Notes under the pieces: model-generated | Database searches by the model: none | Told to the model about the DNA's origin: nothing | Seen by the model: only the letters and a program-made list of their open reading frames with translations | From: an uncultured Gammaproteobacteria bacterium | GTDB taxonomy: Bacteria; Patescibacteriota; Microgenomatia; CAZXEC01 | Assembly: GCA_964639595.1 (NCBI GenBank) | Contig: CAZXEC010000001.1 | Location: forward strand, 88,111-152,110 | DNA: 64,000 nucleotides | Direction of reading: 5' to 3' | In this document: positions 1-64,000 of the stretch, in pieces | Numbering within the stretch: the first letter of the stretch is position 1 | How the letters are laid out: each line of letters opens with the position of its first letter | Made by a program: the position numbers and the translations under genes

Positions 1-945
1 TTTACGCCGGTTGAAAAAGCTCTAAAAGATGCCAAACTGGATGCCAAAAAAATTGACGAAGTGGTGTTGGTTGGCGGTATGACCAGAATGCCCAAGGTAC
101 AAGAAGCAGTCAAACAGTTTTTTGGCAAAGACCCTCACAAAGGCATCAATCCTGATGAAGTAGTGGCAATTGGAGCAGCTGTCCAAGCTGGGGTGTTAAT
201 GGGTGAAACCAAAGATGTAGTGCTGTTGGATGTGACTCCGTTGACATTAGGAATTGAAACTTTAGGTGGTGTGTCCACCCCATTGATTTCCAGAAATACT
301 ACCATTCCTACTTCCAAGTCGGAAATTTTCTCCACAGCTGCTGACAATCAGACCCAAGTGGAGATTAATGTTCTACAAGGTGAGCGACCAATGGCGGCTG
401 ATAATAAATCACTGGGCAGGTTTATCCTGGATGGTCTGCCGCCGGCTCCTCGGGGTCTGCCACAGGTGGAGGTAACCTTTGATATTGATGCTAATGGTAT
501 TTTGAATGTTTCTGCGGCCGATAAAGCCACCGGTAAAAAGCAAAAAATTACCATTACCGGTTCTACCGGTTTGTCGAAAGATGAGGTCGATCGTATGATC
601 AAAGAGGCAGAAGTCAGAGTTGAAGAAGATAAGAAGAAAAAAGAACAGGTAGAGGTCAAAAATCAAGCCGACTCTTTGGTGTTTACCGCCGAGAAAGCCT
701 TAAAAGATGCCGGAGACAAAGTCAGCGCTGATGTTAAAAGCGCGGTGGAAGAAAAAATAGCCGCTGTCAAGCAAGCTTTGCAAAAAGATGACGTTGACGA
801 CCTGCAGAAAAAAACCAAAGAATTATCAGAGGCTTTGTCACAAGTTGGCCAATCAATGTACAGTGCTCAAACACCAGAACAGCCGGAGGATAAGAAAAAG
901 GATGAAGCAGTAGAGGGTGAAGTGGTGGATGAGAAGAAAAATTAA
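1..945 (+). CDS. dnaK: Chaperone DnaK (Hsp70), C-terminal part; the gene starts upstream of the window
   Basis: The in-frame translation from nt 1 reads [14 protein letters not shown]...[17 protein letters not shown]...[29 protein letters not shown]...[16 protein letters not shown]. This is the typical Hsp70 substrate-binding and lid region. Stop at 943-945. Confidence 0.95.
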
Positions 946-980
946 TAATGATGAATGATCAGTGATGAATTAAGAATTAG

Positions 981-1859
981 GTGGAAGCAGAAATAAAATT
1001 TATGAACAAGGATGATTATTACAAACTGTTAGGTATTTCCAAAAACGCTTCTGCTGATGAGATCAAGAGAGCCTATCGAGTATTGGCACGCAAACATCAT
1101 CCCGACGTCGATAAATCTCCAGGCTCAACCGAAAAATTCAAAGCCATCAATGAAGCTTATGAAGTTTTATCTGACCCGCAAAAAAAGCAAGCCTATGATC
1201 AGTTTGGCCATGCTGCTTTTTCCCCTGGCGGCGGCTTTTCCCAAGGGCAAGGTACCAGTCCCTTTCCGGGAGGATTTGGTTTTTGGACCGGTGGTAGCGG
1301 CGGGCAGAGAGTTAATGTTGATTTTGATTTTGGCGGCTTTTCCGACCCATTTGAAATTTTTGAACAATTTTTCGGTCGAGGTTTTGGCCAGGGTTATGCC
1401 AGAACGCCGGTTTATCAATTGACTTTGACTTTTGATGAAGCAGTTGGCGGTGTTGAGAAAGAGTTAAGTATTAACGGGAAAAAAATTAAGGTAAAAATTC
1501 CAGCAGGAGTTGATGATGGGTCTAGAATTCGTTTTGGCGATTTTTATGTGTTGTGCCAGGTGGCACCCCACCATATTTTCCGCCGGGAAGGCTATGATAT
1601 TTATGTTGATAAAAAAATCAATGTGGCTCAAGCAGTGTTGGGCGATACTATCGAGGTGGAGACGATTGACGGTAAAGTCAAAATCAAAATACCAACAGGC
1701 ACACAGCCACAAACCGCCATCAGACTGCGTGGTAAGGGCGTGCCTCATCCCAGAAGAAATCTGCGCGGCGATCAGTATGTCCGCATTAACGTGGAAATTC
1801 CCCAAAAATTATCCGGGAATGAGAAAAGATTATATGAAGACTTAAAAAAACTACGGTAG
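981..1859 (+). CDS. dnaJ: DnaJ-family co-chaperone (J domain, G/F-rich region, C-terminal domains) with no CxxCxGxG zinc-finger repeats
   Basis: J domain [31 protein letters not shown] with the HPD motif. A Gly/Phe-rich linker follows. No Cys-rich repeats. Lies immediately downstream of dnaK. Confidence 0.85.
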
Positions 1860-1925
1860 TTTACCGAGGTTTTTAAATCATAAAGATTCGTTACCCTTCT
1901 TAGTATACAATAGCCCTTGTAAATC

Positions 1926-2333
1926 ATGATCAGGATCAGAATAGCCAAACCCAAAAACGTTAAGGCCATTTTTAAATTAGTCAACCAGGAAGCCAGACAC
2001 GGTAAAATTTTGCCCCGCACCAGAAGTGAGATTCAAAAAGAGATCTCTTCTTTTTTTGTCGCTGAAGAAAAAAAACAAATTGTGGGCTGTGTACAGTTGG
2101 ATGTTTACAGTAAGAAACTAGCGGAAATACGTAGTTTGGTGGTGGATAAAAATTTTCGCTCCAATGGTATCGGCTCTAGCCTATTGCGATTATGCCTCAA
2201 ACGTGCCAAACAAAAAAGGATCAGGGAAGTGTTGGCAGTCACCGCGGACATGCCGTATTTCAAAAAACATGGCTTCAAGACTGTCTTGGATGAGAAATTT
2301 GCCTTGTTTTGGCAAGGATCAAAAAGAAGATGA
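1926..2333 (+). CDS. GNAT-family N-acetyltransferase
   Basis: 135 aa. Acetyl-CoA-binding-like motif IRSLVVDKNFRSNGIGSSLL (R/Q-x-x-G-x-G/A pattern). Confidence 0.65.
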   Translation: MIRIRIAKPKNVKAIFKLVNQEARHGKILPRTRSEIQKEISSFFVAEEKKQIVGCVQLDVYSKKLAEIRSLVVDKNFRSNGIGSSLLRLCLKRAKQKRIREVLAVTADMPYFKKHGFKTVLDEKFALFWQGSKRR

Positions 2334-2435
2334 GTTTGACCTTAGGGCCTACATTATAGTAATATAGTGTTAGGTTAAAGACGTATGGGGTGGGTCACAT
2401 GAGCCCGCCCTTGTTGGTCTTAAGGGATAAAAACT

Positions 2436-3524
2436 ATGCCGCAAGCCAGAACTGAATTTGTAGCAGCGATAAATCAGCTCGCGTCCGAGCGTGGCTTGGA
2501 TGTCGATACTATTATGGAGGCTATTAAAGCCGCCATTGTGGCAGCCTACAAAAAAGATTATTCACCAGAAGCTGTTGATAATATAGAAGCTAAGTTAAAT
2601 CCACAATCAGGTGAGGTTTCCCTGACCCAAGCAGGCAAAAATATCACCCCAGCCGGTTTTGGCCGAATCGCTGCTCAAACTGCCAAGCAAGTAATATTAC
2701 AAAGAATCAGGGAGGCAGAAAAGAGTGCTATTCTAGCTGAATACGAAAAGAGGGTGGGGACAATTGTTAATGGCATGATTCAAAGGATGGAAGGCTATAA
2801 TATCTATGTTGATTTGGGTAAAACCGATGCCTTGATGCCTCCATCTGAACAAAGTCAGCAAGAACATTACCGTCCTAATCAAAGATTAACTGTCTATATT
2901 TCAGCAATTTCCCAAACCCCCCGCGGACCAGTGGTGGTGGTATCCCGAGCTGCCAACGAGTTGGTATCGTTGCTTTTTAAGCGGGAAGTGCCGGAAATTT
3001 CCTCTGGAGCAGTGGAAATTAAAGCCATTGCCAGGGAAGCCGGCGCTAGGACTAAGATTGCCGTTTTTTCCAATCAAGCTGGAGTTGATCCGATTGGATC
3101 TTGCGTTGGCCAAAAAGGCGTTAGGGTGCAAGCAGTAATATCCGAATTGGGCGATGAGAAAATTGACGTGATTGCCTATTCCCAAGATCTGGAAAAATTC
3201 ATCGAGGCAGCCCTCTCGCCAGCCAAAGAGCTAAGAGTCAAAATTGATAAAGAAACGCAAACTGCCCTGGTGACTGCTCCTGACGATCAGCTATCCTTGG
3301 CTATTGGTAAAGATGGACAAAATGTCAGGCTGGCCTCCAAATTAACTGGGTATAGAATAGATATTAGGGGTAAAAGCCAGTCAGAGGCAGAAGAAAAGGA
3401 AAAACTGGCGACACCAGATACAAAACCAGCTAAAGCTAAAGGAACGACTAAAGCCAAAAAAGCTGCCAAGAAATCAAAAGTTAAAAAAGCAAAAAAAGAG
3501 GTAGAAATAACAGCGACAGAATAA
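2436..3524 (+). CDS. nusA: Transcription termination/antitermination factor NusA with a lysine-rich C-terminal tail
   Basis: N-terminal NusA domain, S1-like region and KH regions (GSCVGQKGVRVQAV..., LAIGKDGQNVRLAS). Conserved nusA-infB neighbourhood. Confidence 0.9.
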   Translation: MPQARTEFVAAINQLASERGLDVDTIMEAIKAAIVAAYKKDYSPEAVDNIEAKLNPQSGEVSLTQAGKNITPAGFGRIAAQTAKQVILQRIREAEKSAILAEYEKRVGTIVNGMIQRMEGYNIYVDLGKTDALMPPSEQSQQEHYRPNQRLTVYISAISQTPRGPVVVVSRAANELVSLLFKREVPEISSGAVEIKAIAREAGARTKIAVFSNQAGVDPIGSCVGQKGVRVQAVISELGDEKIDVIAYSQDLEKFIEAALSPAKELRVKIDKETQTALVTAPDDQLSLAIGKDGQNVRLASKLTGYRIDIRGKSQSEAEEKEKLATPDTKPAKAKGTTKAKKAAKKSKVKKAKKEVEITATE

Positions 3525-3553
3525 CATGCCAATTAGTTCCATGGCGTTAAATT

Positions 3554-5062
3554 TTGCCGAATATCAACCAGAAAGAAGTATTTATTGTGGACAAGAAAAA
3601 CCTAACCAGTGCTTTACCTATTCGCCCGCCGGTTGTGACAATTTTAGGCCATGTTGATCATGGTAAAACCACACTGTTGGATGCTATTCGTACTGCTAAT
3701 GTGGCTGTCCGTGAGCATGGCGGTATTACTCAACATATCGGTGCTTATCAAATAATCTATAAAAATTCTCCTATTACTTTCATTGATACTCCCGGACACG
3801 CAGCTTTTTCTGCCATGCGCTCTCGAGGCGCCAGAGTTGCCGATATTATTATTTTGGTGGTGGCAGCAGATGACGGAGTAAAACCCCAAACTAAAGAAGC
3901 CATCAAAATTGCCAAAGAGACGAAAGTGCCAATTATTGTGGCTGCCAATAAAATGGATTTACCGGGTGCTAATTTGGAAAAATTAAAGCAGCAATTGTCC
4001 CAGGAAGGAGTGTTAGTAGAGGGATATGGTGGTGATGTGGTGATTTTGCCAATTTCTGCCAAAACCAAACAGGGTCTTGATGATCTGCTGGGAATGATTG
4101 TGTTAGTTGCCCAGATGCAAGAGCTAAAAGCTGATCCCAAAACTACTCCATCGGCAGTGGTGATCGAATCAAGATTGGACAGGAATCGAGGGCCAGTGGC
4201 CACGGTCATTGTTAAGGAAGGAACATTGAAAGCAGGAGATCGAATTGAGGTAGAGGGGATAACTGGGAAAATCAAAGCACTAATCGATGACCAAGGAAAA
4301 AATATCAAAGAAGCACAACCTGCCAAACCAGTGGAGATTTTAGGACTGTCTCAAGTTCCTTCGGTGGGGACAGTTATAGAAGAGGCCAAGGGTGTACCAG
4401 CAAAACGTCAGGTTAGTATACGGAGATCTCCGGCATATCAAATGCAGACTATTGATAGCTTGCCAACATTGCTAACACCAGTCAGCACAGATAAAAAATT
4501 ATCAGTAGTGTTAAAAGCAGATGTGGCAGGATCACTGGAGGCAATTGTCGAATCCATACCAAAAGAGATTAAGATTGTATCAATGGCCACTGGTAACATT
4601 ACCCCTTCTGATATTTTGCAAGCTTCCAGCGTGGGGGGCCTGGTAATTGGTTTTAATGTTGGCTTCACCACCGAAGCAGAAAGACTGGCGGTCCAAGAGA
4701 AAGTACTGGTAAAAACTTACCAAGTGATTTATGAATTATTAGAAGAGATTGGGGAAGTATCTAAATCATTATCACAACAAGTCGGTCGCGGTAAGATTAG
4801 TAACAGGGCAGATATTATTGCTGAGTTCGGCTCTGGTAAATCCAGAGTTGCCGGTTGTTTAGTGCAAGAAGGCAGCATGAAAACTGGTCAGACTGTTAAC
4901 CTAGTCAGAGACGGGCAAACCATAGGCCAAGCCAAAATTGTTTCACTGCGGCGAGGCAAAGAGACAGTAGATCAAGCCCCTAAAGGAATAGAATGTGGGA
5001 TGGTTATTGATCCGCAACTTGACTTTCAAGTGGGTGATCAGATAGAATCCCATAGTAAGTAA
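3554..5062 (+). CDS. infB: Translation initiation factor IF-2, minimal form (G domain onward, 502 aa; TTG start)
   Basis: [13 protein letters not shown]1 motif about 30 aa from the start, then DTPGH and NKMD. C-terminal IF2 beta-barrel domains. An in-frame stop 6 nt upstream bounds the ORF. Confidence 0.9.
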   Translation: MPNINQKEVFIVDKKNLTSALPIRPPVVTILGHVDHGKTTLLDAIRTANVAVREHGGITQHIGAYQIIYKNSPITFIDTPGHAAFSAMRSRGARVADIIILVVAADDGVKPQTKEAIKIAKETKVPIIVAANKMDLPGANLEKLKQQLSQEGVLVEGYGGDVVILPISAKTKQGLDDLLGMIVLVAQMQELKADPKTTPSAVVIESRLDRNRGPVATVIVKEGTLKAGDRIEVEGITGKIKALIDDQGKNIKEAQPAKPVEILGLSQVPSVGTVIEEAKGVPAKRQVSIRRSPAYQMQTIDSLPTLLTPVSTDKKLSVVLKADVAGSLEAIVESIPKEIKIVSMATGNITPSDILQASSVGGLVIGFNVGFTTEAERLAVQEKVLVKTYQVIYELLEEIGEVSKSLSQQVGRGKISNRADIIAEFGSGKSRVAGCLVQEGSMKTGQTVNLVRDGQTIGQAKIVSLRRGKETVDQAPKGIECGMVIDPQLDFQVGDQIESHSK

Positions 5063-5063
5063 T

Positions 5064-6101
5064 ATGCTTCCAGCGCACGAGATAACTAAAGTCAGAGAAC
5101 TGCTCCTGCAGTCAAAAAATATTTTGATTGCTCTGCCTCAAAATCCCAATGTTGACCAAACAGCCGCGGCATTATGTTTATATTTTGCCTTAAAGAAAGT
5201 TGGTAAAAGTGCCCAGGTGGTTTGTGCTGATCGCCCGACTGTAGAATTATCAGCAGTGATTGGAGCAGATTTGATTTCAGATCAGGTGAGCGGCGGCAAT
5301 CTGGTGATCTCTATTGATTACACAGAAGGATCGATAGAAAAGGTCAGCTATAATGTGGAAGGTGACAAATTTAATTTGGTGATCCATACCCCGCCGGACG
5401 CATCCCCGGTTACAACTGACAAAATCCGTTTCTCTTCCAGTGGTATGGTGGCAGATTGTATAGTTTGTATCGGGGCTTTGTCCCTGGATGATTTAGGGAA
5501 AATAGTCAAAGATAATCAAGCATCATTTTCGCAAGCAACCATTGTTAATATTGATAGACAAACAGCCAATACCCGCTATGGTTCAATCAATGTAATTGAT
5601 AAAATAGCCAGTTCTATCTCGGAGATGGTTTTTTTGATTTTGAGATCTTTATCGCAGGAGCCAGACCCGGATATTGTCAGAAATGTTTTCGCGGGAGTTT
5701 TGTCTGCCACTGATAATTTCCAGAGTCCCCATGTTTCGCCGGAAGCATTTGAGGCAGCTGCCTGGTGTCTGCGTCATGGAGCTAGACCTAAAAATAAACA
5801 ACCTGATCAGGCACTGCTATTAGAACAAAAGCCGACTGCCATAACTAAAGATGCCAGCGAATTGTTTACCAAAATTTTTGCCAAAGATGCAGCAGATGTT
5901 TTACCGGTCGTAGGCAATCCCGTGCCAAACCCCAAGCCAGACGTTATCAATGAGCAAAAAGTCGTCAATCAACAGCTGGCTAATTTTAAGATGAGTCAAG
6001 AGCTGGATGATATCGAAGATGATGTCCCAGACGATCCATTGATGGTTGATCCCAACTGGACCAAACCTCCCAAAGTTTACAGGGGCAGCTCGGAATCTTA
6101 A
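5064..6101 (+). CDS. NrnA-like DHH-family phosphoesterase homologue (catalytic motifs not evident)
   Basis: 345 aa in the conserved infB-(rbfA)-nrnA-rpsO-pnp position. The N-terminal ILIALPQNPNVDQTAAALCL resembles NrnA motif I (HxNPDGDAxGS) but has substitutions. No DHH triad was found. Confidence 0.35.
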   Translation: MLPAHEITKVRELLLQSKNILIALPQNPNVDQTAAALCLYFALKKVGKSAQVVCADRPTVELSAVIGADLISDQVSGGNLVISIDYTEGSIEKVSYNVEGDKFNLVIHTPPDASPVTTDKIRFSSSGMVADCIVCIGALSLDDLGKIVKDNQASFSQATIVNIDRQTANTRYGSINVIDKIASSISEMVFLILRSLSQEPDPDIVRNVFAGVLSATDNFQSPHVSPEAFEAAAWCLRHGARPKNKQPDQALLLEQKPTAITKDASELFTKIFAKDAADVLPVVGNPVPNPKPDVINEQKVVNQQLANFKMSQELDDIEDDVPDDPLMVDPNWTKPPKVYRGSSES

Positions 6102-6158
6102 TGATTGCTAAAGTAAGATGATTTTGCTATAATAGACTTCAACTTAAAATAGAAGTGT

Positions 6159-6509
6159 ATGCCAAAGAAGAAAAAGGCAGTAGGAAAGAAGACAAAAACT
6201 ACTGCTAAATCCACTAAGAGTCAACCTAAAAAAATCAAACAGGCTATCCCTGTGGCTGGCAAAGCCAAAATTATTAAAGAATATGCCATACACAGTCATG
6301 ATACAGGCTCTCCTGAAGTGCAAGTCGCACTGCTGTCTTCCAGGATTGGTAATTTAACGAATCACCTGAAAGATCATCCCAAGGATGTACATTCCAGAAG
6401 AGGCTTGTTGTCAATGGTTAATAAACGTCGTAAACTATTGTTGTATTTAATGAAAAAAAATGATGAAAGGTATAAAGTAGTTATAGGCAAATTAGGACTG
6501 AGTAAATAG
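6159..6509 (+). CDS. rpsO: 30S ribosomal protein S15 with a lysine-rich N-terminal extension
   Basis: C-terminal two-thirds is [47 protein letters not shown], the S15 signature. A TGcTATAAT extended -10 lies at about 6123-6131. Confidence 0.9.
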
Positions 6510-6601
6510 TAGTAATTTTCCTTGAAAAAAGGACTTCCTCATAAAAAGAGAAAGAACTACTCGGCAAAAACCCTAACGAAAATTTGTTGAAAAGTTGTAC
6601 T

Positions 6602-8764
6602 ATGGAAAAAATAGTAAAAGAGCTAGATTTAGTTGGTAAAAAATTAAGCCTAGAAACCGGCCGTTTTGTTAAACATGCCAACGGTTCAGTCCTGGCGCGT
6701 ATCGGCGATACAGTAGTTTTGGCTACCGTGGTCATGTCAGTCCCCCGCCAAGATTTAGACTACTTTCCCCTATCAGTAGATTACGAGGAAAGACTTTATG
6801 CAGGAGGTAGGATTTCTTCTTCTAAATTTATCAAACGAGAAAATCGCCCTTCAGAGGCGGCAATCTTAGCAGGCAGATTAATTGATAGGTCAATTAGACC
6901 CCTTTTCCCCAAAGATCTTAACAATGAAGTTCAAGTAATTACTACGGTATTGTCGTTTGATGGAGCTAATGATGCGGATATGGTGGCATTATTGGGAGTG
7001 TCGGCAGCCTTGGCTATTTCTGATATTCCTTGGAAAGGCCCTATTAGTGCAGTGCGGGTCGGCTTGGTTGAAGGAGCGTATATTTTTTATCCCACCAGAC
7101 AAGAATTAGCCAACTCACAGCTTGATTTGGTTGTATCAGGAGGAAAAGACGGAGTAGTTATGGTTGAGGCTGGGGCTCGTGAACTGGCTGAGCAAGAAAC
7201 AATAACAGCCATTACCCAGGGTCAGGAATTTAATTTGAAACTGGTTTCTTTTATTGAAGATTTTGTCAAGGAAGCTGGAAAGTCCAAGGCAGCCTATACT
7301 ACCAAGACCCTTGACCCTGAACAGGAAAAAGCAGTCAGAGACTATATAGAAAAAGAATTTATTCCGCAGTTGTCTGACCCAGAAGTAGCGCAAGACGAGC
7401 AATTTGCCCCGATGTGTTATCAGAAACTAGAAGAAGTTTTTAGTGAAACAATAGCCAAGGGACAGTTAGTCCATCTGTTGGATGATTGTGTGAAGAAGTT
7501 TATTAGAAAACAAATCCTGGAGAAAGGTAAAAGGATTGATGGCCGCAAAAATAATCAGATTCGGCCTTTAACAATTGAAGTAGAAGTTTTACCAAGAACT
7601 CATGGGTCTGCACATTTTAAACGCGGTGATACCCAAATCTTGACTATTGTCACATTAGGCTCTCCTTCACTGGAGCAATTAATTGAAGGGATGAGGGGTG
7701 AAGAAACCAAAAGATACATGCATCATTATAATTTTCCACCTTTTGCCACTGGTGAGGTTAAAAGAATTGGGACAACCGGTAGGCGAGAAATCGGTCACGG
7801 TGCATTAGCAGAAAGAGCTTTAATTCCTGTTCTGCCACCAGAGGAAAAATTCCCTTATGCTATTAGGGTAGTGTCTGAAGTGTTAACCTCTGCCGGTTCT
7901 ACTTCGATGGGTTCTGTCTGCGGTTCTACTTTGGCATTAATGGATGCCGGGGTACCGATTACTGCGCCAGTGGCTGGTATTGCCATGGGGCTTGTGACCG
8001 ATGCGGCGTCTGATAAATACGTAGTTTTGACAGACATTGCTTACGCAGAAGATGCTGGTGGTGATATGGACTTCAAAGTAGCAGGAACAGAGAAAGGCAT
8101 CACTGCTTTGCAGATGGACGTTAAACTAACAGGGATTCCAGCCAAAGTTTTGGCGCAAGCCATTGCTGAAGCACGGGAAGGTAGAATGTTTATCTTGGGT
8201 AAGATGAAAGAAGCTTTGCCGGAAATCAGAGGAGAAGTTTCCCCTCATGCCCCCAGGATACAAATGATTAGTATTGACCCAGCGAAAATTGGTCAAGTGA
8301 TCGGTTCCGGTGGTAAAACCATAAACCAGATTATAGCAACCACCGGAGTCGCCATTGATATTGAAGATGATGGGAAGATTACTATTACCTCCAAAGATCA
8401 AACAGCCGCCCAGAAGGCAATTGGCATCATTGAAGGTTTAACCCATGAGGTAAAACCAGGCGAAATATATGAAGGCGAAGTAAAAAGAATCATGACTTTC
8501 GGGGCTTTTGTGGAGATATTACCAAGCAAAGAAGGTCTAGTTCACATTTCACAACTGTCTCCTGTTAGGGTAGAAAGGGTAGAGGACGTGGTACAGATTG
8601 GGCAGAAGGTTAGAGTGAGAGTTACTGAGATAGACCCGCAAGGTCGAATTAACTTATCTATGAAGTTTGGTCAAGATGCAGAGGATAATCCCAGAAGAGA
8701 TGATCATCGTTCCATCATCAGAGGCGACTACAGCGGGGAGAGGTTCAGACGGAAGAGATTTTAG
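6602..8764 (+). CDS. pnp: Polynucleotide phosphorylase (PNPase)
   Basis: Two RNase PH-like domains, then a KH domain (IGQVIGSGGKTINQI) and an S1 domain. The ATG at 6602 was chosen over the upstream TTG at 6584. Confidence 0.93.
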   Translation: MEKIVKELDLVGKKLSLETGRFVKHANGSVLARIGDTVVLATVVMSVPRQDLDYFPLSVDYEERLYAGGRISSSKFIKRENRPSEAAILAGRLIDRSIRPLFPKDLNNEVQVITTVLSFDGANDADMVALLGVSAALAISDIPWKGPISAVRVGLVEGAYIFYPTRQELANSQLDLVVSGGKDGVVMVEAGARELAEQETITAITQGQEFNLKLVSFIEDFVKEAGKSKAAYTTKTLDPEQEKAVRDYIEKEFIPQLSDPEVAQDEQFAPMCYQKLEEVFSETIAKGQLVHLLDDCVKKFIRKQILEKGKRIDGRKNNQIRPLTIEVEVLPRTHGSAHFKRGDTQILTIVTLGSPSLEQLIEGMRGEETKRYMHHYNFPPFATGEVKRIGTTGRREIGHGALAERALIPVLPPEEKFPYAIRVVSEVLTSAGSTSMGSVCGSTLALMDAGVPITAPVAGIAMGLVTDAASDKYVVLTDIAYAEDAGGDMDFKVAGTEKGITALQMDVKLTGIPAKVLAQAIAEAREGRMFILGKMKEALPEIRGEVSPHAPRIQMISIDPAKIGQVIGSGGKTINQIIATTGVAIDIEDDGKITITSKDQTAAQKAIGIIEGLTHEVKPGEIYEGEVKRIMTFGAFVEILPSKEGLVHISQLSPVRVERVEDVVQIGQKVRVRVTEIDPQGRINLSMKFGQDAEDNPRRDDHRSIIRGDYSGERFRRKRF

Positions 8765-8811
8765 GCTATAAAAATATATCCTCAAGCTGTAAAATTACTC
8801 CTAGAAAATCA

Positions 8812-9846
8812 ATGTTTACCTTATCGCGCCTACCGCTGCTAGTTCTTATTGTTTGTACCATTGTATTGATCATCTATTCTTTTGTAGGCGTTGGTTCGTC
8901 AGTTAAAATTATTCCTACATCGCAGGGGGTTGCTATGATTTTTCAAATCTATCCTGCTGATAAAGGTGTCTATGAAAAGTTAGGCCAACAGCTAGATGTC
9001 ACAGGATTATTTGATCAACCCATCACCTTATCTTTAGATGCCCAAAGTAGATTTTTAGTAAAAGATTGGCCAGGACTCACTTTCAATATTAGTTATTCTG
9101 ACAGTGTAGTTAATTTCGGCAGTCAATCAATAGTTGATAGACTAAAAGATTATTTCAAGACTGACAAAACTGAATGGAAAATCTTACAATTTTTGCCAGA
9201 AGATACTGTTTTATGGGCCAAAATGGCCAGCCATGATTTCTGGCAATTTTGGCCGGTCAGCTGGCCCAATGATACAAAAGACTTTTTAGAGGAATTTTTA
9301 ACTGGTGATGCAATTTTGGCGATAGTTCCTGATGGTGGTAATCTGGGGGTAGTTGCAATCAGTCGAGATTTGCCAGATCCAGAACAAACGATGAAGAAAT
9401 TCCAACAGTTGTCTAAGCCCATGATGGCTGTTTTTGCAGAAGATACCATAGAGGACATTCAGGTTTGGTCGCAAGTTTCTACCATGCCTGAAAATTCTTG
9501 GTGGCTGTTTTATTACCAAGACACTTGGGTATTATCATCATCGGCTAACTTAGCCAGACAAGAGGCAGCTCTTGTTAAAAGTAACGGTAGTAGTATTTTA
9601 CAAAACCTTGGTTTTATAACAGTTTCCCGTGATGCTGGCAAATTCTGGCAGAGGCAGATTTATTGGCGGGGCCCCAAAGAGAATATCAAATTGCCACAAA
9701 AAATTAACCTGGCCGCCTATGGTACAATCAATTTAGGACAAAAAGATTTAGTTTTTGAAAGTTTGATTAACAAGATCGCAGCTATAATGATTGTACAGTC
9801 GGATTACATTATCAAAGGCAAGGTGTTGTTAGATGACAGCAAGTAA
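8812..9846 (+). CDS. Hypothetical membrane-anchored protein (N-terminal TM helix)
   Basis: 344 aa. Hydrophobic N-terminus LPLLVLIVCTIVLIIYSFVGV. No recognisable catalytic motif. Confidence 0.4.
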   Translation: MFTLSRLPLLVLIVCTIVLIIYSFVGVGSSVKIIPTSQGVAMIFQIYPADKGVYEKLGQQLDVTGLFDQPITLSLDAQSRFLVKDWPGLTFNISYSDSVVNFGSQSIVDRLKDYFKTDKTEWKILQFLPEDTVLWAKMASHDFWQFWPVSWPNDTKDFLEEFLTGDAILAIVPDGGNLGVVAISRDLPDPEQTMKKFQQLSKPMMAVFAEDTIEDIQVWSQVSTMPENSWWLFYYQDTWVLSSSANLARQEAALVKSNGSSILQNLGFITVSRDAGKFWQRQIYWRGPKENIKLPQKINLAAYGTINLGQKDLVFESLINKIAAIMIVQSDYIIKGKVLLDDSK

Positions 9847-10882
9847 TCATCTTTTTTCAGAAATCACCCAACTAGAAAAAACCATTCAAAATTCGGAACT
9901 CCCGCAAAATTTGCGAGCAAAAATTAGCAATTCACTTTCAAGATTAGAAGGTGCTGCCCGCTTTGGCGGATATTTAAATGAGCATGAAAGCTTATTAAGG
10001 TATGCAGACTGGGTATTAAATCTTCCTTGGGAAAAAACTAGCGATGACATCCTAAATTTGGCGCAAGCTCGAAAAATCTTTGATAAAAACCATTACGGTC
10101 TGACCAATATTAAAGAGCGGATTTTGGAATATCTGTCAGTTCTATCATTAAAAAAAGGCCAAAATGCCGCAGTGAGAGCCCCTATTTTATGCTTGGTTGG
10201 TTTGGTTGGGACTGGCAAGACAACTTTGGCTGCTTCCATTGCCGAAGCAATGGGCAGAAAAATCGCCCGGATTCCTTTTGGTGGAATGGGAGATGCCAGG
10301 GAACTGCGAGGTCAATCAAGGACTTTGCCTGATGCAGAGCCAGGACAAATAATCAAAGCCTTAAGGCGTATTCAAGTCAAAAACCCAGTTATCTTGCTTG
10401 ATGAGATTGATCGAGTGGCCGAGTCAACCAGATCGGATTTGATGGGAGTGCTGGTAGAACTTTTAGATCCGGAGCAGAACATGGCATTTGTTGACCACTA
10501 TATTGATTATCCATTTGATTTGTCACAAGTATTATTTATCGCCACAGCCAATAATACTACTAATATTTCTACTGCGGTTTTGGATAGACTAGAACCAATT
10601 CAAATGCCTTCTTATACTGATGAGGAAAAAATTATGATTGCCGGTGCTTACATCTTACCCAAGGCTATAGCAGAATCAGGGTTGGCGCCGAATGTTGTGA
10701 TAGTTGATGGTGATGTTTGGCCAAAGATTGTCAGACCGCTGGGGTTTGATGCCGGTATCAGAACCTTAGAAAGAACAGTGAGCGGTATTTGCAGAAAGGT
10801 TGCTAAACAAATTGTAGAAGGCAAAGGCAAGCAATTTCATATCACACTTGCCAATGTCAACGAATTTCTGCCTGTTTGGTAA
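9833..10882 (+). CDS. Lon-like AAA+ ATPase module without an N-terminal LAN domain or a C-terminal S16 protease domain
   Basis: RYADWVLNLPWEKTSDD...HYGL..IKERILEYLSV pre-AAA helix. Walker A GLVGTGKTT. Walker B ILLDEIDR. LLDPEQN sensor region. ICRKVAKQIVEGK end of the small alpha-domain. Ends 10 aa later, where the Lon protease domain would start. Confidence 0.8.
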   Translation: MTASNHLFSEITQLEKTIQNSELPQNLRAKISNSLSRLEGAARFGGYLNEHESLLRYADWVLNLPWEKTSDDILNLAQARKIFDKNHYGLTNIKERILEYLSVLSLKKGQNAAVRAPILCLVGLVGTGKTTLAASIAEAMGRKIARIPFGGMGDARELRGQSRTLPDAEPGQIIKALRRIQVKNPVILLDEIDRVAESTRSDLMGVLVELLDPEQNMAFVDHYIDYPFDLSQVLFIATANNTTNISTAVLDRLEPIQMPSYTDEEKIMIAGAYILPKAIAESGLAPNVVIVDGDVWPKIVRPLGFDAGIRTLERTVSGICRKVAKQIVEGKGKQFHITLANVNEFLPVW

Positions 10883-10887
10883 TTTTT

Positions 10888-11526
10888 ATGACACAACAAG
10901 AGAAAAAACAGCAACTACAAGACTTGGCCAAAAAAATTCACAATTGTCGCAGATGCCCTTTGTACAAAGAAGCCAAGCAGGCAGTCCCAGGAGAAGGTGA
11001 TCCGGATAGCAAAGTAATGTTTGTTGGTGAAGCGCCTGGTTATCACGAGGATATGCAAGGCCGGCCATTTGTGGGGCCAGCTGGACAGCTGTTGGGCAAG
11101 TTGATTACCTTGGCTGGTCTTTCGCGCAGAGAGGTATTTATTGCCAATGTTATAAAACACCGGCCGCCCAATAATCGTGATCCTCGCGATGAAGAAATTT
11201 TAGCATGTGCTGATTGGCTAAATATGCAGATTAACATTATTGATCCCAAAATTATTGTTACATTGGGCCGGTTTTCTATGTCAAAATTTGTTCAAGGACA
11301 GTCAATATCCAGGGTTCATGGACTAGTCTTTAGGGCAGATGATAGAATTATTGTACCAATGTATCATCCGGCGGCCGCTCTGCGCTCAACATTAGTCATG
11401 CAGCAAATCAGACAAGATTTTGTCAATTTGCAAAATCTTATCAGTAGAGAGAAAGATCAGAAAATAAATCACAGTCAAAGTCAAGTAGATAAAAAGCTTG
11501 ATCATGAACAGCAAAGATTATTGTAA
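10888..11526 (+). CDS. Family-4 uracil-DNA glycosylase (Fe-S type) with a polar C-terminal tail
   Basis: CRRCPLYKEAKQAVPGEGDPDSKVMFVGEAPGYHED...GRPFVGPAGQLL motifs are typical of UDG family 4. The ATG at 10888 is preferred over the TTG at 10876. Confidence 0.85.
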   Translation: MTQQEKKQQLQDLAKKIHNCRRCPLYKEAKQAVPGEGDPDSKVMFVGEAPGYHEDMQGRPFVGPAGQLLGKLITLAGLSRREVFIANVIKHRPPNNRDPRDEEILACADWLNMQINIIDPKIIVTLGRFSMSKFVQGQSISRVHGLVFRADDRIIVPMYHPAAALRSTLVMQQIRQDFVNLQNLISREKDQKINHSQSQVDKKLDHEQQRLL

Positions 11527-11534
11527 GCATTACC

Positions 11535-13235
11535 ATGAGAAAGTTTAGGTTCAAAAGTCAAAGTAGACAATTTAACACCCCCGCCGGTGCTTTAACATTG
11601 GTGCCTTTGGGGGGGGTGGGAGATGTCACCAAAAACATGTATGTCTATGAATATGGTGAAGATATCATAATTGTTGATTGCGGCGTTGGGTTTCCTGATG
11701 AGGCCATGTTAGGTATAGATTTGGTGATACCGGACTTTTCTCATCTGAAACATAAGAGAAACAAAATTAGAGGTTTGGTAATTTCTCATGGCCACGAAGA
11801 CCACATTGGCGCAGTGCCGTATTTTTTGAAAGAATTTGATGTTCCGGTTTACGCTACTAAATTACCGATCGGCCTAATTAAATTAAAATTAAAAGAACAC
11901 AAATTAGAAACAGCGAGGCTGGTTACCATTGACCCTTCGCAAAGTCTGCAGCTGGGTGGATTCCAGTTGGACTTTTATCGCGTTTCGCACTCTATTCCAG
12001 ATGCTTTGGGTATCAGTATTAAAACTAATGCCGGGACCATCATCCACCAGTCTGATTTCAAATTCGATTGGACCCCTGTTAATCAGGAGCCGTTTGATAT
12101 GTCTAAATTAGCGTCACTTTGCCAAGAACCAATTTTAGCAATGTTGATTGATTGCCTTAGAGTGGAAAAACCAGGGTACACATTATCGGAAAAAATGATT
12201 GAAGAAACATTTGCCAAAGCCATTGCTGATGCAGATGGTAAGGTTATCATAACTACCACCTCTTCTAATGTCTCCAGGATCCAGCAGGCAGTCAATGTGG
12301 CAGCCCGTTTCAGCCGTAAAGTAGTATTTTCAGGTAGAAGTATGGAGCAGGTGGTGGAACTAGCTCAACAAATTGGGTATTTGAATATCCCCCGAGGGCT
12401 GCGTTTATCTCTGGAACAAGCACGACAGACCTCGGATGATCAGATGCTGGTAGTGGCAGCCGGTTCCCAGGGGCAAACCGGATCAGCTCTTTCACGTATG
12501 GCTCATGAATCGCATGAACATATCCGCATCAAAAACGGTGATGTGGTAATTTTTTCTGCTGACCCAATACCGTCAACCGAGAGTGCTGTGGGGTCACTGA
12601 TTGACGCCTTAACCAGAATAGGCGCTCAAGTTTACTATTCCGATGTTTTGGCTGATTTGCATGTTTCAGGACATGCTTCCCAAGAAGAGATTAAAATGAT
12701 GATTGGGGTGGTTCGCCCCAAATACCTAATTCCCATCGGAGGAACATTTAGACATATGCGCCAATTTGCCAAAGTGGCCCAGACCATGCACTATCCGTCT
12801 GAACAAATCCTGCTTTTGGAAGATGGTCAAACAGTTAATTTTATCAATAATCAGGTTTCAGACGGGCCCAAGATAGATGTTAAAAATATTATGGTAGATG
12901 GTTTAGGTGTGGGAGATGTAGGAGAGGTAGTTTTAAGAGATAGGCAGCACATGGCAGAGGATGGTATTGTGGTGGTGATTGTTCCAGTTGATCAGCATAC
13001 CGGACAAATTGTGGGAGATCCGGATATTGTTTCTAGAGGGTTCGTGTATATAAAGGAGTCAGGCGAATTAATTACCAGGGCGCGTGACATAGTAAAAAAA
13101 TGCCTCGGCCCCAGTCAAGGTAGAATTTCTGATTGGCGTTTTGTCAGACGGCAAGTGGAAGAGTCACTGGAGAAATTCCTTTATAAAGAAACGAAAAGAA
13201 ATCCAATGATCTTGCCTGTGGTTATGGAGGTTTAA
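11535..13235 (+). CDS. rnj: Ribonuclease J (metallo-beta-lactamase/beta-CASP RNase)
   Basis: VISHGHEDHIGAVPY motif, beta-CASP region, C-terminal domain; 566 aa. Confidence 0.9.
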   Translation: MRKFRFKSQSRQFNTPAGALTLVPLGGVGDVTKNMYVYEYGEDIIIVDCGVGFPDEAMLGIDLVIPDFSHLKHKRNKIRGLVISHGHEDHIGAVPYFLKEFDVPVYATKLPIGLIKLKLKEHKLETARLVTIDPSQSLQLGGFQLDFYRVSHSIPDALGISIKTNAGTIIHQSDFKFDWTPVNQEPFDMSKLASLCQEPILAMLIDCLRVEKPGYTLSEKMIEETFAKAIADADGKVIITTTSSNVSRIQQAVNVAARFSRKVVFSGRSMEQVVELAQQIGYLNIPRGLRLSLEQARQTSDDQMLVVAAGSQGQTGSALSRMAHESHEHIRIKNGDVVIFSADPIPSTESAVGSLIDALTRIGAQVYYSDVLADLHVSGHASQEEIKMMIGVVRPKYLIPIGGTFRHMRQFAKVAQTMHYPSEQILLLEDGQTVNFINNQVSDGPKIDVKNIMVDGLGVGDVGEVVLRDRQHMAEDGIVVVIVPVDQHTGQIVGDPDIVSRGFVYIKESGELITRARDIVKKCLGPSQGRISDWRFVRRQVEESLEKFLYKETKRNPMILPVVMEV

Positions 13236-13239
13236 GAAG

Positions 13240-15372
13240 ATGGCTCGTCGAGGAAGATATGGGCCTTTATTTAAGATTAAATTAAAGAGACAAACTTTAA
13301 TTGCGATTTCCGCTGTGTCATCTTTTGTGTTTTCCGGTCTGGTTTTGTTGTCTTTATCTTCTGGTGATCAGTCTGTGATATTGGCTACCTTGCGGTCAAT
13401 GCTATTTAAGATGTTTGGTTGGTCGACCATTTTAATCCCGATTCTGCTGATTTTATTGGGCTTATTGTTCTTGAGATTAAAAGCTTTTATAGCCAGACCA
13501 AATGTGCTGGTCGGGACATTGCTTATCAGCATCTCTTTTGCTGCTTTTACCGGACTATTTTCTGAAGAGAATGCCGGAATTGTGGGGAATGAATTATGGA
13601 CTGGTGCGCAAGAGGTAGTTACTAGTGTAGGAGCTTTTATTTTGTTTTTGGCAATGCTGGTGGTTGGTTTTATGGTAATTTTTGATACTTCTGTTGATCA
13701 GGTCTTTGTTGTGATTGGCCACGCCGTCTTTTTACCGATTAGTATTTTTTCTAAAATTTTCTCACACGGCGATAGAAATAAAAGATTCAAGGGGGTATTT
13801 AACCAGGAAAGGCCCCCTTTGAAAGTTAAAGGTCAGGAATCTGATAAGCAGAAGGTTGATAAAAAAATTACTCCACAAAAAGCAGTTCGTGAAGAGCCTT
13901 TAGGTTTGGGGACGATGGTTGTCACTAACTTACCAGCAACAGCTGGCGGTATTTGGGAATATCCGCCTCTGTCACTCCTGTCGGATGAAATTGCTGCCAA
14001 GGCTGAAAGAGGAGATTTAAAACAGAATGCTCAAATTATTGAGAAAACTCTGGAGAGTTTTGGGATACAAGCCAGAGTAGCAGAAGTTAACTTAGGGCCA
14101 GCAGTAACTCAATATGCCTTAGAATTGGCAGTAGGAACCAAAATTTCCAAGATTGCGGCACTGCAAAATGATTTAGCTCTATCATTGGCAACACCAACCG
14201 GAACAGTGAGAATCGAGGCTCCTATTCCCGGTAAATCGCTGGTAGGTATCGAAGTGCCTAATCGGTCACTGGAAATTGTTTCGCTAAAACACATTTTGAC
14301 ATCTTCTGATATGCAAGAGGCTAGATCAAGACTGACTGTGGCTTTGGGGCTAGACACTTCTTCTAACCCGATCATTGCCGATATTGCCAAAATGCCCCAC
14401 ATATTAATGGCAGGGACTACCGGTTCAGGCAAAAGCGTCTGTTTGAGTGCGTTTATCGCTTCCTTGTTGTATCGGGCTTCTCCAGCCGAGGTCAAGTTTA
14501 TCATGATTGACCCCAAAAGAGTAGAATTTCCCAATTTTAATGGTATCCCTCATTTGTTAACCCCGGTGATTGTTGAACCTGACAAAACTTTATCTGCCCT
14601 AAAATGGGCGATGGGAGAGATGGATAGAAGGTATAAATTATTTGCTTCAGCCGGCGTCAGAAACATCAGTGGGTATAATGAATTGTCTGGTTTCCAGGCT
14701 TTGCCTTATATAATGATTGTGATTGACGAATTAGCTGATTTAATGGCTTTTGCTCCGGTAGAAGTAGAAGATGCCATTTGTCGTTTGGCTCAAATGGCCA
14801 GAGCCACCGGTATTCATCTAATATTGGCCACCCAAAGACCATCAGTGGATGTTATTACAGGATTAATCAAAGCTAACATTCCCTGCCGTATAGCATTCAA
14901 TGTTTCATCCATGATCGATTCCAGAGTTATTATTGATCAGCCTGGTGCGGAAAAACTTTTAGGGAGAGGAGATATGCTTTATTTACCGCCAGATGCTGCC
15001 AAACCAATGCGTATCCAAGGTGTTTATATTTCAGAACACGAAATAAACAAATTAGTTGATTTCTTAAAACAAAGCGGAGTTTCTCCCGAATACACCGAGG
15101 AAGTTACCACAATTCCAATTGCACAAAAAGGGCAAGGACCAACCGGCTCGGAGGACGATTTATTTGACGAGGCAGTTAGAATAGTTTGTCAATATGATCG
15201 AGCCTCAGCATCTCTATTACAGAGAAGATTATCGATTGGATATGCCAGAGCAGCCAGGATTATAGATCAATTAGAATCAGCTGGTGTAGTCGGGGTAGGA
15301 GAGGGTTCTAAGCCCCGTGATGTGTTGGTAAAAAATGCCCAAGAGTTTTTATCCCAGAGACAAACGTTTTAA
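13240..15372 (+). CDS. ftsK: DNA translocase FtsK/SpoIIIE
   Basis: N-terminal TM helices. Walker A GTTGSGKS. C-terminal gamma winged-helix (LFDEAVRIVCQYDRASASLLQRRLSIGYARAARIIDQLE). Confidence 0.9.
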   Translation: MARRGRYGPLFKIKLKRQTLIAISAVSSFVFSGLVLLSLSSGDQSVILATLRSMLFKMFGWSTILIPILLILLGLLFLRLKAFIARPNVLVGTLLISISFAAFTGLFSEENAGIVGNELWTGAQEVVTSVGAFILFLAMLVVGFMVIFDTSVDQVFVVIGHAVFLPISIFSKIFSHGDRNKRFKGVFNQERPPLKVKGQESDKQKVDKKITPQKAVREEPLGLGTMVVTNLPATAGGIWEYPPLSLLSDEIAAKAERGDLKQNAQIIEKTLESFGIQARVAEVNLGPAVTQYALELAVGTKISKIAALQNDLALSLATPTGTVRIEAPIPGKSLVGIEVPNRSLEIVSLKHILTSSDMQEARSRLTVALGLDTSSNPIIADIAKMPHILMAGTTGSGKSVCLSAFIASLLYRASPAEVKFIMIDPKRVEFPNFNGIPHLLTPVIVEPDKTLSALKWAMGEMDRRYKLFASAGVRNISGYNELSGFQALPYIMIVIDELADLMAFAPVEVEDAICRLAQMARATGIHLILATQRPSVDVITGLIKANIPCRIAFNVSSMIDSRVIIDQPGAEKLLGRGDMLYLPPDAAKPMRIQGVYISEHEINKLVDFLKQSGVSPEYTEEVTTIPIAQKGQGPTGSEDDLFDEAVRIVCQYDRASASLLQRRLSIGYARAARIIDQLESAGVVGVGEGSKPRDVLVKNAQEFLSQRQTF

Positions 15373-15384
15373 GATTTATATTCC

Positions 15385-16044
15385 ATGCAAAGAGTTAGCG
15401 ATGTATTAAAATCTGCTCGTATTAAAAAAGGCTTGAGCCAAGAGCAAGTCGAAAAAGATATTAAAATCAGACTGACAGTGCTGCAAAATTTAGAAGAAGG
15501 ACGGTTCGATAGATTGCCGTCTGCGACATTTGTCAGAGGTTTTATCAAAAACTACGGTGATTACCTTGGTTTGTCATCAGATTTTCTTTTGGCTCTCTAT
15601 CGACGGGAAGCCTCACCTGCCAAAAGCAATAAAAGTAAACAATCAGCGCTTTTTCCTTTAGGAAAGACGGCGTTTTCTTTAAGTAATCATCAAAAGATTA
15701 GTTTATCTCTGGTAATTTTTGTAGTAGTTTTTGGCACATACCTGGCTTTTCAGTATTTTCTGTATTCAAAAAAGCCCCTGCTGGAGATCAGTACCCCGCA
15801 GGACAAGTTAAAAGTTAGCACAGCCAACATTGATGTTGTGGGTAGAACTGATCCTGATGCTAAAATTTTTATCAACGGCCAAGAAATTCAATTAAAAAAT
15901 GGTGGAATTTTTTCTCAAGATATAGTCTTACGTGAAGGACCGAATACCATTTCCATCACCGCCATTAGCAAATCTGGTCAAGAAACCAAAGTGGGCAGGA
16001 CAGTTCTCTATCAAACATCCAGCCTGGCGCCGGTTTCTCCTTGA
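15385..16044 (+). CDS. RodZ-like HTH (XRE) membrane protein
   Basis: N-terminal HTH (LKSARIKKGLSQEQVEKDIKIRLTVLQNLEEG). One TM segment in the middle, then a C-terminal beta-rich domain. This matches the RodZ architecture. Confidence 0.6.
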   Translation: MQRVSDVLKSARIKKGLSQEQVEKDIKIRLTVLQNLEEGRFDRLPSATFVRGFIKNYGDYLGLSSDFLLALYRREASPAKSNKSKQSALFPLGKTAFSLSNHQKISLSLVIFVVVFGTYLAFQYFLYSKKPLLEISTPQDKLKVSTANIDVVGRTDPDAKIFINGQEIQLKNGGIFSQDIVLREGPNTISITAISKSGQETKVGRTVLYQTSSLAPVSP

Positions 16045-16089
16045 CGTTCGATGCTACTATTGCTACTATTTTCTTAAGCTTTCCCTAAT

Positions 16090-16383
16090 ATGTTGGACGT
16101 AACACAGATCCTTTTAGTCTTGGTGGTAATGATCTTAACAGTGATGTTAGTGGTTATTGGTATTCAGGTGGTGTTTATTCTTAAAGAGCTAAAGAAATCG
16201 ATTGACAAATTAAATCGAGTATTGGATAACGCTGAGGAAATAACAGATAATATCGGCAGACCAGCCATGGGAGTAAATGGAATTTTGGGTGCTGGGGTAT
16301 TGGCAGGGATCAAAGAAGGCCTGCAGCTATTTAAAACTATCAGAAAAAAGGAGCACGATGAACGATCACCATCACGAGAGTAA
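16090..16383 (+). CDS. DUF948-like small membrane protein
   Basis: One N-terminal TM helix followed by a coiled segment (ILKELKKSIDKLNRVLDNAEEITDNI), the typical DUF948 layout. Confidence 0.5.
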   Translation: MLDVTQILLVLVVMILTVMLVVIGIQVVFILKELKKSIDKLNRVLDNAEEITDNIGRPAMGVNGILGAGVLAGIKEGLQLFKTIRKKEHDERSPSRE

Positions 16384-16747
16384 TGGATTTTTAACAGGAT
16401 TGTTGATCGGTTCTGTGATTGGCGTGGGACTGTCCATGCTTTTTACCACCGAAAATGGTAAAAAAATCCGCCAAAGGTTATCTGATGCCGCCCCAGATCT
16501 AGCCCTGGAGCTGGATAAACTAGTGCAAGAGTTAGATGTAAAAAGTGAAGAGCCAGAAGCCAAAATCCAGCAGGTAAAAGAAACAGCAGCCGATAAAGTC
16601 GAGTCCTCCCCAAGAGTAAAGGAAATAGAGGATAGAGTAGATCAACTGCGAGTAAGCACCAAAACATTTGCTAGATCCCTAGCACCTGGAATTGGCAGAC
16701 GTTTTTTTCATCGCTCTGCCGCCACCAACGGTCACATTAAAAAATAA
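16358..16747 (+). CDS. YtxH-like protein
   Basis: Start chosen at MNDHHHESNGFLTGLLIGSVIGVGLSMLF (GFLTGLLIG is the YtxH signature), with aaaaaGGAG 6 nt upstream. Overlaps the DUF948 gene by 26 nt in another frame. The track ORF at 16277 is a spurious upstream extension. Confidence 0.55.
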   Translation: MNDHHHESNGFLTGLLIGSVIGVGLSMLFTTENGKKIRQRLSDAAPDLALELDKLVQELDVKSEEPEAKIQQVKETAADKVESSPRVKEIEDRVDQLRVSTKTFARSLAPGIGRRFFHRSAATNGHIKK

Positions 16748-16759
16748 TACAATTCTTCA

Positions 16760-18646
16760 TTGTCAGAGCGGGTTGATTTTTCGTATAATTCTGCCATGAC
16801 ATCACGAGATTTACGTAGCAAATTTTTGAAATTTTTCCAAAAGAGAGGGCATACCATTATCCCCTCCGCTTCCTTAGTACCTGAACATGATCCGACAGTA
16901 TTATTCACTACTGCCGGTATGCACCCCTTGATTCCGTACTTGTTAGGGGAGGTGCATCCAGGAGGAAATCGTTTGACTAGTGTGCAGAAATGTTTAAGAA
17001 CTGACGATATCGATGAGGTGGGCGATACTGTTCATGGGACTTTCTTCGAAATGTTAGGCAATTGGTCGTTGGGGGATGCCACCTCACCTGCCAGCATCGG
17101 GCAAGGCAGACCAGCCTCACCAAACCTGGGCGGGTATTGGAAAAAAGAAGCTATTTCTTGGAGTCTTGAGTTTTTGACAGCAGAATTAAAATTGCCCATG
17201 GAATATTTGGCAGTATCAATTTTTGCTGGTGACGATGATGCTCCCAGAGATGATGAATCGTATAGGATTTGGACAAATTTAGGGATCTGCAAGTCAAGAA
17301 TAAAAGCATTGGGTAAAAAAGATAATTGGTGGGGTCCAGTTGCTAAAACCGGCCCCTGCGGGCCAGATACGGAAATGTTCTATTGGACGGGAGTTGGATT
17401 GCCCCCCAAAGAATTTAACCCGGATGATAAAAAGTGGGTGGAAGTCTGGAACGATGTTTTTATGGAATTTACCAAGCAGTCAGACGGTAAGTTCGTTCCA
17501 CTTGGTCAAAAAAACGTTGATACCGGTATGGGGCTGGAGAGAATTTTAATGGTTTTACAAAAAGCAGGCAGTATTTATCAGACTGATGTTTATAAGGAAA
17601 TTTATCAGGCAATTGAAAAAATGATGACTACTTCAGAAATCAGGTTTACCAGAATTATTGCAGATCACCTGCGAGCCAGTTGTTTTTTGATTGCCGATGG
17701 AGTTGTCCCAGCCAACACCGATCGTGGTTATATTTTAAGGAGATTAATCAGAAGGGCTGTCAGGTCTGCCCGTCGGAGCGGTATAAAAAACAGATTCACT
17801 GGCGATATTGCCGAAGTTATTATTGAACAATTTGCCGCTGTCTATGTTGAGCTTGCCAAAGGCAGAGAGAACATCATCCAAACATTACTTGAAGAAGAAG
17901 ATAAGTTTCAGCAACCGATCAATTGGTTGGCACAGTACAGACAAGACCTGCAGGTGGCCGCAACCAGCGGTTTTATTAAGAAGATCGGTCAAATCCCCAT
18001 CTTGTCTGGTGACGGAGCCGCCTCTGGTAGATATATTTTTGAGAACTACCAAACATATGGAGTACCGCCGGATTTAGCGGAAGATATTATCAAAGAGTTG
18101 GGGTTGCAATATGATAAAGCAAGCTTTGATCAAGCCTTAGAAAAACACCAGTCAAAATCCCGCAGTGCGAGTGTGCAAGCAGGCAAATTTGCCGGTGGAT
18201 TGGCAGACCATTCAGAGCAGGTTGTCAAAGGCCATACTGCCACTCATCTACTGCATCAGGCACTCAGAGAAGTACTTGGCACAAGCGTACAACAAACAGG
18301 ATCCAGTATCACCCCCGAGAGGATTAGATTTGATTTTTCTTTTGAACGCAAGTTAACCGAAAACGAGCTTAAAAAAGTCGAAGAATTAGTCAATTTAAAG
18401 ATTAAAGAAGATTTGCCTATCCACTACGAAATAATGCCTATTGCGCAAGCCAAACAAACCGGGGCAATCGGACTATTTGACGAAAAATATGGAGAGATGG
18501 TTAAAGTTTATTCGATCGGTGATTACTCTCGCGAATTTTGTGGTGGTCCTCATGTTGATCACACAGGAATGCTTAACAATTTCCACATCACCAAAGAAGA
18601 AGCAGTATCCAAAGGGGTCAGAAGAATTAGGGCTCAAGTGGCGTAA
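16760..18646 (+). CDS. alaS: Alanine-tRNA ligase, short form with catalytic, tRNA-recognition and editing domains but no C-Ala/DHHA1 domain
   Basis: FTTAGMHP, GNWSLGD...YWKKEAISWSLEFLT, editing-domain HTATHLLHQALREVLG and GGPHV. An alternative start is the ATG at 16796, just after a TATAAT at about 16784-16789. Confidence 0.9.
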   Translation: MSERVDFSYNSAMTSRDLRSKFLKFFQKRGHTIIPSASLVPEHDPTVLFTTAGMHPLIPYLLGEVHPGGNRLTSVQKCLRTDDIDEVGDTVHGTFFEMLGNWSLGDATSPASIGQGRPASPNLGGYWKKEAISWSLEFLTAELKLPMEYLAVSIFAGDDDAPRDDESYRIWTNLGICKSRIKALGKKDNWWGPVAKTGPCGPDTEMFYWTGVGLPPKEFNPDDKKWVEVWNDVFMEFTKQSDGKFVPLGQKNVDTGMGLERILMVLQKAGSIYQTDVYKEIYQAIEKMMTTSEIRFTRIIADHLRASCFLIADGVVPANTDRGYILRRLIRRAVRSARRSGIKNRFTGDIAEVIIEQFAAVYVELAKGRENIIQTLLEEEDKFQQPINWLAQYRQDLQVAATSGFIKKIGQIPILSGDGAASGRYIFENYQTYGVPPDLAEDIIKELGLQYDKASFDQALEKHQSKSRSASVQAGKFAGGLADHSEQVVKGHTATHLLHQALREVLGTSVQQTGSSITPERIRFDFSFERKLTENELKKVEELVNLKIKEDLPIHYEIMPIAQAKQTGAIGLFDEKYGEMVKVYSIGDYSREFCGGPHVDHTGMLNNFHITKEEAVSKGVRRIRAQVA

Positions 18647-18683
18647 GATATCCAGCAAGAAAATCTAGGGTTGGTAGGTCACC

Positions 18684-20987
18684 GTGGCGCAAGCCGTGGC
18701 AGTTTGTAACTTATGTGATAGACTTACAATGATGCTCACTTTATTTTCCAAAATTAAATCACTCTTGCCTAACAGGCCATCACCGCAGGTTCATTATCTA
18801 TTGGCTGTGGTGATTGGTAAAACTGAAATTGAGGTGGGTGTTTGGTATTTGTCGTCAGCTGGAGTAGAAATTATAGCTGTTGCTGCCCAACCAATAGAAC
18901 AAGGGTTGTCGTTGGAAGAGATCATTGCTCAAGCAACAGATCAAGCGGAGATTCGAGCCAGACTGCAAGCCAGTCATGTAGTTTTTGGCTTACCACAAGA
19001 TTGGTTTGTCCAGGATAAAATTTCCCCAACTAAATTGGATGAGCTAAAACAGGCCTCGCAACATTTAGACTTGATACCGATTGCCTATGTCTCTTGCCCA
19101 CACGCCTTAGTACATCTTATCAAAACTCAAGAGAAAACACCGCCATCGGCGATTTTATTGGGATGGGATGGCGATCTGTTGACTATCAACATATCCAGGA
19201 CTGGTAGAATTGAATTTTCTCAAGATGTACCATATTATCACAACCTTGAAGAAACACTCAAAAATACTCTTTTCTCTATATCAAGATCTATTCCAGGAGC
19301 AGTCCCCTTACCAGCCAGGATTATTCTATGGGGTAAGAGTTGGTCTGGGGAAGACAGAGAGCTTTTGACCTCTGCCGGCTGGTTATCACAATTACCGTTT
19401 TTGCACCTGCCCAGGGTTGAGATACTGCCTGGTGATAGTCGGCTAAAAGCTGTTGCTCTGGCAGGTGGTGTGGATCAGGCGCAGGAGTTGCAACTGCCAA
19501 ATCTACCACTGTCAGTAAGAATCAAAGAAGAATCTGTCAAAATCGTATCCTCTCCGGAAAAGCAGTCAGTAGGATCAGAGATGCCAGAGGAGGATAATTT
19601 TGGTTTCGTGGTGGATTTTGATATTGCCAAAACTATAACTCAAGAAACTCCCCTGGTAGCAGTACCTGCAAATAAGGTAGCTTTCAAAAATAGCGATAAT
19701 TTAGGCTTTTCGCCGCCTCCCAAGATAAGCAATAAACTGTTTGGCTGGTCGCAAATTGCTCTACCGAATATTAATTGGCCTTCGGTTGCGTTTCCCAGTC
19801 ATTTATCCAGATTGGCAGTTTTTGCAGGGGCGGCAATAGTTTTAGTTGGTGGAATTATCTTTGGCCTGGTTTGGTTAATTCCTTCTGCTAGGGTAGTTGT
19901 TTACGGAGAAGAAAAAGTAATCCAAAAAGAGGCAGAAGTTATTGCAGACCCGAGCTCGCCATCGCTTAATGTAGAAATCAAGGTAATACCAGCTGCTGTT
20001 CTTGAAGTTGGCCATGAAGGGTCAGCAAAAGGGGTAGTTGAGGGAACAAAGACTATCGGCGACAAGTCCCGGGGAGAAGTAGTTATTTATAATAAAACTA
20101 CCACCAAGAAAACTTTCTCTACTGGCGCTGCCATCATATCTGTCCAAGGGTTAAAGTTCTTATTGGAAAGTGATGTGACTGTTGCTTCCCAATCTGCTAC
20201 CACCAATGAGCAAACTCAAGCTATAACTCTTACTCCTGGTACTGCCAAAGTGGCGGTGATTGCCGAAAAAATAGGCTCTGACTATAACCTGGCAGCTAGT
20301 CCGGACAAGTCAAATTTTACCATCGCTGGGTTTGCAGAGGGCCAATTTAATGCTAGAAACTTTCAAGCATTTGCTGGAGGCTCATCCAGGGAAATAAGAA
20401 TGGTAACTGAAAATGATCAAAAAAACTTGACAGAACAGTTGGCCAAACAATTGACTTCTCAAGTAAAAGAGAAACTAATTCTCCAAGTGCCTGCCGATAA
20501 ACAATTGCTAGAGCAGGCCATCAGACAAGAAGTTACCAAAAAAGTTTTTGACAAAAAAATAGGTGACGAGGCGCGAGAGTTAACTTTAACGATGAATGTT
20601 ATTGCCAAAGCCACCATCTATTCTGAAAACGATCTCAAGGAATTACTGACACGTTATGTCACAGCCCTTGTTCCGGAAAATTATCAACAATTGGAAATGT
20701 TCACTACTACAGAAGCTCAAGTTACCAAAGTTGATAATAACGGCAAACTGTTTTTTACAGGTAAGTTAAACGCTATTCTTTTGCCTAAAATGCCCACATC
20801 AGAAATAGCCCAGAGCCTGGCCGGGAAATCCATTAATGATGCTCAAGAATACTTAAAAACGCTTGCTAATTCTGTCGGATTTCAGGTACAAATTTCTCCC
20901 AGCTGGTTAAAATTTTTGCCAGATCCCCTAAAAACCATGCCGCGTAATCCACAAAGGATATCAGTTGAGGTAACTCACAAAAACTAA
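18684..20987 (+). CDS. Hypothetical large bitopic membrane protein (cytoplasmic N-terminal domain, one TM, extracytoplasmic C-terminal domain)
   Basis: 767 aa. Central TM LAVFAGAAIVLVGGIIFGLVWLIP. The N-terminal region resembles an actin-like FtsA/PilM fold (this is inference). The GTG start at 18684 is uncertain; the ATGATG at 18729 is an alternative. Confidence 0.4.
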   Translation: MAQAVAVCNLCDRLTMMLTLFSKIKSLLPNRPSPQVHYLLAVVIGKTEIEVGVWYLSSAGVEIIAVAAQPIEQGLSLEEIIAQATDQAEIRARLQASHVVFGLPQDWFVQDKISPTKLDELKQASQHLDLIPIAYVSCPHALVHLIKTQEKTPPSAILLGWDGDLLTINISRTGRIEFSQDVPYYHNLEETLKNTLFSISRSIPGAVPLPARIILWGKSWSGEDRELLTSAGWLSQLPFLHLPRVEILPGDSRLKAVALAGGVDQAQELQLPNLPLSVRIKEESVKIVSSPEKQSVGSEMPEEDNFGFVVDFDIAKTITQETPLVAVPANKVAFKNSDNLGFSPPPKISNKLFGWSQIALPNINWPSVAFPSHLSRLAVFAGAAIVLVGGIIFGLVWLIPSARVVVYGEEKVIQKEAEVIADPSSPSLNVEIKVIPAAVLEVGHEGSAKGVVEGTKTIGDKSRGEVVIYNKTTTKKTFSTGAAIISVQGLKFLLESDVTVASQSATTNEQTQAITLTPGTAKVAVIAEKIGSDYNLAASPDKSNFTIAGFAEGQFNARNFQAFAGGSSREIRMVTENDQKNLTEQLAKQLTSQVKEKLILQVPADKQLLEQAIRQEVTKKVFDKKIGDEARELTLTMNVIAKATIYSENDLKELLTRYVTALVPENYQQLEMFTTTEAQVTKVDNNGKLFFTGKLNAILLPKMPTSEIAQSLAGKSINDAQEYLKTLANSVGFQVQISPSWLKFLPDPLKTMPRNPQRISVEVTHKN

Positions 20988-21026
20988 GCAAAAATGCTAC
21001 CAATTGATGTATGTTAGAATGTCTGC

Positions 21027-21803
21027 ATGCGATCGTATTTATTGATTAAGAAATATCCTAAAAATAGTACAATTGCCCAGAATAATATTCTGACTGCAAA
21101 AATTGTCCCCCTGGCTGTGATGATGATGGGGCTGATGATATTAATCTATGTGGTTTGGCCATTGGTTGTTTATGAAATCAGTTATGCTCCACGCTTCGTG
21201 TCGCCAGAGTTGGCAAGCCCCCTGCAAGATACCAATTCTCCGGCTCAAGTTTTATCGACTCAAAACAAGAACCTGGAGTTTGATAATATTATCAATAATG
21301 TTAACCAGGTAGTACCCCAGAAAGATGATTTGGCAAAATTCTTGAGACCTTTACCAATAGTTGACGGTGTTGAGTCCTTTGTAATCTCCATCCCTAAATT
21401 GAAAATCGGCAGTGCTCAAGTTAATGTTAATGCCCAAACTTTTGATACGGCACTGGCGCACCTGCCGGGATCTGCGCTACCTGGGGAAAGGGGTAATTCG
21501 GTAATAGTTGGTCATTCAGCCTTGCCGCAATTTTTCAACTCTGAAAATTATAAGACTATTTTTTCTACTTTGCCTGATTTGGAAATAGGAGATGAAATCG
21601 TCGCTACTATTGCTGGTACGACTTATCGTTATGCTGTTGAGAAGTCAGAGGTAGTCAAACCCGAACAAATCAGTGCTCTTATTCCTCCTTCCCAAGATCG
21701 TTATTTGACACTTTTGACTTGCGTGCCCCCAGGCCTAAGATCTGACAGACTGTTAGTGAAGGCATCTCTGGTTGGTTTTATTCGTGAGGGTAATAATTTA
21801 TGA
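21027..21803 (+). CDS. Sortase-family transpeptidase
   Basis: N-terminal TM. Catalytic His context NSVIVGHSA. LTLLTCVPPG (TLxTC) cysteine motif, with a conserved Arg downstream. Confidence 0.8.
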   Translation: MRSYLLIKKYPKNSTIAQNNILTAKIVPLAVMMMGLMILIYVVWPLVVYEISYAPRFVSPELASPLQDTNSPAQVLSTQNKNLEFDNIINNVNQVVPQKDDLAKFLRPLPIVDGVESFVISIPKLKIGSAQVNVNAQTFDTALAHLPGSALPGERGNSVIVGHSALPQFFNSENYKTIFSTLPDLEIGDEIVATIAGTTYRYAVEKSEVVKPEQISALIPPSQDRYLTLLTCVPPGLRSDRLLVKASLVGFIREGNNL

Positions 21804-22207
21804 TTTTAGGGATAGATTATGGTCGTGCCAAGATTGGTCTGGCTGTGTCAGAAGGAGAAATTGCCAGCCCTTTGGGAGTTATTCAGGCTGCTGCTGGCAC
21901 CTTCTCCTCCGCTTTTGCTAAAATTAAAACCATTTGCGACCAGAATGGAATAGGTAAAATAGTGGTGGGGGTTTCTGAAGGTAAAATGGCCAACGAATCA
22001 AAACAATTCGGTCAAAAGCTGGGGCATTTTTTACAAATAGCAGTAGAATTCGCTGATGAAACACTCTCCACCTACGAGGCCCAAAGGGCCATGATTGAAA
22101 AAGGCAGCAAACTAAAAGACAGAAGAGAGAAAGAAGACGCAATAGCAGCGGCCATCATTTTACAAAACTGGATAGACCAACAAAAAGTTTTACAATCGCC
22201 CAGATGA
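21800..22207 (+). CDS. ruvX: YqgF/RuvX-like putative pre-16S rRNA nuclease (Holliday-junction-resolvase-like)
   Basis: MILGIDYGRAKIGLAVSEG N-terminus, 135 aa. ATGA overlap with the sortase gene. Confidence 0.85.
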   Translation: MILGIDYGRAKIGLAVSEGEIASPLGVIQAAAGTFSSAFAKIKTICDQNGIGKIVVGVSEGKMANESKQFGQKLGHFLQIAVEFADETLSTYEAQRAMIEKGSKLKDRREKEDAIAAAIILQNWIDQQKVLQSPR

Positions 22208-23151
22208 AAAAAACCTTCGTTATTGTAGCGGCTTCTTCATTAGTTGTGTGGTTATCTTTCCAGTTTCTTTTGACAGCCCCTTCTGCTGATAGTGTCAAAG
22301 AAGTATTTGTGATTACTAGGGGCCAATCAGTTGCGCAGGTTGCCAAAGCTCTACAGGCAAAAGGTTTTATTCGTAATGATCTAGTTTTTAAGATTTATGT
22401 TCAAATAGCCGGGCTGTCGAAAAATATTCAAGCTGGAGATTTTAAGTTATCCAAAAACATGTCTGCTGATCAGGTTGCCGAAGAGCTGACGCACGGGTTA
22501 GTCGATGTCTGGGTAACTTTGCTTGAGGGATGGCGAGTTGAAGAAATGGCCCAAAAGTTGCATGAAGAAGTAGGAATTGATGATGAAGAGTTTTTAAAAG
22601 CGGCCAGTGAGGGTTACATGTTTCCTGATACCTATTTGATACCCAGAACTGCCACTGCGGAGCAAGTAGTGAGAATTCTAAGAGATAATTTTGACCAAAA
22701 AACCCAAAGCCTAAAATTAAAACTGGCAACTCGCCGGCTGTCGGAAAAAGATTGGGTAATTTTAGCATCAATTGTGGAAAGGGAATCAAAAGATAAGGGC
22801 GATAACGAAAGGAAAATCATTGCCGGAATCATTTTAAAAAGATTAAAAGCCGGTATGCCCTTGGAAGCGGATGCCACTATTCAGTATGCCCTGGGTTTTG
22901 ACGAGCGAGAAAAAACTTGGTGGAGGAAAGGACTAACAAGTCGAGATTTACAAATAGATTCGCCATATAACACTAGGCAATATGCAGGTTTGACTCCGGG
23001 GCCAATTGCCAATCCCGGTCTGGCCTCGCTGGAAGCAGTAGTCAACCCTATGGAAACTCAATACTGGTTTTATCTTCATGACAAGCAAGGTAATCCGCAT
23101 TATGCCACGACCATTGACGAACACGTCGCCAACATCCGCCGTTATCTCTAA
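22204..23151 (+). CDS. mltG: Endolytic murein transglycosylase MltG (YceG family)
   Basis: N-terminal TM, a LysM-like region and the YceG fold. ATGA overlap with ruvX. Confidence 0.8.
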   Translation: MKKTFVIVAASSLVVWLSFQFLLTAPSADSVKEVFVITRGQSVAQVAKALQAKGFIRNDLVFKIYVQIAGLSKNIQAGDFKLSKNMSADQVAEELTHGLVDVWVTLLEGWRVEEMAQKLHEEVGIDDEEFLKAASEGYMFPDTYLIPRTATAEQVVRILRDNFDQKTQSLKLKLATRRLSEKDWVILASIVERESKDKGDNERKIIAGIILKRLKAGMPLEADATIQYALGFDEREKTWWRKGLTSRDLQIDSPYNTRQYAGLTPGPIANPGLASLEAVVNPMETQYWFYLHDKQGNPHYATTIDEHVANIRRYL

Positions 23152-23169
23152 TTAGAAAAAATTTTCTCG

Positions 23170-24120
23170 ATGTACGATACCACCAAGCCCTACAAACAGC
23201 AAATACTGGTAGAAATTAAAAAAACCTGGAGAGGCTCTTTACTGGAAGTTAAAAGTAATATCTATCCAATTTTTTATAAGAAATTCCAAAAACAAGCGGA
23301 GGTTGACCACACAGACGGTATCGGCACCAAGGGTATATACCATTGGCAAAAGAGGACTTTTGCCAATGCGGTTCAAGACGCTTTGGCCATGAATTTGAAT
23401 GATTTAGCCTTGGTGCTGGCCACCCCGTATAAATTACAAAATCATATCATCTTACCTATTGATGACCATAAAGCAATTTTGAGCATCATCAAAGCCTTAT
23501 CAAAACAATGCCAAAGCAGAAAGATTGCACTAACTGGAGGAGAGACTTCCATCCACAACAATAGCATCGGGATGGATATTAGTATGACAGTTTCTGGATT
23601 GATAACCCAAAATTATCAAAATAAGTTTGAAGTGGGGGATATGGTGATTGGTCTTGCTTCTGCCGGTTTGCATGCTAACGGTTTTACCAAAGTGAGACAA
23701 ATTTTTGGATCACATACCAGAGTTGATTTTACCAAACCCACACTAATTTATCATCAGGCGATACTAGCTATTAGTAAAAAATTTCCAATTCATGGCATGA
23801 TGCATATTACTGGTGGAGCTTTTACCAAAATTAAAGATTTGATAAAAAAACAAAATATTTTGATAAATAAAAGTCATAAACTTATACCACAGCCAATATT
23901 CTACCAGCTGTATCACAAAAACATTGCTGATGAGGAGATGTATCAAACTTTTAACTGTGGTATTGGTTTTATACTGTCGGTTGGCAGATTTGATAGCGCC
24001 AAAGTACTGGCCATGTTAAAAAGACAAGGATTTACGGCTGATATTATTGGCCAAATTAAATCTGGGTCTGGGCAAGTGATTATAGAATCCATGTTTTCTG
24101 ACAAAATAGTCACCTACTAG
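23170..24120 (+). CDS. AIR-synthase-related (PurM-like) protein
   Basis: DGIGTKG motif and LTGGETS motif, spaced as in PurM (DGVGTK ... GGETAEMP). Confidence 0.55.
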   Translation: MYDTTKPYKQQILVEIKKTWRGSLLEVKSNIYPIFYKKFQKQAEVDHTDGIGTKGIYHWQKRTFANAVQDALAMNLNDLALVLATPYKLQNHIILPIDDHKAILSIIKALSKQCQSRKIALTGGETSIHNNSIGMDISMTVSGLITQNYQNKFEVGDMVIGLASAGLHANGFTKVRQIFGSHTRVDFTKPTLIYHQAILAISKKFPIHGMMHITGGAFTKIKDLIKKQNILINKSHKLIPQPIFYQLYHKNIADEEMYQTFNCGIGFILSVGRFDSAKVLAMLKRQGFTADIIGQIKSGSGQVIIESMFSDKIVTY

Positions 24121-24137
24121 ATCAGCCAGGCTTGATC

Positions 24138-24166
24138 TTGACAGGCGGGTCATCTTATGATATAAA
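24138..24166 (+). promoter_or_regulatory. Sigma70-like promoter upstream of rpoB (TTGACA-17 nt-TATAAA)
   Basis: TTGACA 24138-24143, 17-nt spacer, TATAAA 24161-24166. Confidence 0.55.
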
Positions 24167-24190
24167 ATCTATAAGTTTATAGAAAACCTC

Positions 24191-24231
24191 ACCTAACACC
24201 AAGCTAGGTTAGGTTGGTTTTCTGTATTTTT
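24191..24231 (+). terminator. Attenuator-like hairpin with a U-rich tail in the rpoB leader
   Basis: 7-bp stem ACCTAAC...GTTAGGT followed by TGGTTTTCTGTATTTTTG. Confidence 0.4.
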
Positions 24232-24269
24232 GTGATCTCTTAGAGGAAATTCACCCGAAAAGTAAGCCA

Positions 24270-27200
24270 ATGCCGCAATTATTTCAGCCTAGAAAATCGA
24301 AAATTGGTAAAACGGATGGGCAAAGTACCAACCGTTTTTTTTGGGGCAAAACTAACCTACCGCTACCACCCTTGAACTTAATTCAAATCCAAAAAGATTC
24401 TTACGTCAGATTCTTAGAAGAAGGCATCAAAGACGTCTTAAATGAGATTTCTCCCATAGAAGACTTTACTGGTAAAAATTGGAGGTTGGAGTTTGGTGAT
24501 TATTCTATTGGTAAGCCTAAGTATACTCCTTTGGCAGCAATGGATAAGGAAGTTACCTATGAACACCCCATTAAAGTTAAAGCTACCTTAACTAATAAAC
24601 AAACAGGAACGTCCCAAACCCAGGAAGTATTCCTGGGTGAAGTTCCCGCCATGACTGCAAGAGGCACTTTTGTGGTTAATGGTATAGAAAGAGTGGTCGT
24701 TAGCCAATTGGTGAGGTCTCCTGGCGTATTTTTTTCAGGCGAAGTTGATCCAATCACTGGTAGAATGCTCTACAGTGCAGAGCTGCGCCCGGTCAGGGGT
24801 TCATGGTTAGAATTTTCTATAAGCCGTCAGGATGTTCTCACAGTGAAAATTGACCGTCGACGTAAATTTGCGGTAACCACCCTACTTAGGGCACTGGGTC
24901 TGTCTACTGATGAGCAAATCGCCAAGATTTTAGGCGAGATTGACACTTATCCTGACCGTCATTATCTAGCCAATACTCTAGCTAAAGACTCTACTAAATC
25001 GCAAAATGAAGCCCTGATGGAAATTTACCGTAAAATGAGGCCAGGAGAACCAGTGGTATTGGATAATGCCAGAGCCTTAATTGAGGCCATGTTTTTTAAT
25101 GCCAGAAGGTATCACTTGGGTAAAGTTGGCCGCTATAAGATTAACAAAAAGTTGGCACTTGATGTTGCCAATACCGAAGAAAATTGGACTATAAAATTAG
25201 ATGATATTATCGTCACGATCAAGTATCTGGTGGGGCTTGCCAACGGTGTGGGAGAGGTTGACGATATTGACCATTTGGCTAATCGTCGGGTCAGGTTGGT
25301 GGGCGAATTAGTACAGCAATTAGCATTTAGAATAGGCATTTTACGCTTAGAGAGAGTTATTAGGGAGAGAATGAGTTTCACACCTCCGGGAAATGAATTA
25401 ACCCCAACCAGTCTAGTCAATGCTCGCCCGGTCATCTCGGTGATTAATGAATTTTTCAGGTCTTCACAATTGTCGGCTATTTTGGATCAGACTAACCCCT
25501 TATCAGAAGTAGATAATTTAAGAAGGTTGTCAGTTATGGGAACAGGTGGTATTACCAGAGAAAGAGCTTCGTTTTCTATTCGTGATATTAACCATTCCCA
25601 ATACGGCAGGATTGATCCGATTAGATCGCCAGAGGGTCCCAATATTGGTTTGGTGACTTATTTAGCGCTGTACGCTCGAGTTAATGACCATGGGTTTTTA
25701 GAGACTCCTTATAGAAAAGTAGAAAAAGTCAAAAAATGGGGCGGAGAGAAATCTCGAGTGACAGATGAGATTGTTTACCTAACGGCAGATGATGAAGAGA
25801 ATTATTATATAACTTATGCTGAAATACAGATAGACGACGAGGGGTTTATCAAAGAAGATCGAGTTCCAGTCAGACATAAGGGGGAGTTTTTTGTCAGCGG
25901 CACTACCAGCGTTGCTTTTGTCGATTTGGTGACCAGGCAGGTGGTAGGAACATCTGCTTCCCTAATTCCATTTTTATCTCATGATGAAGCCAATCGTGCT
26001 TTAATGGGTACTCATATGCAATGTCAAGCCGTGCCGCTGCTGGTACCGAACTCACCAGTGGTTGGTACTGGTATGGAAGGCTTAGTAGCCGAAAGCATGG
26101 GCAGAGTAGTCAGGGCAGAAGATGATGGCAGGGTGACAATAGCTGAAGCCACCAAAGTGCAAATAGAATATGGAACAGGAGCCAAAAAGAAAATGGTGGA
26201 ATATCCAGTTCGTAAATTTGTCAGGACCTCACAAAGTACTTGTTTTTCCCAAAAACCGCAAGTCAAAACTGGCCAAAGAGTCAAAAAAGGAGACTTATTA
26301 GTTGATGGCCCGTCAACACAAGATGGAGAATTGGCTTTAGGTCAGAATTTGACGATTGCTTACATGAGCCATGACGGATTAGGCTATGAAGATGCTATTG
26401 TGATTTCTGATCGCCTAGTCAAACAAGACCTGTTGACTTCCATACACATAGAAGAGTATGAATCTGCAGTAGTTGATACCAAGCTTGGCCCTGAAGAAAT
26501 TACTCGTGATATCCCCAATGTCGGGGAAGAAGCTCTAGCTAACCTTGATGAAAACGGCATTGTGGTAATTGGCGCTCAAGTTAAACCAGGAGACATTTTA
26601 GTTGGGAAAATTGCTCCCAAAGGCGAAACAGAACTGACAGCAGAAGAAAGGCTATTGAGGGCGATTTTCGGAGAAAAAGCTCGGGAAGTTCGCGATACGT
26701 CATTACGTATCCCACACGGAGAAAGAGGGACTGTTATTGACGTCAGGATTCTTGATCGAGAAAAGGGAGACGATCTTGAACCTGGTACTAATAAACTTAT
26801 CAAAGTTAAAGTTGCCCAAATGCGTAAGGTTTTAGTGGGAGATAAATTAGCTGGTCGGCATGGCAACAAAGGTATTATTTCCAAAATAGTCCCTGTTTAT
26901 GATATGCCTTATATGGCAGACGGGACTCCGGTTGATATTATCATTAGTCCATTATCAATTATTTCTCGTATGAATTTAGGGCAACTACTGGAAGCCCATC
27001 TTGGTATCGCTGCTCAAAAATTAGGGTACAAAGTAGCAGTGCCGGTGTTTGAAGAAGCCAATGAGAAAATGATTGTCCAGGAATTAGAAAAAGCCAGTCT
27101 GCCCATATCAGGTAAAACTGTCTTATTTGATGGGAGAACTGGTCAGGCTTTAGAGAACGAAGTAGTAGTTGGCGTGGGTTACATTATGAAGCTTATCCAC

Positions 27201-27707
27201 ATGGTTGAGGATAAGCAACATGCCAGGTCAACTGGTCCATATTCGCTGGTTACTCAACAACCATTAGGAGGAAAAGCTCAAATGGGAGGTCAACGTTTGG
27301 GGGAAATGGAAGTCTGGGCACTAGAGGCGTATGGAGCAGCAGCAGTATTGCAAGAGATGTTAACCATCAAATCAGATGATGTAATAGGCAGGTCTAAGGC
27401 CTTTGAGGCGATTATCAAGGGTGTTGATATCCCTCAAGCCATGGTGCCGGAATCATTCAAAGTACTGGTTAAAGAGCTACAAAGCCTGTGTTTGGATATT
27501 GTACCAATTGGCGCAAAAGTTGCCAGCCAAAAGATCCCCACAGAACAAGAATTAAAACAGGAAGCCAAAGTTGAACAACAAGCCAAAGAGCTGGAACAGG
27601 TTTTAGAAGCAGTCCCGGTTGTTCAAAGCGCGGAGGTTTTAGCACCAGCAGGCTTGATGGAAGTAGAAGAAACGTCATCCGCCCCAGAGGAAGGTCGGGA
27701 GGAATAA
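24270..27707 (+). CDS. rpoB: DNA-directed RNA polymerase beta subunit
   Basis: 1145 aa with canonical RpoB blocks (GEMEVWALEAYGAA, NMQRQAVPL-like region). Confidence 0.97.
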   Translation: MPQLFQPRKSKIGKTDGQSTNRFFWGKTNLPLPPLNLIQIQKDSYVRFLEEGIKDVLNEISPIEDFTGKNWRLEFGDYSIGKPKYTPLAAMDKEVTYEHPIKVKATLTNKQTGTSQTQEVFLGEVPAMTARGTFVVNGIERVVVSQLVRSPGVFFSGEVDPITGRMLYSAELRPVRGSWLEFSISRQDVLTVKIDRRRKFAVTTLLRALGLSTDEQIAKILGEIDTYPDRHYLANTLAKDSTKSQNEALMEIYRKMRPGEPVVLDNARALIEAMFFNARRYHLGKVGRYKINKKLALDVANTEENWTIKLDDIIVTIKYLVGLANGVGEVDDIDHLANRRVRLVGELVQQLAFRIGILRLERVIRERMSFTPPGNELTPTSLVNARPVISVINEFFRSSQLSAILDQTNPLSEVDNLRRLSVMGTGGITRERASFSIRDINHSQYGRIDPIRSPEGPNIGLVTYLALYARVNDHGFLETPYRKVEKVKKWGGEKSRVTDEIVYLTADDEENYYITYAEIQIDDEGFIKEDRVPVRHKGEFFVSGTTSVAFVDLVTRQVVGTSASLIPFLSHDEANRALMGTHMQCQAVPLLVPNSPVVGTGMEGLVAESMGRVVRAEDDGRVTIAEATKVQIEYGTGAKKKMVEYPVRKFVRTSQSTCFSQKPQVKTGQRVKKGDLLVDGPSTQDGELALGQNLTIAYMSHDGLGYEDAIVISDRLVKQDLLTSIHIEEYESAVVDTKLGPEEITRDIPNVGEEALANLDENGIVVIGAQVKPGDILVGKIAPKGETELTAEERLLRAIFGEKAREVRDTSLRIPHGERGTVIDVRILDREKGDDLEPGTNKLIKVKVAQMRKVLVGDKLAGRHGNKGIISKIVPVYDMPYMADGTPVDIIISPLSIISRMNLGQLLEAHLGIAAQKLGYKVAVPVFEEANEKMIVQELEKASLPISGKTVLFDGRTGQALENEVVVGVGYIMKLIHMVEDKQHARSTGPYSLVTQQPLGGKAQMGGQRLGEMEVWALEAYGAAAVLQEMLTIKSDDVIGRSKAFEAIIKGVDIPQAMVPESFKVLVKELQSLCLDIVPIGAKVASQKIPTEQELKQEAKVEQQAKELEQVLEAVPVVQSAEVLAPAGLMEVEETSSAPEEGREE

Positions 27708-27710
27708 ATC

Positions 27711-30700
27711 ATGGATCTAGTAGATTTTGAAGCTTTAAAAATAACTTTAGCATCACCAGAGCAAATTAAATCTTGGTCTCACGGTGAAGTACAAAAACCA
27801 GAGACGATTAACTATCGTACGCTAAAACCTGAAAAGGGTGGATTGTTCGCTGAAGAAATTTTCGGTCCCACCAAAGATTGGGAATGCTATTGCGGTAAAT
27901 ATAAGAGAGTCAGGTATCGTGGTATTGTTTGCGATAAATGTGGAGTTGAAGTAACCCAAAGCAAGGTCCGTCGAGAGAGAATGGGTCATATCACTCTGTC
28001 TGCTCCAGTGGCTCACAATTGGTTTTCCCGCGGAGCCCCATCAAAGATTTCTCTACTCTTGGATATCTCACCCAGGAATTTGGATGCAGTGATTTATTTT
28101 GCTACCTACTTAGTTATTTCAGTCGATGAGACAAAGAAACAAAAAACAATAAAAGATCTAACAGCAGAAGCATTGGATAGAAAAAAAGAATTAATTCAAG
28201 ATGCAGATAAATTGATCAAGAAAGAAGAACAAGACACCAGAGAACAGATTATTAAATTAAAGAAAAACTCAACCAACGGCGATGTTCAGGAATTAAAAAT
28301 CCAAGAATTGGAACTTAGTTCGCGTCAAAGGATTGCCGTTTATCGCGATCAACTGGCTGCTGAACAAACCCGGCTGGAAGAGTTGTACAAAACATTAACT
28401 GATATGGTAGATCGGGTCCAACCGCTGACTATTTTATCGGAAGAGGAGTATTTCAAATTGTCAGAATATGGAGTTGGTAATGTTTTCGAAGTTGGTATGG
28501 GCGCAGAAGCGGTCATGAAGGTGTTAGTTAATTTAGATTTAGGCAAATTGACCCAAAATTTAAGAGGAGAAATCACAAAATCTACTGGCCAAAAACACGT
28601 CAAAGCCATCAAAAGATTAAGAGTGGTTGAGGGTTTGCGTCAGGCAGGGATTCAGCCAAGCTCCATGGTAATTAAAGTTTTACCTGTACTTCCGCCTGAC
28701 CTGCGCCCGATGGTTCAGTTATCCGGTGGCAGGTTTGCTACGTCAGATTTAAATGATTTGTATAGACGAGTAATAAATAGAAATAACAGATTGAAGAGAC
28801 TGATTGAGTTAGGAGCCCCAGAGATTATCTTACGCAACGAAAAAAGGATGTTGCAGGAGGCTGTTGATGCTCTTATTGACTCGGCAGCCAGAGTCAGAGG
28901 TAGAGCTAACCAAAACCAATCTTTGAGGTCTTTGTCAGATATGTTGCGAGGTAAGCAAGGTAGATTCAGACAGAACTTGTTGGGTAAAAGAGTTGACTAC
29001 TCTGGCCGTTCAGTTATTATTGTTGGTCCAGAATTGCGCCTTAATCAGATCGGCTTGCCAAAAGAAATGGCCCTGGAGTTATTTAAACCATTTGTTTTGC
29101 GTGACATTATCTCTGGAGGTTTGGCTCCCAATATGAAGAGCGCCAAGCATGTTTTGGAACGCCGACCACCGGAAGTATTTGATATCTTAGAAAACATCAC
29201 CAGAAACCATCCAGTTCTTGCCAACCGTGCGCCCACGTTACACAGATTAGGAATTCAAGCTTTTTTCCCGGTTCTTATTGAGGGTAATGCCATTAAACTG
29301 CATCCTTGTGTTTGTTCAGGATATAACGCAGATTTTGATGGTGACCAAATGGCGGTGCATGTGCCTTTATCACAAATTGCCCAGCAAGAAGCTGTTGATT
29401 TAATGATGTCAACACAAAACCTACTTCGTCCATCAGACGGCTCACCGATCACCATTCCTGATAAAGAAATGGCTCTGGGATGTTATTTTATGACCACCTT
29501 GATACAAGTTGATAATCCCGTGATGTTTGCCAGTTCAGAAGAAGCAGTATCTGCATATCAGCATGGCAAGATTAATCTGAAAGAACTAATTAAAGTTAGA
29601 TTGGATAATCAAATTGTTGAAACTAATGTTGGTCGATTGCTATTCAATGAATTACTTTTGCCCAAACTGCGATTTTTCAATGAGCCAGTCATAGGTTCCA
29701 GGATCAGGTCCCTTATTACTAAGGGTCTTAATCTATATCATAACGCAGAAATTGCTTTGATGATTGACCGTATCAAAGAGCTTGGCTTTTGGGGTGCCAC
29801 AGTATCTGGATTATCCATGTCAGTGTTTGACAATAAAATTCTTCCGGAGAAACCAGATATTATCAAAGAAGCCAACAGAAAAGTTGAAGGCATAGATCAT
29901 GATTTCCGCCGAGGTCTGATTACTCGAGAAGAAAGACGCCAGCTATCTATTGATGTCTGGATGGAAACTACTGACCAGGTAGCAGTCAAAACATGGGAAT
30001 ATTTAGGAGTTGCCAATCCGGTGAGAATGTTGGTGGAGGCAGGTGCTAGGGGTAGTAGGGAACAGGTTAAGCAATTAGCAGGTATGAGAGGATTGGTTAA
30101 CGACCCAACCGGCCGAATTGTAGAACTGCCTACTATTTCTAATTTTAGGGAAGGTCTATCCATATTTGAATATTTCACCTCAGCCAGGGGTTCTAGGAAA
30201 GGTTTGGCAGATAAGGCCTTGAAGACTTCAGAGTCAGGATATTTAACCAGAAGATTGGTTGATGTGGCGCATGATGTGATTGTCAGACAACAAGATTGTG
30301 GGACTGAAGAAGGTATTTGGATTTCTCGACAAGATCCACGTCAATTCCCCAATCCTAATGTGGCCTTTGTCAGCAGGATTTTGGGGCGAGTAGCGATCAA
30401 TAAAATAGTTGATCCTGGCGCCAAGAAGATTTTAGTCAAAATTGGCGAAGAAATTAACGAAGACAAACTGGAATTGATTCAAAAAGCCCAAGTAGAAAAA
30501 GTAATGGTTAGATCCCCCTTGACTTGCCGGGCCAGATGGGGCATCTGCGCTTTGTGCTATGGACGGGATTTATCAACCAAACAGCTTGTCAAAATTGGTA
30601 CTCCTACAGGAGTTATTGCTGCCCAGTCAATTGGAGAACCAGGAACCCAATTAACCATGAGAACATTCCACTTGGGAGGAATTGTCGGCTTGGATATTAC

Positions 30701-31424
30701 TCAAGGCCTGCCCAGGGTAGAAGAATTATTTGAAGCCAGAATTCCTAAAGCCGTGGCGCCAATTTCTGAGATTGCTGGCAAGATTTCTATTATTGAGACC
30801 CAGGAAGGTATTAAGGTGCGAGTCATATCAACTGTCTCAAAGCCAGCAGAAGAGAGAGAATATGTTATGCCGACTGCCATAGAGTTGGCAGTAGAAGATG
30901 GTCAACAAGTTGCGGCAGGTTCACCACTGGCCAAAGGCCATTTGGATGTCAAACAAATTCTGGAGGTTCAAGGTCTGCGGGCTTCCCAACGCTACATTAT
31001 CGATGAAGCACAACGAGTGTATGAATCGCAAGGTGTGCCAATCAATGATCGGCATTTTGAAGTCATCGTCAAAAAAATGAGTGATAAAGTAAAAATAGAT
31101 CAACCTGGTGATACGATTTTGTTGCCAGGAGAGTTAGTTGACAAAACCAGATTTGCCAGCGAAAATGCTAGAATTTTAGCAGAAGGTGGAGAGCCTGCCA
31201 CAGCCCAGGTTATAATTTTGGGTATTACCAAAGCCGCCATTAATACCGAATCATTTTTGTCAGCAGCATCATTCCAAGAAACCACCAGTGTTCTCACTGA
31301 CGCAGCATCTCAAGGCAGACTGGATCCCTTGCTGGGGTTGAAAGAGAACGTCATTATTGGCAGGTTGATTCCCACCAGTCCTGAAAGAGCCAAAATTGAA
31401 CAAGACACTCCTCCTTTAAACTAA
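27711..31424 (+). CDS. rpoC: DNA-directed RNA polymerase beta' subunit
   Basis: 1237 aa. Zn-binding [37 protein letters not shown] catalytic motif. Confidence 0.97.
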
Positions 31425-31425
31425 A

Positions 31426-31455
31426 TTGACACCCAGGGCAGGATTTGGGTATAAT
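31426..31455 (+). promoter_or_regulatory. Promoter for the str operon (TTGACA-18 nt-TATAAT)
   Basis: TTGACA 31426-31431 immediately after the rpoC stop. TATAAT 31450-31455. Confidence 0.5.
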
Positions 31456-31532
31456 TTATAGGTAGTCCCAATGCGAAAAGGAGGCGTGCCGATCAAATAA
31501 AAAAAGCCTGAAATTAAAAGGGAGATAGCAAA

Positions 31533-31559
31533 GGCTCGGCGTGTCGGGCTCTTTTTTTG
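31533..31559 (+). terminator. Weak hairpin plus U7, a terminator/attenuator-like element in the rpsL leader
   Basis: GGCUCG..CGGGCU stem with G-U pairs, followed by CTTTTTTT. Confidence 0.35.
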
Positions 31560-31577
31560 GCAGAAGGTAAAAAATAT

Positions 31578-32018
31578 ATGCCGACAGTTAATCAATTAGT
31601 GAGAAAAGGTAGAAAGCCGCTTATCAAAAAGAGCAGGGCCAAAGCCCTACGCCGTTTTTTTAATACCAAAACTGGTGAATTTAAACAGCTGGTTGCACCC
31701 CAAAAACGGGGCGTGGCAGTTCAAGTCAAAACTACAACTCCCAAAAAACCAAACTCTGCCTTGAGAAAAATTGCCCGAGTGAGGTTATCTAATAAGCAAG
31801 AGGTAACAGCCTACATTCCGGGTATCGGACACAATTTGGCAGAGCATGCTGTACTTTTGGTGAGGGGGGGCAGAGTCAAAGACCTGCCAGGTGTTAAATA
31901 TCATGTTATCCGGGGCACCTATGACACTGCAGGTGTTGCAGGTCGCAGACAAGGCCGGTCCAAATATGGCGCCAAAAAAGAAGCAGGACAAGGGTCAGCC
32001 AGCAGTTCCACTACCTAA
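31578..32018 (+). CDS. rpsL: 30S ribosomal protein S12 with a C-terminal extension
   Basis: [13 protein letters not shown]...[13 protein letters not shown] at 31578. Confidence 0.95.
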
Positions 32019-32037
32019 AGAATTTTAAGGAAATTTT

Positions 32038-32550
32038 ATGCCACGTTCAGGAAAAATTAATAAAAGAACCATTGCTCAAGATCCCATCTATAATAGCAGG
32101 TTGGTCAGCAGATTAATTAACAAAGTGATGGTCTCTGGCAAAAAAGATTTAGCCAGGAGAATCGTTTATGGAATGGTTGAAATAATCAGATCCAAAACAG
32201 ATCAAGACCCGATTGCGCTTATTGAGAACGCGATTCGCAATGTCTCTCCTCGCATGGAAGTGCGTTCCAGACGGATCGGTGGAGCTTCGTACCAAGTTCC
32301 CACTGAAGTGAGAGGTAATCGTAAAGAAGCCCTGGCCATTAGATGGTTGATTGATGCGGCTCGTGCTCGTCCAGCTAAAGACTATGTCAAAGAAGCCAAG
32401 GATATCAAACAAAAGTTCCCTATTTTTTGCCACAAATTAGCATCAGAAATCATGGATGCTTGGCAAAACCAAGGGGCAGCCATCAAAAAAAGAGACGATG
32501 CTCACAGGATGGCAGAAGCCAACAAAGCTTTTGCCCACTTCAGGTGGTAA
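32038..32550 (+). CDS. rpsG: 30S ribosomal protein S7
   Basis: MPRSGKINKR...SPRMEVRSRRIGGASYQVP. Confidence 0.95.
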   Translation: MPRSGKINKRTIAQDPIYNSRLVSRLINKVMVSGKKDLARRIVYGMVEIIRSKTDQDPIALIENAIRNVSPRMEVRSRRIGGASYQVPTEVRGNRKEALAIRWLIDAARARPAKDYVKEAKDIKQKFPIFCHKLASEIMDAWQNQGAAIKKRDDAHRMAEANKAFAHFRW

Positions 32551-32553
32551 TTT

Positions 32554-34692
32554 ATGGCCAAAGCAGCTAAAACAGACAGACTTTATCCTCTGAACCGAAT
32601 TCGCAATATTGGCATTATTGCCCATATTGATGCAGGTAAAACTACTACCAGTGAGAGGATACTTTTCTATACAGGCAGGACTTACAAAATTGGTGACATT
32701 GATGAGGGGACCACTGTGACAGACTGGATGGAGCAGGAAAAAGAAAGAGGCATCACCATAGTATCGGCTGCCATTACTACTTTCTGGACTCCCAAAAGCG
32801 GTATTTTTGCCGGTCAAGATACCCGTATTAATGTCATTGATACACCAGGGCATGTTGACTTTACCGCAGAAGTGGAAAGATCCCTGCGTGTTTTAGACGG
32901 AGGGGTAACAGTGCTGGATGCAGAAGAAGGTGTGCAATCACAATCAGAAACGGTTTGGAGACAAGCTGATAAATATAATGTGCCGCGAATTTGTTTTGTT
33001 AACAAGATGGACAAGTTGGGGGCAGATTACTACAAAACTGTAGGAATGATTAGAGACCGACTGGGAGCTCCAGCTGTTTGCTACAATATTCCGATTGGTT
33101 CTGAAAATTCCTTCCGCGGAGTGGTTGATTTGCTGACCCGCCAGGCTCTGATTTGGGAAGGTGATGAAACTGGGGCAAAATTTACCGCAGCCCAAGTGCC
33201 ACCAGACATGGTTGAGGAAGTAGAAAAATATCGCCATGAACTGGTAGAGAAAATTGCCGAATGCGACGATATTCTGCTTGATAAATATTTATCAGGCCAG
33301 GAGCTGGCGACCGATGAGCTGAAGCAGGCCTTAAGGAAAGCGGTTATTGCCTATAAAATAGTGCCTGTTTTGGCAGGGTCTTCTCTCCGCAATAAAGGTG
33401 TCCAGCCATTATTGGATGCAGTGGTAGAATTTTTACCGTCTCCGCTTGACATTCCATCGATTTCAGGCTACAATCCAAAAGCAAGCCAAAAAGATTCAAG
33501 AGAGCCAAAAATCGAGGCTCCATTTTCTGGACTGGCTTTCAAGATTCAAGTTGATCCGCACGTAGGGAAATTAACATACGTGAGGGTTTATTCTGGTACG
33601 TTAAAAGCTGGGTCATACGCATATAACTCAACCAAACAAGAGAAAGAACGTGTAGGCAGACTTCTTCTGATGCATGCCAATGACAGAGAAGAGATAGATG
33701 AAGCCTACGCCGGTGAAATTGTAGCAGTGGTTGGTTTGAAATCAACCGGTACAGGAGATACCCTTTGTGACGAAACACATCCGATCATTCTGGAATCAAT
33801 TACTTTTCCAGAACCAGTTATTGCTTTGGCAATTGAGCCAAAGACCAAAGCCGACCAAGAAAAGATGGGCTATGCCCTATCAAAATTGGCGGATGAAGAT
33901 CCGACTTTCAAAATTAAGTCAGATCCGGAAACAGGACAGACAATTATTGCTGGGATGGGCGAATTACACCTAGAAATCTTAGTTGACCGGATGAAAAGAG
34001 AGTTTAAGGTCGGAGCCAATGTTGGCCGGCCGCAGGTTGCCTATAAAGAAACTGTTAAGAGAGTAGCGGAAGGTGAAGGTAAGTATATTAGGCAATCAGG
34101 TGGACGTGGACAGTATGGTCATTGTTTTTTGAGAATTGAACCCAAAGGTCGTGGTGAAGGATATGAATGGAAATCAGAAATTGTGGGAGGGGCAATTCCG
34201 CGAGAATTTATTCCAGCAATCGAAAAAGGTGTTAAAGAGGCTCTGGATTCAGGAATGCTGGCAGGTTACCCGATGGTAGATATATTTGTGGCAGTATTCG
34301 ATGGGACTTACCATGAGGTAGACTCATCAGAAGCAGCTTTCAAGATTGCCGGCTCAATGGCTTTAAAAGATGCGGTAAAACGAGCTGATCCAATTATTCT
34401 TGAGCCAATCATGAATGTAGAAGTGGTAGTCCCTGACGAATTTATGGGCGATGTAATTGGTGATTTATCTGCCAAAAGAGCTCAAATTTTAGGGACGGAA
34501 AAACGAGGTAATGCCACGGTAATTCGGGCACAGGTGCCACTTTCGGAAATGTTTGGATACTCAACTACTTTGCGTAGTATGACTCAAGGTCGAGGCAACT
34601 TCGTCTTGTTGCCAAGTCATTATGAAGAAGTGCCAAAAAATATTACTGAACAAATTATTGCCAAAGCCAAAGGCGAGGCAGGAAAAAATTGA
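32554..34692 (+). CDS. fusA: Elongation factor G
   Basis: [23 protein letters not shown], 712 aa. Confidence 0.97.
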
Positions 34693-34826
34693 TAGTATTT
34701 TTATTAAGTTTATTTATAAGCAAAATGCTACTTTTAAAGTTGCAGATTGAAGTATTTTGATTACATAATCGTTTAACGAGAGTGACAAACCCGAGTTAAA
34801 TGAGTATATTAATTAAGGAGGAAAAA

Positions 34827-36014
34827 ATGGCTGATTCAACTAAAAAATTTGAACGAACTAAACCACATGTCAATGTGGGGACTATTGGTCATGTCGACCA
34901 TGGTAAGACTACCTTGACTGCGGCTATCACTAATGTTTTATCTAAACAAGGCTTGGCAGAGGCCAAAGCTTTTGATCAAATTGATAATGCCCCTGAAGAA
35001 AAGGCTCGGGGTATTACGATTAATATTGCTCATGTTGAGTATGAAACAAAAAACCGTCACTATGCTCACATTGACGCACCCGGTCATGCTGACTATATCA
35101 AAAACATGATTACCGGAGCTGCCCAGATGGATGGTGCCATCCTGGTAGTATCGGCGCCAGACGGGCCAATGCCGCAAACCAGAGAACATATCTTGCTGGC
35201 GCGCCAAGTGAATGTGCCGGCGGTTGTGGTATTTATGAATAAGGTCGACATGGTTACCGACAAAGAACTACTGGATCTGGTAGAGATGGAAATTCGGGAA
35301 CTGTTGAATAAGTATCAATATCCCGGAGATACCACTCCAATTATCCGAGGTTCAGCTCTTAAAGCTCTGGAAGGAAACCCGGAAGCTGTTAAATCAATTG
35401 AAGATTTGATGGCAGCAGTAGACGAGTTTATTCCTACTCCAGTAAGAGATTTAGATAAACCATTCTTAATGCCGATTGAGGATGTTTTTTCCATCAAAGG
35501 AAGAGGGACTGTTGTAACCGGTCGGGTGGAAAGAGGAGTAGTAAAGGTCAACGAAGAAATAGAGATCGTTGGCATTCGCGATACTCGGAAGACTGTAGTT
35601 ACTGGCGTGGAAATGTTCAGGAAGCAATTGGAACAGGGTCAAGCCGGTGACAACGTCGGTGTCCTCTTAAGAGGAATAGAAAAGGAAGATGTAGAAAGAG
35701 GCCAAGTTTTAGCAAAACCAGCAACTGCTAAGCCTCATTCCGAGTTTGAGGCAGAAGTCTATGTCTTGACTAAAGAGGAAGGTGGCAGACACACCCCATT
35801 TTTCTCAGGGTACAGACCTCAATTTTACATCAGGACTACTGATGTAACCGGGGAAACAACCCTGCCGGCTGGAACAGAAATGGTTATGCCGGGTGACAAC
35901 GTTAAAGTTAGTGTAAAATTAATCACTCCAGTGGCCCTGGAAGAAGGCCTGCGGTTTGCCATCAGAGAAGGCGGTCGCACAGTCGGTGCCGGAGTAATTT
36001 CCAAGGTCAAATAG
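34827..36014 (+). CDS. tuf: Elongation factor Tu
   Basis: [31 protein letters not shown] before the ATG at 34827. Confidence 0.97.
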
Positions 36015-36030
36015 CATAACAAAGTAAAAT

Positions 36031-36055
36031 AAAACCCCGCTCGAGCGGGGTTTTT
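36031..36055. terminator. Intrinsic (bidirectional) terminator after tuf
   Basis: AAAACCCCGCTCGAGCGGGGTTTTT, a perfect GC-rich palindrome flanked by A4 and T5. Confidence 0.85.
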
Positions 36056-36095
36056 AACTAAAAGTCGGTTAACTTGCGCACTTTGAAAGAATACT

Positions 36096-36404
36096 ATGCC
36101 CAGAGGTAGAATTAGAGTACGGTTGAAAGCATACGATCACCGAGTGATCGATCAGTGTTGTGCACAAATTTTAGATACAGCTTTGCGTACCGGAGCCAAA
36201 GTGGTGGGTCCTATCCCTCTACCTACAAGACGAGAGCGTTTTACCGTACTCACCTCGCCTCATACAGATAAGGATGCCAGGGAACATTTTGAAATAAGAA
36301 ATCATAAGAGATTGATTGATATACATGAGCCGACCGATAAAACCATTGACTCTTTGATGCATCTAGAATTGCCTGCGGGTGTAGATATCGAAATTAAAAT
36401 GTGA
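36096..36404 (+). CDS. rpsJ: 30S ribosomal protein S10
   Basis: [15 protein letters not shown]...[12 protein letters not shown]. Confidence 0.95.
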
Positions 36405-36557
36405 ATTTGACCTACGACTATAGGGTATGTTAAAATAATCTAACAGCTGGCTAAAACATATCTTGCAAAAAAGAGGGGTTGCCTGAAGTCATCTAAGGCT
36501 TCCCTAATTTTTAATGCGTCAGTATTTGGATATTACAAATTAGTCAAAAGAGGTTTA

Positions 36558-37253
36558 ATGATGCCTGTATTACTGGGTAGAAAACAAAATATGACAATGA
36601 GGTTTGATGTAAGCGGAAAACAAATTCCTGCGACTTTAATATCCGCAGGTCCGTGTGTGGTTGTTAGAAAACGGATTCCTGAAAAAGATGGCTATTCTGC
36701 ATATCAAATAGGTTTTGAGAAAAACAGTAAAGCCACCAAACCTCTCCAGAAAAAACTGCAAGATCTCCCTTTTTTGCCCAAGATCATCAGAGAAATAACA
36801 GAAGACCAAGAGTTGGCAATTGGGCAAGAATTAAAGGCTGATATTTTTCAAACTGGTGATTTGGTCAAGGTAACAGGAGTATCAAAGGGACGCGGATTCG
36901 CAGGTGTTATCAAGCGCTATGGTTTTGCCGGCGGACCCAAAACCCATGGTCAATCAGACCGTGAAAGAGCACCTGGCTCCATTGGTTCAACCACGACACC
37001 AGGTAGAGTGTTCAAGGGGAAACGAATGGCTGGCAGAATGGGACAAGACAAAGTGACAATTCGCAACTTGACAGTTGTCGATATTGACCCTGAAAAAAAT
37101 ATTTTGATAGTTTCTGGTTCTGTCCCTGGCGCTAGAGGCGGCTTATTAACTATCAAGAAAATCGGCACAGCTAAAAATTTTCAGCCGCTCATCAAAGAAC
37201 CAATTGAACAATCAAATCAAGTAGAACAAGTTAAAAGTGAAACGCTAGAGTAA
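36558..37253 (+). CDS. rplC: 50S ribosomal protein L3
   Basis: GFAGVIKRYGFAGGPKTHGQSDRERAPGSIG. Confidence 0.95.
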   Translation: MMPVLLGRKQNMTMRFDVSGKQIPATLISAGPCVVVRKRIPEKDGYSAYQIGFEKNSKATKPLQKKLQDLPFLPKIIREITEDQELAIGQELKADIFQTGDLVKVTGVSKGRGFAGVIKRYGFAGGPKTHGQSDRERAPGSIGSTTTPGRVFKGKRMAGRMGQDKVTIRNLTVVDIDPEKNILIVSGSVPGARGGLLTIKKIGTAKNFQPLIKEPIEQSNQVEQVKSETLE

Positions 37254-37267
37254 AGGAAGTATTCAAT

Positions 37268-37963
37268 ATGCCAAGAGTAAAAAACGACAAAGTAAAAAAT
37301 GTGCCCAATCATTTATTAATTGATGTGGTTGACATCAATGGTAAAGCCATAGAAAGGTTGGAATTACCATCAGCATTTTTTGGAGCCAGAGTTAATCCCC
37401 AGCTGATGACGCAGGCAGTATACGTATTTTTGCAAAATCAAAGAAGTGGTACTGCTAAAGCAAAAAACCGTGGAGAGGTAAAAGGTACTACCAAGAAACT
37501 ATACCGACAAAAGCACACTGGTCGCGCCAGACATGGTGCCGAAACTGCCCCGATTTTTGTAGGTGGAGGCGTAGCTCATGGGCCTAGGCCGAAAGATTGG
37601 GCTATCTCATTACCTAAAAAAATGAAGCACCAAGCCTTATGTTCTGCTCTTTCTAATAAATACCAAGATCAATCTATCAGAGTAGTGGCTGGTTTAGAAA
37701 CAATTGCACCAAAGACTAAGAATATGGCCAAGATCTTAGACAAAATTAATTTATCAAATTCTCAAGCAGGCAAGTTGTTGTTGGTGCTGCCAGGTAAGAT
37801 TGATAATGTGGAGAAAGCAGCCAGAAACATCCCTTATGTGAATATGGGAAAGACAGCCAATCTTAATACCTATCAGGTGTTGGCTGCCAATACCCTGCTG
37901 TTTACCAGGGATGCAGTCCAAAGTTTGGCAGGCAGAGTTAAAAGTGATTCTCAAGAAGGGTAA
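37268..37963 (+). CDS. rplD: 50S ribosomal protein L4
   Basis: YRQKHTGRARHG motif. Confidence 0.93.
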   Translation: MPRVKNDKVKNVPNHLLIDVVDINGKAIERLELPSAFFGARVNPQLMTQAVYVFLQNQRSGTAKAKNRGEVKGTTKKLYRQKHTGRARHGAETAPIFVGGGVAHGPRPKDWAISLPKKMKHQALCSALSNKYQDQSIRVVAGLETIAPKTKNMAKILDKINLSNSQAGKLLLVLPGKIDNVEKAARNIPYVNMGKTANLNTYQVLAANTLLFTRDAVQSLAGRVKSDSQEG

Positions 37964-37968
37964 ATTTT

Positions 37969-38265
37969 ATGGCTTTGTATCAAACGATTAAAAGACCAAT
38001 TATTACCGAAAAATCTATGCAAGACGCAGCTTCGGGTAAGTACACTTTTGAGGTAGACAAGCAGGCAAACAAAAAAGATATAAAAACAGCTATTGCAAAA
38101 CAATTCGGGGTGACACCAATCCGGGTATTTACCAGGTTGGTTAAGGGGAAAACATACAAAAGTGGTAGCCGTAGACAAAAGACTGCCCGAAAAACCCCAT
38201 GGAAAAAAACCATTGTTCAAGTTAAAACGGGTGAAAAAATTGGCCTATTTGAGCTATCAACTTAA
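37969..38265 (+). CDS. rplW: 50S ribosomal protein L23
   Basis: [10 protein letters not shown]...[18 protein letters not shown]. Confidence 0.93.
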
Positions 38266-38275
38266 GAAGGAAATA

Positions 38276-39097
38276 ATGCCATTAAAGATTATAAATCCAA
38301 CATCATCGGGACGTAGACACTCTGTCAGGTTGACTTTTGGGGAGATCACCAAAAGAAAACCGGAAAAAAGATTAATTAGTATCCTCAATAAAAATGCTGG
38401 TCGGGCAGGCGGCACAGTGTCTGTTAGGCATCAGGGTGGCGGCCATAAACGCTATTTGAGGATGGTTGATTTTAAGAGGAATAAACAAGGGGTAGAGGCA
38501 CAGGTGGCGGCCATAGAATATGATCCTAACAGGACTAGTAATTTGGCCCTTTTACATTATGTAGACGGAGAGAAGCGCTATATTTTGGCAGCTGAAGGTA
38601 TGAAAGTTGGTGACAAAGTTATGTCAGGCCCTGACGCAGAGGTCAAACTTGGGAATGCCCTGCCGCTTGGCAAGATTCCAGTTGGAACTCAAATTCACAA
38701 TATTGAGCTGACACCAGGTAGGGGTGGTCAAATGATCAGATCAGCCGGCTCATATGCGGCTATCATGTCTAAGGAAGGTAAGTTTGCCCAAATTAAATTA
38801 CGTTCCGGAGAAATTAGGTTAGTGCCAGTTAAGGGATATGCCACCATTGGTCAGGTAGGTAATATTGACCATTCATCAGTGAAGTTAGGCAAAGCCGGAG
38901 CTTCTCGTCATCGAGGGATTAGGCCAACTGTCCGAGGCGTAGTAATGTCACCCAGGGATCATCCACACGGTGGTGGAGAGGGACGCTCCGGCATAGGTAT
39001 GCCTTCGCCTAAATCTCCTTGGGGCAAACACACACTCGGTAAAAAGACCAGAAAACCAAAATATTCCGATAAATATATTATCAAGAGAAGGAAGTAA
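38276..39097 (+). CDS. rplB: 50S ribosomal protein L2
   Basis: Start at [29 protein letters not shown] motif. Confidence 0.95.
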
Positions 39098-39103
39098 TTA
39101 CAT

Positions 39104-39388
39104 ATGGCAAGATCAACCAAAAAAGGGCCATGGATAGATCCGAAACTGGCCAAAAAAGTGGCCAGGCAGGAAGCTGTTGACAAGAAAGAAGCTATAAAAA
39201 CTTGGTCAAGAGCCTGCCAAATTCCGCCGGAATTTGTGGGTTTCACATTTCATGTTCACAATGGCAGGACCTTCGTGTCGGTCTTTGTATCAGAAGCAAT
39301 GGTGGGTCATCGTCTCGGGGAGTTTGCCCCGACTCGTACTTTTAGGGGACACGGCAGAATTACGGAGAAATCAACTACTAAAACGTAA
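39104..39388 (+). CDS. rpsS: 30S ribosomal protein S19
   Basis: [38 protein letters not shown]. Confidence 0.95.
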
Positions 39389-39401
39389 CGTTAATATCTT
39401 T

Positions 39402-39737
39402 ATGGAAATAACAGCTCAAGCCAAATATGTCAGAACCAGCCCCAGGAAACTAAGGCTGGTCCGTGATGCTATAAAAGGCGTCAGTTCACCTAAACAAGCT
39501 CAAGTCATCCTGAAATTCTTAAACAAAAGAGCAGCTGGTCCTCTGTCGAAGGCACTGGGGTCGGCTGTAGCTAATGCTACTTTTAATGCCAAAAAAGATG
39601 AAGCAAACTTAAAAATTAAAAAAATCGATATTAATGAAGGTCCAACTTTATGGCGTTGGCGGGCAGGTTCCAGGGGGACAGCCAAAACAATTGCCAAAAG
39701 AACCAGTCACATTAAAGTTATTTTGGAGGCAGAATAG
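39402..39737 (+). CDS. rplV: 50S ribosomal protein L22
   Basis: Start at MEITAQAKYVRTSPRKLRLV (ATG 39402). The track's 39234 start is an upstream shadow extension. Confidence 0.93.
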   Translation: MEITAQAKYVRTSPRKLRLVRDAIKGVSSPKQAQVILKFLNKRAAGPLSKALGSAVANATFNAKKDEANLKIKKIDINEGPTLWRWRAGSRGTAKTIAKRTSHIKVILEAE

Positions 39738-39739
39738 AC

Positions 39740-40372
39740 ATGGGTCAAAAAGTTAATCCAATTGGTTTTAGAACTGGAGAATTTTATAACTGGAGTTCTC
39801 GCTGGGTAGCATCTGATAGCCAATATAGGAAGTTCTTGTTGGAAGACTTCAAAATTCGCAAATTGCTGATGGAGAAACTAAGGCCGGCGGGGATTGCCAA
39901 AGTTGAAATTGAGAGGCTGTTAAATAAATTAGTTCTAAGAATTCATGTATCCAGGCCCGGGGTGGTGATTGGCAGGGGTGGGCAGGGGTTAACAGAACTG
40001 AAGAAATTTTTGATAGCTCAACTGGATATTCGCGATGAGGGTAATTTAGAATTGAACGTCGAAGACATCAAAAATCCAGATCTGTCGGCCTACCTGGTTG
40101 CCACTTATGCGGCAGAACAGCTGGGCAAGCGGATGCCATCACGCAGAATAATGAACCAGGCAGTCGACAGGGTCATGAGATCTGGAGCCAAGGGGGTTAG
40201 AATCCTTTTGGCTGGTCGTATTGGTGGGGCAGAGATTGCCAGAAAAGAACAAGCCAAGTCTGGATCCATTCCGCTACATACCTTAAGAGCCAACATTGAT
40301 TTTGCCAAAGTTGATGCTCATACCCAATCAGGGATAATTGGTGTCAAGGTTTGGATTAATAAAGGAGAGTAA
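39740..40372 (+). CDS. rpsC: 30S ribosomal protein S3
   Basis: [15 protein letters not shown] domain. Confidence 0.95.
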
Positions 40373-40377
40373 GTTAT

Positions 40378-40791
40378 ATGTTGCAACCAAAACGGCAGAA
40401 ATATCGCAAACAATTCAGGGGAGTGATGAAGGGCGTAGCTACCAGAGGCAGTACTTTGGTTTTTGGCAACTACGGGCTCAAATCGCAAGAGCTGGCTTGG
40501 ATAACGGCCAGGCAACTGGAGGCTGCTCGTCGGGCCATGACTCATCATACTAAAAGAGGTGGACGGATTTGGATCAGGATTTTCCCCGATAAACCAATCA
40601 CTAAAAAACCGGCAGAAACTAGGATGGGATCTGGTAAAGGTGACATTGCCGAATACGTGGCGGTGGTAAAACCCGGAACAATACTTTTTGAAATGGGAGC
40701 GGTCAGTCTTCAAGTTGCGCAAGAAGCAATGAGACTGGCTGCTCACAAGCTGCCGATTGCTACCAGATTTATCAGTAGGGAGGCTCAGTAA
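40378..40791 (+). CDS. rplP: 50S ribosomal protein L16
   Basis: [15 protein letters not shown]...RMGSGKG. Confidence 0.95.
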
Positions 40792-40797
40792 AATAAT

Positions 40798-41010
40798 ATG
40801 GCTACAAAAAACAAAACAAACCTAACTGGTGAATCTGTACAACAATTACATGTTCAACTCAACCAGAACAGGATCCAGCTAGCTGCCCTCAAACTGGATT
40901 TGAGCATGCATAAATTAAAGGATGTTAGGCAAGTTAGAAAGATGCGTCGCCAGATAGCCCGTATTTTAACAGTTATTGCTCAAAAAAGGCTGGAGGATCA
41001 ATATGTCTAA
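40798..41010 (+). CDS. rpmC: 50S ribosomal protein L29
   Basis: 70 aa, the helical L29 pattern. Confidence 0.85.
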   Translation: MATKNKTNLTGESVQQLHVQLNQNRIQLAALKLDLSMHKLKDVRQVRKMRRQIARILTVIAQKRLEDQYV

Positions 41011-41236
41011 AGTCTTAACAGGCCAGGTAGTTTCTGACAAAATGACCAAAACAGTGGTAGTTAAAGTACAGAGGCTTAAAATGCATCCTTTATACAAAAA
41101 AGCTATCAATTGGTCAAAAAAATTTTTGGCTGATAACCAAATTAGTGCCAAATACGGGGATTGGGTCAAAATTAGCGAAACCAGACCATTATCAAAAAAT
41201 AAAAAGTGGTCAATTTCCGAAATAATTAAAAAATAA
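41003..41236 (+). CDS. rpsQ: 30S ribosomal protein S17
   Basis: MSKVLTGQVVSDKMTKTVVVKV. Overlaps rpmC by 8 nt. Confidence 0.92.
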   Translation: MSKVLTGQVVSDKMTKTVVVKVQRLKMHPLYKKAINWSKKFLADNQISAKYGDWVKISETRPLSKNKKWSISEIIKK

Positions 41237-41238
41237 AC

Positions 41239-41308
41239 TACCTCGTAGTAAACTACGAGGTATTCCGCAAGCGGGACGTCAAACGTCCCAGCCACGTTCG
41301 ACTGTGGC
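41239..41308 (+). promoter_or_regulatory. Three consecutive stem-loops between rpsQ and rplN
   Basis: TACCTCGTAG-TAAA-CTACGAGGTA (10 bp, 41239-41262). GGGACG-TCAAA-CGTCCC (6 bp, 41273-41289). GCCAC-GTTCGACT-GTGGC (5 bp, 41291-41308). Confidence 0.55.
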
Positions 41309-41351
41309 GGAAAAGTTTGATTCTCGCTTGCAGTTCGAAATAAGGAGAGTT

Positions 41352-41720
41352 ATGTTACAACATCGTTCCATTGCCAATGTTGCCGATAACACTAAAGCCA
41401 AAAAGGTCATGGTAATTAACATCCCTGGCAAGTCCAGGATGCGTTTTGCCCATTTGGCGCAGGTGATAACTGGTGTGGTTAAAGAAGCTGACCCTGATGG
41501 GGTTGTCAAAGATGGAGAAATAGTCAAAGCAGTCATAGTCCGGACCAGGAAAGAAAATCGTCGCCGGGATGGTTCGTATATAAGGTTTGATGACAATGCT
41601 GTGGTCATCATTGACAAAGATGGTTCTCCAAAGGGCAGTAGGATTTTAGGCCCGGTAGCCAGGGAAGTGAGAGATGCCGGTTTTGTAAAAATTGCGTCAA
41701 TGGCGGAGGAAGTATGGTAA
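41352..41720 (+). CDS. rplN: 50S ribosomal protein L14
   Basis: Start at MLQHRSIANVADNTKAKKV, with AAGGAGAG before the ATG at 41352. Confidence 0.95.
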   Translation: MLQHRSIANVADNTKAKKVMVINIPGKSRMRFAHLAQVITGVVKEADPDGVVKDGEIVKAVIVRTRKENRRRDGSYIRFDDNAVVIIDKDGSPKGSRILGPVAREVRDAGFVKIASMAEEVW

Positions 41721-42025
41721 GCGTGAAATTCCATAAGAACGATGAAGTGATAGTGACTGTTGGTCGCCAAAAAGGCAAAAAAGGGAAAATAGATAAAGTT
41801 TTTCCGGATATTGGCAAAGTGCGTATTGTTGGTATCAACACATACAAAAGGCATCCTAAGTCGCATGCCAAGCAGTCAGGAGGAGCCGTAGAAGTAGCCA
41901 AGCCGCTACCTATTGCCAATGTGGCCTTGTTTTGTCCTAAGTGCGGGCAGGCGACTCGGGCAGGATGGAGGTTTGAGAAAGGCAAAAAGTTGCGGGTTTG
42001 TAGAAAATGCCAAGGGAGTTTTTAA
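41714..42025 (+). CDS. rplX: 50S ribosomal protein L24 with a Cys4 (CxxC...CxxC) C-terminal segment
   Basis: KOW motif KGKKGKIDKV. C-terminal FCPKCGQATRAGWRFEKGKKLRVCRKCQG. Confidence 0.9.
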   Translation: MVSVKFHKNDEVIVTVGRQKGKKGKIDKVFPDIGKVRIVGINTYKRHPKSHAKQSGGAVEVAKPLPIANVALFCPKCGQATRAGWRFEKGKKLRVCRKCQGSF

Positions 42026-42028
42026 TTT

Positions 42029-42580
42029 ATGAATCGTCTAAGGGAAAAATTTAATAAAGACATCAAGGGCGATCTTGCCAAGACCTTGGGGCTTCCTAAT
42101 GTTTTTGCTGTGCCAAAGGTTGTTAAAGTAGTCCTAAATATTGGGGTGGGAGAGGCAACTGTCAAAAAAGAACTAGTTGACCATGCCGCAGAACAATTGA
42201 CTGCTATTACTGGCCAAAAGGCTTCCATCAGACATGCTAAAAAATCTGTTGCCTCTTTTAAATTAAGAGAAGGTCAGCCTATTGGGACGATGGTGACCTT
42301 AAGAGGAGATAGGGCCTATGCTTTTCTAGACAAATTGTTCAATATAGTTCTGCCCAGACTACGGGATTTTAGAGGTTTGGCAATGTCTGGGTTTGATGGC
42401 AGGGGCAACTTTTCCCTAGGTCTAAGGGAGCAGACTGTTTTCCCCGAAATTGAATATGCCAAAATAGACAAAATTAGAGGTTTGGAGATAACTATTGTTA
42501 CAACTGCCTCAAATGATCAACAAGCCAAAGAATTATTGCTAAAATTGGGCATGCCTTTTAAAAAGGATCAAAATGGCTAA
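42029..42580 (+). CDS. rplE: 50S ribosomal protein L5
   Basis: [23 protein letters not shown]. Confidence 0.95.
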
Positions 42581-42758
42581 AGTATCAAAAATTGTTAAAT
42601 CACAACAAGCTCCCAAATTCGGGGTCAGGGCTCGTAATCGTTGTTTGTTATGTGGTAGACCGAGGGGTTTTATACGTAAATTCGGCCTCTGTCGTTTGTG
42701 TTTCAGAGAGCTGGCACACCGCGGAGAATTACCAGGAGTAAAAAAAGCCAGCTGGTAA
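42573..42758 (+). CDS. rpsZ: 30S ribosomal protein S14, zinc-binding type Z
   Basis: 61 aa. [23 protein letters not shown]. Confidence 0.93.
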
Positions 42759-42770
42759 GAAAGAATATAT

Positions 42771-43166
42771 ATGACAGATCCAATTGCAGATCTATTAACC
42801 AGAATCAGAAATGGATATATGGCCAAAAAAAGCCATATTACAGTTGAGGTTTCAAAACAAAAAGAAAAACTAGTGGAGATATTAAGAGAACAAGGTTATG
42901 TGGGTGAAACCAAGAAAGATGGTCCATTGCTGAAAGTGGCACTGTTGTATCATGTGGATAGTTTCGGCCGTCGACAAGTGCCAGCGCTAATAGGGATTAT
43001 CAAGATATCAAAACCAGGCAGAAAAGTCTATGTTGGTCGTGATCGCTTGCCAAGAGTCTTGGGTGGTTTAGGAGTAAGTATTATTTCTACGCCGCAAGGA
43101 ATGATGACTGACAAAGATGCCAGGAAAAAAGGTTTAGGAGGAGAAGCCATCTGTAAAGTTTGGTAA
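42771..43166 (+). CDS. rpsH: 30S ribosomal protein S8
   Basis: MTDPIADLLTRIRNG. Confidence 0.95.
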   Translation: MTDPIADLLTRIRNGYMAKKSHITVEVSKQKEKLVEILREQGYVGETKKDGPLLKVALLYHVDSFGRRQVPALIGIIKISKPGRKVYVGRDRLPRVLGGLGVSIISTPQGMMTDKDARKKGLGGEAICKVW

Positions 43167-43176
43167 AGGATAAATT

Positions 43177-43731
43177 ATGTCAAGAGTAGGACAAAAACCA
43201 ATATCACTGACAAAAGATACCCAGATTAAGCTGGAGGGTTCAACCATTACTGTGGTTGGCCCTAAGGGCCAGTTGTCTTACACGTTCAGGCCAGAAGTGA
43301 CAGTTACACAGCAGGATGATGCCGTAAAAGTAGATGTTCGCGACAACTCAAAGTTTACTAACTCTCTACACGGTTTGACTAGAACTTTGATTGCCAATAT
43401 GGTTCATGGTGTCAGTGAGGGTTGGCAAAAAACTTTGGAATTGGTGGGAGTTGGCTATAGAGCACAAAAGCAAGGTGATAACCTGCTGCTATCAGTAGGT
43501 TATTCACATCCGGTCGTAATTGAGCCGCCTGCCGGTATTCAGTTTGCGATAGTTGAGGGCAAAATCGTAGTTTCAGGGATTGATAAATCACAAGTTGGTC
43601 AAGTGGCAGCTACGATCAGACAAGTCAGGGAGCCGGAACCCTATAAAGGTAAAGGTATCCGCTATGCTGGAGAAATAGTCAAAATTAAGCCAGGTAAGGC
43701 CGCCAAAGCTGGCTTGGCTCAAGGTAAATAA
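43177..43731 (+). CDS. rplF: 50S ribosomal protein L6
   Basis: MSRVGQKPISL, two-domain L6. Confidence 0.95.
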   Translation: MSRVGQKPISLTKDTQIKLEGSTITVVGPKGQLSYTFRPEVTVTQQDDAVKVDVRDNSKFTNSLHGLTRTLIANMVHGVSEGWQKTLELVGVGYRAQKQGDNLLLSVGYSHPVVIEPPAGIQFAIVEGKIVVSGIDKSQVGQVAATIRQVREPEPYKGKGIRYAGEIVKIKPGKAAKAGLAQGK

Positions 43732-43733
43732 AA

Positions 43734-44078
43734 ATGAAAAAAGCAACACCTAAAAAAATCAGGCATCTAGCACAAAGAAAAAAAATCAAAGGGACAAATG
43801 CCAGACCAAGGTTGGCAGTGTTTAGGTCTAATAAGCACATCAGCGCCCAGATTATTGATGATGTTGCGGGACGCACTTTAGTATTTGTGTCAGACAGGGA
43901 AATTAAGTCAGATGGAAAAGCTAAAATAGATTTGGCATATCAGGCAGGTAAGTTAATTGCCCAAAAAGCAAAAGCCGTAGGATTGTCGCGAGTAGTTTTA
44001 GATAGAGCTGGTAATAAATACCATGGTCGTATCAGGGCTTTTGCCCAAGCTGCTCGAGAGGAAGGTTTAATTTTTTAA
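43734..44078 (+). CDS. rplR: 50S ribosomal protein L18
   Basis: [20 protein letters not shown]. Confidence 0.93.
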
Positions 44079-44079
44079 T

Positions 44080-44559
44080 ATGGCAGAAGCTAATTTTATC
44101 ACATCTGAAATAAAAGAATTTCAAGAGAAGGTAGTTCAAGTCAACCGAGTGTCTAAAAAGACTAAGGGGGGTAATAGGTTTAGTTTTTCAGTAGTGGTGG
44201 TAGTAGGAGATAGAAAAGGTAGGGTTGGTGTTGGTTTAGGTAAGGCCCCGGATGTAGCTTCAGGTGTGAGGAAAGGCGCCAGTTACGCCAAAAAACATCT
44301 CATTACAGTGCCCATGAAAGGAACGACTATTACCCACGATATCAGGCATAAACGAGGAGCGGCTGTGGTGCTTTTGAAGCCAGCTCCCCCAGGCACTGGG
44401 GTTATTGCCGGAGGTCCGGTTAGAGCAGTACTGGAAGCAGCCGGCGTCAGAGATGTGGTGGCCAAAATTTTAGGGACTAACAATCAGGCATCTAATGTTT
44501 ACGCTACGTTGGAAGCTTTATCGCTGCTCAAACAAGCCAAAGCAGCACGAAAGATTTAG
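44080..44559 (+). CDS. rpsE: 30S ribosomal protein S5
   Basis: [39 protein letters not shown]. Confidence 0.95.
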
Positions 44560-44565
44560 TAAATT

Positions 44566-45060
44566 ATGCAACTATCACGCCTACCCCAAATAGGACCAAA
44601 GAAAAAATCAAAAAGCAGGCTTGGCCAAGGCCTGTCTACTGGCCATGGCAAGACAGCAGGCAGAGGCACCAAAGGGCAAAAGGCCCATTCGTCAGTCCCG
44701 TTTGGTTTTGAAACCGGATCAAGAACCGGCAGGCTCCTCAAAAGGCTGCCATTCAAAAAGGGTATTGGTAATGATGTGCTGGGTAAAAAGTTCCTAGCTA
44801 TTAACCTGGGGCAATTATCAAAACTTAACAAGAATGATACGGTTGATGCGCTCTTGTTGATCGAAAAAGGTTTAGTCAAAGCGGGCGCCATCAGAAGGAG
44901 AGGTGTTAAAATTTTATCAGGCGGAGACTTTAACATTCCGCTGACTTTCAAATTACCGGTATCGCAAAAAGCCCGGCAAAAGATCGAGCAGGCAGGCGGT
45001 CAGGTGATTTGGCCAAACAAAACCAACAAGACAGAAAACACGACAGAAGATTCAGACTAA
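44566..45060 (+). CDS. rplO: 50S ribosomal protein L15 (follows S5 directly; no L30 gene)
   Basis: [21 protein letters not shown]. Confidence 0.93.
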
Positions 45061-45071
45061 TAAAAAATTTT

Positions 45072-46349
45072 ATGATTATCAATCAACTTAAATTAATTTT
45101 TCAGATTCCTGAATTAAAAAGAAAAATTCTATTTACCCTATTTATTTTAACGATTTTCAGGATTGCGGCTCATATTCCCATCTCTGGAGTTGACTTGTTG
45201 GCATTAAAAAATCTTTTTGCCCAAAACCAATTATTATCATTGTTAAATTTATTCTCCGGCGGGACATTGGCCAACTTTTCCATTATTGCCCTGGGCTTAA
45301 ACCCCTATATCAATGCTTCAATTATTATGCAGCTTTTAACTATGGTGTTTCCCCAACTGGAGGCTCTGTCCAAAGAAGGAGAATTCGGCAGACAAAAAAT
45401 TAACCAATATACCCGTCTGTTGACTATTCCCCTATCCCTGGTTCAGGCTGTGGGCATGTACAGTCTGTTACAAGGCCAGCAGGTTTTGAAACAGCAAGAT
45501 ACTTTAACAATAGCCTCGGTTATCATCACGATGACTGCCGGCACAGTTTTTTTAATGTGGCTGGGAGAGTTATTAACAGAATATGGAGTTGGCAACGGTA
45601 TTTCACTGATTATTTTTGCCGGAATTGTGGCCCAACTGCCCATTTCTTTAGGACAGACTTTTTCAGTATTTGATGAGTCCCAACTGTTTAACCTATCAGT
45701 CTTTTTTGTCATGTCAGCCCTGCTTATTGCCGCCATTGTCGTGATTAATGAAGGGAAAAGACAGATTTTAGTACAGTACGCCAAGCGTATCAAAGGTGAT
45801 AATCTGCAAGGTAGCCAGTCTACTTATCTACCCTTGAGAGTTAACCAAGCAGGGGTTATCCCCATTATCTTTGCCGTATCACTGGTTTTGATCCCATCAC
45901 TGATTGGCGGGTATTTGCAAAATATTCCCAATCCCGCCATTGCCAGTATGGCGGCCAGGGTAGTGTCCTGGTTTGCCCCCACGAGTATTACTTATAATGT
46001 AGTTTACTTTTTGTTGGTGATCGGTTTTACTTATTTTTATACGGCTGTTACCTTTAACCCCAAAAAAATTGCCGACGAAATCAGGAAATTTGGCGGTTTT
46101 ATCCCTGGTATTAGACCAGGTGCGACTACTGCCGGCTATCTTAATTATATTTTAACCAGGATTACCTTGGCAGGTGCGGTATTTTTAGGGCTGGTGGCCA
46201 TCTTACCGTCAATTGCTCAACAGTTGACCGGCGTGACAACTTTTGCCTTAGGCGGGACAGGAATTTTAATTATAGTTTCGGTAGTTTTGGAAACAACCAA
46301 GCAATTAGAATCAATGCTAGTCATGCATAATTACGAGAAGTTTTTATAA
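45072..46349 (+). CDS. secY: Preprotein translocase SecY
   Basis: Start at [23 protein letters not shown]. Ten TM segments. Confidence 0.93.
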
Positions 46350-46374
46350 TTTATACATTGACAAGAAGAGTCCT

Positions 46375-47130
46375 TTGCAAACTAAAACTAAACAGCAACT
46401 AAAATCTATGGCAGCAGGCGGCAGGGTCGCTTGTCAAATATTAGCCGAGGTAATAAAAGCCGCCCGGCCCGGCATAACCACTCTGGAGCTTGATCAGATG
46501 GCCGACCAGATGATGGTAGAAGCGGGAGTCGAGGCAGGGTTTAAAAAAGTTGCAGGATACAGTCATGCTACCTGCATCAATATTGGCGCAGATATAGTCC
46601 ATGGTATTCCTGACAGTTACGAGATCAAATCTGGTGACCTAGTCAGTATTGATCTGGGAGTTTATCATCAAGGTTTGCATACTGATTGCGCTTGGACTAT
46701 CCAAGTTGCTAGCCAGAGCCAAGCTCAATTTTTAGCAGCCGGCAAGCAGGCATTACTGTCAGGCATTGCCCAGGCTGTCAGCGCTAACAAAGTAGGAGAT
46801 ATATCACAAGCCATTCAGAACATAATCGAAGAACAGGCTGGATACCATGTGGTCAGAGAGTTAGTCGGACATGGTGTAGGAAGCCAGCTACATGAAGACC
46901 CGCAGGTTCCCGGCTATGGCAGGGCGGGCCGCGGAGAGCAATTGGCAAATGGGGCAACTTTGGCAATTGAGGTGATTTATAGCCAAGGTAAAACGCCAGC
47001 AATCTTTAAAAATAAAGACGGCTGGACAATAACTACTGCCGACGCTAGCCTATCTGGTTTATTTGAGGAGACTATTGTGGTTTGGGAAGGTCAGCCCAAG
47101 ATTTTAACGCCGACCCATCAGTACTTGTAA
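46375..47130 (+). CDS. map: Type I methionine aminopeptidase (follows secY directly; no adk)
   Basis: Pita-bread fold motifs DLVSIDLGVYHQGLHTDCAWT and VGHGVGSQLHE. Confidence 0.93.
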   Translation: MQTKTKQQLKSMAAGGRVACQILAEVIKAARPGITTLELDQMADQMMVEAGVEAGFKKVAGYSHATCINIGADIVHGIPDSYEIKSGDLVSIDLGVYHQGLHTDCAWTIQVASQSQAQFLAAGKQALLSGIAQAVSANKVGDISQAIQNIIEEQAGYHVVRELVGHGVGSQLHEDPQVPGYGRAGRGEQLANGATLAIEVIYSQGKTPAIFKNKDGWTITTADASLSGLFEETIVVWEGQPKILTPTHQYL

Positions 47131-47170
47131 TCTGACTATGGGTTTGGTATACTAGAAAGGATTTTTTATC

Positions 47171-47410
47171 GTGGCCAAACAAGGCTATTTCGAAATAGAA
47201 GGTGAAGTTCAAGAAGCTTTGCCAAACACTCTTTTTAGGGTGCTTGTCAAACAGGCCCCAGAACAAGGGTTGGTAGGCAAAGTTATTTTGTGCCATATTT
47301 CCGGCAAAATGCGGATGCGTTACGTGCGGATTTTACCGGGCGATATGGTCAGAGCGGAGATGACTCCTTATGATTTAGATAAGGGGCGGATTACTGCTCG
47401 GGCCAGATGA
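47171..47410 (+). CDS. infA: Translation initiation factor IF-1
   Basis: S1-like fold. [39 protein letters not shown]. Confidence 0.93.
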
Positions 47411-47420
47411 AGGCTAATTT

Positions 47421-47537
47421 ATGAAAGTTCAAGCATCAGTCAAAAAGCGTTGTCAGGATTGTCAGTTTATCAAAAGACATGGAGTTTTATACGTAGTTTG
47501 CCGGCGCAATCCCAGGCACAAACAAAGACAATGGTAA
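47421..47537 (+). CDS. rpmJ: 50S ribosomal protein L36 (absent from the ORF track because it is too short)
   Basis: Manual translation gives [38 protein letters not shown] (38 aa). Confidence 0.9.
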
Positions 47538-47540
47538 AAT

Positions 47541-47954
47541 ATGCGTATTTCAGGAATAGATAGAAAAGATCAAAAAAGAATTGAAGCAGCTCTGCCTTAT
47601 ATTTATGGTGTGGGCAGATCTAATGTCAAAACCATCTTACAACAAGCTGGCATCAGTCCCAATAAGAGAACTAAGGATTTGACCGAAGGTGAAGTTGGCA
47701 AGATTCAGAAGATACTGGAGACTATCCGTACAGAGGGAGAATTACGCCGAGAGGTACAACAGAATATATCCAGACTGAAAGAAATTGGCGCCTATCGGGG
47801 AGCCAGGCATACCAGAAACCTGCCAGCCAGAGGCCAAAGAACCAAGACTAATGCCAGGACCAAAAGAGGTAAAAGAGTCACCATTGGCACGGTTCGTAAG
47901 GATGTTGTTACCAAGATGGGGACTGCCAAAACTCAACCTGGACAAAAAGCCTAA
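47541..47954 (+). CDS. rpsM: 30S ribosomal protein S13
   Basis: MRISGIDRKDQKRIEAALPYIYGVG. Confidence 0.95.
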   Translation: MRISGIDRKDQKRIEAALPYIYGVGRSNVKTILQQAGISPNKRTKDLTEGEVGKIQKILETIRTEGELRREVQQNISRLKEIGAYRGARHTRNLPARGQRTKTNARTKRGKRVTIGTVRKDVVTKMGTAKTQPGQKA

Positions 47955-47962
47955 AATAGACA

Positions 47963-48349
47963 ATGGCCAATACTAAAAAAAGCAAAAAAAAGCAGACGAG
48001 GCAAGTTGTTGCCGGACGAGTTTATGTAACTGCCACTTTTAACAATACAGTGGTAACCATCACTGATACGGAAGGCAACACTTTGTGTTGGGGTTCATCG
48101 GGCGCATCTGGTTTTAAGGGCGCTAGAAAATCCACCCCATTTGCCGCCACTACCAGTGTGGAACAGGTGGCGCGCAAGGCTCAAGGCATGGGAATAAAAG
48201 AAGTTGAGGTTTATATAAAAGGCCCTGGACCTGGCCGGGATAGCGCTATCAGGGCGTTAAGGTCGCAAGGTCTGAATATTACCTTAATTGCTGATGTAAC
48301 TCCCATGGCACATAACGGACCTAGACCAAAAAAGCGCCGGAGAGTGTAA
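47963..48349 (+). CDS. rpsK: 30S ribosomal protein S11
   Basis: TFNNTVVTITDTEGNTLCWGSSGASGFKGARKSTPFAA. Confidence 0.95.
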   Translation: MANTKKSKKKQTRQVVAGRVYVTATFNNTVVTITDTEGNTLCWGSSGASGFKGARKSTPFAATTSVEQVARKAQGMGIKEVEVYIKGPGPGRDSAIRALRSQGLNITLIADVTPMAHNGPRPKKRRRV

Positions 48350-48354
48350 TTTCT

Positions 48355-48963
48355 ATGGCAAGATATACAGGACCAAAAAGAAGATTGTCAAAGCGTGAAG
48401 GTATGGCTCTGTTTGCCAAAGACGAGAAAGCAATGGAGAGGAAAGGGGGAGTGGCGCCAGGACAGCACGGTCATAGGGGTGGCAGAAAGTTATCAGAATA
48501 TGGCGTGCAACTTAGGGAAAAACAAAAAGTTAAAAGAATTTATGGACTGATGGAAAGGCAATTTGCCAACCTGGTTGAGAAAGCTGCTCGTAAAAAAGGC
48601 GATACAGGAGAAAATATGTTGGCACTTTTAGAAACCAGACTGGACAACGTGGTCTATAGATTAGGTTTTGTCCCATCAAGAATGATGGCCAGACAATTGG
48701 TTGGTCATGGACATATTTTGGTCAATGGCAAGAAATTGACTATCCCTTCCTACCAAGTCAGGCCCGGACAGACGATTTCTTTATCAGGTAAAGCTCTGAA
48801 TATGCCGGTTGTTGTAAGTCAGTTGAAAAAGACTAAAGAAGAAAAATTAGCCAGTTACTTGAAGAAGAAAGCTGCGGCCGGACAATTGGATCATCTGCCC
48901 AAGAGAGATGAAATAGAATTGCCGGCAGCCGAATCGTTAATTGTTGAGTTTTATTCAAGGTAA
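48355..48963 (+). CDS. rpsD: 30S ribosomal protein S4
   Basis: MARYTGPKRRLSKREG, S4 domain. Confidence 0.95.
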   Translation: MARYTGPKRRLSKREGMALFAKDEKAMERKGGVAPGQHGHRGGRKLSEYGVQLREKQKVKRIYGLMERQFANLVEKAARKKGDTGENMLALLETRLDNVVYRLGFVPSRMMARQLVGHGHILVNGKKLTIPSYQVRPGQTISLSGKALNMPVVVSQLKKTKEEKLASYLKKKAAAGQLDHLPKRDEIELPAAESLIVEFYSR

Positions 48964-49000
48964 AGGTTATTTATTAATAAAAGAAAGGAGATTTTTTAAA

Positions 49001-49921
49001 ATGGTTGACTTAGTCAAAATAACTGTTCAGGAGGAAAACGACACTTTTGGTCGTTTTGTAGTAGAACCCCTAGTTCAAGGATATGGCCAAACTATTGGCA
49101 ATAGCTTGCGCCGGGTACTGTTATCAAGTTTAGGAGGTGCGGCCATCACCGCTGTTAAAATCAGTGGAGTTAGCCATCAATTCTCTGCCATTTCGGGAGT
49201 TAAGGAGGATGTGGCGGAATTGTTGCTGAACCTGAAACAGGTCAGGCTGTCCATGAGTGGCAAAGATAGCGCTAAAATCACTTTGTCACAAAAAGGCGAA
49301 GGTGATATTAATGCCAGCCAAATAAAAACCGTGGCAGGAGTTGAAGTAGTCAACCCAGATTTATATATTGCTCACCTATCTGGTGCCAAAAGCAAACTGG
49401 ATATTGAAATGACGGTGGAAAAAGGCTATGGCTATGCGCTGTCTGATGAAAGGCCTCAAACAGAAGTTGGGGTGATTGCCCTGGATGCCCTATTTTCTCC
49501 GGTGGTGCGAGTCAATTATAAAGTTGAGGCTACCCGTGTTGGTAGAAGGACTGACTTTGACAAATTGACCATGGAGATTTTCACCGATGGGACAATTGGG
49601 CCATCAGAGGCGTTGAAAGAGGCTGCCAAAACACTGGTATCTTACTTTACTATTTTTTACCAGCCTCAAAGTCGACCGGTAGTAGTTTCCGATGAAGGTC
49701 AGATAGTGTCGTCTAAAAATGATGAAACTGCTAGCCTGACTATCGAAGAACTGGATGTGCCGGCTCGCATAGTCAATGCGCTACGGGCTGCCAAAATTGA
49801 GACAGTGGGAGATCTGACATCTTACCAGAGAAAGGATCTGTTAAAGATTAAAAATCTGGGAGCCAAGTCACTGTCAGAGGTGGAGAAAAAACTTAAAGAA
49901 AGGGAAGTGCAACTACCCTAA
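49001..49921 (+). CDS. rpoA: DNA-directed RNA polymerase alpha subunit
   Basis: Start at MVDLVKITVQEEND, with AAGGAG upstream. C-terminal domain LTIEELDVPARIVNALRAAKIETVGDL. Confidence 0.93.
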   Translation: MVDLVKITVQEENDTFGRFVVEPLVQGYGQTIGNSLRRVLLSSLGGAAITAVKISGVSHQFSAISGVKEDVAELLLNLKQVRLSMSGKDSAKITLSQKGEGDINASQIKTVAGVEVVNPDLYIAHLSGAKSKLDIEMTVEKGYGYALSDERPQTEVGVIALDALFSPVVRVNYKVEATRVGRRTDFDKLTMEIFTDGTIGPSEALKEAAKTLVSYFTIFYQPQSRPVVVSDEGQIVSSKNDETASLTIEELDVPARIVNALRAAKIETVGDLTSYQRKDLLKIKNLGAKSLSEVEKKLKEREVQLP

Positions 49922-49931
49922 AAGGGAATTT

Positions 49932-50393
49932 ATGCGTCATCAAGTTTTTGGCAGGAAACTGGGACGTAACAGCGGCGAGAGGCAAGCCCTCTTCCGTGGT
50001 TTGGCTCAAGCGCTGGTGTTGCGAGGCGCTATCATCACAACTGAAGCCAAAGCTAAGGCCATCAAGGGCTTGGTGGAAAAATTAGTCACCAAAGCCAAAA
50101 AAGACAAAAAACAAATGTTGTTTGATTTTTTCCAAAATAGCGAGACTGTTGATTTTTTGGTTAAAAATATTGCTCCCCGGATGATGAGCAGAGTCGGCGG
50201 ATATACCAGAATCGTATCATTGGGCCAGAGGAAAGGTGATGGTGCTGAAATGGTCAAGATGGACTGGATGGAAGCAAAATTAGCCAAAGAGCCGCCGGCA
50301 GCGGATGCCAAAAAAACATTAACTCTAACAAAAACCAGAAAGCCGGTTGCCAAAACTGCCAAAACCAAAACAACTTCCAAAAAAACTAAATAA
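49932..50393 (+). CDS. rplQ: 50S ribosomal protein L17 with a lysine-rich C-terminal tail
   Basis: MRHQVFGRKLGRNSGERQALFRGLA. Confidence 0.93.
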   Translation: MRHQVFGRKLGRNSGERQALFRGLAQALVLRGAIITTEAKAKAIKGLVEKLVTKAKKDKKQMLFDFFQNSETVDFLVKNIAPRMMSRVGGYTRIVSLGQRKGDGAEMVKMDWMEAKLAKEPPAADAKKTLTLTKTRKPVAKTAKTKTTSKKTK

Positions 50394-50396
50394 TTT

Positions 50397-50816
50397 ATGC
50401 AATCAACAGCCAGCGTTAAAGCCAAAGATATTAAAAGACAGTGGCAACTAATTGATGCCAGAGACCAAATTTTGGGCAGGATGGCTACCAGGATTGCCAC
50501 GCTTTTGCTGGGTAAGGGCAAGCCGTATTTTGTTCCCCATATGGATTGTGGTGATTATGTAGTAGTGGTCAATGCCGGCAAGGTTAAAACCACTGGTCGT
50601 AAACAAGAGCAAAAACAGTACAGTCGGTATTCAGGTTATCCGGGCGGACTCAAAAAAACATCCCTGGCTATCTTGAGAGAGAAAAAACCAACAGAGGTAA
50701 TCAAACATGCAGTGCGGGGAATGATGCCGCACAATAAATTAGGCCGGCAAAGTATTAAAAAATTATTTGTTTTTGAGGGGGGAAATCATCCCTATCAAGG
50801 TCAGGTGAAAAGCTAA
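50397..50816 (+). CDS. rplM: 50S ribosomal protein L13
   Basis: WQLIDARDQILGRMATRIATLLLGK. Confidence 0.93.
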   Translation: MQSTASVKAKDIKRQWQLIDARDQILGRMATRIATLLLGKGKPYFVPHMDCGDYVVVVNAGKVKTTGRKQEQKQYSRYSGYPGGLKKTSLAILREKKPTEVIKHAVRGMMPHNKLGRQSIKKLFVFEGGNHPYQGQVKS

Positions 50817-51268
50817 TGCCCAGAAAGAAAAAAGCAGCGCCGGTTATCAAGGAAGTAGTAAGTGAGAAACCTAAAGAGCAGGTAGTCTATCAAGCGGTGG
50901 GCCGCCGCAAATCGGCAGTGGCTCAAGCCAAACTTTTTGCCGGCGCCGGTAACTTAACGATTAACAGTCACCCCATATTGCAATATTTTTCCGGCCAGGT
51001 ATCAAAGCTGGCTTGGCAAAAACCTTTTCAAACAGTGGGAGCATTAGGTAAATTTGACGGTACGATTAAAGTTTACGGCTCCGGCAAAAGCGGCCAACTG
51101 GTGGCAGTTACTCATGCCATCTCCCGCGCCCTGCTGCAAGTCAATCCGGATTGGAGAAAGCCTCTCAAAAAACAAGGACTTTTGACCCGTGACCCCAGAG
51201 TTAGGGAAAGACGCAAATACGGCAACGCCCAAAAAGCGAGAGCGAAAAAGCAGTCACCCAAACGATAA
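50816..51268 (+). CDS. rpsI: 30S ribosomal protein S9 with an N-terminal extension
   Basis: YQAVGRRKSAVAQAKL...RERRKYG. Confidence 0.93.
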   Translation: MPRKKKAAPVIKEVVSEKPKEQVVYQAVGRRKSAVAQAKLFAGAGNLTINSHPILQYFSGQVSKLAWQKPFQTVGALGKFDGTIKVYGSGKSGQLVAVTHAISRALLQVNPDWRKPLKKQGLLTRDPRVRERRKYGNAQKARAKKQSPKR

Positions 51269-51422
51269 ATATTTTCGCCCGAAGTCCTGCTAAATCACTG
51301 CACATAACAAATTTTAAACGGGGAATTATACCTAAAGGCGAGCGAGGGCAACGGAAGCCGCTTCCTCGCCGATTCAAGGAGTGAGATATTCGTATTAAAT
51401 AAACACATCCTAATATTAGCTA

Positions 51423-51451
51423 TTGACAAGCTTGGCAGTTTATGCTATACT
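51423..51451 (+). promoter_or_regulatory. Near-consensus sigma70 promoter driving the island operon (TTGACA-17 nt-TATACT)
   Basis: TTGACA 51423-51428, 17-nt spacer, TATACT 51446-51451. Lies about 30 nt upstream of the first island ORF. Confidence 0.6.
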
Positions 51452-51480
51452 AGTCTCTGTTTTTAGATAAAATCAAAAAA

Positions 51481-51696
51481 ATGTCAGAGACACGTAAAGA
51501 AAAATTTGTAAGGTTAGCAACTTATCGGACTAATGTTGTGTTAGAGAAGCTCCGCATCCTCGGCAACCTTTCCAACAAAGCTAACTATGAATACTCCGAA
51601 GAGGAAATAAATAAAATCTTCTATGCTATTGATTCACAACTCCGGATCATAAAAGCTCGTTTTAGTGGTAAAAGGAAAAGAGAGTTTAAATTATGA
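51481..51696 (+). CDS. Hypothetical small basic protein (71 aa), first gene of the island operon
   Basis: No recognisable motif. Overlaps the next ORF by 4 nt (ATGA). Confidence 0.45.
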   Translation: MSETRKEKFVRLATYRTNVVLEKLRILGNLSNKANYEYSEEEINKIFYAIDSQLRIIKARFSGKRKREFKL

Positions 51697-52262
51697 AAAG
51701 AACCAGAAATACATTAGATGATTTACTCTTGCTTTGCATTAGTGATATTTTGGGGAAAAAACAAAAGTGTTCCTACGGAAATCTTGTTAAAAAGGCCTCT
51801 ACGAAATATCCCGAAGTTTTTAGTTTGTCAGATTATCCCAAATGGCCAGATTCTCTTAAGTTGGATCGGCCACTAAGGCAATTAAGAAGTGAAAGATTGA
51901 TAACAGGTAGCCCGACAACGTTTTATTCGTTGACTTCTCTGGGTAAAGAAAAAGTCAGATTTTTAAACAACAAACGGTTTCCGGTAAAAGACAACACTAG
52001 TAGGCCAACAAGAAGCCCCTCTTTGACATTTCTAAAAGAACTAGAAAATAGTGATGACTTTAAAGATTTTGCTTCAAACAAAGAAGACTTCAAGCCAAAT
52101 AATATGAAAATAAGAGCTCTGACAAGATTTACTCTAGAGACGCCTAAGAAAGTTATTTTAGACCACTTGCTCTTTTTAAAAAAAACTGCTCATCGAGAAA
52201 AAAAGGGAACTTTGGAAGATTTTTTAATCACTTACATAAATTACATCGAAAGAATTAAGTAA
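51693..52262 (+). CDS. Hypothetical protein with a putative N-terminal winged-helix domain (189 aa)
   Basis: Helix-turn-helix-like N-terminus with a wing-like ...LRSERLITGSPTTFYSLTSLGKEKV. Only 2 nt separate it from the downstream ATPase gene. The fold assignment is inference. Confidence 0.45.
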   Translation: MKRTRNTLDDLLLLCISDILGKKQKCSYGNLVKKASTKYPEVFSLSDYPKWPDSLKLDRPLRQLRSERLITGSPTTFYSLTSLGKEKVRFLNNKRFPVKDNTSRPTRSPSLTFLKELENSDDFKDFASNKEDFKPNNMKIRALTRFTLETPKKVILDHLLFLKKTAHREKKGTLEDFLITYINYIERIK

Positions 52263-52264
52263 AT

Positions 52265-54163
52265 ATGGATTTTCAAAGCGCAGAGTCGGGGCAACTGTCA
52301 GTTAACGAAGGAAGGTTAGTTAAGTCTCTTGCAGATAGTACAGTTAGAGGCATAATGGACGCAGTTGTAGAACTAGTAACGAATTGCGACGATAGCTATG
52401 TACGTCAAGAGCAAGAAGGTAGTAATTCTTCTGGTAGGATAGACCTCTATATTGATCGAGGTGCTGGTGGACATTGTAAAGAATTGAGGGTAATCGATGA
52501 GGCGGCCGGCATGGATTACCAAGCATTACGAAGAGCAATAGAATTTAGCGGGGAAACCAGCGGTTTTAAAGAAGGAAGAAGTGTCAGGGGTTTTTTTGGA
52601 CGCGGCCTAAAAGAATCCATACTCGCTTTGGGGATAGGGACGATATTTACCTTAAAAAAAGGTGTTCTTAGCAGAGCAATTATTTCTTATGACGAAAAGG
52701 AAAGGCAATCAAAATACGACCTATCAGTTCCTGTACAGAACCTTTCACAGGAAGAATTAATTAATTATGGTTTTTCGGGCAATTCAGGGACTTTAGTAAC
52801 AATTAAGATAACAAACACAAAGAAAGATTACATCCCAGGAAGAAATCATATAAAAGAACAGTTCCTAAAACACTATGCTTTCAGAGATATTAATTCTTCC
52901 ACAAAAAGAGCAGTGTATTTACACTTCTCGGATGTAGAAAGTAAAGATAAATATAGCTCAAATATCCCATTGGTTTATAAATGGCCGGAAGGGAAATTAG
53001 TTTTCGATAAGGATATGAAAATACTTAATTCAGTAGCTCATTTTAAAATTTACGAGAGCTTAGAACAGTTGCAAACTCCTAAAAATCCTACTGGTGAAGC
53101 AGGTCTATTGATAAAGACCGAAGGGGCGATTCTGGACAACCAATTATTTGGCTTCGAGACTGATCCAAACGGTCTATTTTTCTTCGGAGAAATAACTGCT
53201 CCGGGGATAGCCCAAGCAATTAGAAGCGGTGATGAATCTATCGTGGATACCAACAGAACAGGTTTAGCTCGGAACCACCCGTATAATAAAGAGCTTGAAA
53301 ATATAAGTAAGGAAATTCTAGGAAAACTTATTCAGGAAAGAAAAGAAAGACTAAAATCAGAGAAAAAAGCTGAGTTGGCAGAACCTATAAATAACCTTTT
53401 TAATAAATTATGCAAAGAATTATCAGATCTAGCAAAAGATGAACTCGAGGATAAGGAACCTGGTCCAGGAGAAGTCAAAGCATTTATGATCAAGCCTCTT
53501 TTTGCAAACATAGACCCTGAATCACCTAGGACACTTTCCGTATATTGTCCAAAGTATTTATCAGAAGATGAAGGAACAAAGGTTGTAAATCTTTTGAGTT
53601 CTAACGGGAATATAAAATTATCTAATGAATCCATAATTCTTGAACAATACAAAAGAGACCCAGATGTACTAAAGTCAACTTTTAAATTAAATGGAGAAAA
53701 CGAAGGCGAAGTGGCTCTAATAACGGCCACATTGGGACGAGTTACCGCCAATAGTGAAGTAAGGGTGCATAAATTAGGACACATAGGTCCAGGCTCAGAA
53801 AAACCTCCGACTGGTTCAGGAGGAGGAGTTTTTAGAAAGATAGAGCCTGCTTATGATGAAAGCCCAATACAAAGATTTGAATATGTTTCTGGAGGAATAA
53901 TAAAAGTATATATAAAGTTTCCTGGAGTTGGAGACATTTTAGGAGAAAATTTTGAGACTATAGAAACTCAGGGTGCAAGAGTCGCATTATCAGAGATTGT
54001 TATAGAAGCGTTTTCAAGACATATTTCCAGACAACGAGTTGGAAAATATGTAGAGGAGCAGATAGACCCTTTTACATCAGAGATGGATAGATTAAGAAAG
54101 AAAGCCACAAAGACTGTTTATAATATCCTTCTCCGAGCAGATTTGAGAGAATTATTAAATTAG
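52265..54163 (+). CDS. GHKL-superfamily (Bergerat-fold; MutL/MORC/histidine-kinase-like) ATPase, 632 aa, with a long domain of unknown function
   Basis: N-box ELVTNCDDS, G1-box RVIDEAAGMD, G2-box GFFGRGLKESILALGIGTIFT, all within the first 130 aa. No Hsp90 middle-domain signature. No HK dimerisation/His box. Confidence 0.75.
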   Translation: MDFQSAESGQLSVNEGRLVKSLADSTVRGIMDAVVELVTNCDDSYVRQEQEGSNSSGRIDLYIDRGAGGHCKELRVIDEAAGMDYQALRRAIEFSGETSGFKEGRSVRGFFGRGLKESILALGIGTIFTLKKGVLSRAIISYDEKERQSKYDLSVPVQNLSQEELINYGFSGNSGTLVTIKITNTKKDYIPGRNHIKEQFLKHYAFRDINSSTKRAVYLHFSDVESKDKYSSNIPLVYKWPEGKLVFDKDMKILNSVAHFKIYESLEQLQTPKNPTGEAGLLIKTEGAILDNQLFGFETDPNGLFFFGEITAPGIAQAIRSGDESIVDTNRTGLARNHPYNKELENISKEILGKLIQERKERLKSEKKAELAEPINNLFNKLCKELSDLAKDELEDKEPGPGEVKAFMIKPLFANIDPESPRTLSVYCPKYLSEDEGTKVVNLLSSNGNIKLSNESIILEQYKRDPDVLKSTFKLNGENEGEVALITATLGRVTANSEVRVHKLGHIGPGSEKPPTGSGGGVFRKIEPAYDESPIQRFEYVSGGIIKVYIKFPGVGDILGENFETIETQGARVALSEIVIEAFSRHISRQRVGKYVEEQIDPFTSEMDRLRKKATKTVYNILLRADLRELLN

Positions 54164-54175
54164 CGTCAACAACGA

Positions 54176-54409
54176 ATGTTTCAAGCGAAGAGGGCAAAAA
54201 AAATTACAATCGGTCAGGATGGAATCTATCTACTTAGACTAGCGCTTGAATCTTTTGAAGTCATTACCGAAGGTTTCAATCGGCAGGTCAATAAATTCCC
54301 AAGTATGCAATCTTCAATAAGGGCAAGAAAGATAATTCCAAAACTTAACAAGGCGATAATCGAAATACGGACAATTATTAAAAGACTTGAGAGAAATCTT
54401 AACTTTTAG
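54176..54409 (+). CDS. Hypothetical small protein (77 aa), last gene of the island + operon
   Basis: 12 nt downstream of the ATPase gene. Basic and helical. No recognisable motif. Confidence 0.4.
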   Translation: MFQAKRAKKITIGQDGIYLLRLALESFEVITEGFNRQVNKFPSMQSSIRARKIIPKLNKAIIEIRTIIKRLERNLNF

Positions 54410-54430
54410 GCTTAAAGATACCTATTATAT

Positions 54431-54487
54431 AAAAAGTTCTTTCCTCCTTCGCTAGGGCTACGGAAAGACAGGTAAAATTTTTGCGTG
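54431..54487. repeat. Copy A of an imperfect direct repeat of about 50 bp (AAAAGTTCTTT...TAAAATTTTTGCGTG)
   Basis: Shares an 11-nt 5' core and a 14-15-nt 3' core with copy B at 55829-55878. Located in the convergent intergenic gap. Confidence 0.5.
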
Positions 54488-54490
54488 ATT

Positions 54491-55114
54491 TTATCCTCTT
54501 TTAATCTTTTTCCAAAATCCGTCTGGAACGACCACTAATTTTAGAAAACTTAACCTTACCAGGAGACTATCAGCTGTAACTTCAAATTCTTGAGCCAGAT
54601 CGGGAAAAGTATCTGGAAGATCAAAAACCGAACAGGGGGTTGGAATACGATTTCGGCTCATAAATTGATCCCATCTTTCCTTCAAGACTTTTTCCGGCAT
54701 TAATACCATACTAGCAAAAGTTCTGGCTTGTCTTTCAATATAGTCGAATAACTTATTATCTAATTTCTCCTGCCATGTTATATATGGTTCTAAGCCTTTT
54801 GGGCCATCCTTGCTGTACCATTCTTTGTGAAGATATAAATGACCGATTTCCTCAGCAATAGTAAATCTTATTCGTTCCGGTTGTTTGGTATACATTCCTT
54901 CGTCTATCACGATAGAATCGAAGTTTTGGTTAATAAATGCATTTACTCCAAAATTTTTGATCAATCCACTAATTAAGATAATCCTAAGTCCTAATTTTAA
55001 TTCAGCTATATCCTCAATAGGTACTGGAAGAGTTAAAGAAGGATGACAATTTTCTAAAAATAAATTCGCTTGATTCTTAACGTCCTGAATATTTATCTCG
55101 TTGGGATTTTTCAT
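54491..55114 (-). CDS. ImmA/IrrE-family (M78-like) metallopeptidase-domain protein, second gene of the HTH-peptidase pair
   Basis: RFTIAEEIGHLYLH aligns to the ImmA/IrrE HEXXH helix, but the first His is replaced by Glu. Directly abuts the upstream HTH gene. Confidence 0.65.
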   Translation of the reverse strand: MKNPNEINIQDVKNQANLFLENCHPSLTLPVPIEDIAELKLGLRIILISGLIKNFGVNAFINQNFDSIVIDEGMYTKQPERIRFTIAEEIGHLYLHKEWYSKDGPKGLEPYITWQEKLDNKLFDYIERQARTFASMVLMPEKVLKERWDQFMSRNRIPTPCSVFDLPDTFPDLAQEFEVTADSLLVRLSFLKLVVVPDGFWKKIKRG

Positions 55115-55501
55115 TCATTTGTCTAGTAGAGTTATTAACTGCTCCAGTTTTTTTCTATCCAGTTTTTTATTTCTCATGGTTCTGAAGAATGCTGGTAGCA
55201 GATCATTTATATTTTCTTGATTTTTTATATCTGTGGGGATTTGTCCTTTGGCTGTATGTGCCAAATCATGAAATTTAATCCATTCTTCAGTGTCACGTTT
55301 TATTTTCAGAGCAGTTGCATATCCTGCTAATTTTTCATCATCTAGCGTAGGCGGCAAGATATTTCTTTCAAGTCTACTGATATTTCCTGGATCATAACCA
55401 TATCTTTCGCAAAACGCACGAAGGGAAAATCCAAGTTCTATTCTCTTTACTCTGAAGAAATCACCGAAATTTTGATTAGAAGCATCTTGAATTTTATTCA
55501 T
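55115..55501 (-). CDS. XRE-family helix-turn-helix transcriptional regulator
   Basis: FRVKRIELGFSLRAFCERYGYDPGNISRLERN, a Cro/C1-type HTH. ATG at 55501 chosen. The track ORF extends to a GTG at 55525, which lies inside a palindrome. Confidence 0.7.
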   Translation of the reverse strand: MNKIQDASNQNFGDFFRVKRIELGFSLRAFCERYGYDPGNISRLERNILPPTLDDEKLAGYATALKIKRDTEEWIKFHDLAHTAKGQIPTDIKNQENINDLLPAFFRTMRNKKLDRKKLEQLITLLDK

Positions 55502-55502
55502 A

Positions 55503-55556
55503 GTGTTGTAATAATAATACAACACTATTCTAGTATAGACTTTGACAGGTTGTCAA
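55503..55556. promoter_or_regulatory. Two operator-like inverted repeats in the divergent HTH/HNH promoter region
   Basis: GTGTTGTA-ATAATAA-TACAACAC (55503-55525). TTGACA-GGT-TGTCAA (55542-55556), the latter carrying a -35-like TTGACA. Confidence 0.55.
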
Positions 55557-55569
55557 GTTTTGAAAGGAG

Positions 55570-55812
55570 ATGAAGGTAAAAAATATAATGAATTATAAAT
55601 GTAGATATTGTGGATGGACAGGTCCAAGAAAAGATTTCGAGATTGACCATGTAATCCCAATTGTTAGGTCAATTTTACAGAATATCTTACAGCCAGCGCT
55701 AGATTTAATTTGTTCTGGTTGCAACAGACAAAAAGGCAGAATGACAGGAGCAGGATATATGGAGATTGCTAAATTCATTCGAAGCAAATTTAGGACCAAT
55801 TATCTAAAATGA
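55570..55812 (+). CDS. Small standalone HNH endonuclease (80 aa)
   Basis: CRYCGW...FEIDHVIP...N...CSGCNRQKG, the HNH beta-beta-alpha-Me with two CxxC pairs. Confidence 0.75.
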   Translation: MKVKNIMNYKCRYCGWTGPRKDFEIDHVIPIVRSILQNILQPALDLICSGCNRQKGRMTGAGYMEIAKFIRSKFRTNYLK

Positions 55813-55828
55813 AAAGATTGAATTTTTG

Positions 55829-55878
55829 AAAAGTTCTTTGCCTCGCCTTTGGCGAGGGGCGTGTTAAATTTTTGCGTG
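55829..55878. repeat. Copy B of the roughly 50-bp imperfect direct repeat; contains the CCTCGCC-TTT-GGCGAGG hairpin
   Basis: AAAAGTTCTTTG CCTCGCCTTTGGCGAGG GGCGTGTTAAATTTTTGCGTG. Confidence 0.5.
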
Positions 55879-55909
55879 TCAAATAATTGGCCTACCGAAT
55901 TTTATCAAA

Positions 55910-55943
55910 TTAACTAATCTCACCTGTTAACTAATCTCACCTG
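55910..55943. repeat. Perfect tandem duplication of the 17-mer TTAACTAATCTCACCTG
   Basis: 55910-55926 and 55927-55943 are identical. Confidence 0.8.
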
Positions 55944-55968
55944 GGAAGTGGATTAGCTTGACACCGAT

Positions 55969-56814
55969 TTAAGAAAATTTCAAAATTTGATCAAGTTTGT
56001 TGTTAGGAAATAAGTCTTTTGGATAAATAGAGATAACATTTAACCTTTGTTGTTGCCAGAACTTTTTCTTTCTTGCAATCAAAGCGTCGTATGCTTTAAC
56101 CTCTCCTTTTAATCCAAAAAATTCAATAAGACAGCCATTAACCTTAAAATCGGCAGTCATATTATCCTTACCGTAAGGAATATTTCTATCGTGGAGAATT
56201 TTTCTAGCATAAAACCAATCATCAATAATCTTCTCAGTTAATGAGTCGCATTTGTGTCCATCATTAGCAATATACTTTTTGGCATACTTAACCGGGTTAG
56301 GATTAAAACCTGCAGCTATGATAGCAGCATTCCAGCTACCAAAGCGAAGGCGTGCTGCTTTGTGTTGGCTAAATTCTCTTTTAAGAGGAATCCTTCCAGT
56401 CTTTTTATAGAACGATTGAATTTGCTCAATAATTATTTCTTTTACTATAATTTGACCAGCATTTTTACACGCCTTTGAGCAATACTTCTCTCGACCTTTA
56501 AATTCTTTATTGCAATAACCACACATTTTAATAACAGCATGCCTTTTGGGAAATCTTGAGTTATTTATTGTCGCTGCGCAAGAGCGAGAGCAATAGTAAG
56601 ATCTGGCATTCTTGAGTTCCTTCAATTGCCGTTTGAAGATCTTGCCACAAGAAGGATTAGTGCAGATAAGCGCTTTTTGTTTATTTCTTGCCTTGCTTAT
56701 ACATTCTAGAGAGCAATATATATTCCAGTCAAACTTTTTACCTTCATTGATTCTCCCTTGACTACGAAGAATAATTTTTTTACATCGATCACATTTAACA
56801 GGCAAAAGTTCCAT
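55969..56814 (-). CDS. Multi-zinc-ribbon protein with a C-terminal Vsr/DUF559-like PD-(D/E)xK endonuclease domain
   Basis: Six or more CxxC pairs in the N-terminal half. C-terminus DSLTEKIIDDWF...ADFKVNGCLIEFFGLKG...YDALIARKKKFW...LNVISIY matches the Vsr/DUF559 core. Start codon is 2 nt from the tRNA-like 3' end. Confidence 0.6.
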   Translation of the reverse strand: MELLPVKCDRCKKIILRSQGRINEGKKFDWNIYCSLECISKARNKQKALICTNPSCGKIFKRQLKELKNARSYYCSRSCAATINNSRFPKRHAVIKMCGYCNKEFKGREKYCSKACKNAGQIIVKEIIIEQIQSFYKKTGRIPLKREFSQHKAARLRFGSWNAAIIAAGFNPNPVKYAKKYIANDGHKCDSLTEKIIDDWFYARKILHDRNIPYGKDNMTADFKVNGCLIEFFGLKGEVKAYDALIARKKKFWQQQRLNVISIYPKDLFPNNKLDQILKFS

Positions 56815-56815
56815 G

Positions 56816-56889
56816 TCGGGGGAACTGGTTCCGCCCCAGCGACCTCTCGCACCCCATGCGAGTGCTCTAACTATCTGAGCTACCCCCCG
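56816..56889 (-). tRNA. tRNA-Pro(GGG)-like gene, 74 nt, CCA not encoded, atypical D- and T-loops
   Basis: Minus-strand RNA is CGGGGGG-TA-GCTC-AGATAGTTA-GAGC-A-CTCGC-ATGGGGT-GCGAG-AGGTC-GCTGG-GGCGGAA-CCAGT-TCCCCCG-A. C1:G72 pair and A73 fit tRNA-Pro. Anticodon loop has U33, GGG, G37. The D-loop lacks GG and the T-loop is GGCGGAA, not TTCRANY. Confidence 0.55.
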
Positions 56890-56980
56890 AATATTGTTAT
56901 TTTACCATAAAAGAAGCCTGTTAAATACCAGTTGATTTTTCACCATCAGATGATATACTGCCCCTAAAAGAAAAAAACTT

Positions 56981-58039
<1,059 letters not shown>

Positions 58040-58054
58040 TTTGTTTTTTGCCAA

Positions 58055-58693
58055 ATGCCCAGAATTACTGATATTGCTCCACAGAAAAAACGTCCCAATT
58101 ATTTTAATATTTTTCTGGATGGAAAATTTGCATTTTCTGCCTCTGCCCAAACTGTTGCCGAAAAAAAATTAAAAGTCGGTCAAGAATTATCTGACGTGCA
58201 ACTGGATCATACCCGAAAACAAGTAGGGATAGAAAAACTGCTAACTAAAGCCCTTTTTTTTCTATCTTTCAGGTCCAGATCAGAGCATGAGATCAGACAA
58301 TATCTTGCTCAAAAAATCACCGATGAGAAAGATACCATTTTGGCAGATGAGGTGATTGCCAAACTCAAAAAGATTGGCCAGGTTGATGATTTGGCTTTTG
58401 CCAGAGCGTGGATCGACTCCAGATCTCGTTCCAAACCCAGAAGCTTAAAATTTATTAAATTTGAACTTATTAGAAAAGGGATTGATAGAGCGATAATTGA
58501 CCAAGAACTGTCCCAAGTTGGGCCTGCTGATCAGGTTGAGCTGGCTCTCAAGGTGCTTATCAAAAAAAGGCAAAAATTGCACAAACTCCCGGAAAAAGAG
58601 CAGCAGCTCAAAGCTTGGGGGTATCTCTCGCGCTTAGGGTTTGACTGGGAGACGGCAAAAGTTGCATTTGACCAATTCCGGCAAATCAAGTAG
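58055..58693 (+). CDS. recX: Regulatory protein RecX
   Basis: 212 aa, three-helix repeat architecture. Immediately downstream of recA. Confidence 0.8.
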   Translation: MPRITDIAPQKKRPNYFNIFLDGKFAFSASAQTVAEKKLKVGQELSDVQLDHTRKQVGIEKLLTKALFFLSFRSRSEHEIRQYLAQKITDEKDTILADEVIAKLKKIGQVDDLAFARAWIDSRSRSKPRSLKFIKFELIRKGIDRAIIDQELSQVGPADQVELALKVLIKKRQKLHKLPEKEQQLKAWGYLSRLGFDWETAKVAFDQFRQIK

Positions 58694-58805
58694 AATATAA
58701 GTTAACTTTCGGGCAAGATGAGGCCAAATTATATGATGTATCTTCGAAAGCTCAATTTAATCCCAGCCAAACCTTTGGCTGCTGGCAGACTTTCGCATCG
58801 TGTAT

Positions 58806-58828
58806 AAACTCTCCTTTTAGGAGAGTTT
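58806..58828 (+). promoter_or_regulatory. Perfect 9-bp hairpin AAACTCTCC-TTTTA-GGAGAGTTT in the rny leader
   Basis: The 3' arm mimics an SD (GGAGAG). The 5' arm is anti-SD-like (CTCTCC). The genuine SD GGAGAGAG is at 58866-58873. Confidence 0.5.
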
Positions 58829-58875
58829 GTTGACCTCATCTTCCCCTAAGCAGTTTTAAGTTTAAAAAGGAGAGA

Positions 58876-60378
58876 GTGATGATTAATATTTTTGGAAAAA
58901 TTTTTAATGCCAATGAGCCAGATACCAGTAAGGCTCGTCAACAACCGGCCCAAGTAGCACCAATTAGCAAACCGGACGAGTCGGCCAGATCCATGCCACC
59001 GGTCAAAAGTGCTCAAGACGAGGCTCGTCGCATCAAGGAACAAGCAGAAGAAGAAGCCAGAAAGGTCAGACAGGAAGTGCTGGCTCTGGAAACCAGGCTG
59101 GCCCAAAAAGAAGAAGATGTCGATCAAAAACTGCAAAAGTTAGAAGAACAAGAAAGAGCTTTAAGACAGGCAGAAGAACATCTGCAAGGCCAACGAACAG
59201 AAATTAATAATCTCAAACAAGATCTGGTGACGCGATTGGAAAAAGTATCTTCCCTGACCCGGGAAGAAGCCAGAAACTTAATGCTGGCATCTATTGAAGA
59301 AAGACTAGCCGATGATGTCGCCAAACGCATCAAAGAAGCGGAGGAAAAAATCAAGCGTGAATCAGAAAAACTGGCCAAACAAATTTTGGCTGATGCCATG
59401 CTGCATGGGGCGACCGATTATGTGCCGGAGTTTACTGTTTCCCTGGTCAAATTAGCGGATGAGGAAATGAAAGGTAGAATTATCGGCAAAGAAGGCCGCA
59501 ATATCCGTGCCTTTGAACAAGCCACTGGCGTGGATGTGGATTTGGATGAAGAAGGAATCATCAGATTGTCTTCTTTTGACCCGGTGCGTCGAGAAATTGC
59601 CAAGGTGGCTTTAGAAAAACTGATTCGTGACACCAGAATTCAACCATCCAGAATTGAAGAGGTGGTGGCCCAAACTACTCGTGACATTGACAGGACCATT
59701 CACCAGGAGGGTGAAAAACTCTGCCATGTGGTGGGGGTTTATAACCTACCAGGCGATCTGGTCAATATGTTGGGCAGGTTTAAATACAGATTTTCCTACG
59801 GTCAGAGCCTCATTGCCCATACTTTGGAGGAAACCAAAATAGGTATTGCTATTGCCCAAGAGCTCAAAGCTGATGTCAATGTGGTTAAGCTGGGCTGCCT
59901 ATTCCATGATATCGGTAAAATTGTCACCGATGAGGAAGGAACTCATGTGCAACTAGGGGTTGACCTGTTGAAAAAATATCATATTCCTGATGCGGTAGTG
60001 GCTTGTGTGGCCGAACACCATGAGGATCGGCCATTCTCTTCGGTGGAATCGATGATTGTTTATATCGCCGATGCCATTTCCGGTTCTCGTCCAGGCGCCA
60101 GACATGAAAACGTGGAAGAATATATCAAAAGAATGACTGATTTGGAAAACATTGCCAAGTCTTTCAAGGGAGTCAAAGAGGCCTATGCCCTGTCTGCCGG
60201 TCGCGAGGTGAGAGTGGCAGTTGTTCCGGAAGAAGTTGACGACAACCAAGCAGTGAAACTGGCTCATGATATTGCCGATCGGGTTAATAAAGAAGTGATG
60301 GTACCGGGAAATGTCAAGATAACAGTAGTTAGGGAGATCAGAGCCCAAGTTACCACCAGTGCCCACGGTCCCAGATAA
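58876..60378 (+). CDS. rny: Ribonuclease Y (KH + HD domains)
   Basis: KH RIIGKEGRNIRAFEQATGVDV. HD LGCLFHDIGK...AEHHED. Confidence 0.9.
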   Translation: MMINIFGKIFNANEPDTSKARQQPAQVAPISKPDESARSMPPVKSAQDEARRIKEQAEEEARKVRQEVLALETRLAQKEEDVDQKLQKLEEQERALRQAEEHLQGQRTEINNLKQDLVTRLEKVSSLTREEARNLMLASIEERLADDVAKRIKEAEEKIKRESEKLAKQILADAMLHGATDYVPEFTVSLVKLADEEMKGRIIGKEGRNIRAFEQATGVDVDLDEEGIIRLSSFDPVRREIAKVALEKLIRDTRIQPSRIEEVVAQTTRDIDRTIHQEGEKLCHVVGVYNLPGDLVNMLGRFKYRFSYGQSLIAHTLEETKIGIAIAQELKADVNVVKLGCLFHDIGKIVTDEEGTHVQLGVDLLKKYHIPDAVVACVAEHHEDRPFSSVESMIVYIADAISGSRPGARHENVEEYIKRMTDLENIAKSFKGVKEAYALSAGREVRVAVVPEEVDDNQAVKLAHDIADRVNKEVMVPGNVKITVVREIRAQVTTSAHGPR

Positions 60379-60408
60379 TTGGAAAAAGTCTTGTGAGATT
60401 TTAGTGTC

Positions 60409-60437
60409 TTGACAATCAATTTAGGCTGTGTTAAAAA
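60409..60437 (+). promoter_or_regulatory. Promoter for hup (TTGACA-17 nt-TAAAAA)
   Basis: TTGACA 60409-60414. TAAAAA(T) 60432-60438. Confidence 0.5.
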
Positions 60438-60492
60438 TCTGCCAAGGATCCCCACGTCTCCGCCAGCTGGCGGATTTGCGGGGCAAGTCAAA

Positions 60493-60765
60493 ATGACTAA
60501 AAACGAACTAATTGAAATTGTCGCCAAAAAAGTGGGGCTAACCAAAAGAGCTGCTCGTCAAACCATTGACACTGTTTTTGGCTTGATTGGCCAAAATTTA
60601 TCAAAAGGTGAAAAAGTGGTCATTCAAGGTTTTGGCACCTTTAGAGTCAGGTCCAGATCCGGCCGTCGCGGCCGCAATCCGCAGACTGGGGCTGCCATTC
60701 AAATCGCCTCCCACAAAACTCCCGGTTTTTCTGCCGGTAAAGCCTTAAAAAAAGTTATTAAGTAA
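60493..60765 (+). CDS. hup: DNA-binding protein HU
   Basis: MTKNELIEIVAKKVGLTKRAARQTIDTVF...GFGTFRVRSRSGRRGRNPQTG. The track's 60409 start is a TTG shadow extension. Confidence 0.92.
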   Translation: MTKNELIEIVAKKVGLTKRAARQTIDTVFGLIGQNLSKGEKVVIQGFGTFRVRSRSGRRGRNPQTGAAIQIASHKTPGFSAGKALKKVIK

Positions 60766-60800
60766 ACTCCATTTAGCTCTGCTGTTGATGTTACAATTGA

Positions 60801-61601
60801 ATGCAGGTCTCTATGAGGGCAATTTGGGCGCTTTTCAAAATTCATTGGCTGGAAATTTTTGAATATCGGGTAGACTCCCTGATTTACACGTTAGGGAATA
60901 TCTTATTCCCGCTGGTGATGTTAGTGGTCTGGTTAAAGATTTCTCAAACTTCAGGCAATGAGCTGGCCTATTCTGCAAATCAGCTTACCATATATTATTT
61001 AACTTTAGGATTTGTCCAACTGGTTACTTCAGTTTGGGGTGCCTGGTTTATGAACGAAGACATCAGAAACGGCCGTTTATCAAAATATTTGACTAAACCG
61101 ATCTCCTATTTTTGGTATAGCGCCACTCAAAACATTTCCGAAAAAGCTTTCAGATTATTTATTCTGTTACCCTTTCTGCTGGCAGCATATTTTACTTTTA
61201 AAGTAGATTTTAATTTTAATACCTGGTCGCTGATGTTGTTTTTCATGTCACTGGTCTTGGCGCTTATTTTAAGATTGCTGGTCGATTTTTCCCTGGGCCT
61301 GTTGGCGTTTTGGTTATCGGATAACCGGGCTGCCTTGTCATGTTATCTGCTTTTGGACACGATTTTGTCCGGCCGGGTGATTCCATTGGTCTTTTTTCCG
61401 GCAGCTTTTGGATCTATTTTATACTTCTCTCCCTTTAGATTTTGGGTATCTTTTCCCATTGAAATTATGGTGGGGAAGGCAACTCCCAGTGAAATTTGGC
61501 AGGGATTTATCTTGCAGATCGGCTGGATTCTGATTGCCTTTGTGGTTATGAGGCTAGTTTGGTTTTTTGGTATTCGCGAGTATCAGGCGGTGGGAGCATG
61601 A
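60801..61601 (+). CDS. ABC-2 family exporter permease
   Basis: 6 TM segments. DIRNGRLSKYLTKP motif typical of ABC-2 membrane proteins. Confidence 0.65.
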   Translation: MQVSMRAIWALFKIHWLEIFEYRVDSLIYTLGNILFPLVMLVVWLKISQTSGNELAYSANQLTIYYLTLGFVQLVTSVWGAWFMNEDIRNGRLSKYLTKPISYFWYSATQNISEKAFRLFILLPFLLAAYFTFKVDFNFNTWSLMLFFMSLVLALILRLLVDFSLGLLAFWLSDNRAALSCYLLLDTILSGRVIPLVFFPAAFGSILYFSPFRFWVSFPIEIMVGKATPSEIWQGFILQIGWILIAFVVMRLVWFFGIREYQAVGA

Positions 61602-62377
61602 GAATCGTCAGAGTTGTCCTGGCATTATTTTTGCAAAATTTAACCAGGGAAATGGAGTTTAAAAATAGTTTTTTTATCAATACTTTTCTTACCATAGGCT
61701 GGTTTGGCTCAACACTGGTGACGGTTTATTTACTATTTCTGCATACTAATAATTTAGCCGGCTGGACTAAGCAGCAGGTATTTTTACTGCTGGGAATTTA
61801 TCGGATTATCGAGTCTGTGGCCAACAGTTCTTTCAGGGCTAATTTTGAAAGGCTGCCATATTGGATAGAAAATGGCGAGTTGGACCTGTTTTTAACCAAG
61901 CCGGTTCCTACTCAATTGTTGTTGAGTTTTAGATACTTTCGGATTTTTGAATTGCCCAATTTATTGGCTGCCATCGGCCTGGTGGTTTGGGCGCTAGTTC
62001 AAACAGGTTTTACTATATCGAATGTATTTTTGGGGATAATATTTACATTTTTGGGCCTGTTGATCTTGTATGCCTTATGGTTTGCTATTTCCCAGATTGC
62101 TTTTTGGACCACCAGGCTGACCTCTTTGTGGGAAATATTTAATTTAACTCAAACTCCCGGCATGGTGCCGATTTCTGTTTACGAAGGGACAGTCCGCTTT
62201 ATATTGACTATTATTATCCCGGTGGCTTTTGTGACCACTGTTCCTGCCCAGGCTTTTGTGGGCTTGTTGTCTTGGCAGTATGCTCTAGGGGCAATTATAA
62301 TTTGTGCCGCTTTCTTATATGGATCAAACAGATTATTTCGTGTGGCACTGCGCACATATTCAAGCGCCAGTTCATAA
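61598..62377 (+). CDS. ABC-2 family exporter permease (second)
   Basis: Start at MRIVRVVLALFLQN (ATGA overlap with the previous gene). ENGELDLFLTKP motif. Confidence 0.65.
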   Translation: MRIVRVVLALFLQNLTREMEFKNSFFINTFLTIGWFGSTLVTVYLLFLHTNNLAGWTKQQVFLLLGIYRIIESVANSSFRANFERLPYWIENGELDLFLTKPVPTQLLLSFRYFRIFELPNLLAAIGLVVWALVQTGFTISNVFLGIIFTFLGLLILYALWFAISQIAFWTTRLTSLWEIFNLTQTPGMVPISVYEGTVRFILTIIIPVAFVTTVPAQAFVGLLSWQYALGAIIICAAFLYGSNRLFRVALRTYSSASS

Positions 62378-62399
62378 GGTATATAATGGTAAAAAGCAT

Positions 62400-63374
62400 A
62401 TGTCGGCAATAGTAGTTGATCACCTGTTAAAATATTATTCAGCTCACCAGAAACAACCGGGCCTGTGGGGGTCAGTTAAAAGTTTATTTGTCAGACGCTA
62501 CTTTGATGTTAAGGCTGTCGATGATGTTTCTTTCTCAATAGAACCGGGAGAATTAGTCGGATTTATCGGTCCCAATGGCGCCGGCAAGACTACCACCCTG
62601 AAAGTCTTGTCAGGGCTGCTTTATCCCACTGGCGGCAAGGTGAGCGTCTTAGGGTATGAACCATGGAAAAGACAAGCCGAATTCCAAAAGCAATTTGCCC
62701 TGGTAATGGGTCAGAAAAACCAGTTGTGGTGGGATTTGTCGGCCATGGAATCATTTATCCTCAACAAGGAAATCTATGAAGTACCAGATGATAAATTTAA
62801 AAGCATTATCGCCGAATTATCAGAAATGCTTGACGTTGCTGATGTTTTGAATGTTCAAGTGAGAAAGCTATCGTTGGGGCAAAGAATGAAAGCAGAACTA
62901 ATTGCCGCTCTGTTGCATTCTCCCAAAGTGCTATTTTTGGATGAACCGACTATTGGTTTGGATGTGGTGGCCCAGAAAAAAATGCGTGATTTTATCAAGG
63001 GATATAACCGTAAGTATGGCGCCACGGTTATTCTGACTTCCCATTATATGGAGGATGTCAAAGAACTGTGCCAAAGAGTGGTGATAATTGATCACGGTAA
63101 GATTTTATTTGACGGGCCCTTGTCTGATGTGGTGGCCAAATATGCCGACCACAAAACTATTGTGGCCACCTTTGATGGCGAAGTGAAAAGAGAAGATTTA
63201 TCAAAAATAGGCCAGGTGCAGGAATTTGACCCGCCCAAAGCTACTATTAATGTCGCCAGAGCCCACACCTCTCAAAAAGCCAGCCAACTTTTAAATGAAT
63301 TTCCGGTAGTTGACCTGACTATCGAAGAGCCGCCGATTGAAGATATTATCAGAGAACTATTCTCTGGCCGCTGA
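62400..63374 (+). CDS. ABC transporter ATP-binding protein
   Basis: Walker A GPNGAGKTT. Signature LSLGQRMK. Walker B LFLDEPT. ATG at 62400 chosen. Confidence 0.9.
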   Translation: MSAIVVDHLLKYYSAHQKQPGLWGSVKSLFVRRYFDVKAVDDVSFSIEPGELVGFIGPNGAGKTTTLKVLSGLLYPTGGKVSVLGYEPWKRQAEFQKQFALVMGQKNQLWWDLSAMESFILNKEIYEVPDDKFKSIIAELSEMLDVADVLNVQVRKLSLGQRMKAELIAALLHSPKVLFLDEPTIGLDVVAQKKMRDFIKGYNRKYGATVILTSHYMEDVKELCQRVVIIDHGKILFDGPLSDVVAKYADHKTIVATFDGEVKREDLSKIGQVQEFDPPKATINVARAHTSQKASQLLNEFPVVDLTIEEPPIEDIIRELFSGR

Positions 63375-64000
63375 TGAAAAAATATCAAACAGTTTTTACC
63401 GTTACTCTAGCCAACATTTTTCAGTATCGAACCAATTTTTTCCTGGAACGTTTGCGCAGTCTGATTTCTTTGGTGACTTTATATTTCTTGTGGCAGGCGG
63501 TATTTGCAGAGCAGAATTTCTTATTTGGATACAGCAGAGAGCAGATATTTACCTATGTATTGATTTCACATTTGGCTAGTTTTTTAGTGCTTTTAACCAC
63601 CACGGGAGAAATTGCCGGAGAAATTGCCGGAGGCGGCAAATTCTTTTCTTATTTAGTAAGACCAGTTAGCTACATCAAATATTGGCTGGCTGTTGATTTG
63701 GGATATAAGCTGGTGAGTACAATTTTTGCTTTGCTGGAAATTATCATTTTTGTTCGATTGTTTAATGTCACTGTATACTTTCCTTTAATTTGGTCAATTT
63801 GGATATTGGCACTGGGTGTATTTTTACTGGCCATGATGCTAAATTTTTTGTTGGGATTCTTAGTGAGTTTAGTGGCTTTTTGGACCCAGGAAGTATGGGC
63901 GCCCCGCTTTTTGTTTATTATTATTTTGGGTTTGGCCAGTGGTAGTTTTTTCCCTTTGGATGTGTTGCCATCGTTGGGTCAGCAAATTATATCCTGGACT
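63374..64000 (+). CDS. ABC-2 family permease (third), partial; runs off the end of the window
   Basis: ATG at 63374 overlaps the ATPase stop (TGATG). Open to nt 64000. MKKYQTVFTVTLANIFQYRTNFFLERLRSL. Not in the ORF track because no stop falls inside the window. Confidence 0.7.
   Translation, partial: MKKYQTVFTVTLANIFQYRTNFFLERLRSLISLVTLYFLWQAVFAEQNFLFGYSREQIFTYVLISHLASFLVLLTTTGEIAGEIAGGGKFFSYLVRPVSYIKYWLAVDLGYKLVSTIFALLEIIIFVRLFNVTVYFPLIWSIWILALGVFLLAMMLNFLLGFLVSLVAFWTQEVWAPRFLFIIILGLASGSFFPLDVLPSLGQQIISWT

Follow-up and report, generated by a model that had tools for sequence, protein, structure and literature searches.

The gene described here lies on the forward strand of a 64-kb window, which is the whole stretch of DNA analysed, and encodes a protein corresponding to the ATPase portion of Lon. 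It starts at an ATG and ends with a TAA stop codon (10880-10882). The upstream ORF has its stop codon at 9844-9846, giving a 14-nt overlap between the two coding sequences. The next gene encodes a UDG (PF03167, E 1e-35) which, as the preliminary description of this DNA had it, begins either at an ATG at 10888, 5 nt past the stop codon, or at a TTG at 10876 with a 7-nt overlap. The features of the locus, with residue numbers (res) of the encoded protein, are:

9820..9825, + strand: Shine-Dalgarno-like AAGGTG, 7 nt 5' of the ATG and within the 3' end of the upstream ORF
9833..10882, + strand: coding sequence of the Lon-type AAA+ ATPase without protease domain, 349 aa followed by TAA
9833..10018, + strand: N-terminal three-helix bundle, res 1-62 (AF2 helices 2-19, 25-42 and 48-62; alignment with MtaLon 243-300)
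10058..10603, + strand: AAA+ large (NB, RecA-like) domain, res 76-257 (Pfam, AF2 model and fold match)
10199..10222, + strand: Walker A GLVGTGKT, res 123-130 (alignment)
10307..10345, + strand: remodelled pore-loop 1 RGQSRTLPDAEPG, res 159-171, with L165 at the MtaLon Tyr397 position
10388..10411, + strand: Walker B VILLDEID, res 186-193, with D190 and E191 invariant
10412..10441, + strand: pore-loop 2 region RVAESTRSDL, res 194-203, with T199 at the MtaLon Trp431 position
10550..10552, + strand: sensor-1 Asn240, invariant
10586..10588, + strand: Arg252, arginine-finger position in LDR-L/M-E, invariant
10619..10831, + strand: small alpha-helical lid (H) domain, res 263-333, Pfam Lon_lid (Pfam and AF2)
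10760-10762, + strand: sensor-2 Arg310 in the lid, invariant
10862..10879, + strand: C-terminal motif EFLPVW-COOH (family consensus [ED][FY]LPx[WY])

The protein consists of the three-helix bundle, the AAA+ NB domain and the lid, and thereby covers only residues about 245-585 of Lon. Two Pfam domains are matched, AAA (PF00004, residues 119-256, E 3e-18) and Lon_lid (PF22667, residues 281-333, E 7e-10), whereas neither LON_substr_bdg (PF02190) nor Lon_C (PF05362) is matched anywhere in the ORF. The TIGR00763 'lon' model aligns over positions 255-571 of 795 only and NF008053 over positions 250-581 of 784, and both scores fall short of their cut-offs (336.7 bits against the 608.05 needed for the TIGR00763 equivalog, and 268 against 891). 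The top PDB sequence matches are LonA proteins (E about 1e-79), with residues 8-333 equivalent to MtaLon 243-563. These matches bear out the preliminary description of a Lon ATPase module lacking both the protease and the N-terminal substrate-binding domain, and all of the motifs quoted there are present. The distance to the C-terminus given there has to be amended: the ORF continues for 21 residues (EGKGKQFHITLANVNEFLPVW), not 10, beyond ICRKVAKQIV, and it still ends in what is the lid-to-protease linker of LonA.

Of the HI(CC) region, just the final three helices are retained, the start of the ORF lying near LonA residue 245. They resemble the C-terminal part of LonA HI(CC) (EcLon helices α8-α10; PMC6722904), and a conserved motif, Y57-x-D-W60...L64-P-W66, accompanies the bundle. 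The AF2 model of the 349-aa protein (pLDDT 88.9) superimposes on E. coli Lon 235-584 (pdb 6N2I) with TMq 0.89 / TMt 0.91 and an rmsd of 2.2 Å, and its fold is also matched by LonA/LONP1. The domain boundaries of the stand-alone Lon-type ATPase are established.

The closest known system is LonA (MEROPS S16 subfamily A; TIGR00763), as found in Meiothermus taiwanensis, E. coli and B. subtilis, with 40-47% identity over the bundle, NB domain and lid. The fold is shared, as are the Walker A and B motifs and the sensor-1, arginine-finger and sensor-2 residues; what the ORF lacks in comparison with LonA is the LON N domain, the coiled-coil part of HI(CC) and the Ser-Lys protease domain. An alignment of 61 family members shows no variation at G123, G126, G128, K129, T130, D190, E191, N240, R252 and R310. 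Judged from these residues, the apparatus for nucleotide binding and hydrolysis is intact, the trans-acting arginine finger included. The Walker A signature itself differs, being G-L-x-G-x-GKT in the family and GPPGxGKT in LonA.

The pore loops diverge from LonA. Tyr397 and Trp431 of MtaLonA contact the substrate and are needed for degradation (PMC8503904). The Tyr-Ile-Gly of LonA pore-loop 1 is x-Pro-Asp here, and the Trp of pore-loop 2 is replaced by a small residue. Among 120 homologues the Tyr397 position is occupied by R (56), Y (34), H (19), F (7) and others (4: Q 2, L 1, I 1), and the Trp431 position by G (53), A (37), T (20), S (7), V (2) and N (1). Asp167 and Glu169, beside the tip of pore-loop 1, are invariant. 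The pore-loop-1 position is aromatic in about one third of the Microgenomates members and, as F, in most Dojkabacteria members. On the evidence of the alignment, the pore-loop-1 Tyr is no longer strictly conserved and the pore-loop-2 Trp has been lost completely. Because part of the substrate-pulling machinery of Lon is lost, the role is probably other than protein degradation; some ability to translocate may persist, since the pore-loop-1 aromatic is kept in part of the family.

A second trait sets the family apart from LonA, namely its own aromatic C-terminus. The last residue is aromatic in 118 of 120 homologues, within [FY]LPx[WY], whereas the Dojkabacteria subfamily ends in the non-aromatic LPDQGPLS. 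A MAFFT alignment paired the terminal W with the W conserved in the 'GLAWT' motif of LonA; this needs a gap of about 23 residues and was taken as an alignment artefact. Both the unconserved pore-loop aromatics and the conserved C-terminal motif had been overlooked in the first reading of the DNA.

With the P domain of E. coli Lon, validated against 1RR9, as the query, neither tblastn nor phmmer found an S16 domain in any frame of the window or in the related loci examined first (best E >2), and tblastn at E<=1e-5 found none in the full set of 87 related loci (948 kb). The same 87 loci contain neither a protease-domain remnant nor an adjoining S16 ORF. The earlier statement that the protease domain is not encoded adjacently holds for the window and for the 87 loci. 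At the locus itself the UDG start 5 nt past the ATPase stop leaves no space for a remnant. Two neighbours were considered as partners and rejected: the upstream 344-aa ORF, for which neither Pfam nor PADLOC gives a match, is restricted to the three identical assemblies, and UDG lies downstream in only 24 of the 87 loci. Among the closest canonical matches, considered as candidates for a full-length LonA of the CPR, P0183 and P0226 do not appear CPR-like by sequence and context.

The identical ORF, followed by the same UDG gene, is present in 3 independent assemblies. Homologues at 61-71% identity number more than 120; each is 338-381 aa long, and none of the best 120 has Lon_C. At least 594 species-level genomes encode a Lon-type ATPase without the protease, and those among them that are informatively named belong without exception to Microgenomates lineages; a sister subfamily is found in Dojkabacteria, where 120 of 120 members lack Lon_C. 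The closest pairs give a dN/dS of about 0.04-0.17, indicating strong purifying selection. The family is defined by a core of ~350 aa, a Walker A of the form G[LVI]xGxGKT, a pore loop RGxS[RK]xxPDAEPG and, in the Microgenomates branch, the [FY]LPx[WY] C-terminus. The protein described here carries all the traits of the Microgenomates branch, as do its closest 120 homologues (terminal aromatic 118/120). A set of 150 representatives splits cleanly into canonical LonA (GPPGxGKT, RGHRRTY[IV]G) and the protease-less form (G[LVI]xGxGKT, RGxS[RK]xxPDAEPG). This is an old, vertically inherited family throughout the Microgenomates, with a Dojkabacteria sister subfamily, from which two domains, LON N and the S16 protease, have been permanently lost. 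Distant relatives have N-terminal extensions, which were considered as relict Lon N domains and rejected; they are Q/P-rich and of low complexity, with no Pfam match and no similarity to any LonA N region.

The gene forms part of a conserved block, pnp - lonAAA - (udg) - rnj - ftsK. Of the 87 loci, 67 have PNPase encoded upstream and 66 have RNase J encoded downstream, in both cases on the same strand, and the pnp - lonAAA - rnj order is also kept in a relative of 52% identity that carries an N-terminal extension. The block belongs to a wider inherited housekeeping arrangement (dnaK-dnaJ-nusA-infB-rpsO-pnp...ftsK-rodZ-like). The pnp/rnj synteny is lost in Dojkabacteria. In the window the interval from pnp to rnj contains no terminator-like site, and neither a match to the CIRCE operator at up to 3 mismatches nor a heat-shock element tying the ATPase gene to a stress regulon was found. 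A defence-system Lon-like or AAA protein (e.g. BREX BrxL) was also considered and rejected, the context being housekeeping and the PADLOC matches weak, generic AAA ones (the best, DolB, is partial at 29.8 bits).

The best explanation overall, with a probability of roughly 0.6, is that of a stable protease-less ATPase acting by a chaperone or remodeller mechanism. Its first part, a functional, stable, protease-less ATPase derived from Lon, is very likely; the non-degradative chaperone/remodeller mechanism is more tentative and has somewhat less than an even chance. The stand-alone ATPase would assemble into a ring or spiral oligomer and hydrolyse ATP, and the resulting conformational cycling would act on client proteins or complexes by binding, holding or remodelling them, with no processive threading of polypeptide into a degradation chamber. 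Its expression would be coupled to that of the pnp / rnj / ftsK housekeeping genes. The [FY]LPx[WY] tail probably substitutes for the packing and oligomer-stabilizing contacts of the LonA lid-protease linker, or else would be a docking tail. The protease domain is a major hexamerization platform of LonA, and a protein without it may therefore not form a closed ring. Yeast Lon that is proteolytically dead retains a role in promoting assembly.

The nearest structural precedent is E. coli Lon 235-584 (6N2I), which has near-identical boundaries and structure, binds ADP and retains the ability to pack into an open helical hexamer (PMC6722904). That protein is a laboratory fragment of a protease, obtained by limited proteolysis, whereas the present one is produced in nature from a gene under selection and has undergone changes in its pore loops. 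LonC is likewise a Lon derivative in which the two activities are uncoupled, being a Lon-like protease without ATP-powered unfolding activity (PMC3391209); it is the mirror image of the Microgenomates/Dojkabacteria family, having kept the protease with a degenerate ATPase where the latter has kept the ATPase and no protease. The NBD2 of ClpB/Hsp104 and proteolytically inactive Lon are also protease-free AAA+ machines of the same Hsp100-related lineage, and the LonA HI(CC)+AAA module is a structural relative of ClpB (PMC6722904). ClpB, however, has two AAA+ rings, an M domain and a conserved pore-loop Tyr, in contrast to the one ring module and unconserved pore aromatics found here. The present protein falls outside ClpB/Hsp104, with a single AAA module and a PF07724 (AAA_2) score of 19.9 bits against a cut-off of 27.

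Three other explanations were weighed. Proteasomal ATPases dock by means of HbYX tails, and by analogy the aromatic C-terminal tail could dock a peptidase encoded elsewhere, either a stand-alone S16 enzyme or another self-compartmentalized one, to make up a split, two-component Lon. Such an arrangement appears unlikely. The terminal aromatic in 118 of 120 members would suit it, and yet the Dojkabacteria C-terminus is non-aromatic; Tyr or Phe is kept in pore-loop 1 of about one third, whereas most members have Arg, His or Leu in place of Tyr and none has the pore-loop-2 Trp. The ATPase site is intact, as expected of a split Lon, but the window and the 87 loci contain no S16 domain and split genes are usually adjacent. 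One Dojkabacteria member does lie near M16 and M23 peptidase genes, a neighbourhood that is not conserved elsewhere.

Less probable still is a nucleic-acid-directed AAA+ protein, in which the Lon-derived ring would have been repurposed for RNA or DNA, or for RNA-degrading enzymes. This would explain both the position between PNPase and RNase J (with UDG and FtsK) and why the gripping aromatics are gone. DNA binding is an established property of LonA, and RuvB is a fellow member of its AAA+ clade; Arg or His is frequent at the pore-loop-1 tip, although the tip is flanked by the invariant Asp167 and Glu169. The one-strand pnp - lonAAA - rnj order is seen in about 75% of the 87 loci and extends to the 52%-identical relative, but it is a portion of a large inherited housekeeping block and does not extend to Dojkabacteria. 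The protein has no nucleic-acid-binding domain and is not basic; it shows no shift towards basic charge of the kind that would point to nucleic-acid binding (pI 6.3 for the family and 6.7 for LonA modules). It is similarly improbable that the ring is an ATP-driven partner of RNA turnover (PNPase, RNase J) or of another non-proteolytic complex, which would account for the pnp - lonAAA - rnj operon, the lost pore residues and an aromatic docking tail. Were it true, this would be the first natural Lon motor parted from proteolysis with a new class of client.

That the gene is a recently decayed, frameshifted or mis-assembled lon, or a fragment of a pseudogene, can be dismissed, as the likeness to a truncated lon is superficial (even with homologues labelled as Lon protease) and is contradicted by the three independent assemblies, the hundreds of homologues with the same boundaries, the low dN/dS, the conserved C-terminal motif and the lack of space before the next gene. 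Of the two alternatives in the preliminary description, a recent gene split or decay is consequently rejected, and the stable truncated remnant is strongly supported: length, sequence, C-terminus and synteny are kept across Microgenomates and Dojkabacteria (the last two with the Dojkabacteria differences given above) under strong purifying selection.

Lon is the textbook AAA+ unfoldase fused to its own protease. To our knowledge, Lon ATPase function without proteolysis has so far been addressed through engineered mutants and fragments only. The reviews consulted credit every Lon with both ATPase and protease domains (PMC9569914). In the protease-less family a whole bacterial lineage retains the Lon motor alone, under strong selection and with changed pore loops, which provides a natural experiment on what the Lon ATPase is capable of without proteolysis and bears on protein quality control in the CPR/Patescibacteria, with genomes of about 1 Mb. 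No account of protease-less Lon, or of Lon in the CPR, was found in a literature search of incomplete coverage, which amounts to absence of evidence only. JGI and some NCBI records label homologues 'ATP-dependent Lon protease' or 'Lon protease'; metabolic reconstructions that rely on such labels to credit Microgenomates and Dojkabacteria with Lon proteolysis are probably wrong.

The lonAAA gene, which encodes a Lon-type AAA+ ATPase, lies in a housekeeping region coded nearly entirely on the forward strand. The relevant features are as follows.

Features of the lonAAA gene, its product and the surrounding region (window coordinates)
8812-9846, + strand: 344-aa membrane ORF with a hydrophobic N-terminal segment, between pnp and lonAAA, overlapping lonAAA by 14 nt
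9820-9825, + strand: AAGGTG before the lonAAA ATG
9833-10882, + strand: lonAAA ORF, 349 aa, ATG start
10880-10882, + strand: TAA stop of lonAAA
10888-11526, + strand: UDG-superfamily gene (PF03167), CxxC motif near the N-terminus, 5 nt after the lonAAA stop
lonAAA residues 119-256: AAA (Pfam)
lonAAA residues 281-333: Lon_lid (Pfam)
Window, identified by Pfam: dnaK (3′ part), dnaJ, lonAAA, udg, rodZ-like HTH gene, sortase, yceG, recA, rny
Window, inferred from the identical locus L001: pnp
Window, assigned by tblastn, L001 annotation or synteny with relatives: nusA, infB, DHH-family gene, rpsO, rnj, ftsK, alaS
Window, inferred from the size and position of ORFs alone: rpoB/rpoC, EF-G/EF-Tu-ribosomal cluster

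The start of lonAAA overlaps the 3′ end of the upstream ORF, and the ATG of the UDG gene (family-4-type) follows closely on its stop. Neither the LON N domain nor the Ser-Lys protease domain (Lon_C, or S16) was matched in the protein by Pfam. Two NCBIfam LonA equivalog models align by their central positions only, 255-571 of 795 for TIGR00763 (336.7 bits, cut-off 608) and 250-581 of 784 for NF008053, and no NCBIfam model matches above its cut-off. The closest solved structures are LonA proteins (E about 1e-79), residues 8-333 corresponding to 243-563 of Meiothermus taiwanensis LonA (MtaLonA). The AlphaFold2 model, based on a 61-sequence family alignment (pLDDT 88.9, pTM 0.82), consists of a three-helix bundle (helices 2-19, 25-42 and 48-62), a RecA-like large domain and a helical lid. 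Its Foldseek matches are LonA and LONP1 ATPase modules, the top two-way match being E. coli Lon 235-584 (pdb 6N2I; TMq 0.89, TMt 0.91, r.m.s.d. 2.2 Å). The preliminary description of a Lon ATPase module without protease or LON N domain is thus correct; its sole slip of observation was to end the protein 10 residues after ICRKVAKQIV, the actual distance being 21.

Contigs of three independent read sets encode the identical protein, and on each of them the same UDG gene comes next. As the preliminary description had proposed, orthologues were compared and dN/dS was estimated. The truncation is conserved: the best 120 database homologues (61-71% identity) range in length from 338 to 381 aa and none contains Lon_C, those with names being Daviesbacteria, Gottesmanbacteria, Shapirobacteria or Microgenomates. 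The closest gene pairs give a dN/dS of 0.04-0.17 (Nei-Gojobori). A relative is encoded in at least 594 genomes (one genome scanned per species), and every informatively named genome among the best 80 belongs to a Microgenomates lineage (Gottesman-, Shapiro-, Ames-, Levy-, Woese-, Curtiss-, Roizman-, Davies- and Collierbacteria). Using the E. coli Lon protease domain as query, validated against 1RR9, tblastn and phmmer found no S16 domain in the 64-kb window or in 87 related loci totalling 948 kb. Finally, an equally widespread sister subfamily in Dojkabacteria (WS6), 48% identical and with the Walker A sequence GLQGVGKT, has Lon_C in none of 120 members. Taken together, these observations mean that the protease domain was lost long ago and that its loss is fixed. 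They rule out the recent split or decay of lon and the assembly or frameshift error that had earlier been considered, no protease ORF being adjacent at the loci searched; decay or artefact retains practically no probability.

In 150 representatives of a 50%-identity library the short proteins carry the signature G[LVI]xGxGKT with RGxS[RK]xxPDAEPG, cleanly split from the canonical LonA signature GPPGxGKT with RGHRRTY[IV]GxxPG, and no sequence with the short-protein signature contains an S16 domain. The extra length of family members of 453-703 aa is due to Q/P-rich low-complexity N-terminal tails and not to a Lon N domain. Long Q/P/T-rich N-terminal extensions, which are probably disordered, occur in the homologues P0271 (1-390, including near-perfect repeats of QPQQPQVQPVQFGQQ), P0135 (1-140), P0145 (1-150) and P0141 (1-110). 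The top-scoring library representatives (P0121, P0122, P0123, P0126 and P0131) are 1000-1700 aa long and contain Lon-type AAA modules in tandem, two or three per protein, P0121 ending in a Lon_C domain. Many such tandem-module proteins contain the pore-loop variant RGHNRTW[RK]xxQPG, and some of these multi-ring proteins may be gene-fusion artefacts.

The ATPase residues, whose roles were assigned by alignment to LonA, are invariant across the family: Walker A G123, G126, G128, K129 and T130, Walker B D190 and E191, sensor-1 N240, R252 at the arginine-finger position and sensor-2 R310. The E. coli Lon counterparts are K362, E424, N473, R484 and R542. Conserving a trans-acting arginine finger would serve no purpose outside an oligomer. 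In crystals, the corresponding E. coli Lon fragment still assembles as an open helical hexamer (PMC6722904).

MtaLonA contacts substrate through Tyr397 of pore-loop 1 and Trp431 of pore-loop 2, both of which are required for degradation (PMC8503904). L165 and T199 of lonAAA align exactly with these residues. Among the 120 homologues the Tyr397 position is occupied by R (56), Y (34), H (19), F (7) or others (4), the adjacent Ile is replaced by Pro (105), the Gly by Asp (114) and the Met by Glu (120). At the Trp431 position the residues are G, A, T, S, V or N, and none is aromatic. Most Dojkabacteria members have Phe at the Tyr397 position and a substantial minority have Glu, and their pore-loop 2 similarly contains no Trp. 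Microgenomates proteins have gained the C-terminus [ED][FY]LPx[WY]-COOH, whose last residue is aromatic in 118 of 120 (W in 107, Y in 11), in place of which Dojkabacteria have LPDQGPLS.

The best-supported reading of these sequences is that lonAAA would be a functional, oligomeric, protease-less ATPase derived from Lon. It probably does not serve for processive translocation, since the aromatic residues that grip substrate have not been kept and it has no chamber into which substrate could be passed; a role in ATP-dependent binding, holding or remodelling would be most economical. A split Lon, in which a peptidase encoded elsewhere docks via the aromatic tail of lonAAA, is unlikely given the lack of an adjacent S16 domain at the 87 loci, the changed pore loops and the different Dojkabacteria C-terminus.

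Of these 87 loci, 67 have PNPase upstream in the same orientation, 66 have RNase J downstream and 48 have FtsK, and the block is kept in relatives of 41-65% identity. This position between pnp and rnj would suit a role in nucleic-acid or RNA-degradosome processes, which is nevertheless very doubtful, as the pI is unchanged and acidic (6.3 versus 6.7), acidic residues flank the pore tip and the synteny is likely plain inheritance. Between pnp and rnj the window contains no terminator-like site, nor does it hold a CIRCE element, and PADLOC gives no defence-system signal. The UDG gene is present at only 24 of 87 loci, so its pairing with lonAAA is facultative. The 344-aa ORF, without Pfam or PADLOC matches, is species-specific, occurring in the three identical assemblies of the same organism and missing at 84 related loci. 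Dojkabacterial P0145 (locus L088, 4779-10191) is placed elsewhere, between M16 and M23 peptidase genes: two M16 genes lie upstream, with a reverse-strand metallophosphoesterase gene in between, and the M23 gene begins 5 nt 3′ of it.

Full-text literature searches retrieved no account of a Lon family that lacks the protease, nor of Lon in CPR (Patescibacteria). The component parts of lonAAA are familiar. What appears to be undescribed is their combination: throughout a lineage the Lon motor is naturally uncoupled from proteolysis, the pore loops are remodelled and the C-terminal motif is new. The family is a clear, testable oddity for the AAA+ protease field and relevant to CPR biology. In public records the homologues appear as ‘AAA family ATPase’ or under the erroneous names ‘ATP-dependent Lon protease’ and ‘Lon protease’. 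P0009, P0025, P0033, P0145, P0311 and others bear the latter names, from JGI and NCBI (candidate division WS6 bacterium GW2011_GWF2_39_15) respectively. Such systematic over-annotation could spread into KO-based reconstructions of CPR proteolysis. Many records with Microgenomates-type loci (L012, L021-L024, L083 and others; GTDB representatives) bear the titles ‘uncultured Gammaproteobacteria/Pseudomonadales’, ‘Bathyarchaeia archaeon’ or ‘Methanoperedens sp.’; these titles look like placeholders or mislabels because the loci share the typical pnp-lonAAA-rnj-ftsK synteny.

Between alaS and a sortase gene lies a conserved ORF, about 720-770 aa long (window 18684-20987, + strand; L004 18516-20675; L006 18543-20774), its place beside sortase being conserved across Microgenomates. 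The window copy has no Pfam match and its relatives only a weak Baseplate_J match. The coding-strand bias is extreme: the long ORFs, about 50 plausible genes, lie almost without exception on the + strand, and the − strand has only a short block at 54491-56814. An account of a complete Microgenomates genome notes an unusual disparity in nucleotide composition between DNA strands (PMC7143001).

Follow-up and report, generated by a model that had tools for sequence, protein, structure and literature searches.

How did eight non-core genes (about 5.5 kb) come to lie between rpsI (end at 51268) and recA (start at 56981) in the genome of a Candidatus Daviesbacteria (CPR)? An initial annotation of the window, the 64-kb stretch of DNA analysed here, had described a non-core island here, which is present as stated, and had proposed an old or decayed insertion targeted to a tRNA gene. 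Our analysis leads to a different answer. Positions 51269-56815 are probably (roughly 60%) a small mosaic of horizontally acquired conflict and selfish genes, arranged in three modules at a variable spot by tRNA-Pro(GGG)-recA-recX-rny, a conserved Daviesbacteria landmark. At least three modules would have been acquired independently, and the segment is most likely not one decayed tRNA-integrating element. It is overall a feature of an ordinary kind, of which two components are unusual.

Composition and borders of the island

GC and codon counts agree with the earlier description of parts of the island as A/T-rich and rich in AGA and AAA. The GC content was 35.6% in the island versus 42.7% in the remaining window, and the island is the lowest-GC 5.5-kb window of the 64 kb, lying 4.2 SD under the mean. 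GC was 0.33-0.37 in every island gene versus 0.428 ± 0.030 in the 61 other ORFs. Per 1000 codons, AGA occurred 34.6 times in the island versus 22.4, and AAA 69.9 times versus 58.1. A uniformly low GC over eight genes also fits a single donor or a long residence in this genome.

Both flanks are core loci, as had been proposed. ORFs and Pfam labels on identical public contigs gave rplQ-rplM-rpsI on the left and recA-recX-rny on the right, the recA-recX-rny-HU block being conserved among relatives. Four other contigs contain the left junction and one contains the right junction, and the locus was identical across independent assemblies, with the same sequence in every sample of the organism. An assembly artefact is ruled out for the island junctions. 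The sole notable repeat in the island was an exact tandem duplication (Table 1).

Table 1. Features of the island and its core flanks (positions in the window)
Feature	Position	Strand	Description	Matches or remarks
rpsI	50816..51268	+	Left core flank, final gene of ribosomal-protein operon	ORF; PF00380 on identical protein in public contigs
Left junction	51269..51480	+	GC-rich hairpin at about 51336-51370, then cassette promoter
71-aa helical protein	51481..51696	+	Variable accessory first cassette gene	Stop overlaps next start by 4 nt
189-aa protein	51693..52262	+	N-terminal winged-helix DNA-binding domain, flexible linker, helical C-terminal domain	Obligate ATPase partner
632-aa MORC-like GHKL+S5 ATPase	52265..54163	+	GHKL and S5 domains, then coiled coil, Ig-like beta domain, C-terminal helices	HATPase_c_3
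77-aa orphan ORF	54176..54409	+	Downstream of ATPase, outside conserved cassette
ImmA/IrrE-type M78 peptidase homologue	54491..55114	-		PF06114 1.4e-13; PADLOC capP 1.8e-15; PHROGs metallo-protease
XRE-type HTH repressor-like protein	55115..55525	-		HTH_31, HTH_3; PHROGs repressors
Back-to-back promoter-like sites	55527..55589		HTH/ImmA on minus strand, HNH on plus strand	Each 11/12 positions
80-aa stand-alone HNH endonuclease	55570..55812	+		PF01844 2.4e-8
Tandem duplication	55910..55943		17-nt unit TTAACTAATCTCACCTG, two exact copies	Just beyond stop of 281-aa gene
281-aa protein	55969..56814	-	Six Cys pairs (zinc ribbons), homing-endonuclease-associated repeat (HNH_repeat), Vsr-like C-terminal nuclease domain
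Non-canonical tRNA-Pro(GGG), type B	56816..56890	-	Perfect cloverleaf, 3′ end towards island
recA	56981..58039	+	Right core flank

The recA site in related genomes

In six Daviesbacteria relatives, tRNA-Pro(GGG) lies just upstream of recA, directly or one small gene apart, and different, unrelated genes occupy the far side of the tRNA. The orientation of the tRNA varies, both directions being seen, and L092 carries about 4 kb of extra genes beyond the tRNA, including HicAB, compared with L175. Eight loci, from seven other Daviesbacteria lineages, were read around recA, and none contained any of the eight island genes; the same genes at the same place in relatives, named by the initial annotation as the case against its proposal, were not encountered. 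The synteny that it asked about held for tRNA-Pro-recA, which those six relatives keep, but not for rpsI: five relatives were read over 3.7-10 kb upstream of recA, and none had rpsI there. The comparison therefore cannot show that the segment was inserted between neighbouring core loci. No empty site was seen among the relatives, the nearest RecA being 77% identical.

A phage-type tRNA and the adjoining nuclease genes

The cloverleaf with anticodon GGG bears out the tRNA-Pro-like gene annotated at the right edge, whose 3′ end points into the island. In an eight-sequence alignment, 168 of 168 pair cells of the stems are paired. The D-loop, AGAUAGUUA, lacks GG (no G18G19), and the T-loop is GGCGGAA. 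The gene was called by neither ARAGORN nor Rfam, while a canonical relative, used as positive control, scored 56 bits. A TGnTAAAAT extended -10 element is found 9 nt upstream. Like other non-canonical tRNAs without G18G19 and T-Psi-C, namely tRNA-Pyl and type II mitochondrial tRNAs (PMC7609411), it has lost the elbow nucleotides and kept the cloverleaf stems. It differs from them in its normal-size 7/4/5/5 cloverleaf, its sense anticodon, its ProRS identity nucleotides (G72, A73, G35 and G36), its location in a bacterial chromosome, and a T-loop heptamer common to phage tRNAs. About a dozen phage tRNAs, with at least seven specificities among them, combine this T-loop with a GG-less D-loop, and some of these lie inside phage tRNA arrays. 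The exact D-arm recurs in L187 and L197, both viral contigs. At this site, the tRNA-Pro(GGG) of six other Daviesbacteria is of the canonical type. L176 also carries the type B tRNA, with six compensatory stem changes between the two copies as read from the alignment, although L092, with a RecA 89% identical to that of L176, has the canonical tRNA. Since the tRNA in the window is a phage-like variant that differs from the native Daviesbacteria type, it may have been carried in as cargo and not have served as the target.

The putative third module (56.0-56.9 kb) consists of this phage-type tRNA and the 281-aa nuclease gene abutting its 3′ end. The tRNA and the nuclease gene share a strand, the ATG of the gene lying 2 nt past the discriminator base of the tRNA, and the two are probably co-transcribed from the tRNA promoter. 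The zinc-ribbon nuclease of the initial annotation is recovered, its nuclease domain being Vsr-like and C-terminal. The protein matched PF18780 (5e-11), and 2051 cluster representatives matched it at E ≤ 0.001; D184, H186, E193, D197, H207, D221, E230 and K248 are invariant. It also resembles the PADLOC candidate system PDC-S69 in length (281 residues versus 289 profile positions) and in its C-terminal 100 residues (7e-11 across residues 176-278). However, this nuclease-like domain alone matches, and the N-terminal zinc ribbons and HNH_repeat are uncovered. To our knowledge, PDC-S69 has no experimentally established function.

The second module (54.5-55.8 kb) would comprise an XRE-HTH repressor and an ImmA-like partner, divergent from a small HNH nuclease gene. 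Pfam and PHROGs matches confirmed the HTH/ImmA pair and the HNH nuclease as annotated; twelve PHROGs families were matched by the HNH protein, ten of them annotated as HNH endonuclease and the other two as endonuclease VII. In the public annotation, the HTH gene starts at ATG 55501, giving 128 aa. The layout is that of a phage/ICE immunity switch or of CapH/CapP, suggesting that the HNH gene may be inducible. With ImmR/ImmA (ICEBs1, phages) and CapH/CapP (CBASS, other defence operons) the module shares adjacent, co-oriented XRE-HTH and M78 peptidase genes, the capP match, and back-to-back promoters facing the neighbour gene. However, the divergent gene here encodes merely an 80-aa HNH nuclease, no link of HTH/ImmA to the GHKL cassette was seen in other genomes, and the metal motif of the ImmA homologue is EEIGH in place of HExxH. 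Its first His is missing, and a role as a proteolytic switch is therefore doubtful.

It is possible, though rather unlikely in our view, that the HTH/ImmA, HNH and 281-aa genes and the tRNA are together what is left of a phage or a similar element, whose tRNA-Pro(GGG) replaced the native gene upstream of recA, the GHKL cassette being a separate arrival. The phage-type loops and D-arm, the canonical tRNA in six other Daviesbacteria, the difference between L176 and L092 despite their similar RecA, and the PHROGs families matched by the HTH, ImmA and HNH proteins are consistent with this. However, phage structural and replication genes are absent from the island, no homologue of any island protein was found in 105 viral loci, and no island gene adjoins the variant tRNA of L176. 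The two cellular examples of this tRNA type could also reflect an old polymorphism within Daviesbacteria.

The winged-helix/GHKL ATPase cassette

The first module of the mosaic (51.4-54.2 kb) appears to be an autonomous cassette, which has a promoter of its own and whose genes are translationally coupled. A sigma-70-like promoter-like site (TTGACA-17-TATACT with TG, 51423-51451) precedes it, and the HATPase_c_3 match and the coupled genes support the GHKL ATPase operon of the initial annotation. The ATP-binding motifs of the ATPase are invariant. In fold, the protein matches MORC3, MORC2, SMCHD1 and MutL. Of 80 metagenome loci, 74 have the 189-aa gene linked to the ATPase gene. The 71-aa family was found by tblastn in nine of the 80, with unrelated small ORFs in that position at other loci, and the 71-aa protein had neither a Pfam nor a PDB match. 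No homologue of the 77-aa ORF was found 3′ of the ATPase in any other cassette locus, and neither this ORF nor the ImmA, HTH, HNH or 281-aa genes adjoin the cassette elsewhere (80 loci, own assemblies excluded).

The GHKL family extends to Chloroflexi, KSB1 and one Bathyarchaeia MAG; the pair was not found in viral contigs. One locus (L173) carries, in an unrelated context, an ATPase with 96.7% amino-acid and 93.3% nucleotide identity to that of the window. The copy includes the 189-aa gene, and its DNA homology stops exactly at the ATPase stop codon, leaving the 77-aa ORF outside. The small first protein is just 48% identical to the 71-aa protein. Together with the sharp composition shift and the differing relatives, this 93% DNA copy and the cross-phylum and archaeal spread uphold the earlier view of an accessory, foreign segment.

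Prokaryotic MORC and paraMORC proteins (Iyer, Abhiman & Aravind 2008, PMC2292703) share with this ATPase an N-terminal Bergerat domain with intact motifs, an S5-type transducer after it, a sporadic distribution, and some loci beside methylases or restriction genes; MORC3, MORC2 and SMCHD1 are also its best structural matches. In contrast, the window ATPase is constantly paired with the 189-aa winged-helix protein instead of an SF2 helicase, methylase or nuclease, and its C-terminal half combines a coiled coil with an Ig-like domain and helices. The likeness is to MORC/paraMORC overall, with assignment to none of paraMORC1-5. Shedu type I-D/paraMORC3 proteins such as VcSduA (PMC12137116) likewise have a GHKL ATPase and a predicted DNA-clamping dimer in a defence protein, but VcSduA has a C-terminal DUF4263 PD-(D/E)xK nuclease, which the window ATPase lacks, as it does any Shedu profile match. 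No PADLOC model matched the pair, no NCBIfam model matched the ATPase, and no nuclease, toxin or other effector domain was found in the cassette.

We infer that the winged-helix protein would bind DNA and recruit or gate the ATPase. Like MORC, MutL and Topo VI-B, the ATPase would dimerise through its N-terminal domains when these have bound ATP, and would clamp or compact that DNA. Incoming DNA would likely be restricted or silenced, with the variable small protein as the likely specificity or modulator subunit.

We consider it unlikely that the pair is instead a selfish or chromosome-organising (DNA-compacting, segregation-like) module or a regulator, whose siting in core operons reflects function or promoter hitch-hiking. 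Such a role would suit the co-oriented cassettes inside operons, between rplK and rplA in one group of loci and, in an ATP-synthase operon, between atpG and an alpha/beta ATP-synthase subunit homologue, as well as the position directly after rpsI here. The lack of a nuclease or toxin domain and the resemblance of the 189-aa protein to the kleisin-type winged-helix proteins MukF and JetA, and to TubR, point the same way. In a neighbour census, housekeeping genes were as frequent as defence genes, with no dominant defence partner. However, the distribution is patchy across domains, near-identical copies occur in different contexts, and the first gene is variable. Moreover, the cassette recurs close to DNA methylases, DndB, BrxC, restriction genes and PIN proteins, and the related MORC/paraMORC families occur in restriction-modification contexts in comparative work (PMC2292703). 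At one further locus, serine-recombinase genes flank the cassette.

Mosaic or single integrated element

With tRNA-linked genomic islands, the segment has in common a foreign composition against the 3′ end of a tRNA and content that differs between relatives at the same tRNA. It differs from them in its mosaic content, in a tRNA that is itself of a non-native type, and in having neither an integrase nor a flanking tRNA-derived direct repeat. No integrase was found among the island ORFs, as the initial annotation had noted, and the coding density of 90% leaves no room for an integrase remnant. The repeat of the tRNA end suggested at 51319-51335 scored at shuffle level, as did every other match in 51269-51480. 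It is thus quite improbable that a single integrative element entered the 3′ end of tRNA-Pro site-specifically and then lost its integrase and far attachment site. The tRNA-shaped gene at the edge, the low GC throughout all eight genes, and the phage-like HTH/ImmA and HNH genes would agree with such an event. However, the GHKL cassette travels alone elsewhere, the tRNA stands in either orientation among relatives, and the tRNA is of the non-native type throughout, in its 5′ half as well, which a crossover in the 3′ end leaves unexplained. That the region is ancestral and vertically inherited, with low GC from weak expression or relaxed constraint, is essentially refuted: the absence of a mobility gene and the sequence identity among samples would fit, but the island genes are missing near recA from all the other lineages read, and the cassette occurs elsewhere at 93% nucleotide identity, and also in other phyla and in archaea.

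Composition and assembly of the islet

The window derives from Candidatus Daviesbacteria (CPR, Microgenomates); its RecA has a 100% identical match so named in public records, and the same DNA recurs in GCA_016198195.1 as well as several Logan assemblies. Between the rplQ-rplM-rpsI and recA-recX-rny core loci lie eight non-core ORFs, which make up 90% of the 5,547 nt between the flanks and leave no non-coding gap larger than 212 nt. The GC content of this islet is 35.6%, against 42.7% in the remainder of the window, and it is the lowest-GC 5.5-kb window in the 64 kb, 4.2 SD under the mean of such windows. All eight genes fall at 0.33-0.37, compared with 0.428 ± 0.030 for the 61 other ORFs, and AGA and AAA codons are enriched. 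The accessory island and its A/T-rich, AGA/AAA-rich composition, both described in the initial annotation, are thus real observations. The junctions recur in independent contigs, so the islet is not an assembly artefact. As a whole, this small, horizontally acquired islet represents ordinary genome plasticity; the parts worth following up are the winged-helix/MORC-like ATPase cassette and the phage-type, non-canonical tRNA-Pro.

Features of the islet and its flanks (window positions)
Feature	Position	Strand	Remarks
rplQ-rplM-rpsI	end 51268		left core flank
71-aa ORF	51481-51696	+	first cassette gene
189-aa ORF	51693-52262	+	winged helix
632-aa ORF	52265-54163	+	GHKL+S5 ATPase, HATPase_c_3
77-aa ORF	54176-54409	+	co-oriented with the three preceding ORFs
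ImmA homologue	54491-55114	-	Peptidase_M78
XRE-HTH	55115-55525	-	paired with ImmA
80-aa HNH	55570-55812	+	
17-nt tandem duplication	55910-55943		just past 3′ end of 281-aa gene
281-aa ORF	55969-56814	-	zinc ribbons, HNH_repeat, C-terminal domain matching PADLOC PDC-S69
Variant tRNA-Pro(GGG)	56816-56890	-	perfect cloverleaf
recA-recX-rny	begin 56981		right core flank

Logan contigs of several samples break at both islet borders. Two of them end at 51729 (L082) and 51750 (L084), a third covers exactly 51200-56844 (L088), and a fourth begins at 56926 (L086); the homology of a related cassette on another Logan contig (L173) begins near the breaks at 51729-51765. Related cassettes or alternative alleles within the same communities may account for these breaks. 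GCA_016198195.1 is split inside the HTH gene into two contigs with a 185-nt overlap at 55314-55498, where the window assembly is continuous.

Absence of the hallmarks of tRNA-targeted integration

The islet had been proposed to be a single element, old or decayed, inserted at the tRNA gene of its right edge. Like an integrase-mediated, tRNA-linked island, it has a tRNA whose 3′ end faces it and a composition unlike that of the host; it differs from such an island in having neither a recombinase nor a tRNA repeat at the far border. No tyrosine or serine recombinase gene or remnant was found among the eight ORFs (0/8), in agreement with the earlier statement that an integrase is absent. We also searched 51269-51480 for a direct repeat of the tRNA 3′ segment, using four tRNA-Pro sequences in both orientations, and no score exceeded the shuffle mean +2 SD. 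The partial repeat suggested at 51319-51335 aligned at chance level as well, and an attachment site in the left junction was therefore rejected. Apart from short chance pairs, the repeat search returned only the 17-nt tandem duplication. Within the left junction are a hairpin rich in GC and, for the first cassette gene, a strong promoter-like site. The classic hallmarks of a tRNA-targeted island are therefore absent: the islet is rightly called accessory, and its reading as one tRNA-integrated element is not supported.

The recA neighbourhood in related lineages

No close relative occurs in the collections searched, the nearest RecA proteins being 75-77% identical. We read nine RecA loci from seven Daviesbacteria lineages at that distance; a RecA-anchored scan of species genomes gave mostly distant phyla, with only two informative loci (L001 and L002). 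A canonical tRNA-Pro(GGG) lies just upstream of recA in six lineages (L089, L090, L092, L175, L177 and L179), in either orientation and sometimes separated from it by one small gene (NUDIX or HicB), and the recA-recX-rny-HU block comes next. On the far side of the tRNA the genes differ between all lineages, and relative to L175, the L092 locus is longer there by about 4 kb of genes, HicAB included. Of the order rpsI, tRNA-Pro, recA that the initial annotation had suggested looking for in related genomes, the tRNA-Pro beside recA was recovered and rpsI was not, since it was found in none of five loci (L089, L090, L092, L175, L177) within the 3.7-10 kb upstream of recA. The tRNA-Pro/recA junction is a conserved landmark adjoining a variable region. 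The varied genes beside it support the term accessory; they lend no support to a single element lodged between neighbouring core loci.

In a distant Patescibacteria contig (L001, 3718-6463), rpsI is about 1.2 kb from recA-recX but convergent. A tRNA-Pro(GGG) on the same contig lies 2.3 kb upstream of recA, and a 358-aa ORF in the same orientation comes 27 nt after it. One Daviesbacteria relative (L090 and L091, about 12.3-13.7 kb) encodes an RVT_1 reverse transcriptase between recX and rny, with a bAvd gene beside it in L091; this locus looks like a diversity-generating retroelement.

A non-canonical tRNA-Pro(GGG) upstream of recA

The tRNA-like gene described at the right edge was confirmed as a cloverleaf with stems of 7, 4, 5 and 5 base pairs, the anticodon GGG, C1-G72 and A73. 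It keeps the stem pattern of a canonical bacterial elongator tRNA, whereas G18G19 and T54-Psi55-C56 with A58 are absent: the D-loop (AGAUAGUUA) has no GG, and the T-loop is GGCGGAA, not UUCRAAU. G72, A73, G35 and G36, the ProRS identity nucleotides under E. coli rules, are all present. In the core genes, CCU and CCC account for 45% of Pro codons.

Neither ARAGORN nor Rfam RF00005 matched this tRNA even at relaxed settings (E<=10, 151-nt search). An identical copy on another contig (L085) was likewise missed, which rules out masking of the window copy by the tools, and the canonical relative in L089, used as a control, scored 56 bits with Rfam. The same variant is found upstream of recA in another Daviesbacteria chromosome (L176, 1539-1611, + strand), where it scores 43 bits with Rfam and is missed by ARAGORN. 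Its T-loop and anticodon loop are identical to those of the window tRNA, its D-loop differs at two positions, and six base pairs are changed on both sides. When eight Daviesbacteria tRNA-Pro(GGG) sequences were aligned, all 168 pair cells were paired and 12 of the 21 pairs had changed on both sides. Such pairing and covariation indicate that the window tRNA is a conserved structured gene and not a decayed one. A tRNA pseudogene is ruled out by the four intact stems, the compensatory changes relative to L176, the retained loops and the occurrence of the same loop type in phage tRNAs. RecA shares 89% identity between L176 and L092, a locus with the canonical tRNA, and homology between the DNA of these two loci sets in only downstream of the tRNA. 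The variant thus has a patchy distribution.

When IMG/VR was scanned by pattern for the window's T-arm (GGGGCGGAACC) in cloverleaf context, about a dozen tRNAs of viral origin proved to have it (Phe, Asn, CAU, Pro-UGG, Val, Ile and His). The viral loci with the GGCGGAA T-loop were L210, L211, L216, L234, L238, L248, L254, L259, L262, L282, L283 and L285. All these viral tRNAs are without GG in the D-loop, and several sit in phage tRNA arrays. The GGCGGAA class comprises at least seven anticodon specificities in phages and occurs in two Daviesbacteria chromosomes, those of the window and L176. ARAGORN misses some of its members (L234, L238, L282, L176 and the window copy). The exact D-arm of the window tRNA is found in viral tRNAs whose T-loops have G55. 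The D-arm pattern TAGCTCAGATAG[TC]NAGAGC was seen in viral loci L183, L187, L197, L200, L201 and L202; in the phage tRNAs with this D-arm, G-Y replaces G18G19 and mostly occurs together with T-loops of the form NGC[GA]AAN (G55, not U55). The combination of a G-Y D-loop with a G55 T-loop hints at a compensated, alternative elbow contact. Known tRNAs without G18G19 and T-Psi-C are tRNA-Pyl and mitochondrial types (PMC7609411), and our literature searches found no description of a tRNA class with the GGCGGAA loop.

The tRNA at the islet edge looks phage-like and, as such, may be cargo rather than target. A fuller scenario, to which we assign a probability of roughly one in four, is that a functional phage-class tRNA-Pro(GGG) with an alternative elbow (GGCGGAA, no G18G19) came with mobile DNA, displaced the native copy upstream of recA and now also forms the 5′ part of a transcript shared with the adjoining nuclease gene. 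The ATG of that 281-aa gene (56814) is 2 nt past the tRNA discriminator base (56816) on the same strand, so that the TGnTAAAAT promoter element of the tRNA would drive this gene too. If the scenario is true, standard finders miss such tRNAs systematically and the apparent tRNA gaps of CPR genomes are inflated. A structurally conserved tRNA class common to phages and cells escapes ARAGORN and Rfam, which matters for tRNA inventories in CPR organisms with reduced genomes and for the route of phage tRNAs into host chromosomes.

A mobile winged-helix/GHKL ATPase cassette

The first three genes form a cassette that is a mobile module separate from the remaining islet. A search of 5.8 billion proteins for ATPase homologues gave full-length relatives (about 630 aa) in Chloroflexi, KSB1, Gottesmanbacteria and one Bathyarchaeia MAG, named just "hypothetical" or "ATP-binding" in public records; the metagenome scan alone provided 241 relatives. 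The 189-aa gene is immediately upstream of the ATPase in 74 of 80 metagenome loci, and in none of these 80 is the pair accompanied by the 77-aa, ImmA, HTH, HNH or 281-aa genes. The first small gene is variable: the 71-aa family occurs in 9 of the 80 loci (tblastn), and the position is otherwise filled by unrelated small ORFs, for example of zinc-ribbon type. The 77-aa ORF is an orphan. On the Logan contig L173, the ATPase is 96.7% identical to that of the window in amino acids and 93.3% in nucleotides. The DNA homology extends from 51765, within the 189-aa gene, to exactly the ATPase stop codon, and the first small protein is just 48% identical, which points to recent transfer and recombination within the cassette. 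The L173 copy is next to an intein/LAGLIDADG protein and an SppA-like protease; the former (432 aa, with intein-splicing and LAGLIDADG domains, 198-1496) precedes it. A phage origin of the cassette was rejected, as no relative of it was found in IMG/VR.

The ATPase matches PF13589 and has an S5-fold transducer domain after its GHKL domain. Residues E36, N40, D43, D78, G82 and G109-G114, which form the Bergerat-fold motifs ExxxNxxD, DxGxG and GxxGxG, do not vary across 30 sequences. Curated libraries assigned it only the generic HATPase_c_3 domain, and a BFVD search gave generic GHKL matches alone (rIIA, Hsp90, topoisomerases). The first four islet proteins match no PADLOC model, and NCBIfam and PHROGs likewise have none for the 189-aa protein or the ATPase; a PDB sequence search with the 71-aa protein gave nothing useful. 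CapK/CapS (PMC13373217) was ruled out because it combines a small kinase of anti-sigma type with a STAS protein. Shedu type I-D (PMC12137116) and paraMORC3 do not fit either, because the DUF4263 (PD-(D/E)xK nuclease) domain is missing.

The Bergerat motifs and the S5 transducer are shared with MORC and paraMORC ATPases, whereas the paraMORC linkage to an SF2 helicase, a methylase or a restriction nuclease is not conserved around cassettes of this type, and no such gene is present in the window. By analogy with MORC, MutL, Topo VI-B and the paraMORCs (for comparative work, see PMC2292703), the winged-helix protein would target DNA and gate the ATPase, which would work as a dimeric clamp powered by ATP and compact or block the targeted DNA. 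The pair is a widespread module and a clean candidate for a new system that acts on DNA in conflict or silencing and would be related to eukaryotic MORCs. The competing view of a selfish or chromosome-organising module with no part in defence is also live, and the gene neighbourhoods bear on both. Some cassettes are near N6/N4 and C5 methylases, DndB, BrxC/D, MvaI/BcnI, ResIII or PIN proteins; others are surrounded by plain housekeeping genes, and methylases, ResIII and restriction enzymes make up only a few of the 144 neighbouring protein clusters in the 80 loci. The cassette is co-oriented between rplK and rplA in L135, L136, L138 and L142, and lies between atpG and a homologue of the alpha/beta ATP-synthase subunit in L101. 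These ribosomal-protein and ATP-synthase operons, inside which the cassette is co-oriented in other metagenomic lineages, are among the most conserved in bacteria. In L170 (about 900-8300), two large serine-recombinase genes (490-aa) in opposite orientation flank the cassette, so bracketed a unit that could be invertible or transposable (L170; L169). The first gene of the L170/L169 cassette belongs to the 71-aa family.

The HTH/ImmA pair, the HNH gene and the 281-aa protein

The XRE-HTH and M78 peptidase genes are adjacent and co-oriented (PF06114, 1.4e-13; HTH_31 and HTH_3; PADLOC capP, 1.8e-15). Back-to-back promoter-like sites, each matching at 11 of 12 positions, lie between this pair and the 80-aa HNH gene, and the HTH, ImmA and HNH proteins match phage families. 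The gene layout is that of ImmR/ImmA or CapH/CapP, in keeping with the capP match; the zinc motif differs. The M78/ImmA family motif is HExxH, and residues 88-92 of the translated window protein read EEIGH, lacking the first zinc ligand. As a peptidase, this homologue may be inactive or altered.

The 281-aa protein is one of a large family (2051 cluster representatives at E<=0.001) with six conserved Cys pairs and a C-terminal domain containing invariant D, H, E, D, H, D, E and K, which we read as Vsr-like. Residues 176-278 alone match positions 176-277 of the 289 in the PADLOC profile PDC-S69 (7.3e-11). A PDB sequence search gave nothing useful. IMG/VR contained no relatives of the gene and a single weak phage match to the protein was obtained, and a phage origin was rejected on these grounds. 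The tandem duplication beside the gene consists of two exact copies of TTAACTAATCTCACCTG, the second of which can pair with GTGGATTAG directly after it.

Follow-up and report, generated by a model that had tools for sequence, protein, structure and literature searches.

Organisation of the locus

The window, meaning the whole stretch of DNA that was analysed, comprises 64,000 nt from an uncultured Gammaproteobacteria bacterium (GCA_964639595.1, CAZXEC010000001.1:88111-152110). A cassette of three genes, here named A, B and C, was identified on it behind a sigma-70-type promoter (Table 1). Genes A and B overlap by the sequence ATGA, B and C are separated by 2 nt, and a further small ORF, D, begins after a gap of 12 nt. 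These ORFs, the overlap and both gaps had been reported in an earlier, sequence-only reading of the locus, and recomputing the coordinates returned all of them as described. The promoter agrees with the consensus at 11 of 12 positions, as the earlier description of it as near-consensus would have it; a scan of 6.2 kb gave three sites of this quality, and the distance from its end to the ATG of gene A is 30 nt. Boxes of the TTGACA/TATAAT type were also found upstream of the A homologue at five other, bacterial loci. The near-palindrome overlapping the -35 box could, speculatively, be an operator; it is not conserved in related loci, and no conserved operator or palindrome was found upstream of A across the loci compared.

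Table 1. Features of the cassette and of its immediate surroundings, with positions counted from the first nucleotide of the window.
Feature	Position	Strand	Remarks
Sigma-70-type promoter	51423-51451	+	TTGACA-17-TATACT with TG extended -10; drives A-B-C
Near-palindrome TGACAAGCTTGGCA	51424-51437	.	Overlaps -35 box; 9-nt arms, 89% complementary
Gene A	51481-51696	+	ORF of 71 aa
Gene B	51693-52262	+	ORF of 189 aa
B residues 8-94, winged helix-turn-helix domain	51714-51974	+	Net charge +11; motif FP..F...YP.WPD
B residues 109-187, five-helix C-terminal domain	52017-52253	+	Predicted structure; motif LRCTLETP
Gene C	52265-54163	+	ORF of 632 aa, GHKL ATPase
C residues 1-214, GHKL (Bergerat) ATP-binding domain	52265-52906	+	Four motifs intact
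C residues 215-337, S5-fold transducer domain	52907-53275	+	
C residues 338-396, antiparallel coiled-coil hairpin	53276-53452	+	Helices 339-364 and 373-394
C residues 408-502, Ig-like beta-sandwich domain	53486-53770	+	
C residues 503-524, disordered Gly/Lys-rich linker	53771-53836	+	pLDDT < 50
C residues 525-632 and stop, small beta unit and two long helices	53837-54163	+	Conserved LAELVGEAFCR
ORF D	54176-54409	+	77 aa
CapH/CapP-like HTH and M78 peptidase pair	54491-55525	-	Downstream of, and convergent to, A-B-C
Palindrome, own operator of the CapH/CapP-like pair	55500-55528		Pair faces the HNH gene across it

The locus had been proposed to be a promoter-driven, translationally coupled operon of four genes. 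This was found to be real for A-B-C, while D has to be excluded, as a search through the related loci returned no homologue of it, even beside a C that is 97% identical, and as DNA similarity to the closest relative extends exactly to the end of the C stop codon and no further. Furthermore, D forms a one-member cluster and was called by one source only, and the small ORFs downstream of C at other loci form one lineage-specific Chloroflexota cluster unrelated to it. D is a singleton and not part of the unit.

The cassette lies in a low-GC island (51.3-56.9 kb, approximately 35% GC versus approximately 45% in the flanks) inserted between rpsI and recA. The sole candidate for flanking repeats, of 21 nt with an 86% match, is located inside rpsI and recA and was judged to be due to chance, and neither an Rfam match nor a tRNA was found in or near the island. 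The neighbouring genes encode an M78/CapP-like peptidase, an XRE-type HTH protein, an 80-aa HNH protein and an HNH_repeat/PDC-S69-like protein. Profile matches thus recovered the two nucleases and the CapH/CapP-like pair previously noted near the operon; as conserved neighbours they did not hold, and the pair is absent from four related loci. Regulation of the cassette by the CapH/CapP-like pair was considered and rejected, as such a pair should be upstream, divergent and conserved, whereas here it is downstream, convergent and missing in relatives.

The ATPase encoded by gene C

Gene C encodes an ATPase, probably of the paraMORC type, in which the GHKL and S5 domains are followed by a coiled-coil segment and an Ig-like domain, and whose C-terminus is helical. 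Its sole Pfam match is PF13589 (HATPase_c_3; 32.2 bits versus a cut-off of 25) and its best structural matches are MORC3, SMCHD1 and MORC2, in agreement with the earlier assignment to the GHKL ATPases of the MORC/MutL kind. All three sequence motifs named in that assignment, ELVTNCDDS, DEAAGM and GFFGRGLKES, are present. Across 36 homologues that are 36-84% identical to the C of the window, residues E36, N40, D78, G82, G109, G112 and G114 of the ATP-binding motifs are invariant and T176 is near-invariant. In the S5 domain, K284 (in LIKT) is near-invariant in the same homologues, and a motif D.NR.GL occurs at residues 328-334. These invariant motif residues, together with K284, make it likely that C is a functional ATPase.

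The sequence-only reading had reported some 500 residues of C as being without recognisable similarity. This was not upheld, as the canonical GHKL and S5 arrangement extends to approximately residue 335 and the remainder resolves into recognisable folds in the predicted structure. The model has a pTM of 0.60, so the relative placement of the domains is uncertain. The Ig-like domain is duplicated in a subfamily of approximately 735 aa. The disordered linker has a mean net charge of +5.5 over the 36 homologues; no other segment of C is consistently basic, and outside the linker the protein is roughly neutral.

The winged-helix protein B and the basic protein A

Protein B (190-230 aa across approximately 90 related loci), the obligate partner of the ATPase, consists of a winged helix-turn-helix (wHTH) domain and a helical C-terminal domain connected by a flexible linker. 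No match was found for it in Pfam, nor in the PDB by sequence. A profile search returned 664 homologues, and among the 120 listed all are of 185-254 aa and without a Pfam domain. The folds nearest to B are those of the transcription regulators PadR, MarR, DtxR/MntR and HrcA.

Comparison of the window to its closest relative showed 97% identity for C and 95% for the C-terminal domain of B, versus 62% for the wHTH domain and 49% for A, with the break in identity located at the linker of B. This mosaic boundary within a single gene suggests an exchangeable DNA-binding or recognition part joined to a conserved motor. As the C-terminal domain of B is conserved to the same degree as C, it is suggested to be a protein-protein interface with C rather than a means of plain self-dimerisation, and it may be the surface by which B docks onto C.

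Protein A is a helical, strongly basic (+8) protein. Proteins of this family, of 71-88 aa, were identified in a subset of B-C loci including the window. Besides the window, 11 distinct loci have the A gene immediately before B, and these belong to CPR, WOR-3, Nitrospiraceae, a gammaproteobacterial MAG, Pacearchaeota and Nanoarchaeota. The A proteins possess the family motif ERFKRIA..RTN..L.KLRLLGNCSNK..YEY and a net charge of +8 to +12 in 11 of 12 homologues, the other being +4. Zero matches were obtained for A in Pfam, PADLOC and NCBIfam. A is an accessory component of a subset of loci and not part of the core. Given the basic charges of A and B and the approximate neutrality of C, DNA binding would reside in A and B.

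Linkage of B and C and their genomic neighbourhoods

Co-occurrence of the four genes, which the earlier reading had treated as one system, was examined at approximately 90 related loci. The conserved core was found to be two genes, B and a C of approximately 630 aa, with A in a subset of loci and D nowhere. In the clade with a C of this length, B adjoins C at every locus that retains flanking DNA, usually overlapping it or lying a few nucleotides away, and at three loci the order is reversed, with C preceding B. Look-ups that started from B found a C homologue (725-735 aa) as the next gene in all three cases. In the more distant subfamily of approximately 735 aa, B is present at only 11 of 39 loci, which indicates that some relatives work without it. 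One locus in a co-assembled MAG carries an in-frame B-C fusion at the DNA level followed by a frameshift, which may be an artefact; no B-C fusion was found among 384 retrieved proteins.

All-against-all clustering of the flanking ORFs returned A and B as the only recurrent partners, and no nuclease, helicase, methylase or other effector conserved with the B-C pair was found among the flanking genes. An ATPase with AAA_14 and DUF4143 domains, which recurs at five loci, was considered as a hidden third component and rejected, its linkage being inconsistent. Among 125 nearest neighbours in 44 loci, seven are DNA methylases and no helicase or nuclease recurs; Fic/SoFic, PIN and HNH proteins were also seen. 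One related locus carries a type II restriction-modification (R-M) system, another a TIR protein and a serine recombinase, and a third an intein bearing a LAGLIDADG domain. The pairs reached from B either have transposases of the IS21, Mu, IS240 and rve kinds around them or immediately follow a set of integrase, excisionase and primase genes. Many loci lie amid housekeeping genes, such as those for SecA/ValRS, pyruvate:ferredoxin oxidoreductase/tRNA deacylase and ATP synthase, and within Dehalococcoidia the cassette is repeatedly placed with SecA on one side and a PolX-like gene on the other. At many loci there are no mobile-element genes within 6 kb. The genes downstream of B-C vary, and are often on the opposite strand or of a housekeeping nature. 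Enrichment of the family in defence islands appears modest.

Distribution and horizontal transfer

The family was found to comprise 567 clusters at 50% identity (E<=1e-30) among 1.84 billion protein representatives. In 185,579 species genomes, 107 places with a relative were confirmed, and these cover over 20 phyla, bacterial as well as archaeal. Its members all derive from uncultured organisms. The copy of a gammaproteobacterial MAG shares 64% identity with one from Bathyarchaeota, whose 93-kb contig also bears archaeal housekeeping genes, and a copy from Micrarchaeota shares 88% with one from Pirellulales. Genomic location differs even between copies that are 97% identical. In collections of mobile elements, no relatives were identified in 2.9 million IMG/VR viral contigs, 50,697 INPHARED phage genomes or 72,556 PLSDB plasmids. 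The cassette is rare, phyletically patchy and horizontally transferred, including between domains. It is self-contained and horizontally mobile with a strong promoter of its own, consisting of a two-gene core with the accessory gene A in the lineage of the window.

Comparison with known systems

At E<=1, none of A, B, C or D matched a family of PADLOC-DB v2.0.0, whose models include Mza, Septu, Gabija, BREX, DISARM and the PDC candidates, and nothing significant was returned for A-D by NCBIfam or PHROGs. The earlier statement that the genes fit no named defence system is thus sustained in these three collections. Literature searches on bacterial MORC, paraMORC, HATPase_c_3 and GHKL with winged helix returned no description of the B-C pair.

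In line with the earlier reading, a housekeeping identity does not fit a family that is rare, patchy and transferred between domains, and that lies in a low-GC island here. For MutL, no DNA_mis_repair family match and no MutL_C endonuclease/dimerisation domain was found in C (Pfam, NCBIfam). C likewise lacks an HSP90 match in both collections, and the family is not near-universal as would be expected of Hsp90/HtpG. Topoisomerase VI-B, whose partner subunit combines a winged-helix catalytic-tyrosine domain with a Toprim domain, was rejected as there is no Top6A/Toprim partner, B being a wHTH and an all-helical domain with no Toprim fold.

A prokaryotic MORC radiation with GHKL and S5 domains was predicted in 2008 to act in conflict, always with nucleases, helicases or methylases (Iyer, Abhiman & Aravind 2008, PMC2292703). 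C resembles prokaryotic MORC and paraMORC proteins in that its N-terminal GHKL domain has the full set of ATP-binding motifs and precedes an S5-fold domain, in its scattered occurrence and lateral transfer among bacteria and archaea, and in having DNA methylase, Vsr or HNH genes as occasional neighbours. It differs in that the MORC-specific S5 motif GhXhhpXXRhl (PMC2292703) was found in none of 36 C family members by a regular-expression search, and in that its loci carry no conserved SF-II helicase, restriction-fold nuclease or methylase of the kind found in R-M-type operons. Signatures described for the paraMORCs are ExxxH in S5 (paraMORC2), a C-terminal RE-fold nuclease (paraMORC3), TIR (paraMORC4) and an HxH domain (paraMORC5) (PMC2292703). 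Compared by these published descriptions only, C has no TIR or nuclease domain (Pfam) and no conserved ExxxH or HxH in its profile, and its extension is made up of a coiled coil followed by Ig-like and helical parts instead of the domains of paraMORC3, 4 and 5. Furthermore, no family-specific wHTH protein is described there as an obligate partner.

Sequence identity of C to the ATPase modules of eukaryotic MORC2, MORC3 and SMCHD1 is only 13-18%. In sequence-based searches of the PDB, C matched MORC3 alone and did so marginally, the profile-to-sequence similarity (E 0.003) being confined to motifs II-III. Unlike these proteins, C lacks CW, chromo-like and hinge domains, and DNA binding here seems to be delegated to separate small proteins. 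GHKL ATPases also serve as the regulatory or motor part of anti-phage systems, such as the MutL-like MzaB of Mza and VcSduA of Shedu type I-D (GHKL with a DUF4263 nuclease; PMC12137116). The cassette differs from the former as none of A-D matched a Mza model of PADLOC, and from the latter as C has no DUF4263 or other nuclease domain (Pfam). The CapK/CapS module, in which CapK is an HTH-STAS-GHKL kinase and CapS a STAS-wHTH repressor upstream of an immune operon (Chambers et al. 2026, PMC13373217), is likewise a two-gene GHKL and wHTH module in conflict-gene neighbourhoods. It was rejected as an identity for B-C, as STAS domains are absent from the models and from Pfam, C possesses S5 and no downstream operon is conserved.

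Proposed mode of action and alternatives

MutL, Hsp90 and the MORCs form a constitutive dimer through their C-termini and a reversible, ATP-dependent dimer of their GHKL heads, and so act as ATP-gated clamps. The explanation that is tentatively preferred, at a little short of an even chance, is that the cassette encodes a clamp of the MORC/MutL type with a DNA-binding adaptor, acting in genetic conflict. By analogy with these three families, C would dimerise constitutively through residues 525-632 and reversibly through its GHKL heads upon ATP binding. The conserved C-terminal domain of B would dock onto C, and its basic winged helix would supply DNA binding, aided by A. The complex may then load onto its DNA target, probably of incoming or mobile origin, and clamp or compact it. 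Such clamping would block replication or transcription without cutting, since the B-C pair is not accompanied by any conserved nuclease, helicase, methylase or other effector. A more specific form, which is rather doubtful, is nuclease-free prokaryotic silencing, in which a MORC/SMCHD1-like clamp, a winged-helix adaptor and, in some lineages, a histone-like basic protein would compact or block foreign DNA. The earlier designation as a candidate defence system is tempered by the flanks, which mix methylases, Fic, PIN, HNH, transposases and housekeeping genes with no conserved effector; a defence role is plausible.

The foremost alternative is that B is only a transcriptional autorepressor, like the wHTH proteins of the PadR/MarR kind and dimerising through a helical domain, and that C alone is the effector or sensor. 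The regulator folds nearest to B, the near-palindrome over the -35 box and the part of the longer subfamily that lacks B are consistent with this, as is the joint divergence of promoter region, A and wHTH between close relatives, which resembles an operator-repressor swap. Generic regulators, however, are usually shared among many kinds of operon, whereas B is a dedicated family found only next to C in every context examined. The order of B and C can also invert, the C-terminal domain of B is as conserved as C, and no palindrome is kept across loci, making this alternative unlikely.

A module for DNA organisation or repair outside defence (e.g. nucleoid compaction or host gene silencing), inherited mostly vertically within clades of uncultured lineages, would agree with the housekeeping flanks of many loci, the recurrent position in Dehalococcoidia, the absence of toxin and nuclease, and the chromatin function of eukaryotic MORC and SMCHD1, the best structural matches. 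It is quite improbable in view of the extreme sparsity of the family, the 64-88% identities between domains, the island between rpsI and recA, the differing locations of near-identical copies and the frequency of transposases, integrases and R-M genes as neighbours.

Those same neighbours, namely the transposases and integrase sets beside pairs reached from B, along with the serine recombinase, the LAGLIDADG intein, the strong promoter and the HNH and homing-endonuclease-repeat genes that adjoin the cassette in the window, could instead indicate a module of mobile elements, serving addiction or maintenance, exclusion of competing elements or anti-defence. Its absence from the viral, phage and plasmid collections, the many loci with no mobile-element genes nearby and the lack of a recognisable toxin-like component leave little probability for this. 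A sensor-regulator pair controlling an adjacent operon, by analogy with CapK/CapS, where phosphorylation of the wHTH repressor by the GHKL kinase induces an immune operon downstream, is very improbable: CapK/CapS is a 'controller of adjacent pathways' by immune operons and R-M systems (PMC13373217) and the window cassette does lie beside other conflict genes, but CapK is of the anti-sigma-kinase type with STAS, while C has an N-terminal GHKL with S5, B has no STAS and no downstream operon is conserved.

Implications

The cassette carries no nuclease, helicase or methylase, unlike the MORC conflict systems predicted in 2008, and has only a family-specific, predicted DNA-binding partner. The sharp mosaic boundary in B suggests an exchangeable recognition part, which is a testable idea. 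Should the cassette protect against foreign DNA, a MORC-type clamp alone could restrict or silence DNA in prokaryotes, and the pair would provide a minimal two-protein model for the mechanism of eukaryotic MORC and SMCHD1. It would also add a defence or conflict system missing from current catalogues, which overlook the cassette because it occurs almost only in uncultured lineages (CPR, DPANN, Chloroflexota, Aminicenantes, Bathyarchaeia). If the silencing mode is true, the cassette would be a bacterial and archaeal counterpart, in mechanism, of eukaryotic MORC-mediated transposon silencing, circulating through horizontal transfer among CPR, DPANN and many other uncultured phyla.

Gene content of the cassette

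In the window, the genes for a 71-aa basic protein (A), a 189-aa winged-helix protein (B), a 632-aa GHKL ATPase (C) and a 77-aa ORF (D) were found on one strand, A and B overlapping by the sequence ATGA and gaps of 2 nt and 12 nt separating B from C and C from D. The promoter of the A-B-C block ends 30 nt 5' of the first ATG and is one of three sites with 11/12 matching positions in the 6.2 kb scanned. The overlap, the 2-nt gap and this promoter bear out the operon proposed by the sequence-only reading. The A to D block lies within a 5.6-kb segment of approximately 35% GC (flanks approximately 45%) between rpsI, at the end of the ribosomal-protein/rpoA cluster (ending at 51268), and recA (starting at 56981). 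Positions 43734-51268 hold the ribosomal-protein cluster with secY, map, infA and rpoA through rplM and rpsI, and positions 56981-60378 hold recA, recX and an RNase Y-like gene; since both flanks are ordinary housekeeping genes, the island is taken to have been inserted into a conserved core region. Proteins identical to B and C are present at NCBI from Candidatus Daviesbacteria (CPR), annotated as "hypothetical protein" and "ATP-binding protein", respectively.

Features of the low-GC island in the window
Feature	Position	Strand	Detail
Promoter of A-B-C block	51423-51451	+	TTGACA-17-TATACT with TG extended -10; 11/12 positions match
A	51481-51696	+	71 aa
B	51693-52262	+	189 aa
C	52265-54163	+	632 aa
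D	54176-54409	+	77 aa
M78 peptidase (CapP/ImmA-like) and XRE-type HTH protein (CapH-like)	within 54491-55812	-	
HNH endonuclease gene	within 54491-55812	+	80 aa; divergent from HTH/peptidase pair
Palindrome	55500-55528		14+14 nt, across HTH gene start
HTH gene promoter	55556-55527	-	11/12; abuts palindrome
HNH gene promoter	55560-55589	+	11/12; palindrome approximately 30 nt upstream
Zinc-ribbon/HNH_repeat protein	55969-56814	-	281 aa; several CxxC zinc-ribbon repeats and homing-endonuclease-associated HNH_repeat

The ORFs of 80 loci from species-representative genomes and of several metagenomic contigs were searched with A, B, C and D in iterative rounds. Throughout the ~630-aa clade, B adjoins C wherever the locus retains flanking DNA, the two usually overlapping or lying a few bases apart, with C preceding B in three loci (L036, L040, L041). 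In one further locus (L044) B and C share one frame with no stop separating them; as a frameshift follows, this fusion may be an assembly artefact. When distant homologues of B were taken as the starting point, all three look-ups gave a C homologue of 725-735 aa directly downstream. A further 11 distinct loci carry, 5' of B, a homologue of A with a strongly conserved motif; they belong to CPR bacteria, WOR-3, Nitrospiraceae, a gammaproteobacterial MAG, Pacearchaeota and Nanoarchaeota. D had no homologue in the ORF search of approximately 90 related loci, formed a one-member cluster, is not annotated by NCBI and has no obvious ribosome-binding site; it may be no real gene or a strain-specific orphan. 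In the closest relative (L087), whose C is 97% identical, the gene 3' of C encodes a different protein of 272 aa, not D, and DNA similarity to the window (93%) stops at 54162, on the final base of the C stop codon. All-against-all clustering of flanking ORFs yielded no further recurrent gene.

On this comparison (B-C linkage, A in a subset, D absent, no other recurrent gene), the unit is B plus C, with A an accessory in the lineage of the window, and D and the HNH, CapH/CapP-like and HNH_repeat genes nearby do not belong to it. The sequence-only reading had set out a four-gene unit placed next to two nucleases and a CapH/CapP-like pair. Across loci B and C proved constant, A occurred in a subset and D in no other locus, and there was no recurrent partner beyond A and B, so neither its composition nor the bearing of its neighbours was upheld.

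Some lineages show variations on this layout. On a complete Dehalococcoidia chromosome (L038, 5464-9009), two tandem C-like genes lie 3' of a single B, the first matching query residues 17-389 only. Chloroflexota loci (L007-L010) carry directly 3' of C a small acidic protein of 70-90 aa (motif DYYEWLKDNFKSFFNH) with no Pfam match and unrelated to D, which may be a lineage-specific accessory.

Beside the cassette in the window, the M78 peptidase, XRE-type HTH and HNH genes look like a separate small module, in which the two regulators probably act on the HNH gene and not on the ATPase operon. The C-terminal region of the 281-aa protein matches PADLOC candidate PDC-S69 (E 7e-11), and a perfect 17-nt tandem duplication (55910-55943) lies just 3' of the end of its gene.

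Architecture of the encoded proteins

The model of C (mean pLDDT 82.9) gave DNA-bound MORC2 as its top Foldseek match (E 7e-12), on which basis residues 1-335 are assigned to a GHKL plus S5-fold ATPase module extending beyond the 130-residue Bergerat fold. The ATP-binding residues are all invariant in 36 homologues and K284 of the S5 domain is near-invariant. The earlier call of a GHKL/MORC-like ATPase was thus correct, while its approximately 500 unrecognised residues were an overestimate. The S5 motif that is the defining mark of true MORCs (PMC2292703) was found in none of the 36 family members, and the family therefore appears paraMORC-like, akin to the GHKL+S5 ATPases of prokaryotic restriction-modification-type operons (Iyer et al. 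2008), and not MORC. Similarity at the sequence level was limited to a marginal match to MORC3 motifs II-III, and Pfam detected neither nuclease nor TIR, helicase or methylase domains in C.

A more distant ~735-aa subfamily of C, from Gemmatimonadota and Rhodothermales, has a second Ig-like domain (a duplication), with B present in only 11/39 loci. This subfamily (L047-L086) is common in Longimicrobiales, Palauibacter and Rhodothermales, with B absent from most copies; examples are L069, L072 and L077 in NZ_OZ250143.1, and one chromosome holds two copies 28 kb apart.

In the model of B (pLDDT 89.8), residues 8-94 at the N-terminus fold as a winged helix, which a disordered linker joins to a C-terminal domain of five helices. 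The net charge resides mainly in the winged helix (+11 in the window) and in A (+8 to +12 in 11/12 homologues), C being near neutral with the exception of its linker.

Distribution and transfer

When 1.84 billion cluster representatives were scanned in full with HMMER, 567 proteins passed a cut-off of E<=1e-30 and 1,405 one of E<=1e-3. Among 185,579 species genomes the presence of relatives was confirmed at 107 places, in MAGs only; the best 80 of the 107 comprise bacteria (Chloroflexota, KSB1, Aminicenantes, Planctomycetota, Bacteroidota, Spirochaetota, WOR-3, Nitrospirota, Armatimonadota) and archaea (Bathyarchaeia, Nitrososphaerota, DPANN archaea). Searches of viral contigs, phage genomes and plasmids gave no relatives. 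A Bathyarchaeota copy, whose 93-kb contig also bears archaeal housekeeping genes, shares 64% identity with that of a gammaproteobacterial MAG. The ATPases of a Micrarchaeota MAG (L023) and a Pirellulales MAG (L024) are 88% identical, indicating either very recent inter-domain transfer or, as both contigs are short, mis-binning.

Genomic context and possible function

The 125 nearest neighbours at 44 loci were a mixture. Those of conflict type comprised seven DNA methylases, two each of Fic/SoFic, PIN, HNH_2 and AAA_14+DUF4143, and intein/LAGLIDADG; housekeeping genes such as SecA, ATP synthase and aminotransferases were also present. One related locus carries a type II R-M system with Vsr and another a TIR protein with a serine recombinase, and other cassettes are flanked by SecA and ValRS, or by oxidoreductase genes on one side and a tRNA deacylase on the other. 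Distant B-C pairs found from B sit amid dense sets of transposases and integrases. Taken together, the neighbours suggest a mobile accessory or conflict module but do not prove defence.

Comparison with L087 showed a mosaic, with identity of 97% for C and 95% for the C-terminal domain of B, falling to 62% for its winged helix and 49% for A, and the promoter region unalignable. The drop, seen inside gene B on comparing 51765-51990 of the window with 2187-2410 of L087, is sharp, and the break falls at the B linker; a further A-bearing relative (L089) gave a similar, weaker gradient. Since other parts evolve faster than the winged helix across the family, the step is best read as a recombination that exchanged A, the winged helix and the promoter. 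This fits a conserved motor (the B C-terminal domain plus C) with an exchangeable DNA-binding part, and equally fits an operator-repressor swap. That B is merely an autorepressor, with C acting alone, is the strongest of the alternatives, albeit unlikely. A non-defence role in chromatin or repair, which the housekeeping genes among the neighbours would fit, is improbable, and a function in service of mobile elements, which the transposases and integrases surrounding the distant pairs would fit, ranks just after it. A regulator of adjacent genes resembling CapK/CapS (GHKL kinase plus wHTH repressor) is very doubtful; homology to that pair was rejected, the architecture being different.

The pairing of B and C and the C-terminal architecture are absent from PADLOC, Pfam, NCBIfam and PHROGs, and no description of these features, or of the nuclease-, helicase- and methylase-free state, was found in the literature searched, in keeping with the earlier view of an unnamed system. 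The broader kind, namely GHKL+S5 ATPases from the MORC radiation within prokaryotic conflict systems, is already known. The reading that we tentatively place first, taken as a whole, is that C would be an ATP-gated dimeric clamp of the MutL/Hsp90/MORC type, onto which B would dock through its C-terminal domain and bring a DNA-binding winged helix, with A contributing non-specific nucleic-acid binding where present. Such a complex would work on DNA in a setting of genetic conflict and, as no effector is conserved, would do so without cutting.

Follow-up and report, generated by a model that had tools for sequence, protein, structure and literature searches.

Two adjacent minus-strand genes lie at the locus analyzed here, within a 64-kb window (the whole stretch of DNA studied). 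The first is an XRE-type repressor gene (55115..55501; 128 aa), whose product has an N-terminal helix-turn-helix (HTH) and a two-helix C-terminal domain, and the second is an M78/ImmA-like peptidase gene (54491..55114; 207 aa), which encodes a peptidase domain and a helical linker domain. The repressor stop codon TGA (55117..55115) and the peptidase ATG (55114..55112) read as TGAATG in the sequence, with the zero gap that a preliminary description of this DNA had reported. The sequence features named in that description, namely the gene pair, two palindromes with their coordinates, and the metal-binding helix of the peptidase, were all present as it gave them. The repressor start was placed at ATG 55501, in agreement with 128-aa homologues, and the GTG at 55525 from the mechanical open reading frame (ORF) list was not used. 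The order from repressor to peptidase is the same throughout the loci examined, and most homologous loci have an intergenic gap of 0 to −4 nt.

A small HNH nuclease gene (55570..55812, plus strand) diverges from the pair. Its ORF starts at 55570, the likely start codon is ATG 55588 (giving 74 aa), and the orthologue at locus L014 begins with MTYKC. The protein matches the Pfam HNH profile (E = 2.4e-8) with the CxxC, DH, N, and CxxCN elements all present, and the gene is followed by a terminator-like hairpin (55844..55861, plus strand). Divergent cargo at homologous loci includes GIY-YIG-like proteins, tiny basic proteins (40–57 aa), DUF1508, and DUF3467. About two-thirds of the Patescibacteria-type loci have a divergent gene that is preceded by a strong ribosome-binding site and starts 24–64 nt from the operator described below.

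The gene pair is located inside a low-GC island (~51300–56850) in which no integrase, excisionase, or phage structural genes were found. Because the 64-kb window contains no tRNA genes and no integrase or phage structural families, identification of the island as a prophage or ICE was rejected. Flanks of 11 + 13 nt bracket the module (54432–54487, 55829–55878); they are contiguous and single-copy in relatives. Two readings were weighed for these flanks, cassette boundaries and integron-like sites.

Repressor and peptidase families

The Pfam HTH_31 and HTH_3 matches to the repressor were weak and under the curated cut-offs (HTH_31: 20.4 vs. 27). Its AF2 model (pLDDT 82.8) matched SinR, P22 c2, the CapH N-terminal domain (7t5u), ImmR (7t8i), and DdrO (6jq1, 6rnx), and the five-helix XRE/Cro-type HTH was recognized in comparisons with C.AhdI, SinR, P22 c2, the CapH N-terminal domain, and ImmR (1.8–2.5 Å, 57–62 residues). 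Among repressor homologues (n = 253; named XRE-family regulator in some sources), the recognition helix DPGNISRLER (D37–R46) is invariant, as are L102, P103, R107, and R110, and A104, F105, and T108 are nearly invariant. The codons of Phe106 and Arg107 (55181..55186, minus strand) lie in the conserved LPAFFRT motif, and Phe106/Arg107 is the scissile bond predicted by analogy. The conserved LPAF[FY]-R motif resembles the hydrophobic/Arg cut sites of CapH (F82/R83) and DdrO (L106/R107, in a basic stretch), and ImmR, which is cut after an aromatic residue in its C-terminal part (F95/M96), provides a further analogue. This repressor stretch differs by clade, reading FFRTMRNKK with EExxH peptidases and FYRTARGEK with HExxH peptidases.

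Assignment of the downstream protein to the M78 family was confirmed by the Pfam Peptidase_M78 profile (PF06114; E = 1.4e-13, residues 76–189), which scored 51.1 bits, well over the curated cut-off of 22. NCBIfam contains no specific family for either the peptidase or the repressor. The best PADLOC match of the peptidase was capP (E = 1.8e-15), covering the peptidase domain only (profile positions 3–124 of 242). The AF2 model of the 207-aa protein (pLDDT 92.6) is helical from residue 141 onward, and its best solved-structure matches were IrrE/PprI (8sln, 3dti), PrpR (6cz6), and CapP (7t5t), the last being its closest solved relative in sequence (E = 5.6e-5 with the family profile). A GAF domain is absent from the 207-aa peptidase according to the AF2 model and structure matches, and no Cys was found between His96 and Glu127 (residues 97–126, KEWYSKDGPKGLEPYITWQEKLDNKLFDYI), where CapP has FQCSD. 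Because it has neither a GAF domain nor a cysteine-switch loop, the peptidase is built like ImmA, a short, GAF-less M78 peptidase directly downstream of an XRE repressor, and not like CapP (~290 aa), which contains peptidase, HTH, and GAF domains and binds ssDNA in the peptidase-GAF groove, with the cysteine switch carried by a third of CapPs. The term ‘CapP-like’ used at first was therefore an overstatement, given that these two parts form the ssDNA sensor of CapP.

A predicted operator and candidate back-to-back promoters

The first palindrome (GTGTTGTA-N7-TACAACAC, 55503–55525) extends to 55500..55528, where it forms a 29-bp near-perfect palindrome with 14-nt arms that are 93% complementary and a core, GTTGTA-N7-TACAAC, at 55505–55523. 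This core precedes the repressor gene at every one of the related genome loci (80/80, from many phyla), vs. 21 background matches in 746 kb elsewhere, and the first palindrome is therefore certainly beyond chance. Judged from sequence, the repressor-peptidase pair belongs to a widespread family with one common operator. The core is unique in the 64-kb window, with no second copy upstream of recA (56981), and a wider regulon was rejected on these grounds. A literature search for the operator sequence found nothing relevant. As RNA, the palindrome has a folding energy of −13.3 kcal/mol (z = −4.3), and an mRNA hairpin hiding the AUG was considered. We preferred the operator because transcription is predicted to start within the 5′ arm and would leave the hairpin incomplete in the RNA, and because the loops are variable among loci, the half-sites being conserved as DNA.

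The operator overlaps the −10/start region of two candidate back-to-back promoters. The promoter-like site of the repressor-peptidase operon (55527..55556, minus strand) consists of TTGACA (55556..55551), an 18-nt spacer, and TAGAAT (55532..55527), and the candidate divergent cargo promoter (55487..55515, plus strand) of TTGAAT (55487–55492), a 17-nt spacer, and AATAAT (55510–55515) with a TG before the −10; they agree with 11/12 and 9/12 consensus positions, respectively, both being consensus matches in a host whose promoters are uncharacterized. The cargo −35 is located inside repressor codons 3–5 and the cargo −10 in the operator loop. At the cargo −35 position, AAAGTCAA (TTGACT on the other strand) is kept in 21/29 Patescibacteria-type loci, among them L043, where it is non-coding. 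Two other plus-strand candidates were rejected: TTGAAA-18-TATAAT (55560–55589) overlaps the start codon of the HNH gene, would truncate its ORF, and was treated as a chance match, and TTGACA (55542–55547) has no −10-like hexamer 16–18 nt downstream.

Two autoregulatory operators had been proposed, and only the first of these stood. Its occurrence in all 80 loci, its overlap with the promoters, and the invariant recognition helix make the first palindrome convincing as a predicted autoregulatory operator, whereas only the TTGACA half of the second is conserved. This second palindrome (TTGACA-GGT-TGTCAA, 55542..55556) has arms of only 6 bp with mismatched flanking bases, and the −35 box of the operon promoter forms one of these arms. 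The window contains no other copy of this palindrome (0.24 matches with up to one mismatch would be expected by chance), and on its own it is weakly supported as exceeding chance. In 54/82 loci, a TTGACA box is found at constant spacing from the operator. The inverted GTCAA was found, among the 82 loci, in four of the five single-operator ‘long promoter’ loci and in one other; its bearers are only WIN (the window’s locus), L014, L015, and L021, together with L029, where the spacing differs. The second palindrome is thus essentially a −35 box plus an inverted copy and not a family operator. An RNA hairpin in the HNH leader was also rejected for this palindrome, which has no unusual stability as RNA (z = 0.25).

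The small divergent HNH gene is probably the sole regulated partner of the pair. There was no sign of control of a larger defense operon, which had been raised at first, and no other operator was found anywhere in the 64-kb window. We regard it as improbable that the pair is a CapH/CapP-type regulator of a neighboring defense operon rather than of the HNH gene, for example of the GHKL-ATPase operon at 51481–54409. The PADLOC match to capP favors such a role, as do the neighbors of homologous pairs, which include a Type ISP restriction enzyme, a UvrD/PD-(D/E)xK helicase-nuclease with RmuC, AAA ATPases, and recombinases. However, CapH/CapP is upstream of and divergent from its own operon, whereas the large neighbors here, including the GHKL-ATPase operon, are convergent (tail to tail) and different in every locus; the single operator and the GAF-less peptidase also argue against this role.

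Another rival is a toxin-antitoxin (TA)-like addiction cassette, in which an Xre antitoxin and a COG2856 ‘toxin’ would stabilize the low-GC island without a regulatory target of their own. The two-gene cassette occurs in unrelated neighborhoods among homologous loci, the window’s copy lies within such an island, and Makarova et al. (2009) listed Xre-COG2856 among TA-like mobile modules. Nevertheless, those authors favored a COG2856 protease that cleaves the Xre repressor of a toxin-like third gene in mobile three-component Xre/COG2856/toxin modules, COG2856 proteins were not toxic in published tests in S. pneumoniae and E. coli, and transcriptional control better accounts for an operator that is conserved across phyla and lies over two divergent promoters. 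We regard an addiction cassette as improbable. The third gene here, often a small nuclease, may be likened to that of the three-component modules, although Makarova et al. (2009) predicted RelE or PIN toxins encoded within the operon as partners, and the cargo here is divergent and highly variable.

Glu88 and the metal-binding helix

The metal-binding helix of the peptidase reads AEEIGHLYLH (residues 87–96; 54827..54856, minus strand) and was aligned to His96/Glu97/His100 of CapP. In the CapP (7t5t) alignment, RFTQAHELGH is opposite RFTIAEEIGH, and therefore Glu88 (codon GAG, 54853..54851, minus strand) stands for the first His ligand. IEAQA of CapP, which carries Glu129, is opposite IERQA, whose Glu127 (54734..54736, minus strand) is the third metal ligand. 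By the same alignment, the catalytic base Glu89 (codon GAA), the second ligand His92, and Glu127 are intact. The His-to-Glu change noted in the preliminary description is thus real, with Glu88 at the position of the first zinc-binding His of both CapP and IrrE. The peptidase is a variant of the family motif (EEIGH instead of HEXXH, with Glu89, His92, and Glu127 present), and it is the fold and the profile that place it in the family.

Glu88 is shared by a monophyletic clade of 49 Patescibacteria proteins (53–91% identity, 69% mean column identity), in which the EExGH residues E88, E89, G91, and H92, as well as H96, are invariant. The Glu88 codon is GAA in eleven distinct DNA sequences and GAG in four. 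Sequencing error or a one-off mutation at this residue is ruled out by the 49 homologues and the codon data. Compared with 137 HExxH relatives, the clade is set apart at positions 88 and 47 only, and a compensating His or Cys gained near the metal site was rejected. E89, H92, H96, E127, Q129, D71, R81, and R83 are retained in the clade and the relatives alike (Glu127 is invariant in the clade and found in 98% of the HExxH relatives), and the wider motif RFTxAxExGHxxLH is fully kept save residue 88. A second, independent His-to-Glu case (P0176) shows that the change arose at least once more.

Lost activity, one of the outcomes first suggested for this substitution, is unlikely given that Glu88 is invariant across the clade, that its codons have turned over synonymously, and that the other catalytic residues are all kept. 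A decaying or inactive remnant, in which His-to-Glu would mark a pseudo-enzyme nearing loss, has the missing canonical zinc ligand in its favor, but it is already contradicted by the conservation data: the ORF is intact, EExGH is invariant among homologues as distant as 53% identity, Glu is encoded by both GAA and GAG, and the same change occurred twice independently. We consider this reading very improbable. Fixation throughout the clade with the rest of the site intact indicates that Glu88 is not decay. Catalysis is nevertheless not assured because zinc is normally bound less tightly when a ligand His is changed to Glu. In the reading that we favor, the enzyme of this clade most probably remains an active peptidase, and the metal affinity or preference of its Glu/His/Glu site would be altered.

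Two precedents bear on the metal. IrrE is metal-dependent and promiscuous, functioning with Zn, Mn, or Fe. In the ZIP8/ZIP14 transporters, the same His-to-Glu change at the first HEXXH position is fixed in a subfamily with a changed metal; EEXXH is required for Mn transport, which is lost on reversion to HEXXH. The ZIP8/ZIP14 motif is part of a transport pathway unrelated in fold and function to the peptidase, and the comparison is an analogy only. In the literature searched, EEXXH occurred only in papers on these transporters and nothing relevant was found for peptidases, and a search for Patescibacteria, ImmA, and metallopeptidase gave nothing informative.

The conserved site also bears on a non-proteolytic anti-repressor, in which the Glu88 variant would bind the C-terminal helices of the repressor and block dimerization, as Rir/Crh (reported in a Streptococcus prophage), with the conserved ‘active-site’ residues serving binding or folding. 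COG2856 proteins that inhibit repressor oligomerization without cleavage have been described (De Groot et al.), one zinc ligand is altered here, and the clade-specific difference in the substrate-like repressor stretch fits binding as well as cleavage. On the other hand, invariance of Glu89, His92, and Glu127 is not explained by binding alone, and Rir retains HEXXH yet departs from the surrounding larger motif, whereas the peptidase here keeps that larger motif except for residue 88. An anti-repressor of this type therefore seems unlikely, even though it is a better candidate than either the defense-operon or the addiction role.

A proposed inducible switch and its relatives

The locus is most likely a variant of the known cleavable-repressor switches with a retuned metal site, and its first description as an XRE-HTH and ImmA/IrrE-family pair of that kind is supported. 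In the mechanism that we propose, a dimer of the 128-aa XRE-family repressor would bind the one operator (GTTGTA-N7-TACAAC, 29 bp here), which covers the −10/start region of both the repressor-peptidase promoter and the divergent HNH cargo promoter. Upon a stress signal, the co-translated 207-aa M78 peptidase would inactivate the repressor, most likely through cleavage at Phe106/Arg107 within the C-terminal dimerization helices, and the operon and cargo would be switched on together. In the Patescibacteria clade, this enzyme would use Glu instead of His as the first metal ligand, most likely remaining catalytic with its Glu/His/Glu site. We assign a probability of about 0.6 to this reading of the locus as a self-contained, three-part inducible switch (repressor, peptidase, and cargo) with a retuned metal site. 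Control of the cargo may not be its core function because the cargo varies by locus and is absent in some loci (L010, L001).

Among known systems, ImmR/ImmA of Bacillus subtilis ICEBs1 and phage phi105 likewise has repressor and peptidase in one operon, in this order, and the autoregulated ImmR, which faces a divergent promoter, may be likened to the repressor here. RecA/RapI activation of ImmA is known. One homologous locus (L001), and only this one, has the pair divergent from an adjacent serine recombinase in an ImmR/ImmA-like arrangement. Unlike ImmR/ImmA, which sits in an ICE or prophage and controls excision or lytic genes, the pair here lies in a window without integrase, excisionase, or conjugation genes and diverges from a lone 74–80-aa HNH nuclease gene; in addition, the first zinc ligand is Glu, and similarity of the repressor to solved ImmR is confined to the HTH fold.

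CapH/CapP also combines an XRE repressor that has a two-helix C-terminal dimerization domain with an M78 peptidase. That pair is encoded on the opposite strand upstream of the immune operon that it regulates. The pair here is divergent from a single small HNH gene, not a CBASS-type operon, and from variable small cargo elsewhere; all-helical structure after residue 141 further separates the peptidase from CapP. The DdrO/IrrE (PprI) system of Deinococcus provides the best fold match for the peptidase, and DdrO aligns over the whole repressor model. IrrE, however, has a GAF domain, and the DdrO regulon, a DNA-repair regulon that includes recA, is targeted through another palindrome (the 17-bp RDRM), whereas here we found one local operator in 64 kb and none upstream of the adjacent recA.

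The ssDNA-sensing parts of CapP and IrrE (GAF domain, cysteine switch) are missing from the peptidase here. A more speculative reading, which we hold to be unlikely, is that Glu88 makes the peptidase use, or be gated by, a harder metal (Mn2+/Fe2+), so that the switch would read metal or redox state and not ssDNA, and that the whole family would be an undescribed plug-in induction cassette present in many phyla. The parts of the proposed cassette would be a GAF-less M78 peptidase, an XRE repressor, and the GTTGTA-N7-TACAAC operator common to all members, together with an exchangeable divergent mini-gene, often a nuclease.

The one unusual feature of the locus is the permanent replacement, in this lineage, of a metal-holding His by Glu. 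Cleavable-repressor switches such as ImmR/ImmA, DdrO/IrrE, and CapH/CapP time the activation of mobile elements, repair genes, and anti-phage systems. With a 19-bp operator conserved across many phyla, two promoters per operator, and cargo that is interchangeable among loci, the present family offers a compact model for signal sensing by short, GAF-less peptidases. For the M78 metal site, the Glu-for-His clade amounts to a natural experiment, in which the alternatives are a tolerated Glu/His/Glu site with changed metal preference or a peptidase fold turned into a binding-only anti-repressor. If worked out, the switch would also give uncultivated Patescibacteria a first regulatory circuit whose operator is defined.

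Genomic context and products of the gene pair

The peptidase and repressor genes lie in a low-G+C island (~35%; roughly 51300-56850) between rpsI and recA, whereas the flanking plus-strand genes (rplQ, rplM, and rpsI at 49932-51268; recA, recX, and rny from 56981) have 44-52% G+C. The window yielded no tRNA genes and no integrase. Among genomes, the peptidase was matched most closely by a Candidatus Daviesbacteria MAG (90% identity), which places the host in Patescibacteria/Microgenomates. From left to right, the island carries a GHKL operon (+), the peptidase and repressor (-), a small HNH gene (+), and a gene for a 281-aa protein (-). The first of these (51481-54409) is convergent with the peptidase gene and encodes proteins of 71, 189, 632, and 77 aa, the 632-aa one with an N-terminal GHKL HATPase_c_3 domain. 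The operon matched no family in PADLOC, NCBIfam, or PHROG, and may be an uncharacterised defence-like system. The 281-aa protein (55969-56814, -) is rich in Cys in its N-terminal part, contains a homing-endonuclease-associated repeat (PF18780), and matches the PADLOC candidate PDC-S69 in its C-terminal region (E = 7e-11).

Two copies of an element of the form AAAAGTTCTTT-[GC-rich hairpin]-TAAATTTTTGCGTG lie in the same orientation (54432-54487 and 55829-55878, +), one on either side of the peptidase-repressor-HNH module, with hairpin sequences unlike each other. In the related loci L014 and L015, AAAAGTTCTTT and TAAATTTTTGCGTG are contiguous without the hairpin, as a single copy just beyond the cargo gene (i.e., the gene divergent from the repressor). 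The element may represent a family of terminators or the boundary of a cassette.

All of the features listed in a preliminary description of this locus were present in the sequence, including the zero gap between the repressor stop codon (TGA, 55117..55115) and the peptidase start codon (ATG, 55114..55112). The repressor (55115-55501, -) most likely starts at ATG 55501, giving 128 aa as in its homologues, and not at GTG 55525. The peptidase (54491-55114, -) scored above the Pfam Peptidase_M78 threshold, and its confident model (pLDDT 92.6) best matched the solved structures of IrrE/PprI, M. tuberculosis PrpR, and CapP. Membership of the M78 family thus held, but the proposed likeness to CapP did not extend to its build: the protein is only 207 aa long and its model is helical from the end of the peptidase domain to the C-terminus, indicating that a linker domain is present and a GAF domain absent, and there is no cysteine in the loop equivalent to the CapP cysteine-switch loop. 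Its build is closer to ImmA than to CapP or IrrE. The repressor scored under the Pfam HTH cut-offs; its model (pLDDT 82.8) superposed on XRE-type domains, including ImmR and the N-terminal domain of CapH, and aligned over its full length with DdrO. The HTH is followed by two C-terminal helices (98-109 and 116-127), similar to the pair of helices reported as the CapH dimerisation domain. Neither protein falls in a curated family. The repressor is conserved more strongly than its partner (66% and 42% identity, respectively, between L024 and the window).

Glutamate at the first zinc-ligand position

The metal-binding helix reads AEEIGHLYLH, and the reported replacement of the first zinc-ligand His by Glu was borne out by alignment to the CapP structure 7t5t, which pairs RFTQAHELGH with RFTIAEEIGH and IEAQA with IERQA. 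Glu88 therefore occupies the place of CapP His96, with the catalytic Glu, second His, and Glu ligand intact. EExGH was found in all 49 close homologues (53-91% identity), in which E88, E89, G91, H92, H96, and E127 are invariant, whereas the next relatives (<=44% identity), including those from other Patescibacteria, carry HExxH (67/71 parsed genome loci; 143/149 top representatives). In a column comparison of Glu-type (n = 51) and His-type (n = 137) sequences, only positions 88 (E/H) and 47 (L/P) discriminated between them; the remaining conserved active-site and core residues are common to both. Counted over distinct DNA sequences, Glu88 is encoded by GAA in 11 and by GAG in 4. The change from His takes two base substitutions; neither Gln nor Asp was observed at this residue as an intermediate. 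In a neighbour-joining tree, the Glu-type sequences, L106 included, form one clade with no His-type member within it; L106 and L107 extend this clade to 45% identity. The homologous peptidase P0176 also has the Glu variant (RFSIAEEIGH), but was placed among His-type sequences with nearest neighbours that are all HExxH, so the His-to-Glu change arose at least twice.

The homologue, codon, and tree data rule out both a sequencing error at residue 88 and decay of the peptidase, the latter one of the weaker readings of the locus. The suggestion that activity had been lost is likewise disfavoured: the conservation argues for a site that is still in use. Because Zn, Mn, or Fe each support IrrE activity and the ZIP8/ZIP14 transporters need an HEXXH-to-EEXXH change for manganese transport, a changed metal preference of the Glu-type peptidase is plausible by analogy.

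A predicted operator overlapping two candidate promoters

The first palindrome (GTGTTGTA-N7-TACAACAC, 55503-55525) belongs to a near-perfect 29-bp palindrome (55500-55528). Its proposed role as an operator was strengthened by a search allowing <=2 mismatches, in which GTTGTA-N7-TACAAC was found in 80/80 related genome loci (mostly with 0 mismatches), 395-650 nt upstream of the start of the peptidase match, a place that coincides with the repressor gene's 5' end. These loci come from Patescibacteria, Planctomycetota, Nitrospirota, Acidobacteriota, Methylomirabilota, Omnitrophota, and others, and the other 746 kb of the 80 loci contain 21 matches. The recognition-helix region of the repressor (D37-R46) is invariant. 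On this comparative evidence, the palindrome is the predicted operator of the whole repressor-peptidase family. Neither this pan-phylum operator nor the Glu variant was found in the searchable literature. Two tandem operators occur in L030-L033, L035, L038, L042, L046, L073, L085, and L090, mostly outside Patescibacteria (one Woesebacteria MAG is among them), with starts mostly 17-19 nt apart (9 nt and overlapping in L090); Patescibacteria loci typically have one.

The usual Patescibacteria layout is TTGACA, 10-11 nt, GTTGTA, an AT-rich -10-like loop, TACAAC, 2-3 nt, and ATG, this short final distance implying a nearly leaderless repressor mRNA. A 'long' subclass (the window, L014, L015, L021, and L024) has TTGACA 27 nt from the operator. 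The candidate operon promoter of the window (TTGACA, 18-nt spacer, TAGAAT) matches the consensus at 11/12 positions, and the operator spans about -8 to +21 of the predicted long-subclass promoter. This promoter/operator region is ~75% identical between L024 and the window.

Repressor codons 3-5 contain, on the cargo strand, a -35-like TTGACT (in the window, TTGAAT), separated by 17-18 nt from a -10 that falls within the operator loop; AAAGTCAA is kept at this position in 21/29 Patescibacteria-type loci. These codons (55487-55495; Lys-Ser-Gln, AAA AGT CAA) are conserved, although the rest of the N-terminus varies and is disordered in the model. In L043 (around 1700), AAAGTCAA precedes the start codon and is non-coding, so coding cannot account for it; codons 3-5 are thus probably conserved at the DNA level, as an opposite-strand -35 box. 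Since the operator overlaps both predicted promoters, one repressor dimer bound there would shut two back-to-back promoters.

The second palindrome (TTGACA-GGT-TGTCAA, 55542-55556; arms of 6 bp only), also put forward as an operator, is conserved only in its TTGACA half, which is the -35 box. The inverted GTCAA half occurs in the window, L015, L014, and L021, all of the long subclass, and with other spacing in L029; it is absent in the remaining 77 loci. As RNA, the palindrome is unremarkable. By its distribution, it is not a family operator, and may be a trait of the long-class promoter cassette.

Variable cargo and a predicted cleavage site

About two thirds of Patescibacteria-type loci have a divergent gene with a strong ribosome-binding site and a start 24-64 nt from the operator. 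The cargo differs between loci: HNH proteins (window and L014), GIY-YIG-like proteins, 95-98-aa proteins with a weak Mrr-like match, a recurrent family of very basic 40-57-aa proteins, DUF1508, DUF3467, and a flavodoxin-like protein. The basic family (L013, L015/L094, L021/L022, L024, L026, L027, and L130; pattern MA..TSKRV.K.ASK.L...S.AGSALSQ..) had no Pfam match and lies beside Glu-type as well as His-type peptidases. In the window, the HNH ORF opens with ATG 55570, immediately after AAGGAG, but the start of the L014 orthologue corresponds to ATG 55588 (MTYKC vs MNYKC); the gene probably starts at 55588, with GAAGG (55572-55576) as ribosome-binding site.

The far side of the gene pair also varies and is often convergent (e.g., a Type ISP restriction enzyme, a UvrD/PD-(D/E)xK protein with RmuC, or large unknown proteins). 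Together with the single operator in the whole window, this variation indicates that the unit consists of cargo, repressor, and peptidase, in line with the three-component module proposed by Makarova et al. and with the divergent gene order reported for CapH/CapP. The same single operator speaks against control of a remote defence operon, a weaker reading.

Within the C-terminal region of the repressor, LPAF[FY]-R is a conserved motif in which L102, P103, R107, and R110 are invariant. By analogy with the known cuts in CapH (F82/R83), DdrO (L106/R107), and ImmR (F95/M96), F106/R107 is the obvious candidate cleavage site. The motif stretch is FFRTMRNKK in partners of Glu-type and FYRTARGEK in partners of His-type peptidases, which hints at enzyme-substrate co-variation. 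The main rival to cleavage, a non-cleaving anti-repressor like that reported for Rir/Crh in a Streptococcus prophage, appears unlikely, and a toxin-antitoxin reading is weaker. We favor, with a probability of about 0.6, a switch built on a cleavable repressor, with one local operator for two promoters and swappable cargo, in which a Patescibacteria clade has fixed Glu at the position of the first zinc His and kept the rest of the catalytic site.
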